64,000 bases of DNA from a bacterium DOLZORAL124_38_8 (GTDB taxonomy: Bacteria > Patescibacteriota > Gracilibacteria > UBA4473). Numbering within the stretch: the first letter of the stretch is position 1; each line of letters opens with the position of its first letter. Below, piece after piece: positions 1 to 64,000 of the stretch. The notes below the pieces were generated by a model that saw nothing but the letters and a program-made list of their open reading frames with translations, searched no databases and was not told the DNA's origin. The stretch is taken from the NCBI GenBank assembly GCA_002747745.1, contig PDQG01000004.1, positions 37,646 through 101,645 of the forward strand, in the 5' to 3' direction. The position numbers and the translations under genes were made by a program.

Positions 1-630
1 ACTGGATTCCCAGAACAAATTTTACGACTCATTGGACGACTACGATTCCGATCTTCATACGGACAAAATGTTCTTAGTCACTCTTTGGAAGTGGCTTGGT
101 TGGCCGAAGCTATTGCGCAAGAAGTTCCAGGAGCTGACCCAGAAGTATGTAAACGAGCCGGACTCGTACACGATATTGGAAAAGCCGTCAGCCACGAAGT
201 AGAAGGAGGACATGCCGTAATTGGAATGGAAATTCTGGAAAAATTCGGTATTGATCCAGCTATCGTAGTAGCCATGAAATCACACCACGAAGATTTCCCA
301 TACGAATCTATCGAAGCACGAGTTTTACAAGCCGCTGATGCAATTTCGGCGTCTCGACCAGGAGCCCGACGAGAAACGTTGGAAAAATACATCAAACGAT
401 TAAAAGAACTTGAATCAATTGCCTCTAGTTTTGCAGGCGTACAAAAAGTATTTGCCATCCAAGCCGGACGAGAAGTACGAGTATTTGTAAACGCCGCCCA
501 AGTAAACGACTTGGAATCAGAAAAACTATCATTTGAAATTGCTCGAAAAATTGAAAAAAACTGTCAATACCCAGGAGAAGTACGAGTTTCTGTCCACCGA
601 GAATCAAAATTTGAAGACACCGCTAAATAA
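1..630 (+). CDS. rny: Ribonuclease Y, C-terminal part (5' end lies outside the window)
   Basis: Frame 1 is open from nt 1 (..YGQNVLSHSLEVAWLAE..). It carries HD-domain signatures GLVHDIGKA and MKSHHED and a typical RNase Y C-terminus. Stop TAA at 628-630. Confidence 0.85.
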   Translation, partial: TGFPEQILRLIGRLRFRSSYGQNVLSHSLEVAWLAEAIAQEVPGADPEVCKRAGLVHDIGKAVSHEVEGGHAVIGMEILEKFGIDPAIVVAMKSHHEDFPYESIEARVLQAADAISASRPGARRETLEKYIKRLKELESIASSFAGVQKVFAIQAGREVRVFVNAAQVNDLESEKLSFEIARKIEKNCQYPGEVRVSVHRESKFEDTAK

Positions 631-650
631 AAAACATGTTTCAGAAATAG

Positions 651-682
651 AAAAAAACTCTCAGTTTGACTGAGAGTTTTTT
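651..682. terminator. Bidirectional intrinsic terminator between rny and the convergent 1316-aa ORF
   Basis: Stem CTCTCAG (658-664) pairs with CTGAGAG (670-676), loop TTTGA. An A-run lies upstream and TTTTTT lies at 677-682. Confidence 0.6.
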
Positions 683-698
683 AATCATAGCATACTTA

Positions 699-3600
699 TT
701 ATTTAATTTTCTCCACTTTGATTATTAACTGTGTTACCTTCCCGGCCTCAACTTTTGCTTGAGAAATAGAAACAGCTTTTAAATTATTGCGAGTAAGGTT
801 TTCCGTATATGCCGCTTTATTAAATTCAGTGACCCCGTTATTAGTCTTATAAGTACTATTTTCACTCTGAAGACGAATCACCGCATCACCCTTTGGAATC
901 AAGTCCAATGCCTCATCTATAGACATTTCTTTTACCTTTTCGACGGTTAATGTTGGAGAAATAGCTTCAGGTTGTTTAGAATTATTTTTTACCATAAGAT
1001 TAGAATCATTTTCCAACGAAGGATTTAAAGGTTCCAATTTTCTTAAGCTATCATCTGAAGCAATCAACCCTTTTAAAAACTCTTTTTCACTTTTCGTTCC
1101 TGCCAACGCTTTCAAATTTTCTTTTTGGTTTGGACGAGCCTTGTCTAGAAACGCTTTCTCAGAACTTCCTAAACGTTTTTCTAACCTTTTTAATTTTCTG
1201 GTATATCGTTCTGTCAACCGTGCCTTTCGGTTTTCAGATAATTGTTTAACCGTTTCTGTTTTTGCTGAGGTCTTTTCAACAGTGGTTCCATCAGCTGAAT
1301 AGGTTTCATTTTCGAGATAATCAGCCACTACATGGCCTCCAAAATCAGCACCCAATATAGGAACCAGCTCTTTATTAAATACTGTTTCTGTTGTTGTCTT
1401 CGTAATGGTTTCCGGGTCTCCAAACCCTGAACCAATATTAGACTGTTTCAAAGTTTCTTGAGATGTTACATCCAATTTCTTCCAAATAGCGGTTGGAATC
1501 ATCACTGGAAGTTTTCCACTTTTCACTGACAAGAACCAATCATTACTATATTCTTCTGGTGATGCATATTCTAAACATTTTAGCAAACATTCACGTATAG
1601 CAGAATTCTCAACCTTCATAATGTTTTTCAACGCATCCGATTGAACATCCTTAATGGTTTCCAGTTTAACTACACCTAAAACTGGGTTTAAATCTAGCAA
1701 ATGCTGACTTAAATACTTCGCTCGTTTTAGAGAATCTCCAGCCGCAAAATATCCCGCTAATACGTTTGTAGCGTCTTCTTCCAAACCAAAATCTTTTACT
1801 AATTTTTGTGCGATAACTTGCGCCTCTGCTGTTCCATATTCTGTTTCTGAAACATATGATTCCAAGAACCCAAACGCCGCTGCGTGTTGCAAAGCCCCCG
1901 CTTTATCAATTTCACCAGTTTCATCTTTATACCCATCAATAGAATATCGCGCCGCCAATAAATCTCGTTGATTTTGAATCATATCACCCATATGACGGGC
2001 CGCTTCATCATAACCATGCAACATAGAATGTCTTCCTCTTAATCGTTTTGAATTCATACTTTGGTATCTCCATCCAAACACTGACCGCAACATCTCTTTA
2101 GCATCTCCAACCACTTGCTTATCATACTTTCCAGTTTTTAAAGCTTCTTGAACACGATTAACTTGCTCTTTTGTGAAATCAATTTTAGCGAGATCTTCCG
2201 CATCCCATTCTGATAAAAGTGCGGCTACTTTTTTAACTAAATCCGTATTTTTAACCGTTCCGTCCATTAATTTCTTAATCAATTCGGCTTGTTGGTTTTT
2301 ATCTGGAATAAGTTTTTTTACATCTCGATCTAACACATCATCGGCTGTTTCTATACGAGCCGTTTCGATAATGTTTTTCAACATTCCTAATCGTTTTTGA
2401 TTTTCTTCCATTCTTTCTATCATAGTCGACTGAGGATCAATCGGATGAGACAACTGTTCGATAAGAGATTTCATTCTTTGACCATCAGCACTTAATCGCC
2501 CATCAAAAAACCAGTGGAAGACAATCTTTCTCATTTTTGCAGCCTCTTTAGCATAAATTACCCCACTTTCATCAATGGCTAACCCTAATTTGGCCATTAC
2601 ATCCTTTCCAACTAATTTTTCAATTTCTTTCCCATCTTCTGTTACTTTCTCTGTACTCATTTCCCCAACCGTTCCAGACAAATCTTTGTTTAACTCATTG
2701 TAGGCCGCATCTACATCTACATTTAAGCTCAACCCACCTAAATGCTGTCTATTTTTCATATTAGTTTTTAAGGCTTCTTCGTACACATTCACTTTATTCA
2801 CAACGTCTCCACGATTTTTCAAATTCTCTGAATTATATGCTAACGCTTTTTTACTTGTATAAATATCAAACGGATGCAAAATTCCTGCACACAGAGACGC
2901 AATTGGGAGAGCGAATCTATCAATCAACTTAAACACTGGTTTTCCTGCTTTTATCAGTTCTGACAAAGAATTCATAAACCCAGACTGTTTTTGAACAAAA
3001 TTATCAATATATGTTGGCATATTGGCTTCAATAGCCGCTTTCACATCAGGGTTTTCACCCGCAATTTTGTCCTTCAAAAAAATGTTTACTAACCCAGTAG
3101 CGGTTCCAAATAATCCATCTGTAGTAGAAATCGCTCCAAAAGATGGACTCATAGCTTTAGTAGCCGCTTTAATCTCGGCTTCAAAATTCTTCATAGAGTT
3201 TCGATAGATATCAATTGATTCTGTTGCGCCAGCCTGAGTCTCTTTTAGGTAAGCATCTTTTTCGTCTTCTGTTCGTATTCCGTTGGCATCTTTAACCCGA
3301 GTAAGAGCGTCTATATCAACTTGTTTACCACCTTTTATTACCTTTCTTTCTTCAATAGTGCTATACTTTAAAGTCGCTTTTCCAGAATCAACAATCTCTT
3401 TCAAAACATCCTGTGTTACCGGTAAACTAATTGGGTTATCCACATTATGTTTATTATATTCAGTTATAAAGTTTTTTACTGTTTGGCTATCAACTTTTTG
3501 TCCGTTTTTGTAAAAGGCGTACTCAGTATGACCTGGAGTTTCAACCAAGACTGTTTTTTTCACTTCTTTTACCCCTTGTTTCGTAATAGCTAAAGTGTTT

Positions 3601-4649
3601 TCATCAATTTTTGATACTTTCATACCAGGATAAATCAAATCAAAATTTGATTTAGGGAATCTTCCTTGACACCCTTTCCCACAACAGTTCATTTTTCCTT
3701 TTTCTCCAGTTTTATGATATTCAATAGTTGTTCCATCTTCGTATATCAAGGTAGTTCCTGTTTTTAGTTTTACCCCTAAATTTTTTGCAAGTTCATACAA
3801 CGTTGAATTATGACTCACCTCACTTTTAAGAGACTTATATTCGTTGCTTTTGAACCAATCTGTTACTTTCTTATTTAACGCTTTATTATTAGAATCAATT
3901 TTCACTTGAGTAGATTTTTTCCCATCAATAGAAATAATTTCTTTTATTCCCATATTTTTTAATTCATCTGATGAGAATTTAGACTCAAATTTCGCTTTAT
4001 CAAAAAACATTTCATACACACATTTTTCAGTCCACTTTTCAACGGTTTCCCCTTCTGTTGGAACCTTTATTGTTTCCTCATGTTCAACTAATACACCTCC
4101 AACAGTCTCTTGTCCGATGTCTAATGAATGGTCAACTTTAACTTTCTCTACTTCCTGCTGTTTTGCAATACAACTTCCGTCTAAACAGTCTTTTAATCGG
4201 TATTCTTTTAAAAGCATTTGGGCTTTTAATTTTTCTGTTCCAGTTAACTCTTTTAAATCATCCGCACTTTTAGGGTTCTCGGCCATATGAATATGCGCCG
4301 CCCCTGATTTATACTCAAAATAATATACCACAGTATCTTTTCCTTTTTTTACCGCAAATGATTTTCCATCATTATACAACAACTCTCCATCAGAAACTTT
4401 GGTACCTTTTTCCCCCTCTTTAAGATTATTTACAAAGTCAACCGCTTTTGTTAATTCTTTGTATACAGTTTCTTTATCAAGATTTTCCAGTCCTTTCATA
4501 GATTCTTGAAAAACTTCGTTTTGTGCTTTTGCAATATCTTTTCCTTGATCAACCCCCTCTGGATTCGAACTAGGGATTGTTTGCCACACAAACTGTGCCT
4601 TAGAAGTACGATTAAACTTGTCTGTAACTGTATTAAATAGATTTTTCAT
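699..4649 (-). CDS. Very large hypothetical protein (1316 aa), no recognisable family
   Basis: Uninterrupted 3.95-kb ORF, K/E/D-rich with no N-terminal signal peptide. It has one short hydrophobic/Gly-rich patch (..SPSFGAISTTDGLFGTATGLVNIF.. and ..FALPIASLCAGILHPF..) and an odd NCCGKGCQG motif. The reverse-frame ORFs inside it are short. Confidence 0.6.
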   Translation of the reverse strand: MKNLFNTVTDKFNRTSKAQFVWQTIPSSNPEGVDQGKDIAKAQNEVFQESMKGLENLDKETVYKELTKAVDFVNNLKEGEKGTKVSDGELLYNDGKSFAVKKGKDTVVYYFEYKSGAAHIHMAENPKSADDLKELTGTEKLKAQMLLKEYRLKDCLDGSCIAKQQEVEKVKVDHSLDIGQETVGGVLVEHEETIKVPTEGETVEKWTEKCVYEMFFDKAKFESKFSSDELKNMGIKEIISIDGKKSTQVKIDSNNKALNKKVTDWFKSNEYKSLKSEVSHNSTLYELAKNLGVKLKTGTTLIYEDGTTIEYHKTGEKGKMNCCGKGCQGRFPKSNFDLIYPGMKVSKIDENTLAITKQGVKEVKKTVLVETPGHTEYAFYKNGQKVDSQTVKNFITEYNKHNVDNPISLPVTQDVLKEIVDSGKATLKYSTIEERKVIKGGKQVDIDALTRVKDANGIRTEDEKDAYLKETQAGATESIDIYRNSMKNFEAEIKAATKAMSPSFGAISTTDGLFGTATGLVNIFLKDKIAGENPDVKAAIEANMPTYIDNFVQKQSGFMNSLSELIKAGKPVFKLIDRFALPIASLCAGILHPFDIYTSKKALAYNSENLKNRGDVVNKVNVYEEALKTNMKNRQHLGGLSLNVDVDAAYNELNKDLSGTVGEMSTEKVTEDGKEIEKLVGKDVMAKLGLAIDESGVIYAKEAAKMRKIVFHWFFDGRLSADGQRMKSLIEQLSHPIDPQSTMIERMEENQKRLGMLKNIIETARIETADDVLDRDVKKLIPDKNQQAELIKKLMDGTVKNTDLVKKVAALLSEWDAEDLAKIDFTKEQVNRVQEALKTGKYDKQVVGDAKEMLRSVFGWRYQSMNSKRLRGRHSMLHGYDEAARHMGDMIQNQRDLLAARYSIDGYKDETGEIDKAGALQHAAAFGFLESYVSETEYGTAEAQVIAQKLVKDFGLEEDATNVLAGYFAAGDSLKRAKYLSQHLLDLNPVLGVVKLETIKDVQSDALKNIMKVENSAIRECLLKCLEYASPEEYSNDWFLSVKSGKLPVMIPTAIWKKLDVTSQETLKQSNIGSGFGDPETITKTTTETVFNKELVPILGADFGGHVVADYLENETYSADGTTVEKTSAKTETVKQLSENRKARLTERYTRKLKRLEKRLGSSEKAFLDKARPNQKENLKALAGTKSEKEFLKGLIASDDSLRKLEPLNPSLENDSNLMVKNNSKQPEAISPTLTVEKVKEMSIDEALDLIPKGDAVIRLQSENSTYKTNNGVTEFNKAAYTENLTRNNLKAVSISQAKVEAGKVTQLIIKVEKIK

Positions 4650-4771
4650 GTGCTGATTGAGTAATCAAATCAAGTCATTGTATCACAAAACAAGAGAAAA
4701 ATCAACACTTTTTTATAAAAAGAGAAAATAGGCTTTAAATATACCCCAAAAAACGTACAATTTGCTCTGGA

Positions 4772-5758
4772 ATGAAAAAAATACTAGTTACTGGCGGCGC
4801 AGGGTTTATTGGGTCTAATTTTGTCCATCATATTTTAGAACAACGAGACTATCAAATTGTAAATGTAGACAAACTTACCTACGCAGGAAATTTAGAAAAC
4901 CTCCGCACGATTGAAAATCATCCCAACTATAAATTTGTCCAAGGCGACATTGCCGACCAAAAATTTATTGAAACTTTATTTGCCGCCGAACAATTTGATG
5001 GTGTTATTAATTTTGCCGCCGAAACGCACGTTGATCGCTCAATTACCGATTCGTCGCCGTTTATGCAAACCAACATTATTGGAACGCACACTTTGCTTGA
5101 AGCCAGTCGAAAATTTGGGGTACAAAAATACCACCAAGTATCAACCGATGAAGTTTATGGTGATTTAGGCGACCCAATTCCGAACCAACCAAAAACACAC
5201 TTTACCGAAACCACGCCACTGGCACCCAACTGCCCGTATGCCGCGGCCAAAACTTCGGCCGACTTGTTGGTTAAAAGTTGGAATCATACCTACGGACTTC
5301 ATACGATTATTACTCGGTGTTCAAACAATTACGGACCATACCAGTTTCCGGAAAAACTTATTCCGTTTTTCTTATTCAAAGCGATGAAAAACGAAGATTT
5401 AACGCTTTATGGCGACGGAAAAAACATTCGAGATTGGTTGTATGTGTTAGACCACTGCGAAGCCATTTTAACCGCTTTTGAAAAATCTCCTGCCGGCGAA
5501 GTATGGAATATTGGCGGCCACAACGAAAAAACGAACCTCGAAATTGTTGAGCAGATTTTAGGACAAACAAATTCAAAATCAAACATAGCCTTTGTGCCCG
5601 ATCGTAAAGCCCACGACCGACGCTACGCCATTGATGCCAGCAAAATTGAACGAGAACTGGGATGGAAACCAAAATACACTTTTGAAGAAGCCTTACCAAA
5701 AACAATCGAATGGTATCTCAACAACCGAGACTGGGTAGAAAATGCGTTACAAGAATAG
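4772..5758 (+). CDS. rfbB: dTDP-glucose 4,6-dehydratase
   Basis: N-terminal Rossmann motif VTGGAGFIGSNF, then ..VDKLTYAGNLENL.., the YAAAK catalytic motif (PYAAAKTSAD) and a typical RmlB C-terminus. Confidence 0.9.
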   Translation: MKKILVTGGAGFIGSNFVHHILEQRDYQIVNVDKLTYAGNLENLRTIENHPNYKFVQGDIADQKFIETLFAAEQFDGVINFAAETHVDRSITDSSPFMQTNIIGTHTLLEASRKFGVQKYHQVSTDEVYGDLGDPIPNQPKTHFTETTPLAPNCPYAAAKTSADLLVKSWNHTYGLHTIITRCSNNYGPYQFPEKLIPFFLFKAMKNEDLTLYGDGKNIRDWLYVLDHCEAILTAFEKSPAGEVWNIGGHNEKTNLEIVEQILGQTNSKSNIAFVPDRKAHDRRYAIDASKIERELGWKPKYTFEEALPKTIEWYLNNRDWVENALQE

Positions 5759-5793
5759 TTTCTTTTGTTTCACACGTTTGAGCCGTTTCTATC

Positions 5794-5833
5794 ACTTGTC
5801 GACTTGTAAACTTGCTCACTTACTAACTTACTT
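5794..5833. repeat. Five tandem copies of an 8-nt unit ACTTRNNN
   Basis: Reads acttgtcg acttgtaa acttgctc acttacta acttactt head to tail in the rfbB-radA spacer. Confidence 0.7.
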
Positions 5834-5849
5834 TATAGCAAAAAACCTC

Positions 5850-5869
5850 ATTCCCGAGCAATCGGGAAT
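5850..5869 (+). terminator. Stem-loop, possible rfbB terminator; member of the ATTCC..GGAAT hairpin family
   Basis: ATTCCCGA (5850-5857), loop gcaa, TCGGGAAT (5862-5869), followed by cTTTT. Confidence 0.45.
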
Positions 5870-5894
5870 CTTTTAGAAAAATACTTACTAAGAG

Positions 5895-5915
5895 ATACCC
5901 AATCAAGTTGGGTAT
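5895..5915. other. Perfect 8-bp stem-loop with TCAAG loop
   Basis: ATACCCAA (5895-5902), loop tcaag, TTGGGTAT (5908-5915). Confidence 0.6.
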
Positions 5916-5990
5916 GAGGATCATTAGCAAAGACTCTCACATAGTCCATTCTATATGTAAATTTTCGTGCTTACTTGCCATCTCGCCAAC

Positions 5991-6019
5991 TTGCACACTT
6001 TCCACACAAAATCTATAAT
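5991..6019 (+). promoter_or_regulatory. Sigma70-like promoter of radA, leaderless geometry
   Basis: TTGCAC (5991-5996), 17-nt spacer, TATAAT (6014-6019). Only 7 nt separate it from the ATG at 6027, and there is no Shine-Dalgarno. Confidence 0.5.
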
Positions 6020-6026
6020 AAAATTG

Positions 6027-7370
6027 ATGAGCAAAACGCCCAACTTTTTTTGTACCGATTGTGGTACCGAGTTTAATAAATGGCAGGGACAATGCCATGG
6101 CTGTAAAGCGTGGAACACCATTAAAGAGTTTAAAGAAACCAAAGTTTCTGGAACAAAAACCATTCAAAAAGGCACCGATTTATCAACCACCAAACCCACC
6201 GTTAAACCACTCAATGCCAAGGTGCGAACTTCGACGGGGTTTGACGAAGTAGACCGAGTACTGGGCGGTGGATTTTTTAGTGGTTCGTTTGTTTTATTTG
6301 GCGGAACTCCTGGAATTGGAAAATCAACTCTGGCCTTACAAATGTTTACCAATTTAAAAGATGCGTTGTATTTTTCTGGCGAAGAATCAGCCGAGCAAGT
6401 GCTAAACCGAGCGCAACGACTCAATCCATCAGCATTAGACGATTTATCGGAAAGAATCTTTTCCACCAACTCGCTAGAAGACATTCTGGCCACGGTACAA
6501 ACCAAGCAACCACCACTCATTGTAATTGATTCGATTCAAATGGTGGGCTTAGCCGATTCTTCGTTTGGATCTATGAGCCAAATTAGAGAGAATGCCGAAA
6601 TTTTGCTTAAATTAGCCAAACAAGACGGCATAACCGTGTTAGTTATTGGACATGTAACCAAAAACGACGAAATTGCTGGGCCAAAAGTATTAGAACACAT
6701 GGTAGACACCGTGCTCAAACTCGAAGGAGAAAAAAACACCGAAATCCGGCTCCTGCGATCGCCTAAAAATCGGTTTGGATCAACCCTCGAAGTTGGTGTG
6801 TTTGAGATGAAAACCAATGGATTAGCCGAATTAAAAAATCCGTCTGAGTTTTTTTTGGCAGAACGACCCGCCAACGCATTTGGATCGGCCATTACCGTGG
6901 TACGAGAAGGCGCGCGAAACTTTTTACTCGAAGTACAAGCTCTCACCGTCAAGACGAATTTTGGACAACCACGACGAACCAGTCACGGAATTGATCTTTC
7001 AAAATTTCATTTATTACTCGCCGTCATATCTAAATTTACCCCATTTAAATGCGAAGAATACGATGCGTATTTAAATGTCGTAAGCGGTTTACGAATTAAA
7101 GAACCAGCCGCCGATTTAGCCGTTATGGCCAGCATTATTTCGTCTCGGGTCGAAAAAGAAATTCCGGCCACGACCGTAGTTTTGGGAGAAGTTGGTTTGA
7201 GTGGCGAAATCCGTTCTGTACCGTTTATCGAAAACCGACTAATCGAAGCCGCCAAACTGGGATTCAGCAAAGCCATTATTCCGCCCCTGCGTGGCAAAAA
7301 AATAAGTATTAAAAACATTCAAATAACCGAGGTTAAAAATATTTTAGAACTTACTAAAGCATTATTCTAA
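6027..7370 (+). CDS. radA: DNA repair protein RadA
   Basis: N-terminal zinc finger CTDCGTEFNKWQGQCHGCKAWNT, Walker A GGTPGIGKST, the KNRFG motif and a Lon-like C-terminal domain. The start was moved to the internal ATG at 6027 (MSKTPNFFC..). Confidence 0.9.
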   Translation: MSKTPNFFCTDCGTEFNKWQGQCHGCKAWNTIKEFKETKVSGTKTIQKGTDLSTTKPTVKPLNAKVRTSTGFDEVDRVLGGGFFSGSFVLFGGTPGIGKSTLALQMFTNLKDALYFSGEESAEQVLNRAQRLNPSALDDLSERIFSTNSLEDILATVQTKQPPLIVIDSIQMVGLADSSFGSMSQIRENAEILLKLAKQDGITVLVIGHVTKNDEIAGPKVLEHMVDTVLKLEGEKNTEIRLLRSPKNRFGSTLEVGVFEMKTNGLAELKNPSEFFLAERPANAFGSAITVVREGARNFLLEVQALTVKTNFGQPRRTSHGIDLSKFHLLLAVISKFTPFKCEEYDAYLNVVSGLRIKEPAADLAVMASIISSRVEKEIPATTVVLGEVGLSGEIRSVPFIENRLIEAAKLGFSKAIIPPLRGKKISIKNIQITEVKNILELTKALF

Positions 7371-7780
7371 TGAAAAACACAAACACACACACCAAAACAG
7401 GATTTACAATGGTTGAATTAATAATCGTAATGCTCTTAATTGGAATCTTAGCTACTATTGGAATTTACAATTACCAAATACAAATACAGAAAGCTCACGA
7501 CACTCGTAAAAAAGTTACCACCAACGAGATTTATAAAACACTGGCTGGAGAATCGGATGACATAAGTAATTGGCAAACAATAGACTCAACGGCTAAAATA
7601 TATCCTATCTTAAATTCGGTTGGAATTGATACCACAACCACAAAAAACGAATACTACTATTTCGCAACCCCACAATCTTTTGGAATTGCCACCTGTTTAT
7701 CGGACCAAACAATATTCTCCAAAGGGACTATCAACCCCGATTTTAATTGTAACACGAATATCAACGGATTAGCCTTTTAA
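7370..7780 (+). CDS. Type IV pilin / pseudopilin with class III (prepilin) signal
   Basis: ..HTKTG|FTMVELIIVMLLIGILATIGIYNY matches the prepilin pattern: G at -1, F at +1, E at +5, then a hydrophobic helix. The ATG overlaps the radA stop by 1 nt. Confidence 0.8.
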   Translation: MKNTNTHTKTGFTMVELIIVMLLIGILATIGIYNYQIQIQKAHDTRKKVTTNEIYKTLAGESDDISNWQTIDSTAKIYPILNSVGIDTTTTKNEYYYFATPQSFGIATCLSDQTIFSKGTINPDFNCNTNINGLAF

Positions 7781-7782
7781 GA

Positions 7783-8460
7783 TTATTCAGGGTTTTGACA
7801 GTTGTCTTTTTTCCATTGTTCAATTTTAGCATGATGCCCACTCAATAAAACTTCGGGCACTTTTAGGCCTCTAAAATCTGATGGACGAGTGTATTGCGGG
7901 TATTCAAGTTTTCCGTCTAGTGCAAGCGAAAAACTTTCCTCTTGATGACTGACTTCTTTTCCAATTACGCCTGGCAATAATCGAGCCACCGAATCAATAA
8001 AAATTTGGGCTGGCAATTCTCCGCCCGTTAACACATACGACCCAAGCGAAATTTGCTCATCAACTAACTCATCTATCACACGCTGATCAATCCCTTCGTA
8101 ATGCCCACAAAGCAAAATAACACGATCAATATTCTTTTCAGTTGGATAAGCGGCAAACGATTCCGCCAGTCGTTGGTTCCAAACTTTTCCGTGCGGCGAA
8201 AAGAAAATTACAGGTGCCTTACTCTCAGATAATGACTGAACATGCTCAATACAATCAAACAATGGCTGACAAGTCATAAGCAACCCCGCTCCACCGCCAA
8301 AAGGAACATCATCTACTTTTTTGTGTTTATCCGTCGTAAACTGACGAATATCAAATACTTCAATTTCTATTTTTTTTGATTCAACCGCTCGACCAATAAT
8401 CGAAGTGGTTTTAAACGAATCAAAAGCCTGCGGAAACAATGTTAGTATCTGAAATTTCAT
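7783..8460 (-). CDS. trmD: tRNA (guanine37-N1)-methyltransferase
   Basis: MKFQILTLFPQAFDSF.. N-terminus, then ..VDDVPFGGGAGLLM.. and ..SLGSYVLTGGELPA.., all typical of TrmD. The internal ATG at 8460 was chosen as start. Confidence 0.9.
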   Translation of the reverse strand: MKFQILTLFPQAFDSFKTTSIIGRAVESKKIEIEVFDIRQFTTDKHKKVDDVPFGGGAGLLMTCQPLFDCIEHVQSLSESKAPVIFFSPHGKVWNQRLAESFAAYPTEKNIDRVILLCGHYEGIDQRVIDELVDEQISLGSYVLTGGELPAQIFIDSVARLLPGVIGKEVSHQEESFSLALDGKLEYPQYTRPSDFRGLKVPEVLLSGHHAKIEQWKKDNCQNPE

Positions 8461-8534
8461 ATCGCCTAAAACAATACGCATTTCTATTTTTTAAACAAGT
8501 TGGAGCGCTGAATCATTTCTGTCAAACAGCCCTA

Positions 8535-9080
8535 CTACTTTAAATACGATTTTAAAAACGATAGTGCAGCCACGCTCGCCGAACTTGAAATATAATCGCC
8601 TTGCAATAAATGAGATTCTACTTCGTCTAATGAGGCCACTTCAAACGTTTCAATTTGCTCGGCAGGTTCTAGTTCTCTTTCGGTACCAGGCTCACACCCT
8701 TCGGCCACCACAAAAAAATACTCCATGGCCGAAGCCGTTGGATTGGCGAGTGTTTTTCCTAACACTTTAAACGATTTGGCTTGGTAACCAGTTTCTTCAA
8801 ACAGTTCTCGAGCCGCCGCTTGAATGGAGGTTTCACCATCATCAATAATGCCCGCACAAAACTCGGTTACCACTTTTCCACCACCGTGTTTGTAATTATT
8901 TTGTAATAAAATGTTCCCGTTATCCAGCAACGGCATTACAATAACCGCATTATTCGACAAATGCACAAACCAATCTCCTTCGGTTTTATCTGGAAACTCT
9001 ACGCGTTGTTTTTCAATCTTACAAAACGGTTCGTTGATAATACGTTCGGAAGATAAAATTTTAAACGGGGTATATTTCAT
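8535..9080 (-). CDS. NUDIX hydrolase (ADP-ribose pyrophosphatase-like)
   Basis: Nudix box GIIDDGETSIQAAARELFEETGY. The start at 9080 (MKYTPFKIL..) avoids overlap with the upstream ATPase gene. Confidence 0.8.
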   Translation of the reverse strand: MKYTPFKILSSERIINEPFCKIEKQRVEFPDKTEGDWFVHLSNNAVIVMPLLDNGNILLQNNYKHGGGKVVTEFCAGIIDDGETSIQAAARELFEETGYQAKSFKVLGKTLANPTASAMEYFFVVAEGCEPGTERELEPAEQIETFEVASLDEVESHLLQGDYISSSASVAALSFLKSYLK

Positions 9081-9093
9081 TGGTATTGGTAAA

Positions 9094-11880
9094 TTATTCA
9101 GTAGCAACGGCTTTTTGCTGTGCTTCATGCGGCGTTTGCAACGCATTTACGTCTACATGCGGATCCGCCGCCGCCGCTTCAGCCACTTTGTTGATGGTAT
9201 CAATCCCCATTCGTGCTTCAATTTCTTGGTCGACAAATTCTTTCGCTCGTCCGTATTTAATTCGAGAGTATTTTTGGATAATTTCCAGCATTTTCGGATT
9301 TTTCACACTCGGATCATACAAAGTCTGCATTGAGAATGGTCGTGAAGTGGTATTGTTTACGTTTAGTTTTACATAGGCTTTATAATTGGCCATCGACAAA
9401 ATATCTTGGGCTGATAACAACGGAGCGTACTCTTTTTCTAAGTATTCGGCATCTTCGGCCCCCACTTTAAAACTCATCATTGACCCCACATTCCCAAACA
9501 CAGCATTTTTAATTTTGTCGTCTTTGGGTCCCATTCCTCCCCCTTCGGTTAATTGGGCGATGTATTGGTGGGCCATAATAAGATTCAAACGATATTTTCG
9601 GGCTTCCGATAGAATGGCCGCAAAAGTATCCGTCGCAAAGTTTTGGAACTCATCCACATAAAAGTACAAATCTTTCCGATCTTCTGGAGCCATATCCGCT
9701 CGGGCCATAGCGGCTTGATTAATTTTCGATACCGCAATCAACCCTAACAACTGGGCGTTGATTCCCCCAATTCGTCCTTTCGATAGATTAATCAACAACA
9801 CTTTTTGGCTATCCATACATTCTCGGAAATTAAAAGCCGATTTAGTTTGACCAATAATATTCCGCATCGTGGTGTTCGTCACAAACGGACCAAATTTAGA
9901 AGTAAAATACGGAATCATTTCTTGTTTTTCTCGTTCTCCGGTATTCGCCATTTCATTATCCCAAAAGGCTTTTACCACCACATTTTTTACTTTCGAAACT
10001 TTATATTTCTGGAACTCATCATCAATAAACAACCGTGGAATATCAATCAACGTCGCCCCTTCATCGTCATCATCCATCAAGGTCAAACACCCATTTCGGA
10101 AGTAATGCTGAATCCGTGGACCGAAAATTTCGTTCCCAAACAACTTAATGAAGATTTCCATTGCATCCAACGCCGCTCGTTCTTTTTGTTCCGATCCAGA
10201 CGCTTCTAAAATATTCAACCCCATTGGTCGTTCTACGTCTCCAGGATTAAAGAAAATCACTTCTTTCGCTCGTTCTTTCGGACACGAAGCCGCAATATCT
10301 TCTACCAAATCTCCATGCGGATCAATCACACATACTCCTTCGCCATTGGCTACATCTTGCCGGGCCATATTCCATAACAACACCGATTTCCCTGACCCAG
10401 ATTTCCCAATAATATACGTATGCCGCGTTCGGTCAGAACGGTTAAAACGAATTTCTTTTTCGACCCCACGGTAGATATTTTTTCCGAGCACGGGGCCTTC
10501 AGTTGGCAACACCAATGGCGCTGGCAATACTTTATAAGTCAACCATTTAATGGTTGGAATTTTATTATATTTCGCATCTGGGAAATGGAAAATTGACGCC
10601 AATTCCTCCGCCACAAGCAACGATTCTCGTTCCCAGAAGAAATTATGCAATCGCAAACGAAAATTATGCCACATCATTTTGCAATTAATGGCATTAATAA
10701 ACAATAATCGTGTATATTCAAACCGATTCGCCCCTTTTGATTTAAAAATATTAAAGGCCAAGAAAATTCCGTTCAAAATATCTTGCACCCGTTGTTCGTC
10801 ACTCGCTCCAGCCATAATTCGCACGACACACTCAAACCCCGTTTGCGTTGATTTTTCTCCAATCGATTTATAAATTTCTTCTTCGGCCTGCAACATCCGC
10901 ACCAACGGATCTCCGCCTTGTTTATTCCCATTTCCTAGTTTGTCTACTTCTGGATCGTACCCACGCCACAATAATCGAAACGGAAACAATAACGCACTTA
11001 AAATTGGTCCAATAATTGGAATATGAAACCCAGTAGGTGGTTTTTTTCCTTTAAACAACATCGTTCCCACTTCTTTAGCCTTCTTCTGCCATTTTGGATT
11101 TTTAGGATGTGCTACAATTTGAATAGCTGCCTTTTCATGACGGGCTAACTTCGCAAACGAATTGGCCAACCCATTCAACGGATCATCTTCCACTTTTTTG
11201 TACGTATTAATCGGATACCAAAATTCTTTGGCGATATAGGCATGAAACCCATTAAACTTCAAACCATTAAAATTAAATTGTTCTTCGGGTTTAATGTATT
11301 CCACTTCAGCCGACTCGTAGAAAGTCGTAATTTGTTTCTGAATCAATTTTTCGTAGTACGGTTCACAAATTACCACAAAACTCATTTCTTGGTTTTCAAA
11401 CTGCAATTCGAACGAAATTTGCGGACGTTTCCACAACCACCGTTTCATGACAATATTGTACAACCCTAAATCTCGTGTTTCATGAAGCGACCGAAACAAT
11501 TGCTCCATCCGTCCAATAATTTCTCGGAAATCTTTTTCCGTTCGTTTTTCGTTATCAAGTTTCGAATCGTTTTTAGGCAACGTAATTCGCATATGCACCA
11601 GTTTTTCGGCCAGTTTTCGATCGTGGTAATACCGCACAATAATTTTGGCAATCCAAATAATGGTCCAAATATCCAACGCCACCATCAGCAAACTCAACGC
11701 ATACGGAATAACGCCAATAGTGTTAATGTGGTCAACATTCCACAAATTTGAGATATTCCCCAAATTATTTCCGGTTCCAGCCGCCGTGGCTCCTAGTAAC
11801 ACTCGTACCCCCACTCGACTTCCAAAAAATCGTGCCAATACCCCCATTCGAATCAACAAAAACCGGATAAAACTTGCCAT
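9094..11880 (-). CDS. Membrane-anchored VirD4/TraG/TraD-like (type IV coupling protein family) P-loop ATPase
   Basis: Hydrophobic N-terminal helices, Walker A IIGKSGSGKSVLL, Walker B LYFYVDEFQNFAT, then ..NLIMAHQYIAQL... The architecture resembles T4SS coupling or HerA/FtsK-type ATPases. Assignment is by motif inspection only. Confidence 0.65.
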   Translation of the reverse strand: MASFIRFLLIRMGVLARFFGSRVGVRVLLGATAAGTGNNLGNISNLWNVDHINTIGVIPYALSLLMVALDIWTIIWIAKIIVRYYHDRKLAEKLVHMRITLPKNDSKLDNEKRTEKDFREIIGRMEQLFRSLHETRDLGLYNIVMKRWLWKRPQISFELQFENQEMSFVVICEPYYEKLIQKQITTFYESAEVEYIKPEEQFNFNGLKFNGFHAYIAKEFWYPINTYKKVEDDPLNGLANSFAKLARHEKAAIQIVAHPKNPKWQKKAKEVGTMLFKGKKPPTGFHIPIIGPILSALLFPFRLLWRGYDPEVDKLGNGNKQGGDPLVRMLQAEEEIYKSIGEKSTQTGFECVVRIMAGASDEQRVQDILNGIFLAFNIFKSKGANRFEYTRLLFINAINCKMMWHNFRLRLHNFFWERESLLVAEELASIFHFPDAKYNKIPTIKWLTYKVLPAPLVLPTEGPVLGKNIYRGVEKEIRFNRSDRTRHTYIIGKSGSGKSVLLWNMARQDVANGEGVCVIDPHGDLVEDIAASCPKERAKEVIFFNPGDVERPMGLNILEASGSEQKERAALDAMEIFIKLFGNEIFGPRIQHYFRNGCLTLMDDDDEGATLIDIPRLFIDDEFQKYKVSKVKNVVVKAFWDNEMANTGEREKQEMIPYFTSKFGPFVTNTTMRNIIGQTKSAFNFRECMDSQKVLLINLSKGRIGGINAQLLGLIAVSKINQAAMARADMAPEDRKDLYFYVDEFQNFATDTFAAILSEARKYRLNLIMAHQYIAQLTEGGGMGPKDDKIKNAVFGNVGSMMSFKVGAEDAEYLEKEYAPLLSAQDILSMANYKAYVKLNVNNTTSRPFSMQTLYDPSVKNPKMLEIIQKYSRIKYGRAKEFVDQEIEARMGIDTINKVAEAAAADPHVDVNALQTPHEAQQKAVATE

Positions 11881-12019
11881 TTAATTAACTATTAAATTCT
11901 GTTTATTATACTATTTCATCCCGTTTAAGTCCATTTTTATACCAATACGAGCGGTGTTTTAGGTAGATTTTTGACAAAACATATGGTATTGTAAAAAACT
12001 AAGAACGAACCTCACCCCC

Positions 12020-14458
12020 TTATTGGTTAATCACTTGAATTCGTTTAAACCCAGGTGGAGATTGCTCAATAGCTTTTCGATCAAACCGAAGGATGAATGA
12101 GTACGACTTTTCTCGCCCTGTAGGAGAACTATCATCATTTTTACAGTTTCCAGATACAAAAGAACTAGCATTATACTCCCCCAACGGCAGACAGCTCTGC
12201 ATATCTAAATTTAAATTCCGTATATACAACAAATCATACTTTGGCGATATTAGTTGTGAACTACCCTTCGGCTCCATTCCCCATGGATGATATAAATACG
12301 GATCATTCGTATTCTTAGCAGCTCCCCCAACTGTATTCATCGTTAATAACGCTCCCACTAATCGCAATTGTTTATCTGAAGTTAAGTCAATATTATCTAC
12401 ATTCAAGTTAGATAAATTAACGGTACTAGTATTCACAAATCCTCCATCCGCAAAAAATGACCCGCGAATATTCTGTACCGTTGAATAAACAAAAATATTT
12501 CCTGTACTTGGCGGCACCGTTTGCGTGTCTGTATTAATTAAAATCACGCCAAATGAATCATTCGCTTCATTTCCATAATAAGTGTTATCAGCAATCAACA
12601 AGTTCCCATCAACAATTACCACCGTTTTTTTACCGCTTGGGAGTTTTCCTCCAATCTTTACATTCTTTTCCTTGACAATCAACACCCCATCAACTCCAAA
12701 CGGAGCATCTGGAGAAGTAGTTAGGTCTACGTTACTCTCTTTAATATTGTTTGATTCCCGCACTAATGCAAACGCGTTACGCGTAATATTTTCTCTTACA
12801 TCCGTTTGTGAAATTCCTGATAAAGCCTGTAAGTCATTCGATAAAAACTTCGTAGTCGTATCGCGTTTAATAACGGTTCCTTCTATATACACCCCTTTCG
12901 CTACATTAATTTGTCCAATTGAATTTCCCGCAAAATATCTCACCGTCTTTTTATTCTCCCCAATTTGAACATCATATTCAACAATTGATTGCAAATCAAA
13001 TTCTGGCATTAATTTATTATTTCCATCAGCCCCACTGCCACTTGGCATGTTGAAATTAAAAATATAATCAACGGATTTATTGTTTAACCCTAGGGCAAAA
13101 TAATTACTAGGATTTAAGGCATTCGAAAATTTACTAAAAATTCCATCTTTATTAAAACTCAAACCAACATGATACCCTGAATCATCCAAATATGAATGCG
13201 CAACTTCCTTACCAGCGGCTCCTGTTAAAGATAAATTGGACGGAAGCGTTCCATTTCTATCAATTTTGGCAAGAAGTTCTATTTTGTCATATTTAGTCGA
13301 GTCATCCTCAGCGATTTTTCCAGTCCGTCGTTCATAAGTTAATTCATCAGATAAATTAAAGAATCCACCTTTAAAATTACTCATTAAATTGTTTACCCTA
13401 TCCATATTGGGAACAAGAGATATCTTGATTCGCTGATTATCATACATATTATTGGCAAATTCATTCGCTCCTAATGGATTAAAAGTACCGTCCAATCTAT
13501 CACTATTTGTATCATCCCCCCCCGCTAAAGTTCCTGGTTGCAAGTTAATATTCAACAACACGGGGCGCTTAAACAGAATTGGTTGTTCTAACTCTTTCGT
13601 CTCTACAAGTGGAATTAGCGTTCCTGCGTCACCATTATTGGCTATATTAGGCACTTGTTTTACTAAAATTTTCAAGTTTTTGGCCACCTCTTCTGTCACA
13701 TTATTGATGTTTCTTAATGTTGGTACCCAAGAAACTAAGTCAATCGAAAACACTCCCTCATATCCTGTTACAGCGCTAATTGAACTATTCTTTAACAATT
13801 GATTATTCACCATTAATCCGTTTTTCAATGATAATCCTAAATTACCATCATCCGTTCTAAATAAAGCTTGTTGCTCCCTTGGAATCTCTACTTTAGCATT
13901 ACTAGCCTTATAAACCTTATTCCCATATGAATCTCTCAAAACAACGCCAGCTTTACATACATCCGAACCATCGGCATATTTACCCGTACAAGTATTAATC
14001 AACGTATCAATATTCTCTGCATCAATATCTCCCGGCATAATTTTAAAATTGAATGCCTTTTCAGCTTCATTTCCCACGGCATCCACTAATTTAACCGTTA
14101 TTTTATAGGTTCCCGCATTTTTGAAACACTGTTTTAATGTATCAGAATTACTATTTTGAATATCTATTTGAATGGTTTCAGCTGATCTTCGTGAGATTTT
14201 TCTGTCATCATCTTTAAATTTTGCCAAAACATCCTTTAATAATTTTGGATTAGTAAACAACTCAACCGCTGAATTTAAAACTGATTTCGTCTCTCCAAAA
14301 CAAGTAATTTCCTTTACCTCCGCCTTTTCATCAGGCGTAAAATTAATTTGCATGGTAGATTTAGTTAAATCTATCCCCGAAGTAGCCATACCATGTACCA
14401 ACCACGGTGCCCCCAACAAACACGCTCCCAACACAAACGTTCGCCAAAATTGTTTCAT
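12020..14458 (-). CDS. Large secreted/surface protein (812 aa), function unknown
   Basis: Signal peptide MKQFWRTFVLGACLLGAPWLVHG, N/S/T/G-rich beta-type composition, and an Ig-like-looking N-terminal module (..YKITVKLVDAVGNEAEKAFNFKI..). It lies directly upstream of the ATPase gene on the same strand. Confidence 0.6.
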   Translation of the reverse strand: MKQFWRTFVLGACLLGAPWLVHGMATSGIDLTKSTMQINFTPDEKAEVKEITCFGETKSVLNSAVELFTNPKLLKDVLAKFKDDDRKISRRSAETIQIDIQNSNSDTLKQCFKNAGTYKITVKLVDAVGNEAEKAFNFKIMPGDIDAENIDTLINTCTGKYADGSDVCKAGVVLRDSYGNKVYKASNAKVEIPREQQALFRTDDGNLGLSLKNGLMVNNQLLKNSSISAVTGYEGVFSIDLVSWVPTLRNINNVTEEVAKNLKILVKQVPNIANNGDAGTLIPLVETKELEQPILFKRPVLLNINLQPGTLAGGDDTNSDRLDGTFNPLGANEFANNMYDNQRIKISLVPNMDRVNNLMSNFKGGFFNLSDELTYERRTGKIAEDDSTKYDKIELLAKIDRNGTLPSNLSLTGAAGKEVAHSYLDDSGYHVGLSFNKDGIFSKFSNALNPSNYFALGLNNKSVDYIFNFNMPSGSGADGNNKLMPEFDLQSIVEYDVQIGENKKTVRYFAGNSIGQINVAKGVYIEGTVIKRDTTTKFLSNDLQALSGISQTDVRENITRNAFALVRESNNIKESNVDLTTSPDAPFGVDGVLIVKEKNVKIGGKLPSGKKTVVIVDGNLLIADNTYYGNEANDSFGVILINTDTQTVPPSTGNIFVYSTVQNIRGSFFADGGFVNTSTVNLSNLNVDNIDLTSDKQLRLVGALLTMNTVGGAAKNTNDPYLYHPWGMEPKGSSQLISPKYDLLYIRNLNLDMQSCLPLGEYNASSFVSGNCKNDDSSPTGREKSYSFILRFDRKAIEQSPPGFKRIQVINQ

Positions 14459-14539
14459 ACCAAATAAAAGGAAAATCAGTTTTATTTTGGCAAATTTCGC
14501 AAAAAATGTAAAAATTTACCTGTATATTGACTTCACAAA

Positions 14540-14938
14540 ATGAAAGATTCATGGCAAATACTATCAGTTCCTCAGTTTGAGGACGCACGAGGAACCCTGG
14601 TACCGTTTGAATTAGATGAGTCGTTTCCATTTGACGTCAAACGCGTGTATCTGGTAACCGGAAAACAAAATGTAACGCGTGGAGCTCACGCCCACATTGT
14701 TGAAGAAGAAGTGTTCGTCTGTGTGAATGGACGAGTAAAAATGACCGTAAACGATAAACAGCAAGAAACCGATATTTGGCTCGATACACCGACTAAAGCC
14801 GTCTATGTCCCGACTCAGTGCTGGCACGAGTTTTCGGAGTTTTCAGACGATGCTATTTTACTCTGTTTTTCGTCTACCCATTACCTACCAGGCGAACAAA
14901 ATTACATAACAAACAAACAAGAATTTTTAAAGCAATAA
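14540..14938 (+). CDS. WxcM/FdtA-like cupin (dTDP-4-keto-6-deoxyhexose 3,4-isomerase family)
   Basis: ..FEDARGTLVPFE..VKRVYLV..RGAHAH..E..FVCVNG..W..L..P..VYVP..CWHEF is the sugar ketoisomerase cupin pattern. Confidence 0.75.
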   Translation: MKDSWQILSVPQFEDARGTLVPFELDESFPFDVKRVYLVTGKQNVTRGAHAHIVEEEVFVCVNGRVKMTVNDKQQETDIWLDTPTKAVYVPTQCWHEFSEFSDDAILLCFSSTHYLPGEQNYITNKQEFLKQ

Positions 14939-14941
14939 GTC

Positions 14942-15586
14942 ATGATTACTCTTTCTAGTCTCGATTACTCAGCACTGGTTTATGGACGAAAAATTTTAAA
15001 ACATATCCCAACGGCTCACATAAGCTTTGATTTACAAAATAAATCACTATTATCCGAATCTTTATGGAAACAAGCGGTGGAAGACATCTTCCAACACACC
15101 AATTTTGGACGTATCGCCTTTGTGTATGATCGAAAAAACAAATCGGCTCAAACGTGGATTGAAAAACTGAAAGTAGAAAATCTTGAATACACACCCAAAC
15201 ACACTTCAAGATGTGAAAGTTTACCAAAAATAACGTACTTAGAAACGCAAGTGTTAGCCGAAATGGCCAATGAAGGCTTAGCTGACAGTATCGAGTTCCG
15301 ACGACTTTGTCGCCGACAATTACGCCCCTTAAAACATGCCCATATTGATACCGTTCTCTTTTTCGACGATATCTTAGGCGAAGAGAAAACCAGAAAAATA
15401 ATCCAAACCATTTTAGTATCACAAATAAAAGCCGTCTTCCCCGTCGATTTTTTTGATATTTCAGATATTCAAGGTCATGAAAAACGAGAAATATCTATAA
15501 AAACCAATCCATCCGAGCAAAATTTTACCAAAAAAAGAGCCCAAAAAATACTCCAAACACAACTTTCTGATACAGTTTTTAAGTAA
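14942..15586 (+). CDS. Hypothetical protein, faint Asp/Glu-racemase-like resemblance lacking the catalytic Cys motifs
   Basis: Clean ORF 3 nt after the cupin gene. ..IDTVLFFDDILGEEKTRKII.. loosely recalls the MurI 'DTLVLGCTHYP' region, but the cysteines are absent. Confidence 0.4.
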   Translation: MITLSSLDYSALVYGRKILKHIPTAHISFDLQNKSLLSESLWKQAVEDIFQHTNFGRIAFVYDRKNKSAQTWIEKLKVENLEYTPKHTSRCESLPKITYLETQVLAEMANEGLADSIEFRRLCRRQLRPLKHAHIDTVLFFDDILGEEKTRKIIQTILVSQIKAVFPVDFFDISDIQGHEKREISIKTNPSEQNFTKKRAQKILQTQLSDTVFK

Positions 15587-15642
15587 CTAAAAAAACTTTT
15601 CTCTACAAAACTCTTTGTTCGTAGCAAGAAAATTTATCATAC

Positions 15643-15669
15643 AAAAAAAACACACGTATTAAAAGTGTG
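15643..15669 (-). terminator. Weak terminator downstream of 5S rRNA
   Basis: On the minus strand, CACAC / GTGTG (15651-15655 / 15665-15669) is followed by a U8 run (A-run 15643-15650 on the plus strand). The stem is only 5 bp. Confidence 0.35.
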
Positions 15670-15691
15670 ATTATTTTTAGATACAAAAAAA

Positions 15692-15820
15692 GGCTTCGTG
15701 TTGACATCGACCTACTTTCCCAAGGCTATCCCCAAGTATCATCGGCGCTGGTAGACTTAACTTCTGAGTTCGGAATGAGATCAGGTGTACCCCTACCGCT
15801 ACAGACATCAACACGAAACC
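15692..15820 (-). rRNA. rrf: 5S ribosomal RNA
   Basis: The reverse complement contains the conserved ..CCGAACTCAGAAGTTAAG.. and ..GCGCCGATGATACTTGGGG.. blocks. The terminal helix GGTTTCGTGTTGA pairs with TCAACACGAAGCC. Ends are approximate. Confidence 0.85.
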
Positions 15821-15926
15821 TTCTTATGTCGGTTTCTTTTACTTTCGAAAAGAGAATATTCATTCTTATTAAACAAAATTGTGATAACAAATTTGCGATT
15901 TTGATTGATTTTAAAGCTTGAATTTC

Positions 15927-15973
15927 CTTATGACTTGTTTACCGAAAGATAAACAAATGAATTCAAGAATAAA
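15927..15973 (-). other. 3' half of the 23S rRNA processing (RNase III-type) stem
   Basis: cttatgacttgtttaccgaaagataaacaaatgaattcaag is largely complementary to 18849-18889 on the other side of the 23S gene. Confidence 0.65.
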
Positions 15974-18848
<2,875 letters not shown>

Positions 18849-18889
18849 TATTCTTGAATTTGTTCATCTTTCAATAAACAAGTCATAAG
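18849..18889 (-). other. 5' half of the 23S rRNA processing stem
   Basis: tattcttgaatttgttcatctttcaataaacaagtcataag pairs with 15927-15973. Confidence 0.65.
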
Positions 18890-19097
18890 AAACTTTAACT
18901 TTATTATTCTTGGTGCAAAACACCAAGATAACTTAACTTTATATTATCAGTAAAATTGCAAATTTATTTACACGCGTTTTTTAAAAAAACACATCACAAT
19001 TATAAATTTGATTTAATAAGAAATTATTTTTAATTTCTCTTTTCGAATCCGTAAAAGATCTTTGCTTCTTGGCACTATTTGTGTCAGAGCGAGAGGG

Positions 19098-19125
19098 ACT
19101 ATATAAAATATTTTACTTGTGTCAA
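19098..19125 (-). promoter_or_regulatory. Candidate rRNA promoter
   Basis: On the minus strand: TTGACA (19125-19120), 16-nt spacer, TATAGT (19103-19098). It sits about 210 nt upstream of the processing stem. Confidence 0.5.
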
Positions 19126-19292
19126 ACTTTTTCTTTAAGTTTTTTTCATCCATAAAAAGACAAACAACGAAAGCGCAGAATTAATGCCATAATCAAAGAA
19201 ATCAAACTTCTTAAAAATTTATTTTTAAAAATATTTCCATAAAAAAATCACCCCCTTTACCATATTCCGAAGACATTTCAACCGTTTGCATA

Positions 19293-19321
19293 TTGAAAAA
19301 TCAAGATGTACGTGATATAAT
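19293..19321 (+). promoter_or_regulatory. Sigma70-like promoter of the K+ channel gene, leaderless geometry
   Basis: TTGAAA (19293-19298), 17-nt spacer, TATAAT (19316-19321). The ATG follows 11 nt later, with no SD. Confidence 0.55.
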
Positions 19322-19332
19322 GACCTGAAACT

Positions 19333-20160
19333 ATGAATCATATGAACCAATTGAAAAACAAAATCCACCAAGCGTTTAACGACGGGAACACCGTCATAGG
19401 AAAGATTATTGGATCGTTTCTTTTAGGACTTATTATTCTATCCGGGCTCTTATTTATGGGAGAAAATCTTCCTGAATTTCAACCCATAAAACCCTATTTT
19501 GAAACTATCGACCAAGTAATACTGATTGTTTTTACTATTGAATATATATTACGAATTTGGAGTGCCCCTAACCGACGAAGAGCCATTTTTTCTTTCTTTG
19601 GAATTATTGATTTAATGGTAATTCTCCCATTATTAGGGTTTTTCCCTAATATTGCGTTTTTACGAGGATTGAGAGTTTTGGAAATTTTCCGAATGCTCAA
19701 AGTTATTCGACAATCATCTTTGTTCGTTACGTTCATAAAATCACTCAAACACTACACCGAAGAATTTAAAATTTTCGGACTCAGTTTCTGCATTGTTTTG
19801 ATTGTATCGGCGTTTAGCATTTACACCGTTGAACACCCAGTAAACCCCGAGTTTTCAAGTATCAAAGAAGCTGTTTGGTGGTCATTTGTAAGTATGTCGA
19901 CCGTCGGATACGGAGATATAACGCCTATAACAGGGATTGGGAAACTCATTGCCAGCGCTACTATTCTGCTTGGACTCGGAACTATTGCGATGATGACCGC
20001 TATTCTAACGAAATCGTTTATCGATCACTTTTTTGGAAAACGACCGCATAAATGTAATTTTTGCCATTATCCACACCACGACCACGACGCTCAATTTTGC
20101 AAGAATTGTGGACAAAAGTTGGATATGCCACTGATACAAAAAACTACGACTGCTTCTTAA
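19333..20160 (+). CDS. 6-TM voltage-gated-type K+ channel with C-terminal zinc-ribbon
   Basis: Selectivity filter TVGYGD, an S4-like helix with spaced basic residues (LRGLRVLEIFRMLKVIR), and a C-terminal CNFCHYPHHDHDAQFCKNCG. Confidence 0.8.
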   Translation: MNHMNQLKNKIHQAFNDGNTVIGKIIGSFLLGLIILSGLLFMGENLPEFQPIKPYFETIDQVILIVFTIEYILRIWSAPNRRRAIFSFFGIIDLMVILPLLGFFPNIAFLRGLRVLEIFRMLKVIRQSSLFVTFIKSLKHYTEEFKIFGLSFCIVLIVSAFSIYTVEHPVNPEFSSIKEAVWWSFVSMSTVGYGDITPITGIGKLIASATILLGLGTIAMMTAILTKSFIDHFFGKRPHKCNFCHYPHHDHDAQFCKNCGQKLDMPLIQKTTTAS

Positions 20161-20749
20161 ACACCATCCGCCAAATTTTGTTCCCTTCTTTTACTTTGGC
20201 CGATTCCCAATCGGTTTGCACCCCAAACGGCGATTCATCAAAATAAGTAATGCTGGAAAACGCTGAATCTTGTAACACTTCAATGGTTTCGTGAAATAAA
20301 AACTCTTGATCGGTTTGAAATATAAACTCCGTTGTTTCGTCTACGAAATCTTTGATGTCTTCTAAAAACTTAGCATTTACAAACCGTCGTTTTTTGTGTC
20401 GGTCTTTAAACCACGGGTCAGGGAAATTAATAAACACTTTTTCTAGTTTTACCCCCCGTTTAAAACTTGGGGCCAACATTGTTTTAAAGTTTTTTCCCGC
20501 ATCACCATCAAACACCACCACATTATCATCATCGGCGTACAACACTTCTAATTTTTTTTGGAGTGGTTTTCGAATCTCACACGCAATAAAGTTTTTCTCT
20601 GGAAATTTTTGCGCCAACGCTTTGGTAAACTCACCTTTACAAGCCCCAATATCCATCCATAATGGATTATTGTTTTCAAACCCTTCAAAATGTACTTCGT
20701 GTAAAATAGATAAAGGGTTTACATGTTTCCGCACTCTTCGTTGCGCCAT
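20144..20749 (-). CDS. trmB: tRNA (guanine46-N7)-methyltransferase
   Basis: ..MDIGACKGEF.. SAM motif and ..FINFPDPWFKDRHKKRR.., a TrmB hallmark. The 3' end overlaps the convergent channel gene by 17 nt. Confidence 0.85.
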   Translation of the reverse strand: MAQRRVRKHVNPLSILHEVHFEGFENNNPLWMDIGACKGEFTKALAQKFPEKNFIACEIRKPLQKKLEVLYADDDNVVVFDGDAGKNFKTMLAPSFKRGVKLEKVFINFPDPWFKDRHKKRRFVNAKFLEDIKDFVDETTEFIFQTDQEFLFHETIEVLQDSAFSSITYFDESPFGVQTDWESAKVKEGNKIWRMVFKKQS

Positions 20750-20883
20750 GGGAAATAAAGGATAAGTATTTACAATAGTTAACCAGCAAACAAATCAACC
20801 AGTTTACGAATTTTAATAATCGCATAAAAAATATTTTTTTTAGAACGTTTGGCAATCTAAAAATACCCAACCAAAAACAAATT

Positions 20884-20902
20884 TCCCGTACTTGATACGG
20901 GA
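20884..20902. repeat. Hairpin element, copy 1 of an exact 17-nt repeat
   Basis: TCCCGTA cttga TACGGGA. The core cccgtacttgatacggg (20885-20901) is identical to 50887-50903. Confidence 0.8.
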
Positions 20903-20950
20903 TCGCCCTTTTCATTCAATAAACACACAATCCTTTGCAAACACAACAAC

Positions 20951-20978
20951 TTGCAGACTATCAAACTATTCCTACACT
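20951..20978 (+). promoter_or_regulatory. Candidate tatD promoter, leaderless geometry
   Basis: TTGCAG (20951-20956), 16-nt spacer, TACACT (20973-20978), then 7 nt to the ATG at 20986. Confidence 0.45.
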
Positions 20979-20985
20979 CAAATTG

Positions 20986-21861
20986 ATGAAAATAATTGAT
21001 ACCCACACGCACGGATATTTTGGACATTATGATGCAAATCGAGAGGCCGTACAACAAGACTGCCGAAACGCGGGCATCGAAAAACAGATTCAAATTGGCT
21101 GTGACGAAATTTCGAGTCTGGCGGCCATTGAAATGACCAAGCAATACGAAGGGCACTTTGCTACCGTGGGACTTCATCCGTGCGATGTTGCGCCGTTTAT
21201 GGAAGGAAAGGTTGAGAATCATCGCCTCAAAGGGTTTGAAAACTACCAATCAAACATTAAAACAACCGATGAATTATTTTCTTTTTTTGAATCTCTTATT
21301 AAAGATAACCCAAAAGCCGTAGTTGGATTGGGAGAAACTGGGTTTGACCGCTACCACGACCAACGAGATATTTTAGTAGACTGGCAAGCCGAATGTTTTG
21401 TAAAACATTTAGAATTATGCCAAAAATACGATTTACCAGTAGTAATTCACACTCGAAACGCCAACCAAGAACTGCTAGATTTTTTAGCCCAACACAAACA
21501 TTTTTTCAAAGGTGAAAATAAAGTACGAGGTGTGGTACATTGTTTTGTCGAAGACGATGAAATGGCTCAAATATTACACGATGAATACGATTTGTATTTT
21601 GGAATTGGCGGGGTGGCCACCTACAACAACACCGAAAAACTCGCCCAAGCCATCGCCCAAATGCCCGCTAACCGAATTTTAACCGAAACCGATGCGCCCT
21701 TTTTGCCACCAAAAATGTATCGTAAAACGGTAAACAAAATAAACTCGCCAGCCAGTTTACCCGAAGTCGTCCAAAAAATTGCCGAAATTAGAGCAACCCC
21801 CATGGCAGAAATGGCCAAAATATTATACCAGAATGCCGAAACTTTATTTTTTAGTAAATGA
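20986..21861 (+). CDS. tatD: TatD-family metal-dependent hydrolase/DNase
   Basis: MKIIDTHTHG.. start, then ..GLHP.., ..GETGFD.., ..PVVIHTR.. and ..LTETDAPFL.. motifs. Confidence 0.85.
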   Translation: MKIIDTHTHGYFGHYDANREAVQQDCRNAGIEKQIQIGCDEISSLAAIEMTKQYEGHFATVGLHPCDVAPFMEGKVENHRLKGFENYQSNIKTTDELFSFFESLIKDNPKAVVGLGETGFDRYHDQRDILVDWQAECFVKHLELCQKYDLPVVIHTRNANQELLDFLAQHKHFFKGENKVRGVVHCFVEDDEMAQILHDEYDLYFGIGGVATYNNTEKLAQAIAQMPANRILTETDAPFLPPKMYRKTVNKINSPASLPEVVQKIAEIRATPMAEMAKILYQNAETLFFSK

Positions 21862-22262
21862 GTAAACGAGCCTTTAATATAGAAATTTTGGAATTAAAAG
21901 ACCAAATATTGGCCGCCAAAGAAGTAGAAAAAATTTCTGGCGAACGAGCCAAATCTGTTTTAGTATGGATAATTGATATTTTGGGCGGCGAAACACTCCC
22001 TGTAATTGGTGACCTAGCCGCCTCGTGGTATTTTTATTATCAATCTAGAAAACTGGCTGACAAATGCCAACTCCCTAACGAAGAAAAAAAACGAATTTTT
22101 TGGTTTTATGTATGGGATACCATTTGGGGATTTATACCCATACTAGGATTTTTTGGAGATATTTTTTATCGAGCCAACAAAAGAACCGCCGAAGTTTTTG
22201 CAGAACATCGCACAAAACTAGAGCAAAAATTGTGGGAATTAAGAAAGGCCGATAGAAAGTAG
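21858..22262 (+). CDS. DUF4112-like small membrane protein
   Basis: Two copies of the ..P(V/I)(I/L)G..(D/G)D(L/I).. pattern (LPVIGDLAA and IPILGFFGDIFYRANKR). The ATGA start/stop overlaps tatD. Confidence 0.55.
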   Translation: MSKRAFNIEILELKDQILAAKEVEKISGERAKSVLVWIIDILGGETLPVIGDLAASWYFYYQSRKLADKCQLPNEEKKRIFWFYVWDTIWGFIPILGFFGDIFYRANKRTAEVFAEHRTKLEQKLWELRKADRK

Positions 22263-22266
22263 CGAA

Positions 22267-22533
22267 TTAAAAATTAATTTCGCCATTCGGATGACCAAAC
22301 TTAATTAAGTTTTCCTTTTTTTCTCTCCGCCATTTTTTTATTTGCATCTCCCTTTTTACAGCGTCTTTTCTCGAAGCAAAAGACTCTGAATAGACAATTC
22401 TAACCGGTCGGCGGTATTTTGTATACAAAGCTCCTGCCCCTGCATTATGTCGTACTTCTCTTAACCGAAGGTCCGCACACGAACCAACATACAAAGATTC
22501 ATCGCTGCAGCGAGCTATGTAACAAAAAAACAT
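22267..22533 (-). CDS. GIY-YIG nuclease family protein (small, stand-alone)
   Basis: FCYIARCSDESLYVGSCADLRLREVRHN..G..YTKYRRPVRIVYSE.F..R.DAVKRE.QIKKW.R.KK is the canonical GIY-YIG layout. Confidence 0.85.
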   Translation of the reverse strand: MFFCYIARCSDESLYVGSCADLRLREVRHNAGAGALYTKYRRPVRIVYSESFASRKDAVKREMQIKKWRREKKENLIKFGHPNGEINF

Positions 22534-22620
22534 AGAAACCTTTCTCTAAAAATGTAGTCCTTCGACAAGCTCAGGACATTCGACTCTTTGGTTTACCATG
22601 AGCGAGCATGGCGAGTCGAA

Positions 22621-23033
22621 TGGTGGAGATGGCGAGAATCGAACTCGCGTCCGACGAGGACATCCCATACCATCTACGCTCATAGTTTTATTTATCTACG
22701 GCGAATGCTTAAAAATAAAACAAAAAACATTCGTTCGTTAATTGCTAAAAGGTCTTATAAATCGGCAATCAATCGATTTATAACGAGTCTCTAAATTGAA
22801 ACATAACCGGCGAGACAGTAGTTATATTTCACGTAGGAGCAAATGGCTCAACCACGATTTGTTAGACAGCCAAAGAAAATTTAGCTGTTTGAGCCCAAGA
22901 TCGCAAAGATGTTTGAGCTCGGTTTTTAAGTTTTGCACTTATTTATTTGTCACATTGGATCTCTCGGCGAATATGACACGCCGCTAACGCAAGTATGCAA
23001 TGTCAGGTCTCATCGTCAAAGCCTGGCATCCCC
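22621..23033 (-). ncRNA. ssrA: tmRNA (SsrA), one-piece, about 413 nt
   Basis: The 5' GGGGATG pairs with the 3' CATCTCC-ACCA, including G3:U70. The T-arm is GGACGCGAGTTCGATTCTCGCC. A candidate tag ORF runs from GCA at 22936 to TAA at 22862 and ends ..AKFSLAV. Confidence 0.9.
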
Positions 23034-23090
23034 GTAAAAGAGCTTCCCTCTTATACCAGAAACAACCAGACAAATCAACCTTTTAATCGA

Positions 23091-25124
23091 TTATTGTTCG
23101 ACAAACCGCACAAACGCCGGGTTCCGCTCAATATCTTTCAACAAGGCTTGATATTCATTTTCCGAATGCACGTGTAACACAAAATCAAGCAACCCTGTTT
23201 TATCCGCCAACACCCGCGATTTCATTCGGTAAATATCAATATCGTGTTTCGCAATTACGGCCGTAATTTTCAATAAAACATTTTTTCGATTCACCACACA
23301 CACCTTCAATCGTTTTTCAATCAAAAAATTAGCTTCAAAGATTCGTTGCGGATTATGGTGTTCGAGCTCGGAACAATCAGCGGCATGCACCATAAACTTT
23401 AAACCACGTCCTTTATGCGCGACAATAGGGTCGCCAATTTCAGGCATACAACACTCAGCTAACCGATACGGCATATCAGTTTCTCCTCCAATTACTAAGG
23501 AAAAATCACTCGGTTTTCCCGAAATAACAGGCTTTTTAGCGGGACGAACCTTTTTTCTCACCGGCAACGACAACGTTGGTCTCGGTTCGACTGAAGCTGG
23601 CATAACAATCTCCTCGCCTTCTTTCCGGAAAAAAGAACGAATTTTATCTTTTGCCGAATTAGAAATTATAAAATTCAACCACAACGGATTCGGACGTCGC
23701 CCAGGTTTTGTTAAGATAGAAACAATATCTCCATTTTGCATTTGGTAGTTTAAGGGCTTAATAATTCCGTTTACTAAAGCCCCCGTACAACTGTTTCCGA
23801 TATCAGAATGAATCGCATACGCCAAATCGACCGGCGTAGCCCCCTTCGCAAAAAATTTCAAATCGCCTTTCGGCGTGAACACATAAATTCGTTCTGAAAA
23901 CAGAGTATTTGCCACCGCTTGAAAAAACTCTTGCGGATCATAATCTTTCGATTTTGTAATTTTATTTGGCACCCACGCCGTCTTTTTTAAATATTCTTCG
24001 TCAAAATTTGAGCCGCCAGACGTTTTATAGGCCCAGTGCGCGGCTGGCCCTTTTTCGGCATCTAAGTCCATTTTGGCGGTTCTAATTTGCACTTCCGTCG
24101 GTAAATGATTTTGCCCCAATCCTAACACTGTGGTATGCAAACTTTTATACCCATTGGGTTTGGGAAGCGCGATATAGTCTTTGAACCGGTTTGAAACGGG
24201 TTTCCAATTTGCATGAATTACCCCCAAGGCTCGATAACAATCTGATTCTGATTCTAAAATAACCCGCACTCCAAACAAATCGTACACTTCATCAACGTGC
24301 CGAAATCCTTTCCGTTGCATTTTGAGAAAAAGCGAATACATGGTCTTTTTTCGGGCTTTCACGGTGTGTACCTGCAAACCTTCTTCTCCAAGTTTGCGCA
24401 ATAAATCTTTTCGGGCTTTATCAATAAACTTTAACCGCGCTTTCGCTGAAATCTCTACTTCTGTTTGCAAACGATGAAACTCTTTTGGATATAACGCTTC
24501 AAAACAATAGTGTTCTAACTGGTTTTTAAATTTGTTTACTCCAAACTTCTCGGCAATTGGCACATAGATTTCCAAAGATTCTTTCGCAATTCGTTCTCGT
24601 TTCTCTAACGGAACATATTTAAGCGTTGATAAGTTGTGAATTCGATCGGCTAATTTGATAAAAATAACCCGCATATCTTGGGCCATGGCCACAAACAATT
24701 TTTGCACATTTTGGAATTTTTTTTGGTGTGAATCAGTTTTACTAATCCGCACTTTCGCCACTTTTTCTACTCCTTCACACAAAAACCGAATATGACTATC
24801 AAACTCAGCTTCAATTTCATCAGCCGTTACGGGCGTGTCTTCTATTACGTCATGCATTAAACAGGCACAAACGGTGTCCAAATCTGGTTCAATTTGTAGC
24901 AGTATTTTCGTCGCTGCAATTGGATGCGTAAAATATGGTTCCCCCGAAGCCCGCTTTTGGTCTCGATGAGTGTGCTCCGCAAAACAAAACGCACGAGCAA
25001 CTTTTTCACGACGACGCTCATCAAAATTTGGATAATATTCCGCTATCTGCGTAATAATCTGTTCTAAATCTGATTCATAATTGGTAGTAAGAACCCCAAA
25101 TTTTTTCGTATCAATTTCTATCAT
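23091..25124 (-). CDS. relA: Bifunctional (p)ppGpp synthetase/hydrolase (RelA/SpoT homolog)
   Basis: HD hydrolase motifs (..HPIAAT..HDVIEDT..) and a synthetase region (..YKSLHTTV..). A TGS-like segment (FTPKGDLKFFAKGATPVDLAY) and an ACT-like C-terminus follow. The internal ATG at 25124 was chosen as start. Confidence 0.9.
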   Translation of the reverse strand: MIEIDTKKFGVLTTNYESDLEQIITQIAEYYPNFDERRREKVARAFCFAEHTHRDQKRASGEPYFTHPIAATKILLQIEPDLDTVCACLMHDVIEDTPVTADEIEAEFDSHIRFLCEGVEKVAKVRISKTDSHQKKFQNVQKLFVAMAQDMRVIFIKLADRIHNLSTLKYVPLEKRERIAKESLEIYVPIAEKFGVNKFKNQLEHYCFEALYPKEFHRLQTEVEISAKARLKFIDKARKDLLRKLGEEGLQVHTVKARKKTMYSLFLKMQRKGFRHVDEVYDLFGVRVILESESDCYRALGVIHANWKPVSNRFKDYIALPKPNGYKSLHTTVLGLGQNHLPTEVQIRTAKMDLDAEKGPAAHWAYKTSGGSNFDEEYLKKTAWVPNKITKSKDYDPQEFFQAVANTLFSERIYVFTPKGDLKFFAKGATPVDLAYAIHSDIGNSCTGALVNGIIKPLNYQMQNGDIVSILTKPGRRPNPLWLNFIISNSAKDKIRSFFRKEGEEIVMPASVEPRPTLSLPVRKKVRPAKKPVISGKPSDFSLVIGGETDMPYRLAECCMPEIGDPIVAHKGRGLKFMVHAADCSELEHHNPQRIFEANFLIEKRLKVCVVNRKNVLLKITAVIAKHDIDIYRMKSRVLADKTGLLDFVLHVHSENEYQALLKDIERNPAFVRFVEQ

Positions 25125-25295
25125 AAGGCTTTGTGCTTTACATCTTTTCTGCCCCCAAAATACCACAAAAAATAGGAAACTCCAAAGCCTTTTTCTGCAT
25201 TCCTCATCGTGGCTAGAAGAGAAAAAGTTGACACGAATGTTTTTTTTATTAGATTCGCACACGACTCAATTTGAATTTTTTTATTAACAAAAAAA

Positions 25296-25577
25296 ATGGC
25301 TCATAAGAAATCAGGTGGTTCGTCACGAAATGGAAGAGACTCCAACGCCAAACGACGTGGTGTCAAACGATTTGGAGGTCAATTAGTGAACGCTGGTGAA
25401 ATCATTGTTCGACAAAAAGGAACTAAATTCCGACCAGGATTAAATGTAGGAATGGGAAAAGATTTTACTTTGTTTGCTGAAGAATCTGGAATCGTAACCT
25501 TTACAGAAAAAGCCGTACGACGGTTTGACGGAAGACGATACGAAAAACGATTTGTAAACATTCAACCGGTTGGGTAA
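25296..25577 (+). CDS. rpmA: 50S ribosomal protein L27
   Basis: [38 protein letters not shown]+GTKF.PG.NVGMGKD.TLFA. Confidence 0.95.
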
Positions 25578-25590
25578 TCAACCTTTTAAA

Positions 25591-25618
25591 ACTACCGAGA
25601 CGCTTCGGTAGTTTTTTG
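25591..25618 (+). terminator. Intrinsic terminator after rpmA
   Basis: ACTACCGA / TCGGTAGT stem followed by TTTTTG. Confidence 0.6.
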
Positions 25619-25648
25619 TTTAACCATTTTTTAATCTATTTACAGCAA

Positions 25649-26098
25649 ATGGAATCTATTATTCAAAAAACACTCAAACTTTTACTGGATAAATTTGGAG
25701 CCGAATATGATTTGGTAAGTGTTACCGAAGAAAATGGACATTATTATGCGAATATTGAAGCTGACGATGCCCCAAGACTAATCGGAAAACACGGAAAAAC
25801 CATCAACGCCTTGGAATTATTTGTAAAACAAATTTTGTTTACTAAATCAGACGAAAAAGTGTTTTTGACCGTAGACGTAGACGGATACAAAAAGAAACGA
25901 CAAGAAGCTTTATTCGAAAAAGTAGCCAAAAAAATTGAATGGATGCAAGAAAACGCTTTAGGAGAATTAAAACTTTGGCCTATGGGAAGTGCCCAACGAC
26001 GAGCCGTTCATTTGTGGATCGCCAACACGTATCCAGAACTAACGACCGACTCAATTGGCGAAGGACGAGAACGAGCCATTAAAATTATGTACAAATAG
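25649..26098 (+). CDS. jag: Jag/KhpB-like RNA-binding protein (KH + R3H)
   Basis: KH-type ..LIGKHGKTINALE.. and R3H-type ..RRAVHLWI..L.T.S.GEG..R.I.I. Confidence 0.7.
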   Translation: MESIIQKTLKLLLDKFGAEYDLVSVTEENGHYYANIEADDAPRLIGKHGKTINALELFVKQILFTKSDEKVFLTVDVDGYKKKRQEALFEKVAKKIEWMQENALGELKLWPMGSAQRRAVHLWIANTYPELTTDSIGEGRERAIKIMYK

Positions 26099-26128
26099 CA
26101 AAATTAAAAAATATTGAAAATAAAAAAA

Positions 26129-26152
26129 ATCCAGCCTTCGGCTGGATTTTTT
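26129..26152. terminator. Bidirectional terminator between jag and the convergent 910-aa ORF
   Basis: CCAGCC (26131-26136), loop ttc, GGCTGG (26140-26145), with an A-run before and a T-run after. Confidence 0.6.
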
Positions 26153-26174
26153 CGTATCTTCAGAAACCACCAGG

Positions 26175-28907
26175 CTAAAACTTATAGTTTCTTTTAATAA
26201 AATCTGCTGAATCATTAGCCTGTCTATCATATTTTTTCAATTCTGATTTATAATTCTTTACAACATCTCGTAGAGAATTTGAATTATTCACAAATAATTG
26301 CATATCGACCGCATTAAAATCATTATATTCCAGACGTTTATTTAAATGCTTCAACTCTAAAAATAAATTATTCATTTTGGGATTATTCAACCCATGACCT
26401 TCATAAAAATCATTGTTTTTCATATTGTTTGCCACCATATCAGTCATTTCCCCAATTTCTTTCTTATTTTGTGCAAAATCTAACTCTAATTTCGACATAC
26501 GATTGAACTGCTCTTGATAAGTTTTATACGCCTCTTTTAAGCGTCCCATTTCAATATTAATTGCATCAATATTTCCACTTTGTTTAATTTGATCAAATGA
26601 TTTCATTCTAAATTGTAATTCATCAATCACTGTATCAAAATTTCCAACAGCTCTAGCAAGTTTTTCACTGTATCCATCATTAATTCTCATTTTTTCAACC
26701 ACTCGACGAGCCTGACTTAAATGCTCGGGATTTACTTTCGAAACAGGTTTCTTTTCAGGCGTTCGTGTTTTCTTTTTTAAACGAGCTAATCGTTCAATTT
26801 TATTCGCATTAAAGTCAACTTCATACCGAGATACTCCCTTTATTTCTTGTACTCGCCAAACACCAGAAGTTTTAGTTTCACCTAACAAACGAACCTCATG
26901 AGATTTACCAGACGAATCTAAAAATCGCACAAAATTAGATTCTTTTAACCGATTAAGTTTGGCTTCCGAGTTAACTGAATCCTTATTAGCCGTTTCTTCT
27001 ATTGGTTGTTGTTTTTTAGTGGTCGTTTTTTTATTTTCAGTTTTTACGGCTGTTTCTTTTTGCAATCGCACGCCAGCTTCTTGAGAAATCTCTACCACAT
27101 TCCCAGTGGAATCTGTTTTCTTAACTGTTTGCTTTTTATATGCTTCTGCTCCCACACGATTAGACTTTGTCACGTGCTCCACAATCGTCCCATCTTTTTG
27201 AATTTTAAATCGTTCTCCAGTTTTTAATTCCACAATTTGTGTAAATTGTGCTTCATGCACACCATAAACTTTTTTAAAAACAGATTGCTCTTCTATAGTA
27301 ATAGTTTTCCCTCCACGAACTAACGAAAATCCCGATTCCGTTCGAGTAACAGAATAAGAAATATCTTTAACAGTTTTTGTAAAAGATTCTCCCACTTTCA
27401 ATTCCTGAATTTGTTCTGTCGCTGTTAAGGTTTTTATATCTAACACTTTTGTTTTTACGCCTTCTAAAGATTCCTTAAACGCCGCTAAATCCTTTTTAGT
27501 AACCCCATTTTTTTCTAAGTTTTTCAATGTTTGCCCCATTTCGGCCACTTGCGTTTCAAGTGTATTCAAACGATTCACATCAATGTCACCTGCTCGCATT
27601 GAATCTAAGTTCAAATTAATTTCAACCGCTTTCATTTTCCCTTCGGCAACCACTTCTTTTTGACGTAATGTAGCTATTTCTGCTTCCAAACTAGTCACTT
27701 TCGATGTTTTTTCATTTAATTCTGACTGCAATCGATTTACTAAATCAAGATGCCCTTTTTCTTTGGCTTGGGCTAATTTGTCGGCCGTATCTCTCTGCGA
27801 TTTTAAGGCTTCATCAAATTGATTTTTCCTTTCAGATAATTGCGTTTTCACTTTTTCGAATTCAACTTTCATTCCGTTAAATTCTCCCTCCAAAGTTTTG
27901 TAATTTTGACTTACTTCTTTGAATTGATTCTTCCACTTATCTTTTTTGGCTTTTAATTTTTTATTGGTTGCTTTTTCGTCAACTAATAACTGTTCCTTCT
28001 CAGCAATCAAACTTTTATCTGCGTCTGCATCCTTTTTCAATTGTGCAATCTCAGTTTCTTTTGCTTGAATACTTTTATTTGATTCCGACAATTGTCCTTC
28101 CAATTTTTCCACTTTCATTTTAGCTTCTTCTATTTCCAACCGTTGATTCGCTAAAGCTTCATCAAAAACAGCAGTATGTCTTCTCAACTTTCCTTCTAAA
28201 TCTGTCACCTTCAACTCGGCCTGAATGGCAGGATTAGAAGCAATGAAATCCGCATCTGACATTTCATTATACGCCTTTTGGGCCGCTAATTTTTCTGGAT
28301 CAACTTCTGGCTCTTGTTTTTTAGGTTCAGGATTTTCCATTGTATCATTTTTTTCCGTTCCTGATTTAGATTTATTTTTTGATGCAGAAGTTCGTTTCCC
28401 TAACTTCTCAACTTTTAACTTTTCAATCGTAATAATAGTTTTCCCCACTTTTAATTCGTTCCCCACCAATAATTTTTCATTCAATGGAACATTTCTTTTC
28501 ACAACTTTTTTCGTTCCTTTTCTTCCATGTTCAATCACATCTACTAACGTCTCTCCCTGTTTATTTTTAGTAATTTCTATTTCATATTTTTTTGAAATTC
28601 GAATTTTATCTCCCACGGTCAGATTCTTTCTGGCAATACCAGATTTTCTGTAATCTGCACCCTCCTTCAAAATATTTTTCAATTTTTTTCCTTTCTTTAC
28701 TTCCAACAAATTCAATTTTGATTCTTTTATTTGTATTTCGGTTAAGATTCTTTCGGCTTTTGTATCACCTGATTTTCTTAAAGATTTCAAGACTTTTTTG
28801 ACTGACTTAACTCGCCCCAACAGTTCATTTTGTACGGTTTGAATACTTTCATTTACTAATTTTTGTTCCGCTAATCGAGCTTTCCGTTTCGCTTCTGACA
28901 ATCCCAT
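26175..28907 (-). CDS. Large coiled-coil protein (910 aa), function unknown
   Basis: Long K/E/Q-rich heptad-like segments (..EIEEAKMKVEKLEGQLSESNKSIQAKETEIAQLKKD..) are interspersed with beta-rich modules. There is no signal peptide. The 5' end overlaps the upstream ORF by 59 nt in the +1 frame. Confidence 0.55.
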   Translation of the reverse strand: MGLSEAKRKARLAEQKLVNESIQTVQNELLGRVKSVKKVLKSLRKSGDTKAERILTEIQIKESKLNLLEVKKGKKLKNILKEGADYRKSGIARKNLTVGDKIRISKKYEIEITKNKQGETLVDVIEHGRKGTKKVVKRNVPLNEKLLVGNELKVGKTIITIEKLKVEKLGKRTSASKNKSKSGTEKNDTMENPEPKKQEPEVDPEKLAAQKAYNEMSDADFIASNPAIQAELKVTDLEGKLRRHTAVFDEALANQRLEIEEAKMKVEKLEGQLSESNKSIQAKETEIAQLKKDADADKSLIAEKEQLLVDEKATNKKLKAKKDKWKNQFKEVSQNYKTLEGEFNGMKVEFEKVKTQLSERKNQFDEALKSQRDTADKLAQAKEKGHLDLVNRLQSELNEKTSKVTSLEAEIATLRQKEVVAEGKMKAVEINLNLDSMRAGDIDVNRLNTLETQVAEMGQTLKNLEKNGVTKKDLAAFKESLEGVKTKVLDIKTLTATEQIQELKVGESFTKTVKDISYSVTRTESGFSLVRGGKTITIEEQSVFKKVYGVHEAQFTQIVELKTGERFKIQKDGTIVEHVTKSNRVGAEAYKKQTVKKTDSTGNVVEISQEAGVRLQKETAVKTENKKTTTKKQQPIEETANKDSVNSEAKLNRLKESNFVRFLDSSGKSHEVRLLGETKTSGVWRVQEIKGVSRYEVDFNANKIERLARLKKKTRTPEKKPVSKVNPEHLSQARRVVEKMRINDGYSEKLARAVGNFDTVIDELQFRMKSFDQIKQSGNIDAINIEMGRLKEAYKTYQEQFNRMSKLELDFAQNKKEIGEMTDMVANNMKNNDFYEGHGLNNPKMNNLFLELKHLNKRLEYNDFNAVDMQLFVNNSNSLRDVVKNYKSELKKYDRQANDSADFIKRNYKF

Positions 28908-31179
28908 TTGGAATATCAGAATCTTTAATTTTATATCGTTCTAATTTTCGCACCATTCTTAAATCGCGTTGGGCAATTTTTTTCAAACTTGGTTTCCAAA
29001 ATCGTCTTCGAGATACTTTTAATTCATTTAATCTGTACGATTTATTCAAAGACCGTTCAACCGAAAAGGCTAACTTTTGGAACCGCAATCGAAGCGGACG
29101 CCAAACTTTTAGTCCCAAAACTTTTCTTGGTTTTATTAACACCGATTTCATTTTCCCTTTTGAATATTCAATCGACACATCATTGTTTGTATCAACTTTT
29201 TCAGGTTTTTGTTTTGGCTGTTTCTTGGTTTTCAAATTTGTTGGACCTTCCGTCACCGAGAGTTTCATTTCTCGCAAAATATTTTGAGCCGTAGTTGAAC
29301 CAGTAGCATCAACATTTCGAGCTTTCAAAGCGCCCAATTCTGCCTGATTCACTTGCCCCTCCAAAATATCTCGTATATCAAATTTTTCTCCTCTCTCGGC
29401 CGCATCATATATTTTACGAGCCTTTTTAGGATTTAGTCGTCCGTCGTTTACTCGGTTTGACAAAAGTCTTCTCAAGGCATTAATTTTCGCATTATTTTTT
29501 ACCAGATTACCATTCAAATCTCTCCATTCTGATGCGGGAATTTTTACTTCAGCCCCAGCTCCACTATACAACGTACACAAGTCTTCCGCCGTTTCGGAAA
29601 CTCGCTGTGGAACGGTTTTTTGATCAACTGAGTTCTTAATAACTTCTGATTTTTGTTTCTTAGCTTTTTCTGGTTTTGTTTTTGATGCTTCTGAATCAGT
29701 TTCTTCAGTCTTTGTTTCAGATTTATTTTCTTCTGATTTTTTTGTTTTGCTGGCATCCGTTGAATTTGATTCCGATTTTTCACCTTTTATTTTTTGCGCC
29801 GCATTAGCATTTTTTTTGTTTCCCCATTGATTCATTCGCTCCATTGGTCGCCGCATAGCACTCCCACTGATACGCAATGCCCCAGCTGCAACAAATGCGT
29901 GGAACCATTCATCCCCACTCGCAAAGGTCTCGAACACTTCATTTATATCACCTTTATAAGTTCCATTTTGAACCGCCGCAATTAATACCATAGCCGTAGC
30001 TTCAGCCGAAAGATTTACTCCATCAGCGGTTAGATTTTTAATTCCATTTAATAATTTTTTATCTGCCACATTTGGCAACAAGTTTTTTAATTTAGTCCCA
30101 ACTCCAATTTTGTGAACCATTTTAAACACGCCAAGCGTAGCGGCTGTCCACATAACACGAGTTCCAATTTCTCCCAATCCATTTGCATCAAAAATCGTAT
30201 CTACTTCTTTATCCAAAACACTTCCCATTCCTTCCATTAAGGCTCCGTGCATTCCTTCAAAGGCCAAGGCTTCGACCCCTAATCCAACAAATCCACGAGC
30301 TCCATTAGCAATACGACCAATTCTTCCTAATCGGGCAGCTGATAGCCCCATACGAGCCACGACCGAACGAGCGCCGGCCGACAAACCAAACCTAGCCACA
30401 TTCGCGAACCCACCAGAAACAATAATCAGCGGTGCATTAATAACTAATTCTTCGAATACGGTATCCCAAGTCTCATCTGCCCAATTAAAAGTCCCAATTC
30501 CTGCCGATTTAACATATTGATCCCAAAATTCTGTTTTATCAGCTGGAATACGATTTTCTAAATCATTATCGTAAATATATTCAGCAATTTTTTCGTTTCT
30601 TCCGTGCTGATAGGTTTCCATAATCAAAGCATCAACATAATTTTTCGCTTGTTTTTGCGCTTCTTTACCCTGAATTTCTGGATTTTGCTCTACTATTTGC
30701 CCCGTCAACTTTTGTACATCAATTTGAGAACTTACTTTTTTCTTCGCTTCTTCGTACACATCTTGCTGTACTTCAATTGTTTCTCCATTTGAATTTTTCA
30801 ATTTAACTAATGAGAATTTCTCTTTTTCTAATTTTCCAAAAGTTTCGGTCAGTTCTTCTACCGCTAAATGACGTGCAGTTTCGTAATGCCCACCAGTTGT
30901 TTCTGTATCTCTTAACTTTTTAACGACTAACGCCTTAAATTTCAATAAATCAGATTTACTGTTAATTTTTGATACATTAAAAGCCTCTTGCGTTCCAGCC
31001 GTTCTATCTAAATCAAACCAACTATCCTTAAATACATCATCGACAGCATTTTTCTCTTCTGAACCAGCCGGTAATAATTCATTAAATATATCCGAAAAGT
31101 TCTCCCCTTTTAAAATTCGAGACTTAATATTTTCTTTGTTGCTATTATATTTGTTCATCGCCGAACGAACACCAGCCAA
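28849..31179 (-). CDS. Large hypothetical protein (776 aa) with central Gly/Ala-rich hydrophobic block
   Basis: The track start is TTG; the first ATG is at 31158. Residues ~245-440 (nt 29860-30447) read ..VINAPLIIVSGGFANVARFGLSAGARSVVARMGLSAARLGRIGRIANGARGFVGLGVEALAFEGMHGALMEGMG.., followed by a K/E/S/T low-complexity linker. Confidence 0.55.
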   Translation of the reverse strand: MAGVRSAMNKYNSNKENIKSRILKGENFSDIFNELLPAGSEEKNAVDDVFKDSWFDLDRTAGTQEAFNVSKINSKSDLLKFKALVVKKLRDTETTGGHYETARHLAVEELTETFGKLEKEKFSLVKLKNSNGETIEVQQDVYEEAKKKVSSQIDVQKLTGQIVEQNPEIQGKEAQKQAKNYVDALIMETYQHGRNEKIAEYIYDNDLENRIPADKTEFWDQYVKSAGIGTFNWADETWDTVFEELVINAPLIIVSGGFANVARFGLSAGARSVVARMGLSAARLGRIGRIANGARGFVGLGVEALAFEGMHGALMEGMGSVLDKEVDTIFDANGLGEIGTRVMWTAATLGVFKMVHKIGVGTKLKNLLPNVADKKLLNGIKNLTADGVNLSAEATAMVLIAAVQNGTYKGDINEVFETFASGDEWFHAFVAAGALRISGSAMRRPMERMNQWGNKKNANAAQKIKGEKSESNSTDASKTKKSEENKSETKTEETDSEASKTKPEKAKKQKSEVIKNSVDQKTVPQRVSETAEDLCTLYSGAGAEVKIPASEWRDLNGNLVKNNAKINALRRLLSNRVNDGRLNPKKARKIYDAAERGEKFDIRDILEGQVNQAELGALKARNVDATGSTTAQNILREMKLSVTEGPTNLKTKKQPKQKPEKVDTNNDVSIEYSKGKMKSVLIKPRKVLGLKVWRPLRLRFQKLAFSVERSLNKSYRLNELKVSRRRFWKPSLKKIAQRDLRMVRKLERYKIKDSDIPNGIVRSETESSISGTKISK

Positions 31180-31272
31180 GGTATCGGAAAAAATAAAACT
31201 ATTTAATTTTTGTGCCGTCTTGTTAAGCCACCCATAATCTTTTTTTGCATCTCCTTGATTTAAAGCCCAAGA

Positions 31273-32004
31273 TTACATCGCCGACATCATAGTATTGGTC
31301 AGTTCAAATTGCTCAAACTGCAATTGTCTTTGCTGATTTAATTTTTCAAATTCAACCAATCCTTCTTTAAAGGCCGCCGCTTTTTCTTGAGCGGTCATAC
31401 TGTTATAAATAGCCGTTAATTCATTTTTTGGTAAATGATCTAACGCAAATTTTTTTCCTTCAGAATTTACCAACAGACTTCCCTCAAATTTGTATTTTGT
31501 TCGCACATCTCTTCTTACAGAATTTAAATTTAATTGTTTTTTCTCTGGATTGTTCTTTTTAGTTGGTGTGTTTTCTACCACTAACTTTCCATTTTTTAGT
31601 ATAACCGATTGCCCCGATTTAAATGTATTCACATCAAACCCATCGGCCGTTAACTCTTTTAAGGCCAACAAAACTGAAGCTTGTTTCTTTAATAAAGATT
31701 TATCTCCTGATTGTTTTACTGCATTAAATGACATCGTAGAATTATAAGACTCATTATGCAATATCTGCCACAAGGCCCCGTATAAATACCCCCCTTCACG
31801 AGTAATTTCTACCGATACATTTGGTTTCAACACCTCCGATAATTCTCGTAAACCTTGTTTTGCGTCAGCCTCAACATTTTCATACAGTTCTTCGTACTTT
31901 TGCTGTTGTGATTCTATCGAATCACCCGCATTTAAGCCTTCCGAAAACTGGTACAAAAACCGTTTTTCATCGGTAAATCGTCGTTGGTGGACCAAATGTT
32001 TCAT
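31273..32004 (-). CDS. Hypothetical protein (243 aa), possibly the N-terminal part of the downstream ORF
   Basis: It ends at TAA 31273-31275, in the same frame as ORF 28849-31179. The 93 nt between them contain no stop. A TGnTACAAT-like box lies about 22 nt upstream of the ATG. Confidence 0.5.
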   Translation of the reverse strand: MKHLVHQRRFTDEKRFLYQFSEGLNAGDSIESQQQKYEELYENVEADAKQGLRELSEVLKPNVSVEITREGGYLYGALWQILHNESYNSTMSFNAVKQSGDKSLLKKQASVLLALKELTADGFDVNTFKSGQSVILKNGKLVVENTPTKKNNPEKKQLNLNSVRRDVRTKYKFEGSLLVNSEGKKFALDHLPKNELTAIYNSMTAQEKAAAFKEGLVEFEKLNQQRQLQFEQFELTNTMMSAM

Positions 32005-32073
32005 ACTTTTTTCAAAAATTCAGAGCATTGTACCATAATTCATGCATTTATTCACCTATTTCAAGTTGAAAAA

Positions 32074-32688
32074 ATGAATCAAATAATGAAAAATAAAACT
32101 TATCCAAATTTGGCAACGGGTCTTTTTGTGAAAAAACAAAAAACAAATACGATTCATTTGATGAAAATAGAAAACCCCAACGGAAAAAAGACCATTGTTA
32201 TTCAAGATCAACAGTCGGAAAACATTGTGTTAGAAGATTTTTCCCCTCAGGACACCCATTTTGAACTCGAAGTAATTTTGCAAGGCACCAACGCCGAATG
32301 TCATATTATCGGACGAGCGCAAACCCAAGCCGACAATAAAAAAAACTGGAAAATCACCCAACGGTTTCAGGGGCATCAACAAACTGGAAGTTTAGATATT
32401 CGTGGTGTGGCCGAAGGCAACAGTTTTTTGCATGTCGACGGAGCCGCCGTTATTGAACCAACCTCGACCCAAGCCAGCGCCGAAATTAACGAAAAAATTA
32501 TGTTGTTCGAGCAAGGAAAAGGAAAACTCATTCCAGTTTTACGGGTTGAAACTGATGATGTGGCCAGTGCCAGCCATGCAGCCTCAATATCGCCAGTTGA
32601 GTCCGAAAGTTTACTTTATTTTGCCAGCCGTGGCATGACCCCAGATACAGCCAAAACTATGGTTAAAACGGGTTTTTTAAAAGTGTAA
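32074..32688 (+). CDS. SufB/SufD-family (UPF0051) domain protein, short and stand-alone
   Basis: C-terminal pattern ..IPVLRVETDDVASASHAASISPVESESLLYFASRGMTPDTAKTMVKTGFL matches the SufD/SufB core (..DDV.c.H.a..g......lFYL.sRG......A..l...F). No sufB, sufC or sufS is adjacent. Confidence 0.65.
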   Translation: MNQIMKNKTYPNLATGLFVKKQKTNTIHLMKIENPNGKKTIVIQDQQSENIVLEDFSPQDTHFELEVILQGTNAECHIIGRAQTQADNKKNWKITQRFQGHQQTGSLDIRGVAEGNSFLHVDGAAVIEPTSTQASAEINEKIMLFEQGKGKLIPVLRVETDDVASASHAASISPVESESLLYFASRGMTPDTAKTMVKTGFLKV

Positions 32689-32755
32689 AACCAAAAGAAG
32701 ATTCACAAAAAAAATAATTCTTTTACAATTCAGTCGAATATAAACTTCTGAAACA

Positions 32756-33622
32756 ATGTTTAGAACTTGGCTTAAATGGCGTATTTGGCACATTATAATT
32801 GATACTGTTTTTTTACTTGGAATGTTCTCCTTAGCCTACTTTGTGCGCGTAGGAGCTATTTTTTCAAGTGATTTTCCGTTTGGGTTATACCTCGGAATGA
32901 CGGTTATTTCAACCATTGTTTGGATTTTGTTTTTGATATTTTCACGATTTTACAAGGTAAACATCCAACCCAGCAAAACCGAACGACTGATGCATTTTGG
33001 GAAAATATTACTCGGTGGATGCATAGCCATTGGGGTGTTAATTGTTTCGTATTTTTTCCCGCGAGAAGTTTTGTTTTCTCGTCTGCTCGGACTCTACGGA
33101 TTTTTATTTGGTTCAGCCTATTTAATTATTTCATCAGAAGTATTTTTAAGTTTTTTAAAAAAACGAAAAAAACAAGGCCAAAACGATGTGTACAAAACAC
33201 TTATTGTAGGAGCCAATCGGATTTCTGACAAAATTATTCAACAATTAGAATCCGACCCCATCGCCCCATACATCGTAAAAGGCGTGATTGACCCGTATGG
33301 AATGGCCCCAAAGGATTTTTCTGGAAAGATTATTGGAAAACTGAACAAATTAGAATCGTTTGTAAAAGACGAAAAAATTACCGCCATTATTCAGTGTGAT
33401 GCCTATGAACACACCATCAATTTAATCTCGCTCGCCAAAGAAAAAAACATCCGATTTTTATTCGTACCAGCTTTGCGTGGCGTGTTTGAAGAAGGACTCC
33501 GTATCAGAAAAAACGCAGGACATACAATGATTCAGTTTGTGGATCGAGAATTTAGCGGACACAAAAAAACATGGTATAAAATCGTCGATTGGACGCTCTA
33601 CCATGTGTTTGATGTTGATTAA
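32756..33622 (+). CDS. N-terminal (TM + CoA-binding-like) portion of a WbaP/EpsB-type polyprenyl-phosphate sugar transferase; catalytic domain missing
   Basis: Four to five TM helices, then ..TLIVGANRISDKIIQQL.., ..ITAIIQCD.. and ..EKNIRFLFVPAL.. as in exopolysaccharide priming transferases. The ORF stops where the conserved transferase domain normally begins. Confidence 0.55.
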   Translation: MFRTWLKWRIWHIIIDTVFLLGMFSLAYFVRVGAIFSSDFPFGLYLGMTVISTIVWILFLIFSRFYKVNIQPSKTERLMHFGKILLGGCIAIGVLIVSYFFPREVLFSRLLGLYGFLFGSAYLIISSEVFLSFLKKRKKQGQNDVYKTLIVGANRISDKIIQQLESDPIAPYIVKGVIDPYGMAPKDFSGKIIGKLNKLESFVKDEKITAIIQCDAYEHTINLISLAKEKNIRFLFVPALRGVFEEGLRIRKNAGHTMIQFVDREFSGHKKTWYKIVDWTLYHVFDVD

Positions 33623-33631
33623 AAAAATCTA

Positions 33632-33904
33632 CTAATATCTCTTATTTACTTTCCGATTCTCATCAATAGCCTTCCCAATGGACAATATTCCAGCCGATGC
33701 TAATACTGCTCCACCAGGAATAGTTAAACTTCCTAAAGCCATTGTTCCAATCGCTCCAACTCCAAGAGCCCCCAAACCAGCCGTCACGGTTCCCTTCACT
33801 ATCCCTTTCACGGTTGCAGAAACATGAGCTGATAGCTTTCCAAATTTAGTCCAAAAACCATTATCTCGTGATTCAAACTCATAACCACCTGTTTCAACTG
33901 ACAT
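33632..33904 (-). CDS. Small glycine-zipper membrane protein (90 aa)
   Basis: ..GTVTAGLGALGVGAIGTMALGSLTIPGGAVLASAGILSIGKAI.. shows repeated small-xxx-small spacing. The N-terminus is polar and the C-terminus is basic. Confidence 0.45.
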   Translation of the reverse strand: MSVETGGYEFESRDNGFWTKFGKLSAHVSATVKGIVKGTVTAGLGALGVGAIGTMALGSLTIPGGAVLASAGILSIGKAIDENRKVNKRY

Positions 33905-34112
33905 TTTTTAATGATTAATTCGCGCTAAATTTACAATAAATTTGACACAATGTCAAAATATTTTTTCTAAAGTTTCTAACGAATCGCAACAGAACAAAGA
34001 TAACTGGAAAATCTATTATTTCGTCTATTCTTGAGCGAACAAAGAAAAGTACAAAGCCATTAGCCGAAAGATATTCTTCTAATTTGAAAAACATACTACA
34101 AAAAAAACGAAG

Positions 34113-34392
34113 ATACTTCGGCTCACTAAAAGCTCGCTCAGTAATAGATATTCATTAGGGGTGTTACTTCGCCGTTTTTCATTTCAAAACAAACTTTTCG
34201 GCATAAGTTCACTCGAGCCAATCACTAGAAAAAAGGATCACTTCGTCGGCTTAAGATTTAAATTTCAAGGCCGACATAAGTTTTGTCAACAACTCGCAAA
34301 CTCGTTCTTAAATACTTAGTTCGCCGTGCTTGTATTTTTCTCTGTATTTTTCGGCATAACTTCGCCCAACCAATCACTTCGTTCTTGGGGGC
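34113..34392. repeat. Degenerate tandem repeat array (period ~51-78 nt, mostly ~75) built around an ACTTCG core
   Basis: Units start near 34113, 34164, 34238, 34316 and 34373 (atACTTCGgc, ttACTTCGcc, tcACTTCGtc, ttAGTTCGcc, tcACTTCGtt). Units at 34165-34226 and 34317-34378 align over 62 nt, including ttttcggcataaSttc..ccaatcact. Confidence 0.7.
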
Positions 34393-35463
34393 TTAGTTAA
34401 TCTCTCCGCCTCCTAAACAAATATCATCTTGATACAAAACCGCTGATTGCCCAGGGGTAATTGCTCGAACCGGTTGCTCGAATTTTATCTGTACATTTCC
34501 GTCGTCCAACACCGTAATATCAGCCATTGAGCCTTTGTCTCGATACCGAGTTTTAACGAGGGCGGTAAAGTTTTTAGTCGTTGGTTTCCCCAAAATCCAA
34601 TGCATATTTACCGTTTGCAACGAATCGCCTAACAAAAAATTTTCGTTTTGTGAGACCAGTAAATCGTTATTGGCAAAATCTTTTTCAATTACATACCATT
34701 TTCCTTCCGGAAAATCCCGCAAACCACCAATCCCCAAAGTTTTACTTTGTCCAATCGTATAAAACGACAAGCCTATATGCGTCCCAATTTCTTTTTTCGT
34801 TTCCAAATCACGGATTTTTCCTGGATTTTTGGCTAAATACTGGTTCAAAAATTTCCCATAATTTTTTGCTCCCACAAAGCAAATCCCCGTTGAATCTTTT
34901 TTATCAGCCGTTACAAACCCATGCTCTTTCGCAATGGCTCTGATTTCGGGTTTCGTTAAATCGGCCAGCGGAAACAATGTTTTTGATAATTGATATTGAT
35001 TTAATTGGTGCAAAAAATATGTTTGGTCTTTGTTAGCATCTTTGGGCAAACACAATTCTCGCAAGCCATTTTTATTGGTTCGCACTCGAGCGTAATGGCC
35101 GGTCGCAATAAAATCAGCCCCAATCGATTCGGCGTATTTTAAAAACGGCCCAAATTTAACATACTTATTACATAAAATATCTGGATTCGGCGTACGACCG
35201 GCTTTGTTTTCTTTCAAAAAATATTCAAACACATCGTCCCAGTACTCTTTGGCATAATTAACCGCTTCAAACGGAATCCCTATTTTTTGTGCCACCATTA
35301 AGGCATCTGAGGCATCTTGCGTAGCCGTACAATCAGGTCCACCTTCGTCCCAATTCTTCATAAACACGCCAATCACTTCGTGTCCTTGATCGACCAAAAG
35401 TTTTGCTGTCACGCTACTATCCACTCCGCCCGATAAACCAACTACAATTTTTTTCTTTTCCAT
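34393..35463 (-). CDS. mnmA: tRNA 2-thiouridine(34) synthase MnmA
   Basis: PP-loop VGLSGGVDSSV, then ..CN..IKF.. and ..ATGHYAR.. motifs. The internal ATG at 35463 (MEKKKIVVGLSGG) was chosen as start. Confidence 0.9.
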   Translation of the reverse strand: MEKKKIVVGLSGGVDSSVTAKLLVDQGHEVIGVFMKNWDEGGPDCTATQDASDALMVAQKIGIPFEAVNYAKEYWDDVFEYFLKENKAGRTPNPDILCNKYVKFGPFLKYAESIGADFIATGHYARVRTNKNGLRELCLPKDANKDQTYFLHQLNQYQLSKTLFPLADLTKPEIRAIAKEHGFVTADKKDSTGICFVGAKNYGKFLNQYLAKNPGKIRDLETKKEIGTHIGLSFYTIGQSKTLGIGGLRDFPEGKWYVIEKDFANNDLLVSQNENFLLGDSLQTVNMHWILGKPTTKNFTALVKTRYRDKGSMADITVLDDGNVQIKFEQPVRAITPGQSAVLYQDDICLGGGEIN

Positions 35464-35548
35464 TTTTATCACGCCCAACATACTAAAAAAGTATAAATTT
35501 AACCAATATTTTTTGGAATTTATCACCATTTTTGACACAATAAAAACA

Positions 35549-36592
35549 ATGAAAAATCAAACTTTTTGCCCTCCAAACACCGACGGAATTATTATTTCTG
35601 ATCCCTTAAATATTTTTTATTTAACAGGATTTATGGGCAGTTTTGGCATAGTGTTACTAAAAAAATCAGGACAAAAAATATTAGTAACCGATGGCAGATA
35701 CAAATTAACAGCGCAAGAATTAAGCGCCAAAAAACAGTTTCATTTTGTGTTATTTGATGAACATTTTAACACTCGTTTTGCCCCCACCTTGCGTGGCACT
35801 TGGGGCATAGAAGACACCATAACCTTACGCACCCAAACCCAATACCAACAATGGTTTTGTAATGCCGATTTAGTAGTACAAAAAAACTTTATCGAACAGC
35901 AACGACGCACCAAAACCACCTTTGAAATTGAGTCGACCCAAGCGGCCGCCACCCATACCGATGAATGCATAAAAAAACTCCTCCCATGTTTAAAAGTGGG
36001 CGTAACCGAAGCCGAAATTTCGAACATTTTACGAAACTTATTAGAACAAACCGGCGAAAAAGAGTCGTTTGAAAACATCATTGCCTTTGGCGAAAATTCA
36101 GCCAAACCACATCACGAACCAGGTCTAAAAAAGTTAGCAAGGAATATGCCCGTGCTAATTGATTGTGGGTCTCGAGTAAACGGATATTGCAGTGATATGA
36201 CCCGAAATTTTTGGTTTGGAGACACCATCTCAAGCGAATACGAAAACGCTTACCAAACGCTGTTTCGAATACAAAGCACCGCAAATGAAAAGTTTGTTAG
36301 TCAAACCCCAGTTAAAGGCATTGCCTTGTTTGTGCGAGCAGAATTAGGGGCAAAAAATGAATTCTTTATTCACAGCCTCGGGCACGGAACTGGATTAAAT
36401 GTGCACGAAGCCCCAAGCATATCAAAAAAATCAACCGAAGTACTACAAACCAACGATATTGTTACCAACGAACCTGGATTATATTTTGACGGAAAATTTG
36501 GAATACGCATTGAAGACCAGTTAGTCGTAAAAGAAGCATTCAACGAAAACAATGTTTTGACACGATTTAGCAAGGAGTTGATAAAAATTTAA
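35549..36592 (+). CDS. M24-family Xaa-Pro aminopeptidase/dipeptidase
   Basis: Creatinase-like N-domain plus pita-bread motifs ..VLIDCG..GYCSDMTR.., ..HSLGHGTGLNVHE.., ..NEPG.Y and ..GIRIED... Confidence 0.85.
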   Translation: MKNQTFCPPNTDGIIISDPLNIFYLTGFMGSFGIVLLKKSGQKILVTDGRYKLTAQELSAKKQFHFVLFDEHFNTRFAPTLRGTWGIEDTITLRTQTQYQQWFCNADLVVQKNFIEQQRRTKTTFEIESTQAAATHTDECIKKLLPCLKVGVTEAEISNILRNLLEQTGEKESFENIIAFGENSAKPHHEPGLKKLARNMPVLIDCGSRVNGYCSDMTRNFWFGDTISSEYENAYQTLFRIQSTANEKFVSQTPVKGIALFVRAELGAKNEFFIHSLGHGTGLNVHEAPSISKKSTEVLQTNDIVTNEPGLYFDGKFGIRIEDQLVVKEAFNENNVLTRFSKELIKI

Positions 36593-36635
36593 GAATAAGA
36601 GAGAATATAATTAATTTATTTTTTAAAATATAAAT

Positions 36636-38063
36636 ATGAATCAAAATTCACCCGAAAAACCGAGTGCGATTAAATATCCAACCAACGCAAAACCAAAAGA
36701 AAAAGCCGTGACCAACGCACCAAATACCCAAAATCAAGTTTCTTTTACTGGATTTTGGAAAAGAGTGGTTATTGCTAATATTGACGCCTTATTTTTACTT
36801 TTACTCGGCTTCATTCATCCGCAAATGCCAATATTGGGTCTTTTGGTTCTGTTTGGCCTTTACTTTTGGAAGGGACAAACCATTGGAGACTTAGTAATGC
36901 AAACCAAGTTAGTAGACAAAGAGACTGGACAAAAACCAAATATCGGACAACTTAGCGGACGGTATTTTGCTAAACTTCTATCATATTTAGGGCTTGGTAT
37001 TGGGTTTTATTGTGCTGGATGGCGGAAAGAAAAAAACGCGTGGCACGATTCTTTGTCAGGAACCCGATACATTGAAACAAAATCTTACAACGGCCTTTTT
37101 ACCTGGCTCGGAAACTTGCTTCTACCAATTTTAATTGGTTGGATTGGGTACACACAAGTAGCAAGCGTTGTTTCATTTTTTACAGAACAATTTATCAACT
37201 CTGCCAACACGTTTGAAACAGAATTAAATACCGAAATAAAAAAACGAGAAACCTCTTTTGAGAAACAAAACGAAACAGAAAAAAAAGATACTACAACTGA
37301 TACCGATACGCCCGAAAATAAAGCAGCCCTAAAATTGGGGGAAGCCATAGAACTGGTTGTATTAAAAGAAATCAAAGAAGCTACCAATACAATTAAAAAA
37401 GAAGGTTTGAAAATAGATTCAAACCCAACCGTCGACACACCAACAGAAAGCACTGAAACACCAAAATCTGTTGAGAATCAACCAGCGAATAAAACAAAAA
37501 AAACAACCATTCCAACCACAATAGAGACAAAACCGCAACCGAAGAACGAAGAAGATTTAAAGAAACCAGAAAGAATTGGTGGATTCTTAAGCCGATATTT
37601 CACCAATTCAAAATATGTGTATTACAAATTTTGGGGAGAACCAACAAGAGAAGATGTACTCAAAGGCGCTGATGTAAAAACATTTGAATTTATAGCTGCT
37701 ACCAATACATTAGGTCCTTGGGCGAAAGATGCGAACAAAGTATTCTACGATGGACAAATTATTCCCAACGCTGACCCAGCCTCTTTTATTATCTTAAAAA
37801 AAGACGGAGAATTTACCCCTTGGAGCAAGGATAAAAATAATGTATTTTTTGAAGATGGAGTTGTTAATAGTGCTGACCTAAATAGTTTTAAGCCTTTAAG
37901 TGGAAAATTCCGAAAAAACAACTGGGGAAAAGATAATACGTCCGTATATCACAAAGGAGTTAAGCACAACGAAATTGACTCACAAACGTTTGTAATAAAA
38001 GACGAATACGCGGAAGACAAAAATAATAAATACGAACATTGGTCTGGACGTATTAAAAAATAA
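36636..38063 (+). CDS. RDD-family membrane domain fused to C-terminal DKNYY-type repeats
   Basis: The N-terminus has ..FWKRVVIANIDALFLLLLG.. and ..GQTIGDLVMQTKLV.. (RDD-like). A T/K/E-rich linker follows. The C-terminus repeats ..KD.N.VF(Y/F).. four to five times (AKDANKVFYDG, SKDKNNVFFEDG, GKDNTSVYHKG, EDKNNKYEH). Confidence 0.6.
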   Translation: MNQNSPEKPSAIKYPTNAKPKEKAVTNAPNTQNQVSFTGFWKRVVIANIDALFLLLLGFIHPQMPILGLLVLFGLYFWKGQTIGDLVMQTKLVDKETGQKPNIGQLSGRYFAKLLSYLGLGIGFYCAGWRKEKNAWHDSLSGTRYIETKSYNGLFTWLGNLLLPILIGWIGYTQVASVVSFFTEQFINSANTFETELNTEIKKRETSFEKQNETEKKDTTTDTDTPENKAALKLGEAIELVVLKEIKEATNTIKKEGLKIDSNPTVDTPTESTETPKSVENQPANKTKKTTIPTTIETKPQPKNEEDLKKPERIGGFLSRYFTNSKYVYYKFWGEPTREDVLKGADVKTFEFIAATNTLGPWAKDANKVFYDGQIIPNADPASFIILKKDGEFTPWSKDKNNVFFEDGVVNSADLNSFKPLSGKFRKNNWGKDNTSVYHKGVKHNEIDSQTFVIKDEYAEDKNNKYEHWSGRIKK

Positions 38064-38090
38064 ATTTCAGAACCAATTATTAAACAAAAA

Positions 38091-38113
38091 ACCGCTTTCT
38101 AGCGGTTTTTTTT
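38091..38113. terminator. Bidirectional terminator between the RDD gene and the convergent helicase gene
   Basis: ACCGCT, loop ttct, AGCGGT, then T7; A-rich upstream. Confidence 0.6.
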
Positions 38114-38118
38114 ATTTC

Positions 38119-39906
38119 TTATCGTCGTTTATCTCGTCTGTTTCGACCTCCTCCACTGTGACGATCGTTTCTTCCGCCCGAACGTCTTCGATCATTACTT
38201 CTTCTATCACTATTTCGTCCCCCGCGGAATCCCCCCGAACGATTCCCGTTTCGTCGTCGGTCTCCGCCTCGGTTGCCACCACCAGATTTCCGTGGTTTCG
38301 CCGCTGGTCGTTTGCTTTCGTCTTCAATATAACTTACCAACAATGGTTCGCCGCGGTGTTGAAATTCAGTCTCTAACAATACTGGTACAAAATCTGGTTC
38401 AATTTCAAAATATGAAACTTTTCCTTGCACAGACACATCACCAATATCGGCTTGTTTAAATTCTGGTTTTTTCCCAATCATTCGCACTAATTGAGCCGCC
38501 CCAATACCCGCATCTGAACCAATATTTATCGCCATAATGGCGTATTCATGTTTGGGTCGTTTTGGTTTGTTCGCCTTCGTCACATTCGCATTCAAATCAG
38601 GCGCGTTTTGGTAATATTTCATAAACCGATTTAATTCTTCGGCCACTAAGTGCTGAATCAATTCCTCTTTCGTCATATCACCCAATTCGGCGTATACGCG
38701 TTCCATAAACGGTTTGATTTGTTCAATATCTACCGCAAGGTTTTTAATTTTTTCAATCGTGTGAAATAATTTTCGTTCACAAATTGGCTCTGCAGTTGGA
38801 ATCAATTTATCTTCAAATTTTGCCCCGACTAATTTTTCTAGCATGGCTCGTTTTCGCCCGTCTCGCATATGCATTAAACAAATCGACACGCCTTTTTCTC
38901 CCGCTCGTCCGGTTCGACCACTTCGGTGAATATACACTTCGGCTTCGTCTGGTAATTGATAGTTAATTACGTGCGTTAATTCTTTTACATCTACGCCTCG
39001 AGCGGCTACATCAGTTGCCACTAACAACTGTAATTGTCCACGACGAAACGCATTCATCACACGGTCTCGTTGTGCTTGCGACAAGTCTCCATAAATAGCG
39101 TCCGCATTGTATCCATCTTCCATCAACTTATCAGCCACTTCTTTGGTTTCTCGTTGCGTTCGACAAAACACAATCCCGTAAATATCTGGATGAAAATCAA
39201 CAATTCGTTTTAAAGCCGCATAACGATCTTTGGCGTGTACCGTGTAAGCCACGTGAGCAACATTTTTGTTTCCAATACTTTTCCGTGCCACTTTAATTTC
39301 TAATGGTTTATGCATATATTTTTCAATAATCCGCTCCATTCCGTTTGGCATGGTCGCCGAAAACAACAAAGTTTGTCTGTCTTTATTGGCGTGCTCTAAA
39401 ATTACATCTAGTTCTTCCTGAAACCCCATAGACAACATTTCGTCGGCTTCATCAAGAATCAAATAATCTATTTTTTGTAACTTCAAATGCTTTCGTTTTT
39501 GCATATCAGTTACTCGACCAGGCGTTCCTACCACAATTTGTGCTCCTTTATTTAACTGTCGGGCTTGCGTTTCGATAGAAGCTCCACCGTACACCGATAC
39601 CACTTTTAAGTCGGGCAAATATTTGGTAAACGATTGAATGGCGTTCGTAATTTGAATACACAATTCTCGTGTTGGACACAAAATAATAGCCTGCGTATGT
39701 TTTTGCGAAATATCAACTTTTTGAATAACCGGCAACGAAAAAGCGGCTGTTTTTCCGGTCCCAGTTTGAGCAAAAGCTAACAAATCTTGGTTTGATTCCA
39801 GTAATTGTGGAATCGATTTTTCCTGAATAGGGGTTGGGGTTTCAAACCCTAAATCGTTCAGTGCATGCTGAACTTCGTTCGATAAATTGAAATCTGAAAA
39901 TTTCAT
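38119..39906 (-). CDS. DEAD-box ATP-dependent RNA helicase with Arg/Gly-rich tail
   Basis: Q-motif region, AQTGTGKT, DEAD, SAT and HRSGRTGRAG motifs, a DbpA/CsdA-like C-domain, and a terminal ..GGNRGGDRRRNGNRSGGFRGGRNSDRRSNDRRRSGGRNDR... Confidence 0.9.
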   Translation of the reverse strand: MKFSDFNLSNEVQHALNDLGFETPTPIQEKSIPQLLESNQDLLAFAQTGTGKTAAFSLPVIQKVDISQKHTQAIILCPTRELCIQITNAIQSFTKYLPDLKVVSVYGGASIETQARQLNKGAQIVVGTPGRVTDMQKRKHLKLQKIDYLILDEADEMLSMGFQEELDVILEHANKDRQTLLFSATMPNGMERIIEKYMHKPLEIKVARKSIGNKNVAHVAYTVHAKDRYAALKRIVDFHPDIYGIVFCRTQRETKEVADKLMEDGYNADAIYGDLSQAQRDRVMNAFRRGQLQLLVATDVAARGVDVKELTHVINYQLPDEAEVYIHRSGRTGRAGEKGVSICLMHMRDGRKRAMLEKLVGAKFEDKLIPTAEPICERKLFHTIEKIKNLAVDIEQIKPFMERVYAELGDMTKEELIQHLVAEELNRFMKYYQNAPDLNANVTKANKPKRPKHEYAIMAINIGSDAGIGAAQLVRMIGKKPEFKQADIGDVSVQGKVSYFEIEPDFVPVLLETEFQHRGEPLLVSYIEDESKRPAAKPRKSGGGNRGGDRRRNGNRSGGFRGGRNSDRRSNDRRRSGGRNDRHSGGGRNRRDKRR

Positions 39907-39939
39907 AGTGTGTTATACGTGAGTCGACCGACTCAATAA

Positions 39940-40001
39940 GGAAAGGCGTTAATCGCCTAATATAATGGCGGGAAAATTGATAAGGCCGCTATCACCTTTC
40001 C
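39940..40001. other. 62-nt element able to form a three-helix junction
   Basis: Outer stem GGAAAGG (39940-39946) / CCTTTCC (39995-40001). It encloses GGCG-ttaat-CGCC and GGCGG..CCGC(t) hairpins. It lies between the rpsG terminator and the helicase start. Confidence 0.4.
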
Positions 40002-40005
40002 CTAA

Positions 40006-40032
40006 GAAAAAAGACCCGCCTCTTCGCGAGTC
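40006..40032 (-). terminator. Intrinsic terminator of rpsG
   Basis: Minus strand: GACTCGC gaagag GCGGGTC (7 bp including one G:U) followed by TTTTTT. The same hairpin has a C:A mismatch on the plus strand. Confidence 0.65.
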
Positions 40033-40056
40033 CTTTGTTAATCTTTCTATTTTTGC

Positions 40057-40584
40057 TTAGTACCGTGCCAAGTGAGCAAACGCTTTATTGGCTTGTGCGG
40101 CTCGTTGTGCTTCGGTCTTTTTCCCGAAAGCTGAACCTTGTTCTGTGGCAGCATCCATCAATTCTGATGCCAACCGTTTAAACATTGGTTGTCCTTTTTT
40201 GGCTCGAGCTCCAGCCAAAATCCATCGAATAGGCAATGACAATTGTCGTTTAGTCGTTACTTCGATTGGAATTTGGTACACTGACCCCCCAATTCGTTTT
40301 GGTCGTACTTCCATAGATGGAGTTACGTTTTTAATCGCTTTTTCAAAAGTTTTTAGCACATCGTCTGCTCCTCGTCGGTGCATTTCTTCGAAACAATCTT
40401 TCAAGATTCGTCGGGCTAATTCTTTTTTTCCTCCTTTCATAATTCCATTTACAAATTTTGATTGCAATGGATCATCCAAAGAGAATGGATTTACAAATTT
40501 CTTTGCTTTTGGAGCTTTTTTTTCTGCTCCTGCCGAATTTTTAGAGGCGACTTCTGCGGCCGCTACTTTTGTTTCTTTTGCCAT
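40057..40584 (-). CDS. rpsG: 30S ribosomal protein S7, with ~20-aa Lys/Ala-rich N-terminal extension
   Basis: ..SKFVNGIMKGGKKELARRIL.., ..VRPKRIGGSVYQIPIEV.., ..R.LA.RWI...AR.. and ..AFAH.R. Confidence 0.95.
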   Translation of the reverse strand: MAKETKVAAAEVASKNSAGAEKKAPKAKKFVNPFSLDDPLQSKFVNGIMKGGKKELARRILKDCFEEMHRRGADDVLKTFEKAIKNVTPSMEVRPKRIGGSVYQIPIEVTTKRQLSLPIRWILAGARAKKGQPMFKRLASELMDAATEQGSAFGKKTEAQRAAQANKAFAHLARY

Positions 40585-40645
40585 CGTAGGTCAAAGGTAA
40601 TTAAATACGCAGAGAAAATAAGAATTTATCAGTGTTTGTCAACTT

Positions 40646-42307
40646 TTACGCTACCAAGTTTAAATAACATGCTTCGCAGAGAATTCGTCTGTCATATTTG
40701 GTTGGCCAAGAAGTTTGAATAGACTTCTGACATTTTCCACAAGTACCGTCTCTAAGTTCTCCATCAAACGGCAACCAACGGAAGTTTTCTTGGATGCGAG
40801 CCATATAAAAACTATGTGGCAATGGTACTTTTAACTTTTTGGCAAAAGTAATATCGTGCTTGGTTATTTGGAACGGTCGTCGATACGATTCATCCCAAAA
40901 TATTTGCTGTAATAACCACTCGGTTCTTTCTTCCGTTAATTCGTCTACCGTGTCTGGTATTTCGGTAATTTCCGCCGTTTTTACAGGTTCTCGGTGTAAT
41001 GGTTCACAAGTTCTAAAGCCGAGTGTTTCTTGTTCGGAATTGGATAACGGCCAGTAAAACGAACTCCAACTTTCGTTGTATGGATTGGGCGCAAAATGAC
41101 CAGGAAAGAATTGTCCCCATTCGCCCGCTTGTTTCATATGAGCGATAATTTTATCTTTGAGCGCAAAATATTCATCTTCAGAATACGGTTTATTAAATAT
41201 ACAATATTTTTTCCCTACTAATCCACAACACCCAAAACAATTCTCACACTGAAAACAATAAGCACAATAATCTATAAATTGGCACTCGGTACACGCAAAA
41301 GAAAAGAAATTATCATAGGTCGAAAACTGACAAGTTGTTGAATAATAATTTCGTTCTCCAATGGTACAACCAATCGTATCTAAATAATGGCTGCTTTCAT
41401 AAGCTCTGATGGCATTTACTGAATCAGTAATTTGTTGGCTAAAATAAATATTTTCAGCCTTATTATTTTCAGATTGATAGTTTCCCGTACAATCTTCTGA
41501 CTTATCTATACTTTGGGCTCGATGAAAGGCTAAATTTGTCATCATATCGGCAAAAAATTTTTTGGCTTTAGTATATGATTTTTGGGAAGATAAATTCCAA
41601 GCCGCTATTTTGGTTTCGTATTCACTTTGGGTTAATTGTTTATTCCCGAAGCAATATTGTTTGTTTCGCAGGTTAAAACAAAACATACAATCGGTACAAT
41701 TCCGACAATCATACAAAAACGCTGAATTTTGCACCTTCCGACAATTTAATACGTACTTGGAATCAAAACAATCGTAGCAATTTATATCATCGTTACATAA
41801 CTCACTATTAATAGAAAAAATTGAGCCCTGAGAATCACGAACGAGTGAACGATAACAGTATTGAGCATCTTCTGATTTGTAAATAGAATGTGCTAAATAA
41901 CAATTTTTAGAGTACCAACAATCATCCGTATACTCACAGTTTTCATTTTTATTTCCGGTGCGATGAGGAATTGGACACTGTTTAAATAATGCCCACGCTT
42001 GGTCAAAAAATGGTTGGGTAAAATCAAAATCAGCTTGTGATGGATTATTTTCTTCTAACCAAACACTTCTCTGCCATACAGGATACTCACATTCAGGACG
42101 AAAAATAGAAATGATAGGTTTTCCTGTTCTATCACATTTTCTACTATGTAGATTCCAATGTGGCCAAAACGATCCTAACTGTCGGAACCGATATTTTGGC
42201 TTTATCATTGGCAATGAAGCACCAAAGCCAAATTTCGCTCTTAGTTCTTGTTCTAAATCTGATACTTCAAAGGTTTCTCCCGATAACGCACACTTTACTT
42301 TGTTCAT
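40646..42307 (-). CDS. Cysteine-rich protein of unknown function (about 553 aa) between rpsL and rpsG
   Basis: About 34 Cys by hand count. Dense CxxC/CxC runs occur (..NCYDCFDSKYVLNCRKV..YDCRNCTDCMFCFNLRNKQYCFGN.. and ..ACTECQFIDYCAYCFQCENCFGCCGLVGKKYCIFN..), and the C-terminal zinc ribbon is CGKC..(17)..CEAC. The internal ATG at 42307 was chosen as start. Confidence 0.6.
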   Translation of the reverse strand: MNKVKCALSGETFEVSDLEQELRAKFGFGASLPMIKPKYRFRQLGSFWPHWNLHSRKCDRTGKPIISIFRPECEYPVWQRSVWLEENNPSQADFDFTQPFFDQAWALFKQCPIPHRTGNKNENCEYTDDCWYSKNCYLAHSIYKSEDAQYCYRSLVRDSQGSIFSINSELCNDDINCYDCFDSKYVLNCRKVQNSAFLYDCRNCTDCMFCFNLRNKQYCFGNKQLTQSEYETKIAAWNLSSQKSYTKAKKFFADMMTNLAFHRAQSIDKSEDCTGNYQSENNKAENIYFSQQITDSVNAIRAYESSHYLDTIGCTIGERNYYSTTCQFSTYDNFFSFACTECQFIDYCAYCFQCENCFGCCGLVGKKYCIFNKPYSEDEYFALKDKIIAHMKQAGEWGQFFPGHFAPNPYNESWSSFYWPLSNSEQETLGFRTCEPLHREPVKTAEITEIPDTVDELTEERTEWLLQQIFWDESYRRPFQITKHDITFAKKLKVPLPHSFYMARIQENFRWLPFDGELRDGTCGKCQKSIQTSWPTKYDRRILCEACYLNLVA

Positions 42308-42397
42308 CAAAGAAATAATAACACAGAAAAAAATTTTTCTAAAAAAAATATCCACCAACTGGGCGGATACTTCTTTTATTATCACATGTATTAATTC

Positions 42398-42811
42398 CTA
42401 ATTTTTTGGTTTTTTCGCTCCGTATTTTGATCGTCCTTGTCGTCGAGCCGAAACTCCATCTGTATCCAATACTCCTCGTACAATGTGATATCGTACCCCA
42501 ACCAAATCTTTCACTCGTCCACCTCGCAACAACACCACGCTGTGTTCTTGCAAATTGTGTCCTTCTCCCATGATGTAAGCATTCACTTCCATTCCGTTCG
42601 TCAATCGAACTTTTGCAATTTTTCGCAAAGCCGAATTCGGTTTTTTTGGCGAAACGGTAGTAACTTTTGTACAAACCCCTCGTTTTTGTGGTGAGTTTAA
42701 TTTTCGTGCTCGATTCTTCAAGCTGTTGAACAATACGCCCATAGCTGGAGATTTAGATTTTCGAGTCTTGTCCTTTCGTGACTTTCGAATTAATTGATTA
42801 ATTGTTGGCAT
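42398..42811 (-). CDS. rpsL: 30S ribosomal protein S12
   Basis: [11 protein letters not shown]......KSPA......Q+[17 protein letters not shown]+[38 protein letters not shown]. Confidence 0.97.
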
Positions 42812-42873
42812 GTTATTTTTTTGTGATAATAAGGTAATACTCTTTTTTTATTCGGCTGTTTTGTAATGATTTT

Positions 42874-45800
42874 TTATTCACTTGTCAAATTTTCTTCTAC
42901 TTCCTCCTCTAATTCTGGTTCTGGTAAATCTTCAAATACATATTCATAATCATTTGATTCTTCATATCCGGTTCCGGCTGGAATCAATCGACCGATAATT
43001 ACATTTTCTTTTAATCCTTCTAATGAGTCTGGTCGTTTTTCTGATGAAGCGTTTACGAGCACTCGGATTGTTTCTTGGAATGAAGCCGCTGACAACCAAG
43101 AATCCGTCCACAACGAAATTCGAGTCAATCCAAGGAGTAATTGTTCAAACAACACTGGTTTTTTCCCTTCGGCAATAAGTTTTTCGTTTGCTTTTCGAAC
43201 CCGAACAATATCTTTGGTTTCTCCTGACAACCAGTCTGAATCACCCGCATCTACAATTCGTACTTTTGACGTCATTTGACGTACAATCACTTCAATATGT
43301 CGTTCATTCACATCTTGCCCTTGAGAAGCATAAATTTGAAGCACGCCTTTCAAAATATATTCTTGCACTTTCGCTACAGACGTTAATTCCATTAATTCTC
43401 GCAAGTCAACGTGTCCAGCTACCAATGGCGTTCCTACTTCTACAAATTGACCATCTTTTACTTTCAATACTTTCCGGTTTGGCACGGTGTACGTTCGTTT
43501 GGCTGGTACTGATTCTTTCACCACAATTTTATCTGCTTCTACTCGCAACACTTTTCCTGAATTCAACGCTTTTATTTTTGCTTTTGACTCGGTTGAACGA
43601 GCAATAATTTGTTTTTCTTTAATGGCGTCCCCTTTCTTCACAGAAGCCTCCATGTTATATCCTAAATGATATTCATGTTCTTCGGCTTTGTCGGCTGACA
43701 ACGTAATAACACTTTCGGTTCGACCTTTTTTAATTGAGACCGTTCCTGAAATTTCAGCCATCACCGCTGGATTTTTAGGTGATCGAGCTTCGAAAAGTTC
43801 TTCCACTCGGGTCAAACCTTGCGACATTGAGTCTCCTTCGGTGGCTACCCCTCCCATGTGGAAAGACCGCATAGTAAGTTGTGTCCCTGGTTCCCCAATT
43901 GATTGCGCCGCAATAATTCCAACCGGCGTTCCCATTTTTACTAATTTTTTGTTCCCCAAATCCATTCCATACGTTTTTTGACATACACCAGATTCGGTAT
44001 TACTGAAGAACACAGAATGCACGGCCACTTCTTCAATATCTGCTTGCTTAATTTCATTCAAAACTTCTTCGTCAATCAACGTGTCTTTTTTTACAATAGT
44101 TTTTGAACCTTTTTTAATATCTTGTGCTGTAAACCGTCCGAAAATTCGTGAACCAAAATCAATTCCCATTTCGGTTGATTCAGCTTGAGTAATCACTCGG
44201 AATCCGGTTGGATTACTGTCAGCTTCTTTTACCACAATGTCTTGCACTGAATCTACCAAACGACGGGTTAAGTATCCGGCTTCGGCTGTTTTTAGGGCCG
44301 TATCAGATTTCCCTTTCCGTCCCGCATGCGTGGCATTAAAGTATTCCAAAATAGAGAATCCTCGTTTCAAGTTGGTTCGCACTGGCAATTCAATCGTTTT
44401 CCCAGCTGGATTTACCACCAACCCTTTCATTCCGGCAATTTGTGTTACTTGTCCCCAGTTCCCTCGGGCTCCAGAATTAATTTGGTAGAACACATCATTT
44501 TCATTCTCAAACTCAGCTACCATTTCGTTGGTAATATCGGTTTTTACGCGAGACCAAAGTTTAATAGTTGTTGTATATCGTTCTTCGTCAGTAATCAATC
44601 CTTGTCGGTATTGTTTGGTAATTTTATTTACAATTTCGTTGGCATCATCGATAATTTTATCTCGATTTGGAGCTTCATGGAAGTCAAACGCCGAAATAGT
44701 AATTCCTGATTTAGTTGCGTATTTAAACCCTAAATCTTTAATGTCATCGGCCAATTTAGCCGTAATATCTTCATCTTTTTCTGCAAATACTTCTGCCAAC
44801 AAGTTGGCCAATTCTTTCTTTCCAAATGATTTATTTTGGAACGGCATTCCTTCCGGAATAATTCGATTAAAGAAGATTCGTCCAACGGTCGTTTCAATCA
44901 CTTCTCCCTCAATTCGCACTTTTACTGGAGCTTGCAAGTGAACCAATTCTGATTCATATGCTTGCACCGCTTCATCCGCTGATACAAACCCTCGTCCCGT
45001 TCCTTGTTTTCCTTCAATCGATTGCGTCAAGAAGTAACATCCCAACACCATATCTTGCGAAGGTTCAATAATTGGTTCCCCTGAAGATGGTTTCAAAATA
45101 TTTCTTCGAGCCGTCATCAAATGTTTCGCTTCGGCTTGTGCTTTCAAGCTCAACGGCAGATGCACCGCCATTTGATCCCCATCAAAATCGGCATTATACG
45201 CCGCACACACTAATGGGTGCAAATGAATCGCTTTTCCGGCTACTAATTTTGGTCGGAAAGCTTGAATCCCTAACCGGTGCAAGGTTGGAGCCCGATTCAA
45301 AAGCACATATTTATCTTGAATCACTTCATCCAGAATATCCCACACAATTCGGTCTCCTTCTTTGACTAATTTTTCAGCTGATCGTACATTGTAGGCTAAT
45401 TCAAACTTAATCAATTGCGCAATCACAAATGGTTTGAACAATTCCATCATAACTTTTTTTGGCAACCCACATTCGTCCAATCGCAAATCTGGACCAACCA
45501 CAATCACTGAACGACCAGAGTAATCCACTCGTTTCCCCAACAAATTTTGTCGGAATCGCCCTTGTTTTCCTTTCAACATATCTGAAAGTGATTTCAGTTT
45601 TCGTTTTTGTGCGTAATTCATTCCCGCTCGGGTGCTTCGAGACGAATTAGAAATCAAGATATCTACTGATTCTTGCAACATTCGTTTTTCATTTCGACAG
45701 ATAATTTCTGGGGCTCCCAATTGAATCAATTTTTTCAATCGTCCATTTCGATTAATCACTCGTCGGTATAAATCATTCAAATCAGAAGTAGCAAATCGCC

Positions 45801-46773
45801 CTCCGTCTAATTGAACCATTGGACGCAAATCTGGTGAAATCACTGGAATGGCCGTCAAAATCATCCATTCTGGTTTCATATTGTTTCGAATAAACGAGTC
45901 AATAAGTTTCACTCGCTTAATAGATTTCTTTTGTTTTTGTCCACTTGTTTTTCGTACTTCTACTTCCAATTCTGCTTGCAATTTTTTCAAATCCAAACCT
46001 TGCACAATTTCTCGAATAGCATCCGCCCCAATTCCGGCTCGGAACACGTGTCCAAATTTCATTGAAACATCTCGATAATCTAATTCTGACAAGATTTTCC
46101 CCACTTCAATTTCTTTCAATTGATCTACTGAGTTTTGGAAGTTTTCTGAGATTTCTTCTAATTTTTGCACACATTCTGCTTCTAGGGCAGTTAAATCTTT
46201 TTCGGTCATAGCCCCGCTTTTAACGGCTCCTTTGGCAGCCGCCAAGCTTTGAGAATTTTCTGATTTAACTTTTTCTAGTAATTTTTTGTATTCTGATTCA
46301 AGCGCTTGCAACTCATCTTCTTTCGCTCGTTCGTCAATTTCAACCACAATGTATGCCGCAAAATACACCACTAATTCTAATTTTTTCACAGGCAAATCAA
46401 GCAATAATCCTAATTTTGAAGGCGTTGATCGTAAGAACCAAGGATGTGTTACTGGCACCGCCAATTTGATGTGTCCCATTCGTTCTCGTCGCACTTTTGA
46501 GTGAATCACTTCTACGCCACATTTTTCACAGACAATTCCTCGGTATCGGATTCGTTTATATTTTCCACACGCACATTCCCAATTTTTTACGGGACCAAAA
46601 ATTCGTTCACAAAACAATCCATCGGCTTCTGGCTTTTGCGTTCGGTAATTAATGGTTTCTGGCTTTGTTACTTCTCCATGAGACCAGCTAACTACATCTT
46701 CTGGCGAAGCGATAGAAAGTACGATTGAAGAGAAATCTTGCTGATTGTGAATTTTTTTCGCGTTTTCAGACAT
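42874..46773 (-). CDS. rpoC: DNA-directed RNA polymerase subunit beta'
   Basis: N-terminal zinc site CACGKY..C.KCGVE, the NADFDGDQM active site, and trigger-loop and C-terminal conserved blocks. The 1299-aa ORF is uninterrupted. Confidence 0.97.
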
Positions 46774-46968
46774 GATGTATATAAAATTTTAAACAAAAAA
46801 TCGGCGGGAAAACCTCCCTCCTCCAAACAACTATTTCACTAGTCGCACAGCGGATTTCTGCAATTTTTTCGCCGAAACATTCCGCCCGATGTTATTCAAA
46901 AAAGGCCAGCAGTCAAATTTTTCAACTAGTTTTCAAGCAGAGAAAAAACCCTATAATGCTTACAAAAC

Positions 46969-48426
46969 ATGAAAAATATACGATTATTATCTTTACTTGG
47001 ATTTTTGGGGGGCACTTTTTTGCAACCATGGATTCAAGCTGATATTTCATTATTGGTTGGAATTCTGAGTCTCACAATCTTTGGTTTCATTTGGTTTCGA
47101 AAAATTCATCCATTGAAAAACGCCTGCGGAGTACTCGCCTTATTCGTGGGAGGATTGATTTATCCAACTTTTTTTCAAACCCCTCGTTTTCCACCAACAC
47201 AATTAAAAAAAGAACTTTCGTACGAAGGCATCATCATTAGTGCCCCCGAAACAAAAAGTCGCCACCAACAAGTTATCACTAATTTAACGCACCCCACACA
47301 ACAAACCGTACTCATTCAATTCCCACTAGAGACGCCGCTATTTTATGGACAAAAAATACAGTTTACGGGCGTTGCCAGCATTCCACCAAAATTTAATCGG
47401 TTCGATTACGCCAGATATCTCCAAAGGCTTAATATTAGTGCTATTGTTCGTGCCAAAAGCCATCCAAAGTTGCTCGCCACCAACCAAGCCTCCAGCTTCG
47501 TATTCTCCGCCCAAAAACTCCGCCATATTATTCAGTCGAACCTTGAAAAAATTTTCCCCAGTGACCAAGCCACTGTTGCGACCGGAATGCTCTTAGGAGT
47601 AAAAAAAAGCCTTTCAAAAACAGCCGACCAACAATTTAGAAACGCCGGACTCACCCACTTACTAGTTGTTTCAGGAGCTAATGTCAGCTTGATTATCGTG
47701 CTTGTTTCACTCGCCCTACAACCACTTGGAAGACCTATTACGTTTTTCGGTTCTATGGCAACCATTCTTTTTTTCATTGGCATGACAGGTGCCGATCCAC
47801 CCATTATTCGAGCGAGTTTAATGGGCGGATTAATTGCCTTAGCGCCTCTGGTAGGAAGAATTCCTGATTATAAAATAACACTTGTTTTTTCAGCCGTACT
47901 AATTGCCCTCGTTAATCCCAAAATTGTCCAACAAGACATTGGCTTCTTCTTAAGTTTTGTGGCTACCGCGGGCATCATTTTAGGCAGCCCCATTTTTATG
48001 TTCTATTGGGAAAAACTCTTCCAACAGCGATTTTCTATACTTAAGAACATTTTAGCCGTCACCGTTTGTGCACAAATTTTTGTACTCCCTATCAGCGCCT
48101 ACTTTTTTCAAAATTTCCCCTTGGGCGGATTTATAGCAAACATCGTAGCCGAACCAATCGTCCCCTTAATAACCATTGGAAGCCTTGGTATAAGTGTCCT
48201 CGGATTCCTCCCCACTATCATCGGTAAAATCATCGCCTTCCCCATTTACTTCTTTTTGAAAATCTTATTTCTTATCGCCGAGATTTTTTCACAAATACCG
48301 TCAATCAGCATCAATCAAACAATGTCTCAGATACTGATTATTCTCGAAGTCGTAATTATTTTACACCTCCTACTTTCAGAAAAAATTGAACGAACGTTTT
48401 ATCTCAATGAATTTAAGTTGTGTTAA
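46969..48426 (+). CDS. comEC: ComEC/Rec2-family DNA internalisation channel (membrane core only)
   Basis: Multi-TM protein with ..FRNAGLTHLLVVSGANVSLI.. (competence-domain signature). There is no C-terminal metallo-beta-lactamase domain. TATAAT (46952-46957) lies 11 nt upstream of the ATG. Confidence 0.8.
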   Translation: MKNIRLLSLLGFLGGTFLQPWIQADISLLVGILSLTIFGFIWFRKIHPLKNACGVLALFVGGLIYPTFFQTPRFPPTQLKKELSYEGIIISAPETKSRHQQVITNLTHPTQQTVLIQFPLETPLFYGQKIQFTGVASIPPKFNRFDYARYLQRLNISAIVRAKSHPKLLATNQASSFVFSAQKLRHIIQSNLEKIFPSDQATVATGMLLGVKKSLSKTADQQFRNAGLTHLLVVSGANVSLIIVLVSLALQPLGRPITFFGSMATILFFIGMTGADPPIIRASLMGGLIALAPLVGRIPDYKITLVFSAVLIALVNPKIVQQDIGFFLSFVATAGIILGSPIFMFYWEKLFQQRFSILKNILAVTVCAQIFVLPISAYFFQNFPLGGFIANIVAEPIVPLITIGSLGISVLGFLPTIIGKIIAFPIYFFLKILFLIAEIFSQIPSISINQTMSQILIILEVVIILHLLLSEKIERTFYLNEFKLC

Positions 48427-50798
48427 CCCAATGACAATAACGATTCGTACTGCTCAGAAAACAAGAACAATTGTTTAAAGTATGATCGTTTTTCTTCTGG
48501 CAATGACTGAATTGATTGACCACCGCTCAAAACACGGTCTACTTGTACCGACACTTGTTTGTATACCGCATCTTCAATTTCTTCTTGCAGAGTTTGCGGC
48601 AATCGTTTTCGCATATAAAATGCCATACGAGCTAAACTCACATTCGGACCCGTAATGATTCTTGATAAACTCTGAACATACTCGGTCTTTCCGAGCTTCA
48701 GCAATGCAATCAGTATTTGTACTCGCAACACCCCCGTTTTACTTGGCAGTTTTTGCTCCAATTTTGGAATAAAGTCTTTTAATTTTAGTTCTCCGACCGC
48801 GTACACTCCAGAAATAATATGTTCTTCCATCAAATCATCAATCATATTGTGCAACAACGATCGCAGATAATCTTTGTTATGATAAAATTTCCAAATAGCG
48901 AGAATTACGTGCGACCGAATACGAGAACTTTCGTGTTCGAGTTTTGGCAGTAATTCATTTAAAATTTCAGGGTCATCAAACTGCATACAAGACCGCAAAC
49001 AAATCGACAACAAATGCTCATCGCCCGACACCAACATATCTCGGAAGAAATCAACCGTTTTCGCATTTGAAATATGCTTAAACATATTCATCAACGCCAG
49101 TTTTTTTACGTGTGAGTGCTGCGTTAAGGTGAATAAATTTTGCCAAGTTTCGAACAGTTTATGTTCAGTAAACGCCTTTTTACGACAATACATTTTTAGT
49201 TTTTCGTCGGCATACAAAGCTTCTAGCACATGAATTTTAATTTCATCTGATTCGTTTTGGTTATTCAAAATATGCAAATACGCGTGTACCACCGACGAAA
49301 CCTGTATTTCTTGCAAGGTGGCAATAATTTTTTGTCGCAAAATAGACGGCTGATTCTTTTGCAATAATATCTGAGACAAACTTTTCGCCACTTGTTCATC
49401 GCCTTGAAACGATTCTAACATTTCTAGCATATGAATTTTCTCTTCTACACTCTCGGCCGTTTGGAAATTTTCAAGCGTGAACTGGGCAAAATGACGATTC
49501 AAATACCATCCAATAAGCAACAACGTTACCACAAGCGCTAATAACCCCCAAGAAGCCGGCAACACAAACCAGATAATACCAGCCCCAAGCATACTTCCTA
49601 ATGGCCAAATAATCCCATGCAACAGATGTCGTAATTTCTCACGAATTTTCTCGTTACAGGCATAAAAACTTATGTGATATGGAGAAGCAAACAATGAGTA
49701 GGTTCCGTGTTGAATTCCTTTCAAAATTTCAGCCGAACTTTTTCCAAAAAAGAACGACAGAACCCCCATCGCAAAGAAAGACAAATACGAAAGAATGGCT
49801 CCAAAAACCCCCAGTTTTTTCAGCAACCGTGGCGTCAAAAACAACTTGAAAAATAAGGCGATTAACCCCGTAATCAAAGCAAAGAACCCCAATTCGTGCG
49901 CTACAGTTTTCCCGGCCATACTTACCACTTTTTGTTCGAGTATTTGTGCTTTTTCAGCGATATCAAAAAGATTCGCCTGCAAAAAATCAAATGACCATGC
50001 ATCTTGCACAATTACTTCATGATGAGTTTGAACCTCATGTAAAAATGAAATTTCTAAAACCGCAAATAGTGCCGCTTGCAACAACACCATTCCTACTACG
50101 CCACGAATGAAATTTCTTCTTAAAAATTGAGCCCCATCGATCACTGATAAGGAGTTTCGAATTCGAGGAATTTTATGTACAGAAAATTCTTTGATGGTTT
50201 GTACAAGTTGCGGTTCCCGTTTAATTAAAAATAATAATAATACAAGCGGAAACGCCCACCAATAAAACAACGACAACAAACTATTTGACAGTTGTAATAC
50301 GATGAGCACAAACGCCGACCCCAACACCAATCCAATGGTTTCGGCCGTTTCAATAAACGGAATGGCTTTTTGTGCAATATGTGGTGTAAAAAACGATTCA
50401 ATCTTTTTAAATAATCCCAATTGCAATTGAGGATAAATAAGTGATTTTGCCAATAAAGCTACCCCTAAAATAAACCCTAAATTATGTTGAAAAAACACTA
50501 CCGACACACCAATAACCATCAACAAAACCCAAATAATTTTTTTCAAAAAATAATTCGTTTTCGTTTGTAAAAAATACTTTCGGGTCACCCACGACCCCAA
50601 CATTATCAACAGCCCTTCGGCTATAAACAAAAAGGGAATATTTTTAACTCCAAAGATTTTTAAAAACAGGGTTGAGGTTAAAATCCATACAAATAAGAAC
50701 CCCATTTGAAACAATAAAGAACAAGTCCACAAAAACCACACTCGGTTTCGTACGAGTTTTGGAAAATGCACCACTTGTTTTAAAGTATTCGAAATCAT
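48423..50798 (-). CDS. Polytopic membrane protein (MFS/TLC-transporter-like) fused to a C-terminal HEAT-like repeat domain
   Basis: About 10-12 hydrophobic helices fill the first ~440 aa. The rest is helical repeats such as ..LPKLEHESSRIRSHVILAIWKF.. and ..KLEQKLPSKTGVLRVQILIALLKLG... Any nucleotide-transporter (TLC) relationship is only a guess. Confidence 0.5.
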   Translation of the reverse strand: MISNTLKQVVHFPKLVRNRVWFLWTCSLLFQMGFLFVWILTSTLFLKIFGVKNIPFLFIAEGLLIMLGSWVTRKYFLQTKTNYFLKKIIWVLLMVIGVSVVFFQHNLGFILGVALLAKSLIYPQLQLGLFKKIESFFTPHIAQKAIPFIETAETIGLVLGSAFVLIVLQLSNSLLSLFYWWAFPLVLLLFLIKREPQLVQTIKEFSVHKIPRIRNSLSVIDGAQFLRRNFIRGVVGMVLLQAALFAVLEISFLHEVQTHHEVIVQDAWSFDFLQANLFDIAEKAQILEQKVVSMAGKTVAHELGFFALITGLIALFFKLFLTPRLLKKLGVFGAILSYLSFFAMGVLSFFFGKSSAEILKGIQHGTYSLFASPYHISFYACNEKIREKLRHLLHGIIWPLGSMLGAGIIWFVLPASWGLLALVVTLLLIGWYLNRHFAQFTLENFQTAESVEEKIHMLEMLESFQGDEQVAKSLSQILLQKNQPSILRQKIIATLQEIQVSSVVHAYLHILNNQNESDEIKIHVLEALYADEKLKMYCRKKAFTEHKLFETWQNLFTLTQHSHVKKLALMNMFKHISNAKTVDFFRDMLVSGDEHLLSICLRSCMQFDDPEILNELLPKLEHESSRIRSHVILAIWKFYHNKDYLRSLLHNMIDDLMEEHIISGVYAVGELKLKDFIPKLEQKLPSKTGVLRVQILIALLKLGKTEYVQSLSRIITGPNVSLARMAFYMRKRLPQTLQEEIEDAVYKQVSVQVDRVLSGGQSIQSLPEEKRSYFKQLFLFSEQYESLLSLG

Positions 50799-50885
50799 AA
50801 CAAGTAATTATACCAGTTTTTTCAAAAAAAATCAAATGGAAAATATAAAATCATTTTTACACAGAAAATTAATAACTTATTAACT

Positions 50886-50904
50886 CCCCGTACTTGATAC
50901 GGGG
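50886..50904. repeat. Hairpin element, copy 2 of the exact 17-nt repeat
   Basis: CCCCGTA cttga TACGGGG. The core at 50887-50903 is identical to 20885-20901. Confidence 0.8.
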
Positions 50905-50953
50905 TCTTCCTTCTCACTTTTTGTCAATACTATGTTTAAAAATCACCCCTAAC

Positions 50954-51164
50954 CCCTCTTTAAAATAAAAGAGGGAGTAAAAATAGAACACTTTTTATTT
51001 CTCTCCTTAAAGGAAAAACTAAGTGGGGTTATTTTTTACAACAGTTGTCACTCCGACTTGTTCGGAGTCCAAAAGTATTTATCGATTTAAACTGTTTTTG
51101 GATTCTGGGCTGCGTCAGAATGACACGAAAAAATATGGAAGAGATTCCGTGTCAAAGCACGGAA
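50954..51164. repeat. Cluster of further stem-loops in the same intergenic region
   Basis: CCCTCTTT/AAAGAGGG (50954-50975); ACTCCGA cttgt TCGGAGT (51050-51068); ATTCTG..CAGAAT (51102-51121); TTCCGTG tcaaag CACGGAA (51145-51164). Confidence 0.65.
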
Positions 51165-51179
51165 ATTTATTGAACGCAT

Positions 51180-51207
51180 TTGTATATTTCTATCATTCAA
51201 TTATAAT
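51180..51207 (+). promoter_or_regulatory. Sigma70-like promoter of holA, leaderless geometry
   Basis: TTGTAT (51180-51185), 16-nt spacer, TATAAT (51202-51207), then 9 nt to the ATG at 51217. Confidence 0.5.
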
Positions 51208-51216
51208 CGCGCCGAT

Positions 51217-52191
51217 ATGATACAAAATTTGGTGTTATTAACTGGAACGGACACGTTTCGACTGAAAGAACGAATCAATTTTTTTCGAACCAAATTTGCC
51301 GAAAAACACCCAGATGGAGAGATAATTTTTTTTGACGACAGTACCGAATTTCCCGACCTCGAAAATGCCGTTTTGACTCCCAATTTGTTTGGCGGAAAAC
51401 GACTCATTTTTTGTGAGAATTTTTGGAATACGGATAAATTTCAAAAAGCTGAAAAAGTACAGTTTTTCGAACATCTACCAAATAACGCCGACACTGTTAC
51501 CCTAATTGTATCTGAGCCAAAATTAGACAAACGCTTAAAAGGCTCAAAATTTTTATTAAAAAACGCCAAAACCGAAACCTTTGAACCGCTCCCCGAATAC
51601 GAATTAGGACAATGGATTCAAAAAACAGCCAAACAACACGATGCGTTTATTTCGAATGCCAATGCCCAATTTTTACTTAACCGAGTAGGACCGGATTTAT
51701 GGAATTTATCGCAAGAAATACAAAAACTTGCCACCGCCAACAACGGCGAAATAACCAAAGAATCGATTGAAACACAAACGATTGCTAACCCACAAAGCCA
51801 AATCTGGGGGTTTACCGAAGCCTTAAGCCAAAAAAACACGGCCTTGGCACTCCATCGTTTTCACGAATTATTACAGAGCGGACAAAGTCCACACGAAATT
51901 TTCCCAATGTTGTTACGTGAAACCAGAATTCACGCCCAAATCCGAGACGGAATTGACCGCCAACTCACCAGCCAACAAATTGCGATCGAAACCAAATTAC
52001 ATCCGTTTGTCGTAAAAAAAACGCATAAACTCACGCAAAAATTCTCGGCCGACCAAATAAAAACTATGTACGACGAACTATTTGCCATTGATAAAAAATT
52101 AAAAACGGGTGGTATTTATAGTTTTCAAGGTGATTACACCGAGTTTGAACTACTCATCGAAACCTTTATTATCAACACATGCCAAACTTAA
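51217..52191 (+). CDS. holA: DNA polymerase III subunit delta
   Basis: Size and pattern fit HolA: ..LLTG.D.F...E.......F.., ..LF.GKRLI.., ..L..E..KL and a C-terminal helical domain. Similarity is modest. Confidence 0.7.
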   Translation: MIQNLVLLTGTDTFRLKERINFFRTKFAEKHPDGEIIFFDDSTEFPDLENAVLTPNLFGGKRLIFCENFWNTDKFQKAEKVQFFEHLPNNADTVTLIVSEPKLDKRLKGSKFLLKNAKTETFEPLPEYELGQWIQKTAKQHDAFISNANAQFLLNRVGPDLWNLSQEIQKLATANNGEITKESIETQTIANPQSQIWGFTEALSQKNTALALHRFHELLQSGQSPHEIFPMLLRETRIHAQIRDGIDRQLTSQQIAIETKLHPFVVKKTHKLTQKFSADQIKTMYDELFAIDKKLKTGGIYSFQGDYTEFELLIETFIINTCQT

Positions 52192-52994
52192 ATTTAATTT
52201 CGGTTCTTATTTTTGCGTTTGCAGGCGCTTGTTTTGGAAGTTTTGCCGGCGTAGTAATCGACCGACTTTTTGCCGATCAAGACGGAATATTCTGGGGTCG
52301 TTCGCGGTGCGAACATACCGGAAAATTACTCCAATGGTGGGAAATGATTCCGATTTTTTCCTATCTTGGACTCCGCGGAAAATCAGCCCACAGCGGGAAA
52401 CCAATTCCATTTTGGTATTTAGCAATGGAACTAACGTTTGCCGTTGTTTTTGGGGCTTTTGCGCACCAATTTTTGCCCACTATTTTACAAGCCGAATACC
52501 TTACACCACTCCTAACGCTTGGAGCCTTATTTGCCGCCTTACTGCTATTTTTTTACGACGCTCGACATTTCTTGGTAGATCGCCGCATTTCCTTTCCAGC
52601 CATTGCCCTGGCTTTGGGCTGGGCTCTATTTAAAGAAAACACCATCGATTTATTGATTGGTGGAGCAATTGGATTTAGTTTTTATTTTGCCCAATGGAAA
52701 ATATCCAACGGGAAATGGGTTGGTGCTGGCGACCAAGAACTCGGACTATTTATGGGCTTATTACTCGGCTGGAAAAGTTTACTCTGGGCATTACTACTCT
52801 CATATATTTTGGGGTCGATTATTGCCATTGGAATGATGGTTGGCAACCCCAAAGTCGGGCTTAAATCGGCTTTACCAATGGGCGCGTTTTTGATGCCAAT
52901 TTTGATTTTATTTTTGTTGTATCCACAAAAAATTTGGGCGTTATACGACCAATATATGGCCTTAAATGACCACTTTTTACAAGCCCTATTTTAG
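52179..52994 (+). CDS. pilD: Prepilin peptidase (A24 family)
   Basis: ..CFGSFAGVVIDRL.., the ..GRSRCEHTGKLLQWWEMIPIFSYL.. zinc/Cys region, and ..GAGDQELGLFMGLLLGW.. with the second catalytic Asp. It overlaps the holA 3' end by 13 nt. Confidence 0.85.
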   Translation: MPNLNLISVLIFAFAGACFGSFAGVVIDRLFADQDGIFWGRSRCEHTGKLLQWWEMIPIFSYLGLRGKSAHSGKPIPFWYLAMELTFAVVFGAFAHQFLPTILQAEYLTPLLTLGALFAALLLFFYDARHFLVDRRISFPAIALALGWALFKENTIDLLIGGAIGFSFYFAQWKISNGKWVGAGDQELGLFMGLLLGWKSLLWALLLSYILGSIIAIGMMVGNPKVGLKSALPMGAFLMPILILFLLYPQKIWALYDQYMALNDHFLQALF

Positions 52995-54652
52995 CCTAAC
53001 AATTGTTTCCGAATATCAGCCGCTTGCTGAGCCGATTGTCGTTTGTCAAAGTCTGATTTAAAGACTTTCAAGAATTTTTTCATTTCTACTTTGGCTTCTT
53101 TTTCCGAAAAGAATTCCCCGTATTTTTCAGCCATATACAATTTAAATCCAATCATTTTTTGTTGCTCCGCATCACTCAACACGGTTTCAAACTCTGGCCA
53201 AGCCCGAGTTACTTTTTGCGCTAACTCGGTGTGTAAAATTTCGGATAATCGTTGTGTTTTTTCGAGCGGGAAGATTGTTGGAAACAACTGCCAAAACCCT
53301 AAAAAACTTTCTTCTCGGGTCAGTAATATTTTGTTTTCAGGTACGAATTTTTCGGTTTGGTATTTTGTTTTTTTACTCGCAAAGTTTTCAAACTCGGTTT
53401 TGATAATGCCTTTGGCTCGCTGCATTTTTTTAGCCACCGCCTCAATGTAAAAATCAACTTCAACCGGTCGAGACACCAGCTTTAAATAGTAAAAAAAATA
53501 GTCTAAAAACTTCTTTTCGCCTTCAATTCCTTTATTTTTAAAAGTATGCCAAAACTTGTCCAAAAAAAAGTCTAGCGCCTTAACTGGTTGCCGTACTTTA
53601 TTCCGTACGATTTCAGCATCTTGTTGCAAGGCCTCATCAATATCTTTGGCCGTTTCGAACGATATCACAAACGGATTCATTTCAAAGCGCAACGCCATTT
53701 CTACCCCTTTCATGGTGGCTTTTTTCCCGGCAGAATCAGAATCAAACGCAAACGCAATGTTTTTAGTAATACGACTCAAAATCCGCATATGGTCTTCGGT
53801 AAGCGATGTTCCACAAGTAGCCACCACATTCGTCAATCCTGCTTGGTGGGCGGAAATAACATCAAAATTTCCTTCTACCAAAACCGCCATATCCTGGTCT
53901 TTCATCGCTTTCCGAGCCCGATCGAGCCCAAATAAGATTGACGACTTATGATACAACGGATTTTCAGGTGAGTTTTTGTATTTGGCCTTCGATTTTCCGG
54001 TAATATCTCGCCCCGAAAAAGCAATCACTTTCCCGTTTCGAGCTTCGAATATTGGCACTAAAACCCGATCATTAAACCGATCTAGCAACGATTGGTCATT
54101 CGACACAAACGCCACCCCAGACTCAACAATAGCCGCTTGCTCAAACCCTTCTTTTCGCAAAAAATTGGCCACTCCATTTTTAGATTTTCCCCCAAACCCA
54201 ATCCGCCACGCTTGAATGGTTTCATCGGTAATGCCCCGTTGGTACAGGTATTTTTTTACGGCTGGATTTTTACTTAATGCTGTTTCAAAAAACTTGGCGG
54301 CTGCTTCGTGCAAATCGTACTGATTTTGTTTTACTTCTTTTTTTTGCCCAAAGTTTTGCGATTCCATTTTCGGAACTTCCATTCCGACTTGCTGAGCCAA
54401 TAATTCAACGGCCTCAAAAAACGAATAATTCTCAATTTTTTCAACAAACGAAATCACATCACCTCCTTCACTGGCACCAAAATCGTACCAGAGATTCTTT
54501 TCTGGATCGACAAAAAAACTTGGTGTACGCTCGTTCCGAAACGGACTCCGACCGCGCCAACTCTTGCCGGATTTTTTCAGCGAAGTGTATTTTCCGACCA
54601 CTTCCCGAATATCCACGCGCGCCTTTAAATCTTCTAAAAATCTATCTTTCAT
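52991..54652 (-). CDS. dnaG: DNA primase
   Basis: Zinc-binding region ..GRSPFRNERTPSFFVDPEKNLWYDFGASEGGDVISFV.. and TOPRIM motifs ..VLVEGNFDVIS.. and ..AFDSDSAG... The internal ATG at 54652 was chosen as start. Confidence 0.9.
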   Translation of the reverse strand: MKDRFLEDLKARVDIREVVGKYTSLKKSGKSWRGRSPFRNERTPSFFVDPEKNLWYDFGASEGGDVISFVEKIENYSFFEAVELLAQQVGMEVPKMESQNFGQKKEVKQNQYDLHEAAAKFFETALSKNPAVKKYLYQRGITDETIQAWRIGFGGKSKNGVANFLRKEGFEQAAIVESGVAFVSNDQSLLDRFNDRVLVPIFEARNGKVIAFSGRDITGKSKAKYKNSPENPLYHKSSILFGLDRARKAMKDQDMAVLVEGNFDVISAHQAGLTNVVATCGTSLTEDHMRILSRITKNIAFAFDSDSAGKKATMKGVEMALRFEMNPFVISFETAKDIDEALQQDAEIVRNKVRQPVKALDFFLDKFWHTFKNKGIEGEKKFLDYFFYYLKLVSRPVEVDFYIEAVAKKMQRAKGIIKTEFENFASKKTKYQTEKFVPENKILLTREESFLGFWQLFPTIFPLEKTQRLSEILHTELAQKVTRAWPEFETVLSDAEQQKMIGFKLYMAEKYGEFFSEKEAKVEMKKFLKVFKSDFDKRQSAQQAADIRKQLLG

Positions 54653-54693
54653 AGTCGTTTTCTTTTTGACAGATTTACCCAGAAAAATCAAAC

Positions 54694-54721
54694 AAAAAAA
54701 GCCGATTGAAGCAATCGGCTT
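54694..54721 (-). terminator. Intrinsic terminator of mscL
   Basis: Minus strand: AAGCCGATTG ctt CAATCGGCTT followed by TTTTTTTG. Confidence 0.7.
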
Positions 54722-54748
54722 TAAAAGAATAGAGGAACGAAACAGAAA

Positions 54749-55141
54749 TTATTTCTTTTTCATTTCTTTTAAGATTTTTTCCAACAATTCTTCGGTAGTT
54801 GGTCCAGCTGGTGCGGCTGGAGCTTCTTCTTTTTTGGCTTGTAGTTTTTCGTACGCTTTTACAAATACAAAAATAGCCGCTCCAATAATTACAAAGTCAA
54901 CAATTGTTTGCACAAACGCTCCGTAATTAAGCGTTACCGCGGCCACTTCTCCTTCCGCCGCTTTTAGTACAAATTTTAAGTCTTTAAAATCAACTCCACC
55001 AACTAATACACCAACGGCTGGCATAATAATATCGTTTACCAATGAGGTAACAATGGTTTTGAATGCCCCACCGATAATAAAGGCTACGGCTAAATCAACC
55101 ACGTTTCCTTTCATCAAAAAGTTTTTAAAGTCTTTCAACAT
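54749..55141 (-). CDS. mscL: Large-conductance mechanosensitive channel
   Basis: [41 protein letters not shown].. is the canonical MscL N-terminus. Confidence 0.95.
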
Positions 55142-55243
55142 TTGTAATAAAAAATTAAATAAATACATCCGCAGTATCTCGTATTTTTAAAAAACTGTCA
55201 ATTGGCTAGAATTTTACCAAGTTCTTAGTATTATTAAGATAAT

Positions 55244-56446
55244 ATGAAGATTGATTTTTCGGTAAACGAATCCACGGTCAAAAAATTTTCTACGGTGATA
55301 CAAAGAACTGTTTTAGATTTTGCCGCAAAAGATATTGGGTTTTATAAACCCTGTGCCGAAGAACAAGCCATTAAAAACTTTGCTGCCGAAAACGCCGACC
55401 AATACAAAGCCTTTGTGGTGTTAGGCATTGGCGGATCAGCGCTTGGAACACGAGCCTTACGAGACGCTTTACAAACCGATTTTAGCAAAAAATTATTTAT
55501 CTTAGACACACTTGATTCGCAAAGCATTTTAGAAGTAGAGTCGCAAATTGAGCTAGAAAAGACGCTCTTTATTACCATTAGTAAATCTGGTAGAACCATG
55601 GAGACGATGGCCTTATTTGATTATTTTTCATCAAAATTTCGCAAAAAAGATATTCCACTAAAACAAAACTTTGTGGCCATTACTGGTCCAACAGGACTTT
55701 TACATGATATTTGCGAAGCCGAAGATTTGCCACGGTTTTGGGTGCCAGAAAATGTTGGCGGACGGTTTAGTGTGTTAACCGCAGTGGGGTTACTTCCAGC
55801 CGCTCTGATAGGGATTGATATTGAAAAAATTCTGGACGGAGCTCAACAAATGGCTTCTCATTTACTTTGTCAGGATTTTGCAAAAAACCAACCGTTCCAG
55901 TTAGCCAGCCAAATGTTTACGCATTTTCAAAATGGACAAAAAACGGTCGTATTAATGCCCTACATTGCCAAACTCAAAACATTTACCGAATGGTTCGTGC
56001 AATTATTGGCCGAATCTACCGGAAAAAACAATGACGGATTAACGCCGATTCCCGCTTTAGGGCCGATTGACCAACACAGCCAACTGCAATTATTTTTGGA
56101 CGGCCCAACCGACAAACAAGTTTGGTTTATAGGGCAATCGCACCGAGACTCACACATTACAACGCAAACACTTCACCATTACGATAAATTTTCGTACCTA
56201 CGTGGGCACTCGTTTCAACACATTATTAACGCCCAATTACAAGCCACTGCCCAAAGTTTAACCGAGAAAGCCCGCCCGAACCATATCATTCAAATTGAAG
56301 CCTTGGATGAAACCACACTGGGAGCCTTAATTATATTGTTCGAAGGAGCCGTCGCCTTTTTGGGAGAATTTTTAGAGGTCAACGCTTTTAATCAACCCGC
56401 GGTTGAGCGAGGGAAGTTGTTAACGAAAGAAGTGTTGAGGGACTAA
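55244..56446 (+). CDS. pgi: Glucose-6-phosphate isomerase (short form)
   Basis: ..VVLGIGGSALG.RA.., ..ISKSG.T.ET.. and ..VGGRFSVL.AVGLLP.. SIS-domain motifs. Confidence 0.85.
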   Translation: MKIDFSVNESTVKKFSTVIQRTVLDFAAKDIGFYKPCAEEQAIKNFAAENADQYKAFVVLGIGGSALGTRALRDALQTDFSKKLFILDTLDSQSILEVESQIELEKTLFITISKSGRTMETMALFDYFSSKFRKKDIPLKQNFVAITGPTGLLHDICEAEDLPRFWVPENVGGRFSVLTAVGLLPAALIGIDIEKILDGAQQMASHLLCQDFAKNQPFQLASQMFTHFQNGQKTVVLMPYIAKLKTFTEWFVQLLAESTGKNNDGLTPIPALGPIDQHSQLQLFLDGPTDKQVWFIGQSHRDSHITTQTLHHYDKFSYLRGHSFQHIINAQLQATAQSLTEKARPNHIIQIEALDETTLGALIILFEGAVAFLGEFLEVNAFNQPAVERGKLLTKEVLRD

Positions 56447-56455
56447 AACTCAGTC

Positions 56456-56477
56456 ATTCCAAGCGAAGCGATGGAAT
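56456..56477. other. Stem-loop of the ATTCC..GGAAT family downstream of pgi
   Basis: ATTCCA (56456-56461), loop agcgaagcga, TGGAAT (56472-56477). There is no T-run. Confidence 0.5.
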
Positions 56478-56641
56478 CTACAACGACTTTCTACTTTAAT
56501 AAGGCATTAGATTGCCAGGCAATTTTTTATAAAAATTTGCTCGCAATGACTAACATTTCTGTAACAAAAGAGATGTTAAAGGATTGCATTTGACAAATTA
56601 CAAATTTAAACCTATAATAAAAGAAAATAACCCTTAAAACA

Positions 56642-57202
56642 ATGGCATTAGAAGATTTTAAAATAACTAAAGAAGAACTGGATTTACTAGAAATAAAATC
56701 CATTATATTGACACCTGAAGATGCTATTAATTTAGCAAAAGATGGATACCAGCTAGCAGTTAAAACTCTTTTGAGTTCTAAAAAAACTCCCGCATTTTTC
56801 TTGGAAGACCCTTCTCCATTACCAGAAGAATTAGTCTTAGAACTACACAACAAAGATATTGACTCTGCTCTTTGTTCTTCACTTAACTATTTTAGAAGAA
56901 TTGAACGAAATGAAATAGACAACGTCGATGTTCATTCTAAACACTTCAAACGATTACAAACTGCCAAAAATTTCTTCACAGAACACTATGAAAAATTCTC
57001 CCAAGACACTTCTATTAAGATGGGAATAGAAATCCCTGATCATGCTTATTCAGCATTTAAACTATTAACTCCATTAGTTGGTCCTGGAGAAATACACGAA
57101 TTATTTGTTTCTTACCTTAATAATAATGACTCAAATAAATCGGAAGAAATTAGTCCATTTAATCCAACAAAAATACCGTTTTACGAAGAGTATTCTAAAT
57201 AA
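56642..57202 (+). CDS. Hypothetical protein (186 aa)
   Basis: Clean ORF ending at a strong terminator. No recognisable motif. Confidence 0.45.
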   Translation: MALEDFKITKEELDLLEIKSIILTPEDAINLAKDGYQLAVKTLLSSKKTPAFFLEDPSPLPEELVLELHNKDIDSALCSSLNYFRRIERNEIDNVDVHSKHFKRLQTAKNFFTEHYEKFSQDTSIKMGIEIPDHAYSAFKLLTPLVGPGEIHELFVSYLNNNDSNKSEEISPFNPTKIPFYEEYSK

Positions 57203-57207
57203 AAAAA

Positions 57208-57231
57208 ATCCGCCGTTGGCGGATTTTTTTA
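57208..57231. terminator. Bidirectional intrinsic terminator
   Basis: ATCCGCC gttg GGCGGAT, with A8 upstream and T7 downstream. Confidence 0.7.
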
Positions 57232-57283
57232 TTCCCTGTTTTCTTATAACTTTACAAACAAAAGGATGGCACACAAATTTTTA

Positions 57284-57685
57284 TTACGCTGCCACCAAGG
57301 TAATTTGTGGTTTTGGTTTTTGTCGCCAAATAAAAAATGAACAAATAAAGGTCACAAAGGCTAAAGCCGCCATCACCAAATTTTGAGTTTCTAATTCTGC
57401 CGGAGTTACAAAGGAACTACAGAAATACAAAGCTCCCAAAGAAAGAACCATTCCCCCGAGAGAAGCCCATTTTTTTGTTTGTGGAATAAAAACTCCCACA
57501 GCCATTAAAATTTCAATCACCGCCACTATAATTCTCATCACATCTTCACTCATTCCAAAAAACGTCATTTGAGTAAACAGAGCCGTGAAATACGCCGTGT
57601 CTACAAATTTCAAATATATAGCAACATACAGCAAAATAAGTGCCAGTACCGTTCGAGGAAGATATTTTATAAAAGTTTCTTTCAT
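57284..57685 (-). CDS. Small 4-TM membrane protein (DoxX-like)
   Basis: Four hydrophobic helices, with size and spacing like the DoxX/DoxD family. The ATG at 57685 was chosen as start. Confidence 0.45.
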   Translation of the reverse strand: MKETFIKYLPRTVLALILLYVAIYLKFVDTAYFTALFTQMTFFGMSEDVMRIIVAVIEILMAVGVFIPQTKKWASLGGMVLSLGALYFCSSFVTPAELETQNLVMAALAFVTFICSFFIWRQKPKPQITLVAA

Positions 57686-57799
57686 GAGGTAAAATATTAA
57701 AAAATTCGATTTTATCATAAACAACCCCGTAAATTTATCAAATTATAGATTTTAAAATGAGACAAAAAATCCTTACGAAAAGGATATAAATTGTCTTAT

Positions 57800-57874
57800 T
57801 GGTGGGTCGGGTGAGGATCGAACTCACGGCCAACTGGTTAAGAGCCAGATGCTCTACCACTGAGCTACCGACCC
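57800..57874 (-). tRNA. tRNA-Lys (anticodon CTT), CCA encoded
   Basis: The reverse complement is GGGTCGGTAGCTCAGTGGTAGAGCATCTGGCTCTTAACCAGTTGGCCGTGAGTTCGATCCTCACCCGACCCACCA. The anticodon loop is CT-CTT-AA. Confidence 0.92.
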
Positions 57875-57940
57875 AATCACGGAATTATTTTTAGTGAAAA
57901 AAAATCCTTATAAAGAAGGACCTTTGTTTTTGATTTTTGG

Positions 57941-58015
57941 TGGTGGGTTGGGGCAGGATCGAACTGCCGGCCAACTGGTTAAAAGCCAGATGCTCTACCA
58001 CTGAGCTACCAACCC
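57941..58015 (-). tRNA. tRNA-Lys (anticodon TTT), CCA encoded
   Basis: The reverse complement is GGGTTGGTAGCTCAGTGGTAGAGCATCTGGCTTTTAACCAGTTGGCCGGCAGTTCGATCCTGCCCCAACCCACCA. The anticodon loop is CT-TTT-AA. Confidence 0.92.
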
Positions 58016-58020
58016 AAAGA

Positions 58021-58097
58021 TGGTGGAGTTAAAGGGACTCGAACCCTTGACCCCCTGCGTGCAAGGCAGGTGCTCTAGCCATCTGAGCTATAACCCC
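58021..58097 (-). tRNA. tRNA-Ala (anticodon TGC), CCA encoded
   Basis: The reverse complement is GGGGTTATAGCTCAGATGGCTAGAGCACCTGCCTTGCACGCAGGGGGTCAAGGGTTCGAGTCCCTTTAACTCCACCA. The G3:U70 identity pair is present. Confidence 0.92.
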
Positions 58098-58107
58098 ATC
58101 TTCTGCC

Positions 58108-58335
58108 TTAGAAAAATCTTCCAAGAGTAGTACTTAAAAATGCTTGCGGTGTACCAGTAAGCCACATAATAGAAACCATACTCACGCCAATGCCAAATAA
58201 TTTAACAAAGGTGTAGGTTCCACCACTTCCTATGTACCGTTCACACCAATCTATATCGCCAATATTTTGTACGATAATCTCAGCTTTTACGGTAATAAGT
58301 ATTCCCAAGGGAATCCCTAACAGAGGAAAAATCAT
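58108..58335 (-). CDS. Small hydrophobic protein (about 75 aa)
   Basis: Two predicted TM helices (..PLLGIPLGILITV.. and ..GIGVSMVSIMWL..). It ends 10 nt upstream of tRNA-Ala. Confidence 0.4.
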   Translation of the reverse strand: MIFPLLGIPLGILITVKAEIIVQNIGDIDWCERYIGSGGTYTFVKLFGIGVSMVSIMWLTGTPQAFLSTTLGRFF

Positions 58336-58466
58336 TTTCAAAAACAAAAAGAACTTTTAAAGCTTGACGATACTAATAATGACAAATTCTTTGTCAAAAA
58401 AGAATTGTATTTTTTTTGTATTTTTGATATAATAGTGAGAATTTATGCCTTATAAAGTACGTAATC

Positions 58467-60059
58467 ATGAAGAAATTAATTGTTGTGAGTCTGTTAAGTT
58501 TTTCCCTCTTGTTTAATGGAAATGAAATATTCGCAACGGGCGGACAACTAAATTATGAGAGTACCAGTGCTACGGGAAAAAGTTTCGGAACGACTGGAAA
58601 TACCGATTCTATGTTTAATAACATGCAAAAAACTAACGATGATTTATTTGAAAAAACTGAGTTTTACAAAAAGGATGATAAGGAAAAAGTTGAATATTTT
58701 AAAAACAAACTAAAAGAATCACAAAAAAATACAGAAGCATTCAACACAAACTTCTATGAAAAAAATAATGATGAAAAATATAAGGATTATAAAGAATATA
58801 GAAAAAACAAAGTTGAACCAAAAGAGGAGTCTAGAAAAAAGTTCTTATTAATTCGTTTTGTGGGACTAAATAAACAAACCATAAATAAAATAGCAATCAA
58901 TCAAATTGATTCACTAGAACGAGATAAGAAAATAGGAGAAAAAATAACCGTAAACAATAGTTATTCGTACCAAGGAAAAGAAAATGTTTTGGGAAAATGG
59001 ATAAAGACAGATATTAATGTCCCCGCTGGAGATAATGCAATTTGGATAAAAATAGAAGACTTAGAAAAAAAAGATGAGAATAAAGTGTTGCTAAAAATTA
59101 CGCATCCAGCTTATTACCAAAAGATAATTGATACAGCAAAAGAATTAAAAAAAACAATGCCTGAAGTAACAGTAAACTTAATTCCCAAAGACGCATCAAA
59201 CACTGGGAACAAAAGTCCTCACCTAACTTTAGGCGAAGCCGGATATGACCCCATTTTAAAAGATAACCTCATCCATCGTGCTGGAGATGGATTTACTGGA
59301 TTCGACGATAAACATTCAGTGGGAAACGAAGATAAAATTTTAAAAAGCTTTTTCAGCAAAAAAGGCAGTGGTATTATGGTAACCGTTTTACGCGTTTTAG
59401 GAACCATCGGAATCCTTTATTTGTTGATTGGCGGAATTCGTTATATTTTTACCAATGGAGACGAAGAAAGTGCCGAAAAAGCCAAAAATCAAATTGTGTG
59501 GGCGTTAGTGGGATTAATAATCCTTTCATTAGCTGAATTTATTGGGTTTGAATTTATTAATCCATATGAGAAAGATATATTAGGAACCAATGAGGTGGTC
59601 AATAGTTTGAAAGATAAAGTTGAACAAATCATTCGCGTATTAGAGTACGCCGTGGGAGGATTATTCTTGGTAAATGGTTCAATTAGTGCCTATGATTTAA
59701 TTACCTCTCGTGGACAAGACGAAAACTTAGATAATGAAAAGAATTTTGTTCAAACATTTATTTGGGGAGCCGGATTTATTTTATTCGCCGAGGTAATTGT
59801 GCGAATTGTTGCCAGCGATATTAGTCGATCAGAACAAATAAATATGCTTTCTGGTGAAATTGGCGGGATTATAAACTTCATCTTGACTTTCTTTGCTGGG
59901 GCTTCCGCTTTGATGTTGATTATTTCCGCCTTGTACTATGTTGTTTCTCTGGGTGATGACGAACGAGTCTCAAGTGCCAAAAATATGATTCGAAATTCCG
60001 CCATTGCCTTTGTAATTGCCTTCTCTAGTTATGTATTAGCTCAATTTATGATTGTATAA
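58467..60059 (+). CDS. Secreted protein with three C-terminal VirB2/TrbC-like (T4SS pilin-type) helical hairpins
   Basis: Signal peptide MKKLIVVSLLSFSLLFNGNEIFA and a ~280-aa K/E/N-rich ectodomain. Three TM-loop-TM units follow (nt 59364-60056), e.g. LGTIGILYLLIGGIRYIFTNGDEESAEKAKNQIVWALVGLIILSLAEF and AGASALMLIISALYYVVSLGDDERVSSAKNMIRNSAIAFVIAFSSYVL. Confidence 0.65.
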   Translation: MKKLIVVSLLSFSLLFNGNEIFATGGQLNYESTSATGKSFGTTGNTDSMFNNMQKTNDDLFEKTEFYKKDDKEKVEYFKNKLKESQKNTEAFNTNFYEKNNDEKYKDYKEYRKNKVEPKEESRKKFLLIRFVGLNKQTINKIAINQIDSLERDKKIGEKITVNNSYSYQGKENVLGKWIKTDINVPAGDNAIWIKIEDLEKKDENKVLLKITHPAYYQKIIDTAKELKKTMPEVTVNLIPKDASNTGNKSPHLTLGEAGYDPILKDNLIHRAGDGFTGFDDKHSVGNEDKILKSFFSKKGSGIMVTVLRVLGTIGILYLLIGGIRYIFTNGDEESAEKAKNQIVWALVGLIILSLAEFIGFEFINPYEKDILGTNEVVNSLKDKVEQIIRVLEYAVGGLFLVNGSISAYDLITSRGQDENLDNEKNFVQTFIWGAGFILFAEVIVRIVASDISRSEQINMLSGEIGGIINFILTFFAGASALMLIISALYYVVSLGDDERVSSAKNMIRNSAIAFVIAFSSYVLAQFMIV

Positions 60060-61492
60060 TGAAAAAATTTTACGGAGCGGTTTTGTCAATTTTATGTTTG
60101 TGTTTCATGCCCACGGTTCAGGCCGTAAATGAGGGGGGCGACCTTCCTGCTTGCCCAACGCGGATTAAACCTTGTAAAACGTTAGGTATTTTTAAGCGAT
60201 CTTCTGAATTTCGTCGCTATCAAGCCACCGCTTTGAAAATGTGTGGACGTTCACACCGAGCATTATCGGCTTTAGAAAGCATAAATACTGATTTATCAGA
60301 AGCCGAAAAATCAAGCATCAATAAAGAATTAAAACAAAAATTCATCTTTGGCGTTACCATTTTTAATAATACGGTTGACGGTTGTAAGAAAAAGAAATTC
60401 GAACAATCCGCGCAAGTTTTTGAAACGATTTATGACGATATTGAGCACTTTGTGATTGCCAAAATAAATCGTTCTAATTCAACAGCTACCACAAAAACAT
60501 TAAAGGACAAATTTATCGCTGGCATTGGAGATGACGAACCATTAAAACAACGATTTCAGGGGAAATTATCTTCGAGTCAATTTTCTTCTATTCCCTCATC
60601 TAAAAACATTTTCTCTTCTGGCGATGGAGAAATATTAGGTCACAAGTCTAGGCTAAAAGATTATACTGGAAAAGGAGAAACGGGAAATGACCAACTGCGA
60701 AGCACACTAAATAATTTGTTTGCGGGCGTAAAAAAACTACTCATTCCTATTAGTATTTTCCTCATCGTTTTTGCGGGCGTACAATTATTTATGATAAGCC
60801 GTGATAGCGTGTCGGAGGAAATTCCCAAAAAACGAAACCAAATTTTCAATATCATTATTGGGTGGACTGTCTTCTCCCTAGCCTTTACGGTCGTAGATTT
60901 TGTTATTTTTGGAAACGGAAAAGAAGACTTTATTTTCCGAGATTCATTTGAGGGAAGTGAGTATCAAATAAATACGGAACGTTCACTAGAATTTGCACGT
61001 CGAATCTTTGGTGAACTGGAAGGAATCGTTGATTTCCTCCTAACATTGTTCGTTATCGTCTCTATTCTCTTCCTTATTATTAGTTGTATTCGACTCATTT
61101 TTGGTGACGATGAAAGTTATGAAGCAACAAAAAAACAAGTCATGCAAAGTATTATTGCTTCTGTTGTAGCTATTTCGCTAAAACCATTATTAGCCCTCTT
61201 CTACCAAAATGGACAAATCGTCAAACCAAATGCAACTTCGGTCATTGAGTTTGCCCTCAAATGGGCGGACTATGTCTTAGGATTTATTGGCCTCATGGCG
61301 ACCCTGTCACTCATTTATGGCGGTATAAGACTAATTATTGATTATGGAAACGGAGAAGCCATGGAAGAAGCTAAGAAAATTATTCAGTACTCCGTTATTG
61401 GAATCGTATTAGCATTCTCAGCTTGGACGATTGTAAACTTCTTTGCTACGCCTGGCGACCAAATTAGTGCCTTTGTTTTAGGGTTTGCATAA
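60059..61492 (+). CDS. Paralogous secreted protein with three VirB2/TrbC-like helical hairpins
   Basis: Signal peptide MKKFYGAVLSILCLCFMPTVQA and a Cys-containing ~190-aa ectodomain. Three hairpins follow (nt ~60701-61453), e.g. VSILFLIISCIRLIFGDDESYEATKKQVMQSIIASVVAISL and MATLSLIYGGIRLIIDYGNGEAMEEAKKIIQYSVIGIVLAFSAW. The ATG overlaps the upstream stop by 1 nt. Confidence 0.65.
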   Translation: MKKFYGAVLSILCLCFMPTVQAVNEGGDLPACPTRIKPCKTLGIFKRSSEFRRYQATALKMCGRSHRALSALESINTDLSEAEKSSINKELKQKFIFGVTIFNNTVDGCKKKKFEQSAQVFETIYDDIEHFVIAKINRSNSTATTKTLKDKFIAGIGDDEPLKQRFQGKLSSSQFSSIPSSKNIFSSGDGEILGHKSRLKDYTGKGETGNDQLRSTLNNLFAGVKKLLIPISIFLIVFAGVQLFMISRDSVSEEIPKKRNQIFNIIIGWTVFSLAFTVVDFVIFGNGKEDFIFRDSFEGSEYQINTERSLEFARRIFGELEGIVDFLLTLFVIVSILFLIISCIRLIFGDDESYEATKKQVMQSIIASVVAISLKPLLALFYQNGQIVKPNATSVIEFALKWADYVLGFIGLMATLSLIYGGIRLIIDYGNGEAMEEAKKIIQYSVIGIVLAFSAWTIVNFFATPGDQISAFVLGFA

Positions 61493-61499
61493 AGAAATT

Positions 61500-63710
61500 T
61501 TAGTTTTCTCGCTGTCTCAGATGTGGCCAAGCTCCATAGATCATGGCTTTGGCCCATTTCGCATTTTCTCGCCCATCAAGACACGTAACCGTTTGCAAAG
61601 TTTCAAAATCGGCCGTTCTTCGGGCTAAAGCCGCCGAAACTTGGGGCGTAGTCCAAACCTCCCAAAAGTTTTGGTTTGATTGTTTCATTACGGCTTCAAT
61701 TTTTTCTAACAATGGGTGTGGTGCCGAAAACGGAATCCGATGCAGAATTAAATGCTGAAAATCATATTGATCTAGATTCTTATCGGATATTTTTTGCAGT
61801 AATAACAAAATGTTTTTTTGATTCTTCATCATTTGAAACATTTTCCCCTGTCCGCCTTTAACCCGTTCTCCAAATATTTGTATGTCCGTATCAGACAAAC
61901 TTTCCGACAACTTATTGTAGGTATTTCGAAGGGTTTCAAGACTAGAAAATGAAGTCACCACATTGGTCGAATCATTTATTTCCGCACGGGCAATTTGATC
62001 TATTTTCTGAGCACAATAAGCATTATATTCTGGCGAACGATTTGAAATTAAATCGGTCGGAACTTCCCAAGAAAAATCGGGCAACAAATGTTCAAATTCA
62101 AATTCTTCCGCTTGAGAAATTCCCAAAAATACTCGGAAAAAAGCCAACGATTCACTCGGCGTGTGTCGATGAAATAACAACGTTTTAAACGCACTTAATT
62201 TCTCTTTCAAGGCTCGCCAATCTTCTGGATGCCAACTCTCAAACACTAAGTCTCCGTTTTGTGGATAATACGTTAACCATCTCACTTCTTTGGGTTGCGG
62301 ATTCGTCAACAGTTCTAACAATGGTTGATCAGACGAATCTAAAAACTGAGTGGCACTATCTGCAAAATCTGCAAACTTATCAGAGTCTTTTAACAAAATT
62401 TTTGTTGGAAACGGAGAAATTTCATGCCCTGTTTTTTCACGAATAACTTCTTGGCAAAAATTCGAAACCCAAAAGTGAGCAGGCGCCGAAATTTTTTCAT
62501 CAGTATGATTCAGATATTTCAGTAACGAAAATCGCTTCGTTGGAGCATGCAATAAAGATTCCCCAAACAATTCTCCTTCATCAATAATGAGGGTTCGATC
62601 CGTAAAAACTGGTAAATCAATAAAACGCAAAAAAGCGGAGGGCGTAATTACTAAGACCCGCTCGTCCATTCGCTCTTGAATGATTTGGCTAAACAACTCT
62701 GATTCGACCGACAGCAAACACACCTGATTCCACAAATCGTATTGGTGGAGAAATAAATCAAAGAAATTTTTTCCACGGTAACCCAAAAATTGTCGCCACG
62801 CCACCTGAATAGCAAAAGTAATATCAATACTTTTCTCAAATGTTTGATTTAAATACTCAGAAAATCTCTGTGGGGCTAAAATAACTTCTGGCGTTGGAAC
62901 AAACGATTCTCCCGAAAATCTATCGAGCCGCTCAGTCACAATAACCGACTTTGGATAAGCATAGGCTAGGTTTTTTTGTAATTCGGCTGTTTTTCGGGTT
63001 GTCCCCGCTCGAAGCAAATTGTGTTGGGCGGAAAAACTCTTTATATCAATCGTTTGGGTTGGCGTTTCGCGCGGAGTATTTTTTTTAGTTGGTACAGATT
63101 TCGTACTAGTTGATGCCAGTAACACCGCTCCTTCTTTCCACCAACTATTTTTTTCAATAATGGGTCTAATTTGTGCTAAAAATTCCGGACTAAGTGTTTC
63201 GATTTGCTCTACCAAAAAATCGTAAATCTCGATATTTACTTCTACATCACTCATGGCTCGATGAGCGTTTTCGTGTTTAAATCCATATTTCTGAGCCAAA
63301 ATTTCCAAAGCATAACTTTCTTCTTGCAATAACACAATTCTGGCTAACTCATGGGTGTCAATCCGTCCGTTTTGTTTTACTGGTACTCCATAGGCTTCTA
63401 AAAAATTGATATCAAAATCAATATTGTGTCCAACAATAACCGCATCTCCAATTTTGGTTGTAATCTCGTCTTTAAACGTGTCTAATGGTTTAGCCTCTGT
63501 ATCTAAATCGTGTTGCGAAATGCCTGTCAACTCCGATACAAAATCATTTAACGGCGATTTTTCGGGCTGAATTAATTGGTCAAAACGAGACTCTTCTTGT
63601 CCGTTTTGGTCTAATACTACGAATGAGAGTTCTATAATTGAATCTTTCTGTGGATCAAACCCCGTGGTTTCTAAATCTAAAAAACAAAGCCGTTGCGTGT
63701 ATTTGGTCAT
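61500..63710 (-). CDS. DnaQ-type 3'-5' exonuclease fused to a DinG-like helicase-fold domain with degenerate ATPase motifs
   Basis: Exo motifs FLDLETTG, GHNIDFDINFL and HRAMSDVE. The helicase-like part has AGTTRKT where AxTGxGKT is expected, and DEGE in place of DEAH. The C-terminal ..LILHRIPFSAPHPLLE.. is conserved. Confidence 0.7.
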   Translation of the reverse strand: MTKYTQRLCFLDLETTGFDPQKDSIIELSFVVLDQNGQEESRFDQLIQPEKSPLNDFVSELTGISQHDLDTEAKPLDTFKDEITTKIGDAVIVGHNIDFDINFLEAYGVPVKQNGRIDTHELARIVLLQEESYALEILAQKYGFKHENAHRAMSDVEVNIEIYDFLVEQIETLSPEFLAQIRPIIEKNSWWKEGAVLLASTSTKSVPTKKNTPRETPTQTIDIKSFSAQHNLLRAGTTRKTAELQKNLAYAYPKSVIVTERLDRFSGESFVPTPEVILAPQRFSEYLNQTFEKSIDITFAIQVAWRQFLGYRGKNFFDLFLHQYDLWNQVCLLSVESELFSQIIQERMDERVLVITPSAFLRFIDLPVFTDRTLIIDEGELFGESLLHAPTKRFSLLKYLNHTDEKISAPAHFWVSNFCQEVIREKTGHEISPFPTKILLKDSDKFADFADSATQFLDSSDQPLLELLTNPQPKEVRWLTYYPQNGDLVFESWHPEDWRALKEKLSAFKTLLFHRHTPSESLAFFRVFLGISQAEEFEFEHLLPDFSWEVPTDLISNRSPEYNAYCAQKIDQIARAEINDSTNVVTSFSSLETLRNTYNKLSESLSDTDIQIFGERVKGGQGKMFQMMKNQKNILLLLQKISDKNLDQYDFQHLILHRIPFSAPHPLLEKIEAVMKQSNQNFWEVWTTPQVSAALARRTADFETLQTVTCLDGRENAKWAKAMIYGAWPHLRQREN

Positions 63711-63792
63711 ATCAATTCTATTGTACAAATTTTTTAGTATAATTCATTATTTAAAATATTGACATTTTAATTCATTATTTTATATATAAAAC

Positions 63793-64000
63793 ATGGAAAA
63801 TCTAGAAAATAACACAGAAATTGTTTCACCAGTAGACCATTTTTTTACATATTTGAATGAAAAGTCCCCAGAAGAAGCAATTCTATTAAAAGATTATTAT
63901 GACAACCCTGATAAATTACAACCTCTAAAAAATAACATTGTTAATAGATACCGAAATAACATTGACCTATTTAGCCAAAACTTCTTTCTCTTGGAAGAAA
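63793..64000 (+). CDS. Hypothetical ORF, 5' part (runs off the window)
   Basis: The ATG at 63793 opens a frame with no stop to nt 64000 (MENLENNTEIVSPVDHFFTYLNEKSPEE..). It is not in the ORF track because it is unterminated. Confidence 0.35.
   Translation, partial: MENLENNTEIVSPVDHFFTYLNEKSPEEAILLKDYYDNPDKLQPLKNNIVNRYRNNIDLFSQNFFLLEE

Follow-up and report, generated by a model that had tools for sequence, protein, structure and literature searches.

Three adjacent reading frames in a dolphin-mouth bacterium: probable remains of one recently disrupted giant gene

Three consecutive reading frames on the minus strand of bacterium DOLZORAL124_38_8, a MAG from a dolphin mouth, are annotated as three 'hypothetical proteins' (CSB37_00785, 00790 and 00795). 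We asked whether these are three genes or the pieces of one, and analysed them within a 64,000-nucleotide stretch of a single contig (the window). The reading that we prefer, with a probability of about 0.68, is that one ancestral giant gene of ~1,900 codons was recently disrupted, and is now a young pseudogene or a just-split gene.

Reading frames, junctions and transcription signals

All features described in this section lie on the minus strand. ORF1 (31273–32004, 243 aa) would be the N-terminal fragment of the ancestral gene. ORF2 (28849–31179), its probable central part, encodes 776 aa from TTG 31179 or 769 aa from ATG 31158 (the NCBI call). ORF3 (26175–28907, 910 aa) has its own ATG at 28907 and lies in the +1 frame relative to ORF2. 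ORF1 and ORF2 share a frame, in which just two stops occur from 32022 to 28851: the TAA at 31275–31273 (context TAA-T) and the TGA at 28851–28849 that ends ORF2, a stop codon which is rare in this genome. The TAA is followed by a stop-free linker of 93 nt (31180–31272), whose 31 codons read SWALNQGDAKKDYGWLNKTAQKLNSFIFSDT, and ORF2 overlaps ORF3 by 59 nt, a large value next to the other plausible overlaps of the window. These coordinates and frame relations agree throughout with an earlier note on this DNA.

The linker uses codons as coding sequence does, with a log-likelihood ratio of 3.9 that exceeds ~98% of off-frame windows without a stop. The frame of ORF3 is open from 28940 and is closed upstream by a TAG at 28943–28941, so any change from the ORF2 to the ORF3 frame must fall within 28852–28940, the only stretch in which both frames are open. 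Throughout this interval codon statistics prefer the ORF3 frame (4.7 vs −0.3), and reading past the ORF2 TGA adds only 14 codons before a TAA. The coding signal is unbroken, running in the ORF1/ORF2 frame up to ~28940 and in the +1 frame of ORF3 thereafter. The short A-runs of the interval, A4 in TATAAAATT near its upstream end and A5 in ACAAAAATT near its downstream end, are candidate sites of a 1-nt insertion. The interval contains no known +1 slippery motif, of the RF2 type or any other.

Concerning transcription, a promoter-like site 5' of ORF1 (32035–32064) matches 9 of 12 consensus positions, which is weak since such matches are no commoner than in shuffled sequence; by eye, an extended −10-like TGGTACAAT lies ~25 nt 5' of the ORF1 ATG. 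A strong intrinsic terminator (26123–26153, 14-bp stem and T-run) is located directly 3' of ORF3, and none of comparable strength was found between the three ORFs, only one weak 6-bp terminator-like match inside ORF2; the three ORFs therefore most likely form one transcription unit. The earlier note rightly reported that no Shine-Dalgarno sequence (SD) precedes the internal starts, but this is uninformative because the SD is nearly absent from genes across the window.

A family of giant proteins with a conserved helical core

An exhaustive phmmer search with residues 1–480 of ORF2 recovered 75 homologues at E<1e-3, so the ORFs are not the orphans without a placeable motif that they had seemed. 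All 75 come from MAGs and metagenomes of Candidatus Peribacteria, Peregrinibacteria or Gracilibacteria, and the GTDB matches are exclusively to MAGs of these types. The window organism is listed as 'unclassified Bacteria' in NCBI; it presumably belongs to a CPR lineage ('Fertabacteria'), a placement reportedly made by Dudek et al. 2017 and also suggested by synteny with a related locus (L009, see below). Most homologues are 1000–2400 aa long, their ORF2-like part typically begins ~230–500 residues in, and they occupy varied chromosomal contexts. The family is undescribed, has no Pfam or NCBIfam model and is restricted to CPR bacteria of the Peribacteria/Peregrinibacteria/Gracilibacteria type. 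Searches of family, structure and defence-system libraries gave no match.

Its members consist of a variable N-terminal region that has a conserved helical motif at its end (here in ORF1), followed by a conserved core (here in ORF2) and by a long, interchangeable and fast-evolving C-terminal part. The core (29740–30651) is predicted to be all-helical and follows the pattern W.qYkd..GiG.f..ADETWDt...El.INAPLIIVSGG, then Gly/Ala-rich amphipathic or hydrophobic helices, then E.FHAfVAaGAL+ISG; the family-level consensus reads ADETWD...INAPLI(I/V)VSGG... Gly/Ala helices ...FHA(Y/F)VAVGALKISG. Thirteen columns are invariant (Y46, E68, N72, A73, P74, I76, G80, E127, F131, W168, G174, F176 and L259, where residue 1 is window position 30651), and the window sequence carries 13 of 13. 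Kyte-Doolittle peaks of the core reach only 1.1–1.5, which is borderline for transmembrane helices, and the AF2 models are poor (pLDDT 41 and 53, the latter for the core). In other members the C-terminal parts contain protein kinase, Fic, GGDEF, DnaJ, PP2C or metallophosphatase, FHA or calpain-like domains, and one member has a LysM in its N-terminal region. Compared with the flanking genes, the family diverges very rapidly. The window copy departs from the architecture of the family, a single ORF of ~970–2400 aa with at least ~400 residues after the core, in being divided into 243, 776 and 910 aa.

ORF1, linker and ORF2 as one coding region

For the first junction, every stop-to-stop fragment of the window (658 in total) was searched with a family profile of 36 members, none of them from the window itself. 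ORF1 matches profile positions 48–168 (E 1.4e-5) in an alignment that ends at its last residue; its family-matching part covers residues ~97–243 (31276–31716) and includes the conserved motif '..aeekkelLkell.eekelteqqelrleQleil..'. The linker and ORF2 match positions 177–666 (E 7.6e-99), the alignment beginning at linker residue 14 (31233), upstream of any ATG, GTG or TTG, and spanning 29596–31233. When ORF1, linker and ORF2 are fused they form one profile domain across the TAA (positions 56–666, E 1.7e-106). The N-terminal helical motif (profile ~117–168) is thus collinear with the core, but an in-frame TAA stands between them.

The same continuity is found in pairwise comparison with P0004, the 1545-aa protein of L009. 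In BLASTP, ORF1-X-linker-ORF2 gives one HSP through the TAA (query 187–731, subject 133–681, E 1e-67), ORF1 with the linker alone matches the P0004 N-terminus at E 1e-6, and the linker itself aligns (SWALNQGD..WLNKT vs FWVNKEGD..WLHKT). Among the library proteins, 67 of 74 show a single alignment across the point equivalent to the TAA, and the alignments of the remaining seven begin at most 8 residues from their own N-terminus (the two that were traced are cut by a contig end, P0026 with L004/L016 among them). Wherever the contig allows, the region lies in one ORF, in 7 of 7 GTDB loci and in 18 others, 14 of which came from the metagenome scan.

This collinear homology strongly supports that ORF1, the linker and ORF2 are one interrupted gene, in which the TAA breaks a stretch that is continuous as a polypeptide in relatives. 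The earlier note had allowed that the stop-free linker arose by chance (at the ~5% level); its coding-like codon usage and the homology running through it speak for a formerly coding stretch. It had also considered that orthologues might always occur as three genes, and the opposite was found: relatives carry the ORF1–ORF2 region as a single ORF.

Relation of ORF3 to the gene

ORF3 consists of small beta-rich modules, a long coiled coil (residues ~225–470) and a helical C-terminus. Neither ORF3 nor the last 300 residues of ORF2 resemble P0004 or another family member significantly in sequence, so that the earlier proposal of one giant interrupted gene holds by homology for ORF1, linker and ORF2, and for ORF3 by position and lengths only. 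In L009 the gene order is SufBD (minus strand), P0004, Jag KH/R3H and L27, and the flanking proteins share 57%, 70% and 82% identity with those of the window. P0004 alone occupies the interval between SufBD and Jag that ORF1, ORF2 and ORF3 fill in the window, and its C-terminal half is also made of a coiled coil and small beta modules. Based on position, architecture and length only, ORF3 is the counterpart of this half.

The lengths agree with this assignment. In ORF2 alone, 239–246 residues precede the NAPLI motif and 341 follow the core, whereas the 27 members measured have a median of 432 before the motif and a minimum of 403 (median 710) after the core; the fused gene, with 521 and ~1231, lies within the family range. 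It is possible, though we think it unlikely, that ORF1 and ORF2 are one TAA-broken gene and that ORF3 is a separate, lineage-specific coiled-coil gene overlapping the end of ORF2. The absence of similarity to the family and the ATG of ORF3 would fit this, as would the 1051 aa of ORF1 and ORF2, already as long as the shortest complete members (~970–1030 aa), and a second giant gene comes immediately after that of P0009, another member of the family. However, the sole syntenic relative fills the interval up to Jag with one gene whose C-terminal half is a coiled coil, the tail of ORF2 falls below the family minimum, no intergenic space, terminator or convincing promoter separates the two ORFs, and the overlap is unusually long for this window.

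Assembly, recoding and the nature of the disruption

The two lesions could in principle lie in the data. The Logan contig SRR6011893_12260 (16.3 kb) is 100% identical from window position 22625 onward, both junctions included, which rules out an artefact of a single assembler, so that the mis-assembly suggested earlier is not supported; the MAG and Logan assemblies probably draw on the same reads. A consensus error or strain chimera, with the gene intact in the real organism, would be favoured by the apparently low coverage (presumably only ~8x, going by the naming convention of the MAG) and by the strain heterogeneity that is common in fast-evolving genes. Yet two different assemblers yield the same sequence over 16.3 kb, and the other long ORFs of the window (~14,000 codons, including RpoC with 1299 aa and RelA) are intact, which makes the two lesions gene-specific; we estimate the probability that two random errors both fell in this gene at ~1.5%. 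We regard such an error as improbable.

Programmed recoding, with read-through of the TAA and a +1 ribosomal frameshift giving a ~1,930-aa protein, is compatible with the in-frame and +1 junctions, with the continuity of the ancestral protein and with the rare TGA of ORF2. Against it, 21 of 24 long ORFs end in TAA, the usual stop of this genome, which stands here in a strong context, no suppressor tRNA was found within the window, and no relative requires recoding. The sequence at 28849–28870 reads ..ACA AAA ATT AGT AAA TGA A.., with neither a CUU-UGA-C-like or other known +1 slippery motif before the TGA nor an SD-like stimulator, and re-pairing of the lysine tRNA on AAU is impossible. The +1 frameshift of RF2 (prfB) resembles the junction in its +1 relation and in the UGA that ends the upstream frame, but differs in its CUU UGA C slippery site and upstream SD stimulator; in the window the frame change is placed by codon statistics near 28940, probably ~90 nt upstream of the UGA. 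Recoding, which had also been proposed earlier, is in our judgement highly improbable. An alternative genetic code (25/4, UGA as sense, as in Gracilibacteria and Absconditabacteria) was rejected, as RpoC, RelA and MnmA, among others, have intact frames under table 11.

We therefore turn to lesions in the gene itself. The ancestral gene would be orthologous to the one gene (1545 aa) that occupies this chromosomal position in a marine relative (L009). In the dolphin-mouth MAG the first lesion would be the nonsense codon TAA at 31273–31275, and the second very probably a change to the +1 frame, by insertion of one base or otherwise, within 28852–28940.

As a counterpoint to decay, ORFs of 776 and 910 codons are fully open in a genome of 37% GC; either the lesions arose very recently, or selection still acts on pieces that continue to be expressed. 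The latter corresponds to functional gene fission, with two or three separately translated polypeptides (N-terminal domain, core protein and coiled-coil protein) cooperating as an operon. Restarts could be at TTG 31179 or ATG 31158 for ORF2 and at ATG 28907 for ORF3, and initiation in this genome needs no SD. The openness of all three pieces (243, 776 and 910 codons) despite the AT-rich genome, their single transcription unit, the coding look of the ORF3 frame from its ATG region on and the length of ORF1 and ORF2, already inside the family range, are in line with fission. On the other hand, the 31 linker codons, which would be untranslated, keep homology and coding-like usage, so that a split would be very recent and not an established architecture; at least 18 residues of the conserved region would drop out; 0 of ~100 relatives are split; and a double split in one gene looks more like decay. 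We consider fission distinctly unlikely, and the three-gene operon for an apparatus that the earlier note envisaged is not supported, as no relative has this architecture.

Possible function and comparison with known systems

The core may associate with or insert into a membrane and present or deliver the variable C-terminal module, which would act in a compartment where nucleotides are present, in the cytoplasm of the cell itself or of a host. In the window copy this module would not be an enzyme but a long coiled-coil stalk.

Membrane-integrated sensor modules (MASE, MHYT and 7TMR-type receptors) couple to variable outputs, and they share with the family a conserved hydrophobic helical module with alternative outputs (Ser/Thr kinase, GGDEF, PP2C, FHA). 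The family differs from them in the borderline hydrophobicity of its core, in several hundred N-terminal residues without a signal peptide, and in C-termini of 400–1700 residues with coiled coils, Fic, DnaJ and calpain-like domains. Polymorphic toxins (Rhs, CdiA, LXG, MARTX-like) likewise combine a conserved N-terminal or central module with variable C-termini (Fic, kinase, protease-like, phosphatase) and diverge very rapidly relative to flanking genes. In contrast to these, the family has no known trafficking domain and no secretion-system gene neighbourhood, GGDEF, FHA and DnaJ are atypical as toxin domains, and the window copy has a coiled coil in place of an enzymatic domain; a conserved downstream immunity gene was not found for the family, the small downstream ORFs being unrelated between lineages.

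Phage tape-measure proteins are similarly long and helical with a Gly/Ala-rich hydrophobic block. The earlier note had named a confident match to a known family such as this one as evidence against its single-gene idea; the identity was rejected, as there is no PHROG or Pfam tape-measure match and the neighbours are housekeeping genes (RelA, L27, Jag, SufBD, MnmA), not phage genes.

Giant membrane or surface proteins with WD40, TPR and PKD-type domains are described for Vampirococcus lugosii, of the Absconditabacteria-Gracilibacteria-Peregrinibacteria clade (PMC8080830). By description the two groups are alike in being CPR lineage-specific, longer than 1000 aa, predicted to be membrane-associated and fast-evolving domain mosaics with presumed host contact; again by description, the present family is set apart by another core, which lacks a Pfam model, and by enzymatic C-termini of intracellular type. 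Quite tentatively, and with the odds against it, the family might serve episymbiotic or predatory CPR bacteria as a new class of polymorphic effector that inserts itself: the conserved N-terminal targeting region and the amphipathic Gly/Ala module would enter the host membrane and bring interchangeable C-termini, enzymatic domains or coiled-coil stalks, into or onto the host cell.

Implications

The annotation of CSB37_00785, 00790 and 00795 should be changed to a single disrupted gene, and the case illustrates how lineage-specific giant genes are mis-split in low-coverage CPR MAGs when word-based searches show no homologue. The family is new, with at least 75 members in which swappable kinase, Fic, GGDEF, DnaJ or phosphatase domains are attached to a Gly/Ala helical core, and the conserved core offers a concrete handle (profile and invariant residues) for experiments. 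Such modular, fast-evolving giants rank first among candidates for the machinery with which CPR episymbionts interact with their hosts. If the effector reading is true, an arms race with hosts would lie behind the rapid turnover observed here, namely the broken copy and a C-terminal half that does not align between syntenic orthologues.

Sequence anatomy and genomic context

The block consists of three co-directional minus-strand ORFs, each deposited in GenBank as a hypothetical protein: ORF1 (31273-32004, 243 aa, PID70610.1), ORF2 (28849-31179, 776 aa from a TTG; PID70609.1 has 769 aa and starts at the ATG at 31158) and ORF3 (26175-28907, 910 aa, PID70608.1). The coordinates and anatomy described in an earlier note are exactly reproduced, and its translation of the 93-nt stop-free linker between ORF1 and ORF2 (31 codons, 31180-31272) matches our re-translation. 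The frame shared by ORF1 and ORF2 contains only two stops from 32022 to 28851: the TAA that ends ORF1 (31275-31273) and the TGA that ends ORF2 (28851-28849). ORF3 lies in the +1 frame relative to these and is open from 28940 down to 26177, with a TAG upstream at 28943-28941. No significant internal repeats are found among the three ORFs. Additional hidden frameshifts in the Arg-rich tail of ORF2 were considered and rejected, as the other frames there either are full of stops or do not look coding.

The source bacterium, DOLZORAL124_38_8, is a dolphin-mouth MAG listed in the NCBI taxonomy under unclassified Bacteria. Mis-assembly had been one of the explanations proposed; the independent Logan assembly of SRR6011893 agrees at every base over 16.3 kb (100% identity), the entire block included, and an artefact of a single assembler can therefore be dismissed as the source of the TAA and of the frame relation.

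The neighbours of the block are housekeeping genes: RelA/SpoT, L27 and Jag (KH/R3H) on one side, and a SufBD-core protein, a sugar-transferase-like protein and MnmA on the other, with 23S and 5S rRNA and tmRNA genes nearby. The rRNA genes (15699-18851, minus strand) have no adjoining 16S, and protein-coding ORFs resume from 19324; unlinked rRNA operons are common in CPR. The tmRNA (22621-23033, minus strand) encodes a long tag peptide of 24 residues, AKLKNRAQTSLRSWAQTAKFSLAV. A 90-aa ORF (33632-33904, minus strand) has a hydrophobic C-terminal half of Gly/Ala-zipper type, with no match in Pfam on record. A 928-aa type IV secretion coupling protein of the VirD4/TrwB type (9094-11880, minus strand) lies near two large Pfam-less ORFs (12020-14458, 812 aa, and 699-4649, 1316 aa, both minus strand); together they possibly serve as a module for secretion or DNA uptake, some 15 kb away from the giant gene. 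The neighbourhood of the block contains no phage-like genes. A phage tape-measure protein, a further reading of the block, was rejected on these neighbours and on the lack of any PHROGs or Pfam match.

Concerning expression signals, a promoter-like site is found upstream of ORF1, and ORF3 is followed by a strong terminator (14-bp stem, 26153-26123). No comparably strong terminator is present between the three ORFs, the only candidate being one weak 6-bp match within ORF2. The internal starts do lack Shine-Dalgarno sequences, as the earlier note pointed out; however, start sites checked across the window indicate that these are essentially absent from the genome, and their absence is therefore uninformative. 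A TATAAT-like box ends 7-12 nt before many start codons (e.g. 19333, 39906, 46969, 50798 and 51217), which suggests very short leaders or leaderless mRNAs in this genome.

A family of homologous proteins

The three ORFs had been described as orphans. An exhaustive HMMER search of ORF2 residues 1-480 against 1.84 billion representatives shows otherwise: 75 proteins match at E<1e-3, 55 of them even at E<1e-10. Lengths of 1000-2400 aa predominate, and the ORF2-like region typically begins about 230-500 residues into the protein. Based on GTDB, the family is carried by MAGs of Candidatus Peribacteria, Peregrinibacteria and Gracilibacteria. One Ca. Gracilibacteria MAG (JBAYNL01) has at least two paralogues (loci L004 and L007), which suggests that the family forms multi-copy, diversifying gene sets. 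No match above threshold came from scanning the three ORFs against Pfam, PHROGs, NCBIfam and PADLOC; the sub-threshold noise was limited to H2TH_5, actino_IHF and NOD. A word-index protein search with fused ORF1 and ORF2 returned only the protein itself; with the family alignment (A1) and with the C-terminal part of ORF3 as separate queries there were no matches, and since the protein itself was also missed, these two negatives are uninformative.

ORF1 and ORF2 as one interrupted gene

Homology to the family runs across the TAA. When ORF1, the stop (as X), the linker and ORF2 are compared by BLASTP with the best homologue (P0004, 1545 aa), a single HSP passes through the stop and the linker (query 187-731, subject 133-681, E 1e-67); even by themselves, ORF1 and the linker match the N-terminus of P0004 (E 1e-6). 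All 658 stop-to-stop fragments of the window were searched with a profile HMM of 36 family members from which the window's own sequences had been left out. ORF1 corresponds to profile positions 48-168 (E 1.4e-5), the alignment stopping at its last residue, and the fragment of linker plus ORF2 to positions 177-666 (E 7.6e-99), the alignment beginning at linker residue 14, upstream of all possible ORF2 start codons. The fused sequence gives a single alignment (positions 56-666, E 1.7e-106), in which the posterior probability stays high through the stop. The codon usage of the linker is also coding-like.

The point of the TAA is spanned within one polypeptide in 67 of the 74 library members. In the remaining seven, the alignments begin at most 8 residues from the protein's own N-terminus, and one of these (P0026) is a contig-end truncation (L004/L016). 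All 25 related loci from GTDB, metagenomes and contig look-ups have a single ORF here wherever the contig allows. These comparisons argue strongly that ORF1 and ORF2 are one gene, now interrupted. The suggestion of one giant interrupted gene is thus largely right, strongly so for ORF1 and ORF2 through homology across the TAA, and on positional grounds for ORF3. A three-gene apparatus, also proposed, is not supported, the ORF1-ORF2 region being one ORF in the relatives' loci.

ORF3 and the second junction

ORF3 and the last 300 residues of ORF2 show no similarity to the 74 family proteins or to any fetched locus (phmmer --max, BLASTP). Smith-Waterman comparison of ORF3 and the ORF2 C-terminus with the P0004 C-terminus, using local shuffles, gives z of only about 2-3, a value that coiled coils would be expected to give. 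This lack of similarity fits a family whose C-terminal halves are mutually unrelated. On L009, the JGI marine metagenome contig that encodes P0004, the genes run SufBD, P0004, Jag, L27. The flanking proteins share 57%, 70% and 82% identity with their window counterparts, and the entire SufBD-Jag interval is filled by the one 1545-aa gene. The C-terminal half of P0004 resembles ORF3 in having long coiled coils, small modules rich in beta structure and an end that is helical. Looking at lengths, 341 residues follow the core in ORF2 alone and about 1231 in fused ORF2 and ORF3, against a family minimum of 403 and a median of 710; these statistics point in the same direction as position, namely to ORF3 lying within the gene. 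Position, architecture and lengths together make it probable (about 0.7) that ORF3 was once part of the same gene as ORF1 and ORF2.

Coding statistics shift from the ORF2 frame to the +1 frame of ORF3 at about 28940 and favour the ORF3 frame throughout the 89-nt interval that is open in both. The present layout could have arisen by a one-base insertion in a short A-run inside this interval. ORF2 ends in TGA, as does only one of the 24 other long window ORFs, which is consistent with an out-of-frame stop met by chance once the frame had changed.

Nature of the event

Two lesions are found in one gene, and the other long ORFs of the window, about 14,000 codons in total, are intact. This argues for gene-specific decay or fission over consensus errors falling at random. 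Homology has persisted in the untranslated linker, and the frames of 776 and 910 codons are fully open in a genome of 37% GC; both points argue for a very recent event, unless the pieces are still being expressed. Programmed recoding, another option of the earlier note, is unsupported: TAA is the normal stop in this genome, recoding signals are absent (including any +1 slippery motif of known type at the ORF2/ORF3 junction), and no relative needs it. Reading the window with code 25 or 4 was rejected, because conserved genes are intact under table 11; this, and the use of TAA to end 21 of the 24 other long ORFs, indicates the standard code.

Family architecture and evolution

Three features mark the family: an N-terminal helical motif and a core, both conserved, and polymorphic C-termini. 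The core, located in ORF2, has 13 invariant residues (…ADETWD…INAPLIIVSGG… Gly/Ala-rich helices …FHAYVAVGALKISG). It is predicted, with low confidence, to be all-helical, and its hydrophobicity is borderline for transmembrane helices. The AF2 models are too poor to use (pLDDT 41 for ORF2 alone, 53 for the core with a 20-sequence alignment); Foldseek searches of the PDB with them gave no match below E 0.9, and a PDB sequence profile search gave none.

A Pfam scan of 33 members found Pkinase, Fic and DnaJ domains in two members each, and GGDEF, FHA with a calpain-like domain, Metallophos with a calpain-like domain, and PP2C (a weak match) in one each; 22 members have no Pfam domain. One member (P0006) combines an N-terminal peptidoglycan-binding LysM domain (residues 36-88), the only one among the 33, with a C-terminal Ser/Thr kinase. 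This LysM is a hint of a possible extracytoplasmic role for the family's N-terminal region.

Apart from the synteny with L009, no gene neighbourhood is conserved across the family, nor is any downstream 'immunity' gene or partner. On one contig (L010), a 2377-aa member with a C-terminal DnaJ domain (P0009, 906-8039) is immediately followed by a Pfam-less giant ORF of at least 2242 aa (8152-14039). Identity to the positional orthologue P0004 is only 31-33% in the conserved part of the window gene, and the C-terminal half is unalignable, whereas the flanking genes reach 57-82%. By this comparison the gene is evolving very fast, which would be expected of host-interaction proteins.

This CPR clade is known for its giant membrane proteins (PMC8080830). 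A disruption of this kind is ordinary, and it is the undescribed modular family that is of moderate interest. In our working model, the core would associate with a membrane and anchor or deliver a C-terminal module that varies between members; in the window copy, this module would be a coiled-coil stalk.

Follow-up and report, generated by a model that had tools for sequence, protein, structure and literature searches.

The locus

The window, i.e., the whole stretch of 64,000 nucleotides that was analysed, contains a gene, here called X, that separates rpsL from rpsG, a gene pair among the most conserved in bacteria. The genes of this region and its surroundings are as follows:

40057..40584, minus strand: rpsG, ribosomal protein S7, 175 aa (PF00177, 2.4e-44; TIGR01029)
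40646..42307, stop codon included, minus strand: X, Cys-rich 553-aa protein of an unnamed Patescibacteria family (ORF and full-length homologs)
42398..42811, minus strand: rpsL, ribosomal protein S12, 137 aa (PF00164, 1.8e-35; TIGR00981, 7e-62)
42874..46773, minus strand: rpoC, upstream of rpsL
46969-48426: ComEC, divergent from rpoC

An earlier, sequence-only reading of this DNA had reported a large ORF between rpsL and rpsG on the same strand, with spacers of 90 nt (rpsL-X) and 61 nt (X-rpsG), and the ORF together with the Pfam and TIGR models confirms this layout. X begins with ATG, which gives 553 aa; a longer version starting from GTG at 42385 finds no support in the N-termini of the homologs. 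An alternative genetic code was rejected because only 3 of the 49 ORFs of the window end in TGA and there is no in-frame continuation. Likewise, the absence of a Shine-Dalgarno sequence does not speak against translation of X, since only two of the 49 ORFs carry one. X has no TM segment and no signal peptide, and it is a genuine gene whose product is soluble and cytoplasmic (approx. 64 kDa, acidic overall with a pI of 5.9). The S7 protein has an N-terminal extension rich in Lys/Ala/Glu, and the start of rpsG is kept in a related contig (L003).

With rpoC-rpsL and rpsG on one strand, the window resembles the canonical str operon (rpsL-rpsG-fusA-tuf). However, rpsL and rpsG are parted by a 1.66-kb non-ribosomal gene, fusA and tuf are missing downstream, and no rpoB lies adjacent to rpoC on its upstream side. 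The arrangement in which ComEC diverges from rpoC-rpsL is also found in two related contigs (L111 and L114). Neither a second copy of X nor a TrmB gene or an rplM-rpsI pair was found in the window.

Gene order in related lineages

In all eight related contigs that show both genes (L003, L107, L108, L109/L110, L111, L112, L113, and L114), no gene separates rpsL from rpsG. In L107 and L109/L110, X is the next gene after rpsG, in L001 and L056 the next after rpsI, and X orthologs elsewhere adjoin unrelated genes. Among the related contigs, only L106, the closest relative (84% identity in S7 and 69% in the C-terminus of X), shares with the window both the order X-rpsG and a TTGACA-16-TATTTT element before rpsG; the rpsL side of L106 falls outside the visible contig. 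It should be noted that L106 (X-rpsG) and L107 and L109 (rpsG-X) came from a search centred on S7 and not from the one centred on X. It was the S7-centred search that overturned the view that the arrangement is unique to the window. The order rpsL-X-rpsG, for which a synteny check had been suggested by the sequence-only reading, occurs in none of the 101 X-centred loci, and the eight contigs named above keep rpsL next to rpsG. The proposed link between X and the str operon holds within a small clade only, in which X stands beside rpsG (the window, L106, L107, and L109/L110).

According to the same reading, absence of X from this position in relatives would point to a recent insertion. The pair is indeed uninterrupted in relatives; nonetheless, the absence of direct or inverted repeats flanking X and its GC3 (0.286), which matches that of rpsG (0.284), speak against a recent horizontal insertion. 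Because rpsL and rpsG are adjacent in eight contigs, X follows rpsG or rpsI elsewhere, and only L106 has the order X-rpsG, the presence of X between rpsL and rpsG is, judging from gene order, a local, clade-restricted permutation and not a foreign insertion. In sister lineages, rpsL is followed by rpsG, and X comes next after rpsG, or after rpsI, behind a putative terminator; in the window and L106, X precedes rpsG.

Transcription signals in the spacers

Four candidate signals surround X and rpsG:

42340..42378, minus strand: intrinsic-terminator-like hairpin (A-tract, GC-rich stem, U8), just past the rpsL stop (RNA fold)
42315..42343, minus strand: promoter-like TTTAGA-17-TATTAT with TG upstream, ahead of X, weak evidence (consensus scan)
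40615..40642, minus strand: promoter-like TTGACA-16-TATTTT in the X-rpsG spacer (scan and alignment with L106)
40003..40036, minus strand: terminator hairpin and U-run after rpsG, end of the unit (RNA fold)

The hairpin in the rpsL-X spacer was overlooked by a simple terminator scan and detected by RNA folding. It reads AAAAGAAGUAUCCGCC-CAGUU-GGUGGAUAUUUUUUUU, in the order A-tract, GC-stem, U-tract, and its core folds at -14.4 kcal/mol (z = -5.5), with none of 200 shuffled sequences folding equally well. A stable GC-containing hairpin followed by a U-run is what is expected of an intrinsic (Rho-independent) terminator, and this spacer probably contains one. The earlier statement that no terminator hairpin is visible in either spacer is thus refuted for the rpsL-X spacer, but it stands for the X-rpsG spacer, which is unstructured (-1.9 kcal/mol). 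Equivalent hairpins lie between rpsG or rpsI and X in L109, L107, and L001, and no comparable hairpin is present in the 24-nt rpsL-rpsG spacer of L003. These hairpins argue against the suggested co-transcription of X with rpsL; the terminator-type structure after rpsL would insulate X from that gene. Downstream of rpsG, the 150-nt region also folds better than expected (z = -4.2). No Rfam family was found in the spacers.

Consensus-type promoter sites are no more numerous near X than shuffling of the region would lead one to expect. For the element before rpsG, alignment with the corresponding spacer of L106 shows that the blocks TTGACAAAC, TATTTT, and CGTATTTA are identical. The existence of this conserved TTGACA-16-TATTTT element between X and rpsG is at odds with an operon in which rpsG relies on the transcription of X. 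With it, rpsG has a promoter-like element of its own, although transcripts of X may also run into rpsG.

Architecture and predicted fold

The protein can be divided into modules with the architecture A-B-B'-linker-A':

42032..42307, minus strand: N-module A, residues 1-92 (HHalign to the C-module, column counts)
41522..41974, minus strand: putative solenoid repeat B, residues 112-262 (Cys autocorrelation, DSSP on the model, HHalign)
41123..41521, minus strand: putative solenoid repeat B', residues 263-395 (periodicity, HHalign, model)
40913..41122, minus strand: acidic linker domain, residues 396-465 (conserved columns)
40649..40912, minus strand: C-module A', residues 466-553 (column counts, co-variation)

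The modules are related in pairs, A to A' (HHalign E of 1.6e-30 between the N-module and the C-module) and B to B' (3.9e-37). In repeat B, hexads of the form [C/S]-x-x-[C/V/L]-x-[N/D] precede a helical hairpin, and B' ends in CFGCCGL..KKYCIFNK and a helix. The linker, whose median pI across the family is 4.5, carries the family-wide motif GEWGxFFP...P.YNES, with conserved columns E396, G398, F401, P402, and Y410.

The AF2 model of X (pLDDT 90.6, pTM 0.90) contains, according to DSSP, short strands approx. six residues apart. A Foldseek comparison of a first, shallow AF2 model with PDB and BFVD had returned nothing useful. In the structural search of the kind proposed by the sequence-only reading, all of the top 50 matches in PDB are left-handed beta-helix proteins, but these matches are weak (E >= 6.7e-3, probability <=0.3, TM <=0.21). 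Owing to this weakness, the solenoid assignment rests on the AF2 model and the sequence periodicity. Within this context, B and B' are probably homologous Cys-rich repeats of a hexapeptide-type beta-solenoid.

The predicted solenoid shares its six-residue periodicity and its short strands with LpxD, LpxA, GlmU, and gamma-carbonic anhydrase, to which the Foldseek matches point consistently but weakly. However, hexapeptide transferases have the hexad [LIV]-G-x2-[STAV]-x instead of the one described above, and X has no Hexapep HMM match and no catalytic His, and its modelled core is lined with Cys. The predicted coils of X, with their N/D periodicity of 12 residues, may also resemble Cys-laddered beta-helical antifreeze proteins such as that of Tenebrio molitor, which are secreted and disulfide-bonded, with Cys 6 residues apart, and whose short solenoid coils likewise have regularly spaced core Cys. 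X differs from them in being cytoplasmic, in having Cys 3 residues apart, and in its zinc-finger caps.

Terminal fingers

A and A' appear to be treble-clef/zinc-ribbon modules, each with a zf_Tbcl finger followed by CxxC-x17-CxxC. The latter motif is intact at the C-terminus of X (C523/C526/C544/C547, nt 40667-40741) and corresponds to the terminal CxxC..CxxC ribbon noticed earlier, so that the metal-site part of the sequence-only reading is supported to the extent of at least one zinc-ribbon motif that is, by its sequence, bona fide. At each of these four columns, 94-100% of family members have Cys, and the columns co-vary (phi 0.79-0.91), as do the ligand tetrads of the terminal fingers across the family (phi 0.76-0.95). 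The other three of the four finger sites of X are degenerate: the N-module keeps C6 and has S9, K36, and Y39 where the family has Cys/His, and the first finger of the C-module has D472, Y475, F500, and A503 at such positions. Thus, the ligand set of zf_Tbcl (PF13451), CxxC ... C(P)xC, is absent from the N-terminal and the first C-terminal finger of X. X itself gives no HMM match to TIGR04272 or PF23477. Among 85 paralogs, matches at E<0.1 in Pfam/NCBIfam were obtained for zf_Tbcl_2 in 41 and for TIGR04272 in 34, and zf_Tbcl was matched by 14.

The exact CxxC-x17-CxxC spacing at the C-terminus relates X to zf_Tbcl (PF13451), zf_Tbcl_2 (PF23477), and TIGR04272. Such domains are small stand-alone proteins or tails of helicases and ATPases, whereas in the X family the Cys-rich solenoid core of 340 residues, for which there is no domain model, is capped by two of them. 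[quoted passage not shown] Metal binding by X would be essentially limited to the terminal fingers, of which it keeps one complete putative Zn(Cys)4 ribbon, C523/C526/C544/C547.

Central cysteines

As counted previously, X contains 34 Cys in dense CxxC strings (6.1% of its residues, compared with 0.99% in the other ORFs of the window), and 11 overlapping CxxC motifs can be distinguished. These strings had been taken to suggest multiple Zn or Fe-S sites. Contrary to this expectation, the autocorrelation of Cys reaches 0.64 at lag 3 and remains at 0.41 as far out as lag 18, the central Cys are replaced in paralogs by S/V/L/I/A/T/G and never by Asp nor, positions 219 and 369 aside, by His, and no all-or-none co-variation was found among the central Cys columns, unlike the finger ligands. 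Because of the period of 3, the S/V/L/I/A replacements, and the lack of co-variation, most of the 34 Cys look like inward-facing residues that pack the predicted solenoid core at every third position rather than metal ligands.

A protein in which the CxxC strings bind several Zn or Fe-S centres, for electron transfer, metal storage, or redox sensing, would be in line with the sheer number of Cys and CxxC motifs, with C201/204/207/210, C360, and C369, which are Cys in 80-96% of the family, with positions 219 and 369, which switch between Cys and His, and with Cys 73, 124, 151, 342, and 361, which occur together as a set specific to a subfamily. Moreover, in the subfamily of the window, the Cys of C351-x2-C354-x2-C357-x3-C361 are formally spaced as in a ferredoxin-type motif; however, only 5% of the family have Cys at the position of C361 and 49-72% at those of C351/354/357, X has no Fer4 match, and neither Fer4 nor any other Fe-S Pfam match occurs among 85 members. 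In about half of the central columns, Cys accounts for only 25-60% of the residues, the substitutes being aliphatic or small, and tetrads that co-vary like those of the terminal fingers are absent. Together with the regular hexad periodicity and the solenoid model, this makes a multi-metal protein improbable, and X is unlikely to be a redox or Fe-S enzyme. The highly conserved C136, C192, C201/204/207/210, C360, and C369, which lie beyond the reach of the co-variation test, could bind metal.

A large family and its neighbours

The suspicion that the N-terminal third belongs to a conserved uncharacterised family proved correct. One search returned 720 homologs, another 2810 clusters at 50% identity, and a third at least 5490 homologs; the members are uniformly approx. 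550 aa long, every one is labelled 'hypothetical', and they are almost exclusively from Patescibacteria. X and the A1 profile have no match in Pfam, PADLOC, or PDB sequences, and their best E values in NCBIfam (0.06) and PHROGs (0.04) are non-significant; with the X protein, there was no Pfam match at E<=1, and the sole NCBIfam match at this threshold (0.06) is irrelevant. Homologs are absent from phage records, plasmid collections, and viral contigs. In the literature, no paper was found on CPR proteins that combine a Cys-rich beta-helix with a zinc ribbon. The Peribacter paper deals with Cys-rich proteins of another kind, which are secreted, and the X family is missing from its Table S4; an X-like family is mentioned neither in a Southlakia Tn-seq paper nor in a CPR perspective.

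Paralogs form tandem arrays of up to 8 copies per locus, and 90% of array paralogs are closer to a relative in another genome than to their own array. Genes for TrmB regulators and for VirD4-like ATPases (T4CP) recur as partners of the family. Of 102 X loci, 13 contain a T4CP gene, as do 10 of the 33 among them with at least three copies of X. The association concerns mainly array paralogs. Except in L083, the T4CP gene points in the same direction as the nearest X gene. The contigs concerned are labelled as several CPR groups. The sole T4CP scanned in full, that of L077, carries zf_Tbcl_2 (Pfam). In the window, a T4CP-like gene (9094-11880) lies 30 kb from X. Orphan T4CPs are abundant in Patescibacteria and have no known clients (PMC12102498). 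The arrays of X paralogs that abut co-oriented T4CP-like genes recall VirD4/TrwB-type coupling proteins with their client genes. However, relaxases are rare in CPR, the ATPase of L077 appears from its sequence to have no N-terminal membrane anchor, and the X gene of the window is not adjacent to a T4CP.

What X may do

The idea that X is a translation or ribosome factor, co-expressed with S12 and S7 and acting at the decoding centre or in 30S assembly, draws on where X is found. In the window, L106, L107, and L109/L110, it falls inside the str operon or adjoins it; in L001 and L056, it follows rplM-rpsI (a distant paralog is similarly placed in L074); and in the window and L026, a DEAD-box helicase is close by. 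Furthermore, no terminator separates X from rpsG, and treble-clef/CxxC-x17-CxxC fingers occur in fusions with cold-shock and DEAD-box proteins. Nonetheless, a terminator-like hairpin precedes X wherever the spacer is visible (the window, L001, L107, and L109), rpsG has a conserved promoter-like element of its own, the X protein is acidic, and other orthologs lie beside unrelated genes. Much of the content of small CPR genomes consists of translation genes, and proximity of X to them is therefore expected by chance. The complete lack of rpsL-X-rpsG among the X-centred loci and the recurrence of TrmB and VirD4-like ATPases as partners speak against the translation-linked role envisaged earlier. 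A ribosomal role is not supported and seems improbable, although there is some room for a translation-linked one because several of the nearest lineages have X beside genes for ribosomal proteins.

It is rather unlikely that the family is a diversified defence/offence module, in which X would be a sensor or effector working with HerA/FtsK-like ATPases or a cargo of CPR type IV secretion. Tandem arrays, neighbouring MazF/RelB toxin-antitoxin genes, TrmB regulators, and T4CP/DUF87 ATPases, T4SS pilin genes that adjoin X in L001, L003, and L109, and the abundance of clientless orphan T4CPs would all suit such a conflict system. However, significant PADLOC or PHROG matches, copies in phage or plasmid collections or viral contigs, and recognisable effector or enzymatic domains are all lacking, and the paralogs are old, most being closer to a copy from another genome, unlike the products of fast arms-race diversification. 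[quoted passage not shown] The Foldseek scores are poor, Hexapep (PF00132) is matched by none of 85 members, the hexad register is unlike [LIV]-G-x4, and neither His nor any other catalytic residue is conserved throughout the family, H140 being kept only in the subfamily of the window.

Taken as a whole, the observations are best explained by a zinc-finger-capped, Cys-cored solenoid that probably acts as a partner-binding scaffold and is encoded by a permuted but apparently insulated gene. As a zinc-finger-tipped scaffold, X would bind a macromolecular partner, and the candidates include nucleic acid and soluble VirD4/TrwB-like ATPases, which flank the paralog arrays and carry the same finger. 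A bolder and rather speculative extension is that the thousands of orphan, relaxase-less VirD4-like ATPases have their missing partner in the X family, which would serve as client, adaptor, or nucleic-acid-handling subunit and dock via zf_Tbcl_2.

Implications

A non-ribosomal gene between rpsL and rpsG is unusual, and the locus offers a case in which a flanking gene appears to have been permuted into a ribosomal operon with its insulation kept, through a putative terminator on its upstream side and a new promoter-like element that would serve rpsG. X would also be a concrete case showing that dense CxxC strings need not mean metal clusters. It opens onto a very large, nearly CPR-only family with thousands of members that has no name, no core domain model, and no paper. 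The recurrent adjacency of this family to orphan VirD4-like ATPases provides a testable lead on the role of these ATPases in Patescibacteria. If X family members were indeed their partners, the single-copy subfamily of the window would be a housekeeping derivative in which most of the fingers have disappeared, and the two components together would constitute a CPR-specific transfer or secretion module for the episymbiotic lifestyle.

Layout of the locus

The Cys-rich gene, here X, lies between rpsL (S12) and rpsG (S7). X was defined by ORF call, its neighbours by ORF and HMM scans:

42874-46773, minus strand, rpoC
42398-42811, minus strand, rpsL
40646-42307, minus strand, X, a 553-codon ORF
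40057-40584, minus strand, rpsG
38119-39906, minus strand, DEAD-box helicase gene

The N-termini of homologs align to the ATG at 42307 and do not match the upstream GTG, which was rejected as the start. The spacers measure 90 nt (rpsL-X) and 61 nt (X-rpsG), as first read. The sequence-only reading had seen no terminator hairpin in either, which holds for the X-rpsG spacer, in which RNA folding finds no structure, and fails for the rpsL-X spacer, where an A-tract/stem/U-tract hairpin is followed by U8 (core -14.4 kcal/mol, z = -5.5; 0/200 shuffles equally stable). Judged by its sequence, this hairpin has the anatomy of an intrinsic terminator and presumably acts as one, so that the proposed co-transcription of X with rpsL is unlikely. 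A consensus scan of the X-rpsG spacer finds a perfect -35 box (TTGACA), 16 nt and TATTTT, a putative promoter. Transcripts of X may read into rpsG, which, with a candidate promoter of its own, would not depend on X. Another strong hairpin, also with a U-run, lies downstream of rpsG.

The str operon is cut short here and stands alone (38119-40056 and 46774-48426). Neither fusA nor tuf was found 3' of rpsG in the window, where the putative terminator is followed by the helicase gene, encoding an RGG-rich tail; rpoB was found neither 5' of rpoC, a side occupied by a divergent ComEC gene, nor among those window ORFs that were compared with Pfam. ComEC also adjoins rpoC in the related contigs L111 and L114. 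S7 has a Lys/Ala/Glu-rich N-terminal extension, MAKETKVAAAEVASKNS... (40495-40584, minus), whose start is kept in contig L003 (2222-2500), where it reaches about 85 aa. S12 (42398-42811, minus) has 137 residues, as in relatives, about 13 beyond the TIGR00981 model; these appear to fall near 24-39 as an insertion. Shine-Dalgarno-like motifs precede only 2/49 window ORFs, and stop codons are TGA in 3/49 and TAA in 37/49.

The family and its architecture

X contains 34 cysteines, the number first estimated (6.1% vs 0.99% for window ORFs), and no hydrophobic segment was found, which predicts a soluble, cytoplasmic protein. Neither X nor the A1 profile matches PDB sequences, PADLOC or Pfam, and matches in NCBIfam and PHROGs are non-significant (E 0.06 and 0.04). 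The suspicion of a conserved uncharacterised family was borne out: a word-indexed search yielded 720 homologs, and 2810 clusters at 50% identity were found at E<=1e-3 (899 of these at E<=1e-30), nearly all about 550 aa long and annotated 'hypothetical'. With a Paceibacteria-type paralog as the sole query, 90%-identity clusters numbered at least 5490. Homologs come from Peregrinibacteria/Gracilibacteria, Paceibacteria-type groups, Abawacabacteria and one MAG labelled Saccharibacteria; the few MAGs under other names are probably mis-binned.

In A2, a family-wide alignment of 108 sequences (about 30% identity), HHalign matches the N-module to the C-module (E 1.6e-30 over 80 columns) and repeat 1 to repeat 2 (E 3.9e-37 over 124 columns), from which the architecture follows as A-B-B'-linker-A'. 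When 85 members were scanned singly, A modules matched zf_Tbcl_2 in 41, zf_Tbcl in 14 and TIGR04272 'CxxC-x17-CxxC' in 34; in small Methanosarcina proteins, the CxxC-x17-CxxC domain binds zinc, as determined by ICP-MS (PMC12704099). In one family member, P0157 (731 aa), a GNAT acetyltransferase domain stands N-terminal to a full X-type protein, a fusion that may be genuine or may stem from an error in gene calling.

Cysteines and fold

Column statistics (X numbering) split the cysteines into two classes. Finger ligands (columns 6/9/36/39, 472 and 523/526/544/547) are kept or lost as sets: phi is 0.76-0.95 among columns 9/36/39 and 0.79-0.91 among 526/544/547. In X itself, substitutions have removed the N-terminal finger (S9, K36, Y39) as well as the first C-terminal one (D472, Y475, F500, A503), and the terminal CxxC..CxxC ribbon noticed earlier is its one full ribbon, C523/C526/C544/C547. 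The central cysteines recur at every third position across about 100 residues per repeat, in a [C/S]-x-x-[C/V/L]-x-[N/D] hexad (autocorrelation 0.64 at lag 3, 0.41-0.53 at lags 6-18); in many of these columns only 25-60% of members have Cys, the others carrying S, V, L, I, A, T or G and never His or Asp, and co-variation between the central columns is weak. AlphaFold2 with a deeper alignment (pLDDT 90.6, pTM 0.90) models the centre as a run of short strands spaced about six residues, and the top 50/50 Foldseek matches in PDB are left-handed beta-helix (LbH) proteins (LpxD, GlmU, LpxA, gamma-carbonic anhydrase), all weak (E >=7e-3, TM <=0.2).

Taken together, these properties argue that most of the 'CxxC strings', first read as multiple Zn or Fe-S sites, form a beta-solenoid core and not a row of metal sites. 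Nonetheless, central cysteines 136, 192, 201/204/207/210, 360 and 369 are too conserved for the co-variation test to reach, and the window X subfamily has its own co-occurring cysteines (73, 124, 151, 342, 361), of which C361 completes a C-x2-C-x2-C-x3-C spacing, so that a central metal site may exist; a multi-metal protein is unlikely. An LbH-type transferase, to which the Foldseek matches might point, is very improbable.

Gene order in relatives

The order rpsL-X-rpsG, whose conservation in relatives had been suggested as a check, occurs in 0/101 loci from X-centred searches; in L003, rpsL and rpsG are 24 nt apart and X lies 3 kb further on. Because the best X match in these sets is only 59% identical, an S7-centred search was added and its contigs inspected.

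Contigs from the S7-centred search (identity to the window; gene order)
L106: S7 84%, X C-terminus 69%; X - 70 nt - rpsG
L107: S7 76%; rpsL-rpsG-[putative terminator]-X
L108: S7 76%; rpsL-rpsG, then IS1595 transposase
L109/L110: S7 74%; rpoC-rpsL-rpsG-[putative terminator]-X, then convergent Big_1 and T4SS-pilin genes
L112: S7 75%; rpsL-rpsG, then PBP
L111, L114: S7 73%, 72%; rpsL-rpsG, then contig end
L113: S7 70%; rpsL-rpsG, then RNase J

The L106 X-rpsG spacer shares the TTGACA-16-TATTTT block with the window, together with a conserved downstream block. In the MAG of L113, X lies downstream of S13-S11-S4-RpoA-L17-L13-S9 (locus L001), with a terminator-like hairpin before it and Big_1 and pilin genes after it, as in L109/L110. 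L107 and L108 encode an identical S7 protein (P0391) and differ in the 3' neighbour of rpsG (X vs an IS1595-family transposase), which suggests that this junction is a rearrangement hot spot. The composition of X is native (GC3 0.286 vs 0.284 in rpsG), and no flanking repeats were found around it. In the simplest reading, X in this clade originally adjoined the end of the str or rpsI operon on its downstream side, and X and rpsG would have switched order in the window/L106 lineage, resulting in rpoC-rpsL / terminator / X / promoter-rpsG / terminator. The rpsL-rpsG split is limited to one small lineage.

Genomic context of the family

In the loci surveyed (79 in species-representative genomes, 20 in metagenomes), relatives of X form tandem arrays with as many as 8 copies, and recurrent neighbours are TrmB-like regulators, VirD4/TrwB-like coupling ATPases (T4CPs), SLH proteins and MazF/RelB modules. 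In Ca. Peribacter riflensis, 7 X copies share 21 kb with two TrmB regulators and one T4CP-like ATPase. T4CP genes occur in 13/102 loci, and in 10/33 of those with three or more X copies, co-oriented with the nearest X gene everywhere except L083; the one ATPase scanned in full (L077) carries a zf_Tbcl_2 finger. The paralogs are old; 90% are more closely related to a protein of another genome than to any in their own array. The window X subfamily is distinct and nearly always has one copy per locus (61 members spread over 60 loci). Patescibacteria reportedly encode 5713 VirD4-like T4CPs, mostly distant from virB4, with relaxases nearly absent (PMC12102498).

The window encodes a 928-aa VirD4/TrwB-like ATPase (9094-11880, minus), whose 470-aa N-terminal region has no Pfam match, and two large T4SS_pilin-domain proteins (58467-61492, plus), homologs of which directly adjoin X in L003; T4SS_pilin-domain genes also adjoin X in L001 and L109. 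No TrmB homolog was found in the window. The metagenome contig L102 has the X N-terminus closest to the window (68% identity over 71 aa); there, a gene for a TrmB-like regulator (180-959, minus) lies ahead of X in divergent orientation. Four large window ORFs (1316, 812, 910 and 776 aa), located in three stretches, lack a Pfam match at E<=1e-5:

699-4649, minus strand, no Pfam match
12020-14458, minus strand, no Pfam match
26175-31179, minus strand, no Pfam match

The 12-mer AATCCCGCGAAA (extended AAAATCCCGCGAAAwTT) recurs in several related Peregrinibacteria contigs, within genes and between them, on both strands equally and with unrelated flanks, at 0.5-1.5 per kb in L001, L002/L082, L107 and L109/L110 (32 copies in 21.7 kb of L082, at 492, 2698, 3887 and onwards). 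An inverted pair flanks X in L001 and L109, and the window has 0 matches at <=1 mismatch. The word resembles over-represented words of the DNA-uptake-sequence type; no paper connecting uptake sequences with CPR was found.

Functional interpretation

The single elements (treble-clef ribbons, a hexapeptide-like solenoid, the str operon) are familiar; the family itself and the combination of these elements have no earlier description. A ribosome-linked role, suggested by the sequence-only reading, is improbable, and retains some probability because several of the closest lineages have X beside genes for ribosomal proteins. That X is a conflict or effector module is doubtful. X is more probably a zinc-finger-tipped solenoid scaffold for a macromolecular partner, for which the best lead is the T4CP-like ATPases with the same finger as the X family, the alternative being nucleic acid. 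The interest of X would lie in the size and strangeness of its family and in the T4CP lead, and less in the ribosomal idea.

What the first reader, a model, noticed from the sequence alone, without database searches (positions are those of the whole stretch)
58467..61492. Tandem paralogs, each fusing a secreted domain to three VirB2/TrbC-like pilin hairpins
Both proteins have a cleavable-looking signal peptide and a divergent ectodomain. Each then has six TM helices arranged as three repeats of hydrophobic helix, G-G-(I/L)-R-x-I..(D/G)(D/E)E..(A/S)(A/E)K(K/N).I, hydrophobic helix.

That unit looks like the T4SS pilin (VirB2/TrbC-type) hairpin, which normally occurs once in a ~100-150-aa protein. 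A triplicated hairpin covalently linked to a large extracellular domain, present twice in tandem, is not a described pilin architecture as far as I know.

The genes sit beside a tRNA cluster and far from the VirD4-like ATPase at 9094-11880. They could form a membrane pore or stub carrying a surface-exposed head domain, for example for host-cell contact in an episymbiont.
Basis: partly seen in the sequence, partly recalled or inferred. Interest (0 to 1): 0.7.

Follow-up and report, generated by a model that had tools for sequence, protein, structure and literature searches.

The report
Triple-hairpin pilin-like membrane protein pair
Two adjacent genes each encode an exported membrane protein made of three fused copies of the hairpin that normally forms a conjugation (type IV secretion) pilin; they belong to a widespread, apparently undescribed family that occurs as a fixed gene pair with a small partner gene in uncultured ultra-small bacteria.

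Summary
ORFs 58467-60059 (530 aa) and 60059-61492 (477 aa) each have a signal peptide, a non-conserved N-terminal region and six long hydrophobic helices forming three hairpins. Five of the six hairpins individually reach Pfam's cut-off for T4SS_pilin (PF18895), and the second protein also passes TrbC/VirB2.

They are not recent tandem paralogs. An exhaustive profile search found at least 216 protein clusters at E<=1e-30; 121 of the best 152 have exactly three hairpins. These split cleanly into an A type (like the first gene) and a B type (like the second).

In 14 loci from different organisms A is always followed directly by B, usually with overlapping or near-touching stop and start codons. 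A conserved ~78-aa two-helix protein (S; here 58108-58347, minus strand) lies just upstream wherever sequence exists.

The large ectodomain is optional: the median N-region is 59 aa, and some relatives carry a subtilase or a beta-sandwich domain.

No VirB4, VirB6 or coupling protein lies within 10 kb in any locus. Charge bias supports N-terminus outside and hairpin loops inside.

My best reading (about 0.4) is a heteromeric, membrane-embedded, pilin-derived ring or base of the dispersed Patescibacterial T4SS. This is a new variant of a known kind.

The parts
58108..58347 (-). S: small (about 75-79 aa) two-helix membrane protein with the motif GSGGTYTF.KLFG...MWLTG. It is divergently transcribed from P1 and is the conserved third gene of the module.
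   Evidence: ORF. Homologues lie directly upstream of the A gene in 11 loci. No Pfam, NCBIfam or PHROG hit. Not related to the pilin hairpin by hhalign.
58348..58466 (.). 119-bp divergent intergenic region. It holds a minus-strand promoter-like site (TTGACA-16-TAGTAT, 58397-58370) and a plus-strand TG-extended -10-like TGATATAAT about 35 nt upstream of the P1 ATG.
   Evidence: These are consensus matches only and are not shown to function.
58467..60059 (+). P1 = A-type triple-hairpin protein (530 aa; NCBI CSB37_00920).
58467..58535 (+). P1 signal peptide (residues 1-23, cleavage predicted after IFA).
   Evidence: Read directly from the sequence; hydropathy; helix 2-24.
58536..59369 (+). P1 N-terminal extracytoplasmic region (residues 24-301). 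It is K/E/N-rich and mostly low-confidence. The juxtamembrane motif with D261 and N267 is conserved in the A type.
   Evidence: pLDDT below 50 for most of residues 22-250; no Pfam hit; conservation.
59370..59558 (+). P1 hairpin 1 (residues 302-364).
   Evidence: PF18895 40.4 bits alone; hairpin HMM.
59616..59813 (+). P1 hairpin 2 (residues 384-449). It contains E442, acidic in 94% of A-type proteins, inside the fourth helix.
   Evidence: No Pfam hit alone, but 81 bits on the family hairpin HMM (built partly from P1 and P2, so a lower bound of independence). Helices 376-413 and 418-449. E442 conservation.
59856..60053 (+). P1 hairpin 3 (residues 464-529), running to the C-terminus.
   Evidence: PF18895 26.6 bits alone. 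NCBIfam Mbov_0395 pilin-like model 46 bits for the whole protein against a cut-off of 40, best stretch 458-529.
60059..61492 (+). P2 = B-type triple-hairpin protein (477 aa; NCBI CSB37_00925). Its start overlaps the P1 stop by 1 nt.
60059..60124 (+). P2 signal peptide (residues 1-22, cleavage predicted after VQA).
   Evidence: Read directly from the sequence.
60125..60724 (+). P2 N-terminal extracytoplasmic region. It forms a helical bundle (helices 48-78, 81-108, 111-138, 142-156, 160-172), followed by the B-type conserved (R/K)DYT...G..QFR stalk motif.
   Evidence: AF2 pLDDT about 80-92 for the bundle. No Pfam or PDB fold match. Only weak similarity to the N-region of P0017. Stalk motif.
60725..60910 (+). 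P2 hairpin 1 (residues 223-284).
   Evidence: PF18895 28.3 bits alone; helices 209-244 and 248-284.
61013..61204 (+). P2 hairpin 2 (residues 319-382).
   Evidence: PF18895 27.4 bits alone; helices 306-348 and 351-380.
61256..61447 (+). P2 hairpin 3 (residues 400-463).
   Evidence: PF18895 48.5 bits and TrbC/VirB2 24.4 bits alone; helices 392-427 and 432-463.

Best explanation
P1 and P2 are the A and B subunits of a conserved three-gene module, S-A-B.

Shown:
- Each of A and B is Sec-exported and anchored by three covalently linked, position-specialised VirB2/T4SS_pilin-type helical hairpins.

Supported by indirect evidence:
- Topology is N-terminus out and C-terminus out, with the three short acidic-pair-then-Lys turns on the cytoplasmic side.
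- A length-variable N-terminal region and two linkers face outward.

Inferred:
- A and B are made in equal amounts by translational coupling.
- They assemble side by side, probably with S, into a heteromeric arc or ring of pilin hairpins in the cytoplasmic membrane.
- This assembly acts as a pre-assembled, membrane-resident pilin platform or short conduit for the dispersed type IV secretion apparatus of this Patescibacteria-like lineage.
- That role would be comparable to the pilin pool plus the polytopic VirB6 platform of canonical systems.
- The variable N-terminal heads are exposed on the cell surface.
For: - Homology to T4SS pilins is significant for the whole proteins and for five of six single hairpins. 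P2 and several relatives also pass the classical TrbC/VirB2 model. P1 passes NCBIfam's Mycoplasma ICE pilin-like conjugal transfer model.
- The family is large and the triple form dominates: 216 clusters at E<=1e-30, and 121 of the best 152 have three hairpins.
- A and B types separate bimodally. Each of the six hairpin positions has its own signature, scoring about 100 bits against itself and 13-63 bits against the others. This argues for non-equivalent positions in one fixed assembly.
- A is followed by B in all 14 loci examined. The junctions overlap by 1 or 4 nt, or leave 3-4 nt, in most loci. S lies upstream in all 11 loci where sequence exists, while the flanking genes differ.
- Topology: signal peptides, K+R density twice as high in hairpin loops as in linkers, and extracellular-type domains (subtilase, CarboxypepD_reg-like) at the N-terminus of relatives.
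- AF2 gives six long helices of 30-43 aa with 2-4-residue turns, at pLDDT 80-95.
- The window carries a coupling-protein-like ATPase.
- PMC12102498 reports that in class Gracilibacteria VirB6 homologues are absent and T4SS genes are not clustered with virB4. A lack of linkage is therefore expected in such lineages, and a polytopic platform protein is unaccounted for.
Against: - No VirB4, VirB6 or coupling protein lies within 10 kb of the module in any locus. The neighbours are housekeeping genes.
- I could not test genome-wide co-occurrence with VirB4.
- No A-B or S interaction was modelled.
- Foldseek found no significant structural relative. The best, non-significant matches to designed alpha/alpha toroids are only a hint of a side-by-side arc.
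- The placement of the genome in or near Patescibacteria rests on one relative's record title (Candidatus Peribacteria) and on my recollection. NCBI lists it as unclassified Bacteria.
Confidence: 0.4

Rival explanations
1. The proteins are a T4SS-independent surface-display anchor or membrane scaffold. The pilin hairpin has been co-opted as a stable six-helix anchor. The S-A-B complex organises or decorates the cell surface by holding variable extracytoplasmic domains (helical bundle, protease, beta-sandwich), with no role in secretion.
For: - The module sits among housekeeping genes, with no T4SS ATPase within 10 kb in any locus.
- N-terminal domains are swapped freely: subtilase, CarboxypepD_reg-like, a helical bundle, or nothing.
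- Other PF18895 proteins are fused to or flanked by PKD-repeat surface proteins.
Against: - Most members have only about 59 aa ahead of the hairpins, so display of a domain cannot be the core function.
- An anchor-only role does not explain the strong position-specific conservation of all six hairpins, of the cytoplasmic turns and of the linkers, or the obligatory A/B/S trio.
Confidence: 0.28
2. The proteins are true pilus subunits. A and B are pre-linked pilin trimers, or polyprotein precursors cut between hairpins, that polymerise into an extracellular conjugative-type filament. The N-terminal domains would then decorate the outside of the filament.
For: - The hairpins match pilin models.
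- In solved F-type and T-type pili both pilin termini are on the outside and the loop faces the lumen (established knowledge). Head-to-tail linkage through external linkers is therefore geometrically possible.
- Patescibacteria carry arrays of 2-11 divergent pilin genes, and fusion of such an array would give this architecture (PMC12102498).
- Arrays of single-hairpin pilin genes lie 5-7 kb from S-A-B in several loci.
Against: - Extracting a six-helix unit that carries up to about 800 aa of N-terminal domain into a filament has no precedent.
- The linkers show no small-x-small signal-peptidase motif in P1 or P2 (read directly from the sequence).
- The six hairpin positions are strongly non-equivalent, unlike the interchangeable subunits of a helical polymer.
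- There is no linkage to the assembly ATPase.
Confidence: 0.2
3. The proteins form a heterodimeric 6+6-helix transporter or ion channel that is unrelated in function to pilins.
For: - The architecture is twelve helices from two related genes plus a small subunit.
- A near-invariant acidic residue (E442) lies in the fourth helix of A-type proteins, and D280 lies at the end of the second helix of B-type proteins.
Against: - There is no match to any transporter family in Pfam, NCBIfam or PDB.
- There is no adjacent ATPase or binding protein.
- The helices are 30-43 aa long with 2-4-residue turns, which is pilin-like rather than transporter-like.
- E442 lies towards the outer end of its helix, not mid-membrane.
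Confidence: 0.07

Closest known systems
VirB2/TrbC/TraA conjugative (T4SS) pilins: Pfam PF04956 and PF18895
   Same: Signal peptide, then two long hydrophobic helices joined by a short charged turn. HMM matches are above the curated cut-offs. The inferred topology (termini out, loop in) is the same.
   Different: - Three hairpins sit in one chain of 477-530 aa, rather than one hairpin in a protein of about 100-150 aa.
- The members form fixed A/B groups with a small partner gene.
- They are not next to virB4 or other T4SS genes.
- They carry optional large N-terminal domains.
VirB2-like pilin gene arrays of Patescibacteria (Ca. Southlakia epibionticum ML1, Ca. Nanosynbacter lyticus TM7x; PMC12102498, PMC12857230)
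   Same: Multiple divergent pilin hairpins (about 25% identity) are encoded side by side in ultra-small bacteria whose T4SS resembles that of monoderms.
   Different: - In those arrays the pilins are separate small genes, 2-11 per array, often near virB4.
- Here the hairpins are fused in one reading frame, always three per protein, in an A-B pair away from virB4.
Mbov_0395 family pilin-like conjugal transfer protein of Mycoplasma ICEs (NCBIfam NF045849)
   Same: P1 scores 46 bits against a cut-off of 40. P2 scores 33 bits, below the cut-off. This is a pilin-type hairpin in a wall-less monoderm conjugation system.
   Different: That model is a single 80-residue unit encoded on a mobile element. 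The genes here are chromosomal, not on an identifiable element, and have no match in plasmid or phage collections.
VirB6/TrbL/PrgH polytopic T4SS membrane proteins, including 'extended' VirB6 with large hydrophilic domains
   Same: This is a functional analogy only: a polytopic membrane protein, sometimes with large hydrophilic domains (PMC12857230). VirB6 is reported absent from class Gracilibacteria (PMC12102498).
   Different: No TrbL/VirB6 family appears among the Pfam hits for P1 or P2 at E<=1. The helices here are clearly pilin-derived repeats.
Duplicated or triplicated proteolipid (c/K) subunits of V-type and A-type ATPases
   Same: This is an architectural analogy from established knowledge. 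A ring-forming helical hairpin is fused two, three or more times in one polypeptide, with positions that become non-equivalent.
   Different: There is no detectable homology: no ATP-synt_C hit. The context and the turn motif are also different.

Membership tests
T4SS pilin superfamily (PF18895 T4SS_pilin / PF04956 TrbC-VirB2) | Profile HMM match above the curated gathering score | tested here: met
   PF18895 scores 54.4 bits (P1) and 79.5 bits (P2) against 26.6. PF04956 scores 31.0 bits (P2) against 27.9. Five of six hairpins reach 26.6 bits or more on their own.
T4SS pilin superfamily (PF18895 T4SS_pilin / PF04956 TrbC-VirB2) | Signal peptide followed by a hairpin of two hydrophobic helices with a short polar turn; termini outside, loop inside | tested here: met
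   Hydropathy; AF2 helices and 2-4-residue turns; K+R density 0.156 in loops against 0.074 in linkers. The topology is inferred and has not been measured.
T4SS pilin superfamily (PF18895 T4SS_pilin / PF04956 TrbC-VirB2) | Small single-hairpin protein (about 100-150 aa) | tested here: not met
   Three hairpins per chain, in proteins of 530 and 477 aa.
T4SS pilin superfamily (PF18895 T4SS_pilin / PF04956 TrbC-VirB2) | Encoded with the T4SS assembly genes (virB4 and others) | tested here: not met
   No VirB4, VirB6 or T4CP lies within 10 kb in any of the loci examined. The only T4SS-like gene in the window is the T4CP-like ATPase 47 kb away. PMC12102498 reports dispersed T4SS genes in class Gracilibacteria, so this criterion is weak for such lineages.
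T4SS pilin superfamily (PF18895 T4SS_pilin / PF04956 TrbC-VirB2) | Polymerises into an extracellular pilus | not testable with these tools
   Needs microscopy or biochemistry.
Patescibacterial VirB2-like pilin arrays | Two to eleven separate small pilin genes in tandem | tested here: not met
   The hairpins are within single uninterrupted ORFs in more than 120 representative clusters. No separate single-hairpin gene was found in the window with the family hairpin HMM.
VirB6/TrbL | Match to the TrbL/VirB6 profile | tested here: not met
   That family is absent from the Pfam hits at E<=1.
Known membrane transporters | Match to any transporter family by sequence or fold | tested here: not met
   Only sub-threshold chance-level hits. 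The PDB sequence profile and Foldseek gave nothing significant.

The most novel reading that the evidence does not exclude
S-A-B is a self-contained, previously unrecognised envelope machine. It would be a closed ring built from 6+6 covalently linked pilin hairpins plus a small clamp subunit. Such a ring would either replace the missing VirB6 channel or platform of the T4SS in Gracilibacteria-type Patescibacteria, or form a new kind of surface conduit or organelle for host contact. On this reading, pilin arrays evolved into fixed-stoichiometry polyproteins in the same way that ATPase proteolipids did.
Probability: 0.2. Interest if true: 0.8.

Novelty: new variant of a known kind. Interest (0 to 1): 0.58.

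Why it matters
The T4SS is the one apparatus shown to be essential for the epibiotic life of a cultivated Patescibacterium, and its pilin-like genes are numerous and unexplained.

A conserved pair of covalently triplicated pilins, with a dedicated small partner and encoded away from the ATPases, means that part of this 'pilin' repertoire is probably not a simple filament subunit. It offers a concrete candidate for the polytopic platform that homology searches fail to find in some classes.

It also gives a clean evolutionary case of a hairpin array becoming a fixed-stoichiometry polyprotein.

Finally, it supplies defined targets for structure prediction, Tn-seq and cryo-ET: three genes and a variable surface head.

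Tried and rejected
- **Word-indexed homologue searches.** Searches with P2, P1 and an 81-sequence profile returned only 2-4 hits each, because hydrophobic words saturate the candidate cap. The exhaustive representative search was needed.
- **Cluster look-up for names or taxonomy.** Ten relatives gave no organism names.
- **The search for related loci.** It failed with broader alignments because no stretch was conserved enough. Narrow alignments gave 1 genome locus and 14 metagenome loci.
- **Structural relatives.** The PDB sequence profile and two Foldseek searches gave nothing significant. I did not treat the designed-toroid matches (E 0.04-0.3) as evidence.
- **Mobile elements.** tblastn against plasmids and phages found no match, and PHROGs gave no hit, so a mobile-element or phage origin was rejected.
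- **S as a seventh hairpin.** hhalign probabilities were 21% or lower, so this was rejected.
- **Order of duplication events.** I tested whether the triplication predates the A/B split. Hairpin 3 clearly, and hairpin 1 probably, are positionally orthologous. Hairpin 2 is ambiguous.
- **ORF or assembly artefact.** This was considered and rejected, because the same architecture recurs in more than 120 independent clusters.
- **Literature.** I found no description of multi-hairpin pilins and no entry for this genome in the supplements of PMC12102498.
Full report
**1. The observation**

The P1 stop and the P2 start share one base, TAATG. Both proteins are identical to NCBI hypothetical proteins CSB37_00920 and CSB37_00925 of 'bacterium DOLZORAL124_38_8' on a 263-kb contig. 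NCBI lists that organism as unclassified Bacteria. From memory, and not verified here, this dolphin-mouth genome was proposed as Candidatus Fertabacteria within the candidate phyla radiation.

Each protein starts with a signal-peptide-like segment. Hydropathy finds six hydrophobic segments in P2, and five clear ones plus one weak one in P1. AlphaFold2 predicts six long helices of 30-43 residues, paired into three hairpins with turns of 2-4 residues. In the membrane part pLDDT is 80-95.

Pfam T4SS_pilin (PF18895) matches P1 at 54.4 bits and P2 at 79.5 bits, against a cut-off of 26.6. P2 also passes TrbC/VirB2 (PF04956) with 31.0 bits against 27.9. Scanned one at a time, five of the six hairpins reach the PF18895 cut-off, with E from 6e-6 to 9e-13. 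P1 hairpin 2 does not. It is nevertheless recognised by a hairpin HMM built from the family (that HMM includes P1 and P2).

The six hairpins align with each other, the only gap being a two-residue insert in the first P2 hairpin. Family-wide, every hairpin has an acidic pair at the turn and a conserved Lys 5-7 residues later. The 'GG(I/L)RxI' part is literal in only two of the six hairpins.

**2. What the proteins belong to**

I built a profile of the three-hairpin region (alignment A2) and ran it against 1.84 billion representative proteins. It gave 31,663 hits at E<=1e-3, 2,148 at E<=1e-10 and 216 at E<=1e-30.

| Hairpins per protein | Number among the best 152 |
|---|---|
| 3 | 121 |
| 4 | 13 |
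| 5-10 | 14 |
| 2 (these are the four shortest hits, 162-213 aa, so probably fragments) | 4 |

The typical member is 300-340 aa: a signal peptide, an N-region with a median of 59 aa, then three hairpins running to the C-terminus. Only 32 of 123 three-hairpin proteins have an N-region of 120 aa or more.

The large 'ectodomain' of P1 and P2 is therefore an optional insert, not a family trait. Other members carry a subtilase (P0013, 1047 aa) or a CarboxypepD_reg-like beta-sandwich (P0009, P0040, P0016) at that position. P2's N-region is predicted as a confident helical bundle with no fold relative. P1's is K/E/N-rich and mostly below pLDDT 50. N-regions are barely related, even between close homologues.

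**3. Not recent tandem paralogs but an old A/B pair with a third gene**

P1 and P2 share only about 23% identity over the hairpin region. Scoring all family members against P1-like and P2-like profiles gives a clean bimodal split into an A type (about 58 clusters) and a B type (about 52). The proteins with 4-10 hairpins fall in between.

Each of the six hairpin positions has its own conserved signature. Profiles score about 100 bits on their own position and 13-63 bits on the others. A-hairpin 3 pairs best with B-hairpin 3 (61-63 bits). A-hairpin 1 scores best on B-hairpin 1 (34 bits), though in the other direction B-hairpin 1 scores no higher on A-hairpin 1 (28) than B-hairpin 2 does. Hairpin 2 is ambiguous. 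The triplication is therefore old and probably predates the A/B split.

In every locus I could read, an A gene is followed directly by a B gene: the window (= L014), L001 (= L003), L002, L004 (= L017), L005 (= L006/L007), L011 (= L012), L013, L015, L016, L018, L019, L020, L022 and L023. One exception of detail is L011, where a 216-aa transposase-like gene sits between A and B. L003 is titled Candidatus Peribacteria.

Junctions overlap by 1 or 4 nt, or are 3-4 nt apart, in most loci. That fits translational coupling and equal stoichiometry.

I also found a third conserved gene. It encodes a ~78-aa two-helix protein (S) with the motif GSGGTYTF.KLFG...MWLTG. It lies directly upstream of A in all 11 loci where upstream sequence exists, mostly in divergent orientation. 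In the window it is at 58108-58347 on the minus strand. S has no Pfam, NCBIfam or PHROG match and is not a pilin hairpin.

The flanking genes differ between clades:

| Locus or clade | Flanking genes |
|---|---|
| This window | tRNAs and a DinG-like gene |
| Peribacteria locus (L001/L003) | YCII |
| One clade (L004, L005, L018, L022, L023) | MutY-like, PfkB, FtsK, RecG |

The trio is held together while its surroundings change.

**4. Topology**

Several lines agree:
- Both proteins have signal peptides.
- Lys+Arg density is 0.156 in the intra-hairpin loops against 0.074 in the inter-hairpin linkers.
- The C-terminal tail is almost free of basic residues.
- Relatives carry domains of secreted type at the N-terminus.

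Together these place the N-region, both linkers and the C-terminus outside, and the three turns in the cytoplasm. This is the canonical orientation of a membrane-inserted VirB2 pilin, repeated three times.

**5. Context and link to type IV secretion**

The window is ordinary chromosome. It holds 23S and 5S rRNA, tmRNA, RpoC, RelA, DnaG, ComEC and Pgi. Its only T4SS-like gene is a distant coupling-protein-like ATPase at 9094-11880, 47 kb from the pair.

No VirB4, VirB6 or coupling protein lies within 10 kb of S-A-B in any locus. This includes 32 flank proteins of five further loci scanned in bulk and the 10 kb beyond the window's right end. The hairpin region has no match in plasmid or phage collections.

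This weakens a T4SS assignment but does not exclude it. The survey of 3,035 Patescibacteria genomes (PMC12102498) reports that in class Gracilibacteria the T4SS genes are not clustered with virB4. It also reports that VirB6 homologues are absent from that class, 'suggesting extreme sequence divergence'. In several loci, arrays of 2-3 single-hairpin pilin genes lie 5-7 kb from S-A-B.

**6. Mechanism**

Shown, or supported by indirect evidence:
- Pilin homology (shown).
- Three specialised hairpins per chain (shown).
- A conserved S-A-B module with tight A-B coupling (shown).
- An N-out, C-out six-helix topology (inferred from charge bias and domain content, not measured).
- A variable outward-facing N-region.

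Inferred:
- A and B, probably with S, form one heteromeric assembly in which the hairpins pack side by side as an arc or ring in the cytoplasmic membrane.
- This assembly serves as a pre-assembled pilin platform or short conduit for the dispersed T4SS. That role would be comparable to a pilin pool plus the VirB6 platform.
- The N-terminal heads are exposed.

I put this at about 0.4. The rivals are:
- A T4SS-independent surface anchor or scaffold (0.28). It is favoured by the housekeeping context and by domain swapping. It is disfavoured because most members have almost no head domain, and because all six hairpins, the turns and the linkers are strongly conserved.
- True polymerising pilus subunits or a pilin polyprotein (0.2). 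This is geometrically possible, because both pilin termini lie on the pilus exterior in solved structures. It is disfavoured by the non-equivalence of the six positions, by the absence of signal-peptidase-like motifs in the linkers, and by N-domains of up to about 800 aa.
- A 6+6-helix transporter or channel (0.07). A near-invariant Glu in helix 4 of A-type proteins (E442) and an Asp at the end of helix 2 of B-type proteins (D280) are noted, but no transporter similarity exists.

**7. Comparison with what is known**

The proteins are members of the T4SS pilin superfamily by sequence. They fail two descriptive criteria of classical pilins: a single small hairpin, and linkage to virB4.

The nearest described situation is the tandem array of 2-11 separate, divergent VirB2-like pilin genes in Patescibacteria. 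That includes the essential six-gene array of Ca. Southlakia epibionticum (PMC12102498; PMC12857230). Here the array is fused into polypeptides of fixed copy number and forms a fixed heterotypic pair.

A useful analogy from established knowledge, though not a homology, is the duplication and triplication of hairpins in V-type and A-type ATPase proteolipids.

I found no paper describing multi-hairpin pilins. The searchable library is incomplete, and domain-architecture databases may already list repeated PF18895 domains without comment.

**8. Verdict**

This is a real, conserved and apparently undescribed architecture: a new variant of a known kind. Interest is 0.58. The fold and superfamily are known and the function is unproven. 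Even so, a T4SS or Patescibacteria specialist would be surprised by a fixed trio built from triplicated pilins and encoded apart from the machinery, and the finding gives directly testable targets.

Noticed in passing
window 58108-58347 (-): A conserved ~78-aa two-helix protein (S) with the motif GSGGTYTF.KLFG...MWLTG. It has no family assignment and lies directly upstream of the A gene in all 11 loci with sequence there.
   Followed up: yes
L010:10001-15328 (contig CDLKIH010000037.1): A 1775-aa protein with 10 pilin-type hairpins (PF04956 and PF18895 hits). It sits on a contig that also encodes ribosomal protein L39e, so the contig is probably archaeal. Multi-hairpin pilin proteins may therefore not be confined to bacteria.
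   Followed up: partly
L008:9925-16481: An 820-aa protein with 8 hairpins is followed by a 155-aa pilin, a 383-aa pilin-PKD fusion and a 718-aa PKD-repeat protein. This is a different multi-hairpin lineage linked to surface-adhesin-type domains. No T4SS ATPase lies within 10 kb.
   Followed up: partly
L011:178-5048: A B-type protein carries an N-terminal subtilase (Peptidase_S8) domain and totals 1047 aa. Here a 216-aa gene with a faint Y1 transposase hit is inserted between A and B.
   Followed up: partly
L004:15794-16622; L005:18487-18864; L018:15395-16871; L022:15969-17473; L023:11747-12731: Arrays of 1-3 single-hairpin pilin genes (125-185 aa) lie 5-7 kb downstream of S-A-B. In the loci with gene calls they sit next to a full-length FtsK and RecG, within a syntenic block that starts S-A-B then MutY-like. 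No such array was found within the window or in the 10 kb beyond it.
   Followed up: partly
window 9094-11880 (-) and 12020-14458 (-): A T4SS coupling-protein-like ATPase of 928 aa has an N-terminal half of about 460 aa with no family hit. Next to it is an 812-aa ORF with no Pfam or NCBIfam hit. This could be a diverged T4SS pair.
   Followed up: partly
window 15699-18851 (-): 23S and 5S rRNA genes are present, but no 16S rRNA gene appears anywhere in the 64-kb window. The rRNA operon therefore appears to be split.
   Followed up: no
window 699-4649, 26175-28907, 28849-31179, 40646-42385 (all -): Four large ORFs (1316, 910, 776 and 579 aa) have no Pfam hit and no NCBIfam hit near any curated cut-off.
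   Followed up: partly
window 59616-59813 (P1 residue E442); window 60896-60898 (P2 residue D280): An acidic residue lies inside the fourth helix in 94% of A-type proteins, usually followed one turn later by Arg. An Asp lies at the outer end of the second helix in 98% of B-type proteins. Their role is unknown.
   Followed up: partly
models of P1 (58467-60059) and P2 (60059-61492): For the P1 model, whose N-region is poorly predicted, the best Foldseek matches are non-significant (E 0.04-0.3, TM 0.24-0.30). They are designed alpha/alpha toroid repeat proteins with three hairpin repeats per subunit. This is compatible with a side-by-side arc but is not evidence for one.
   Followed up: no
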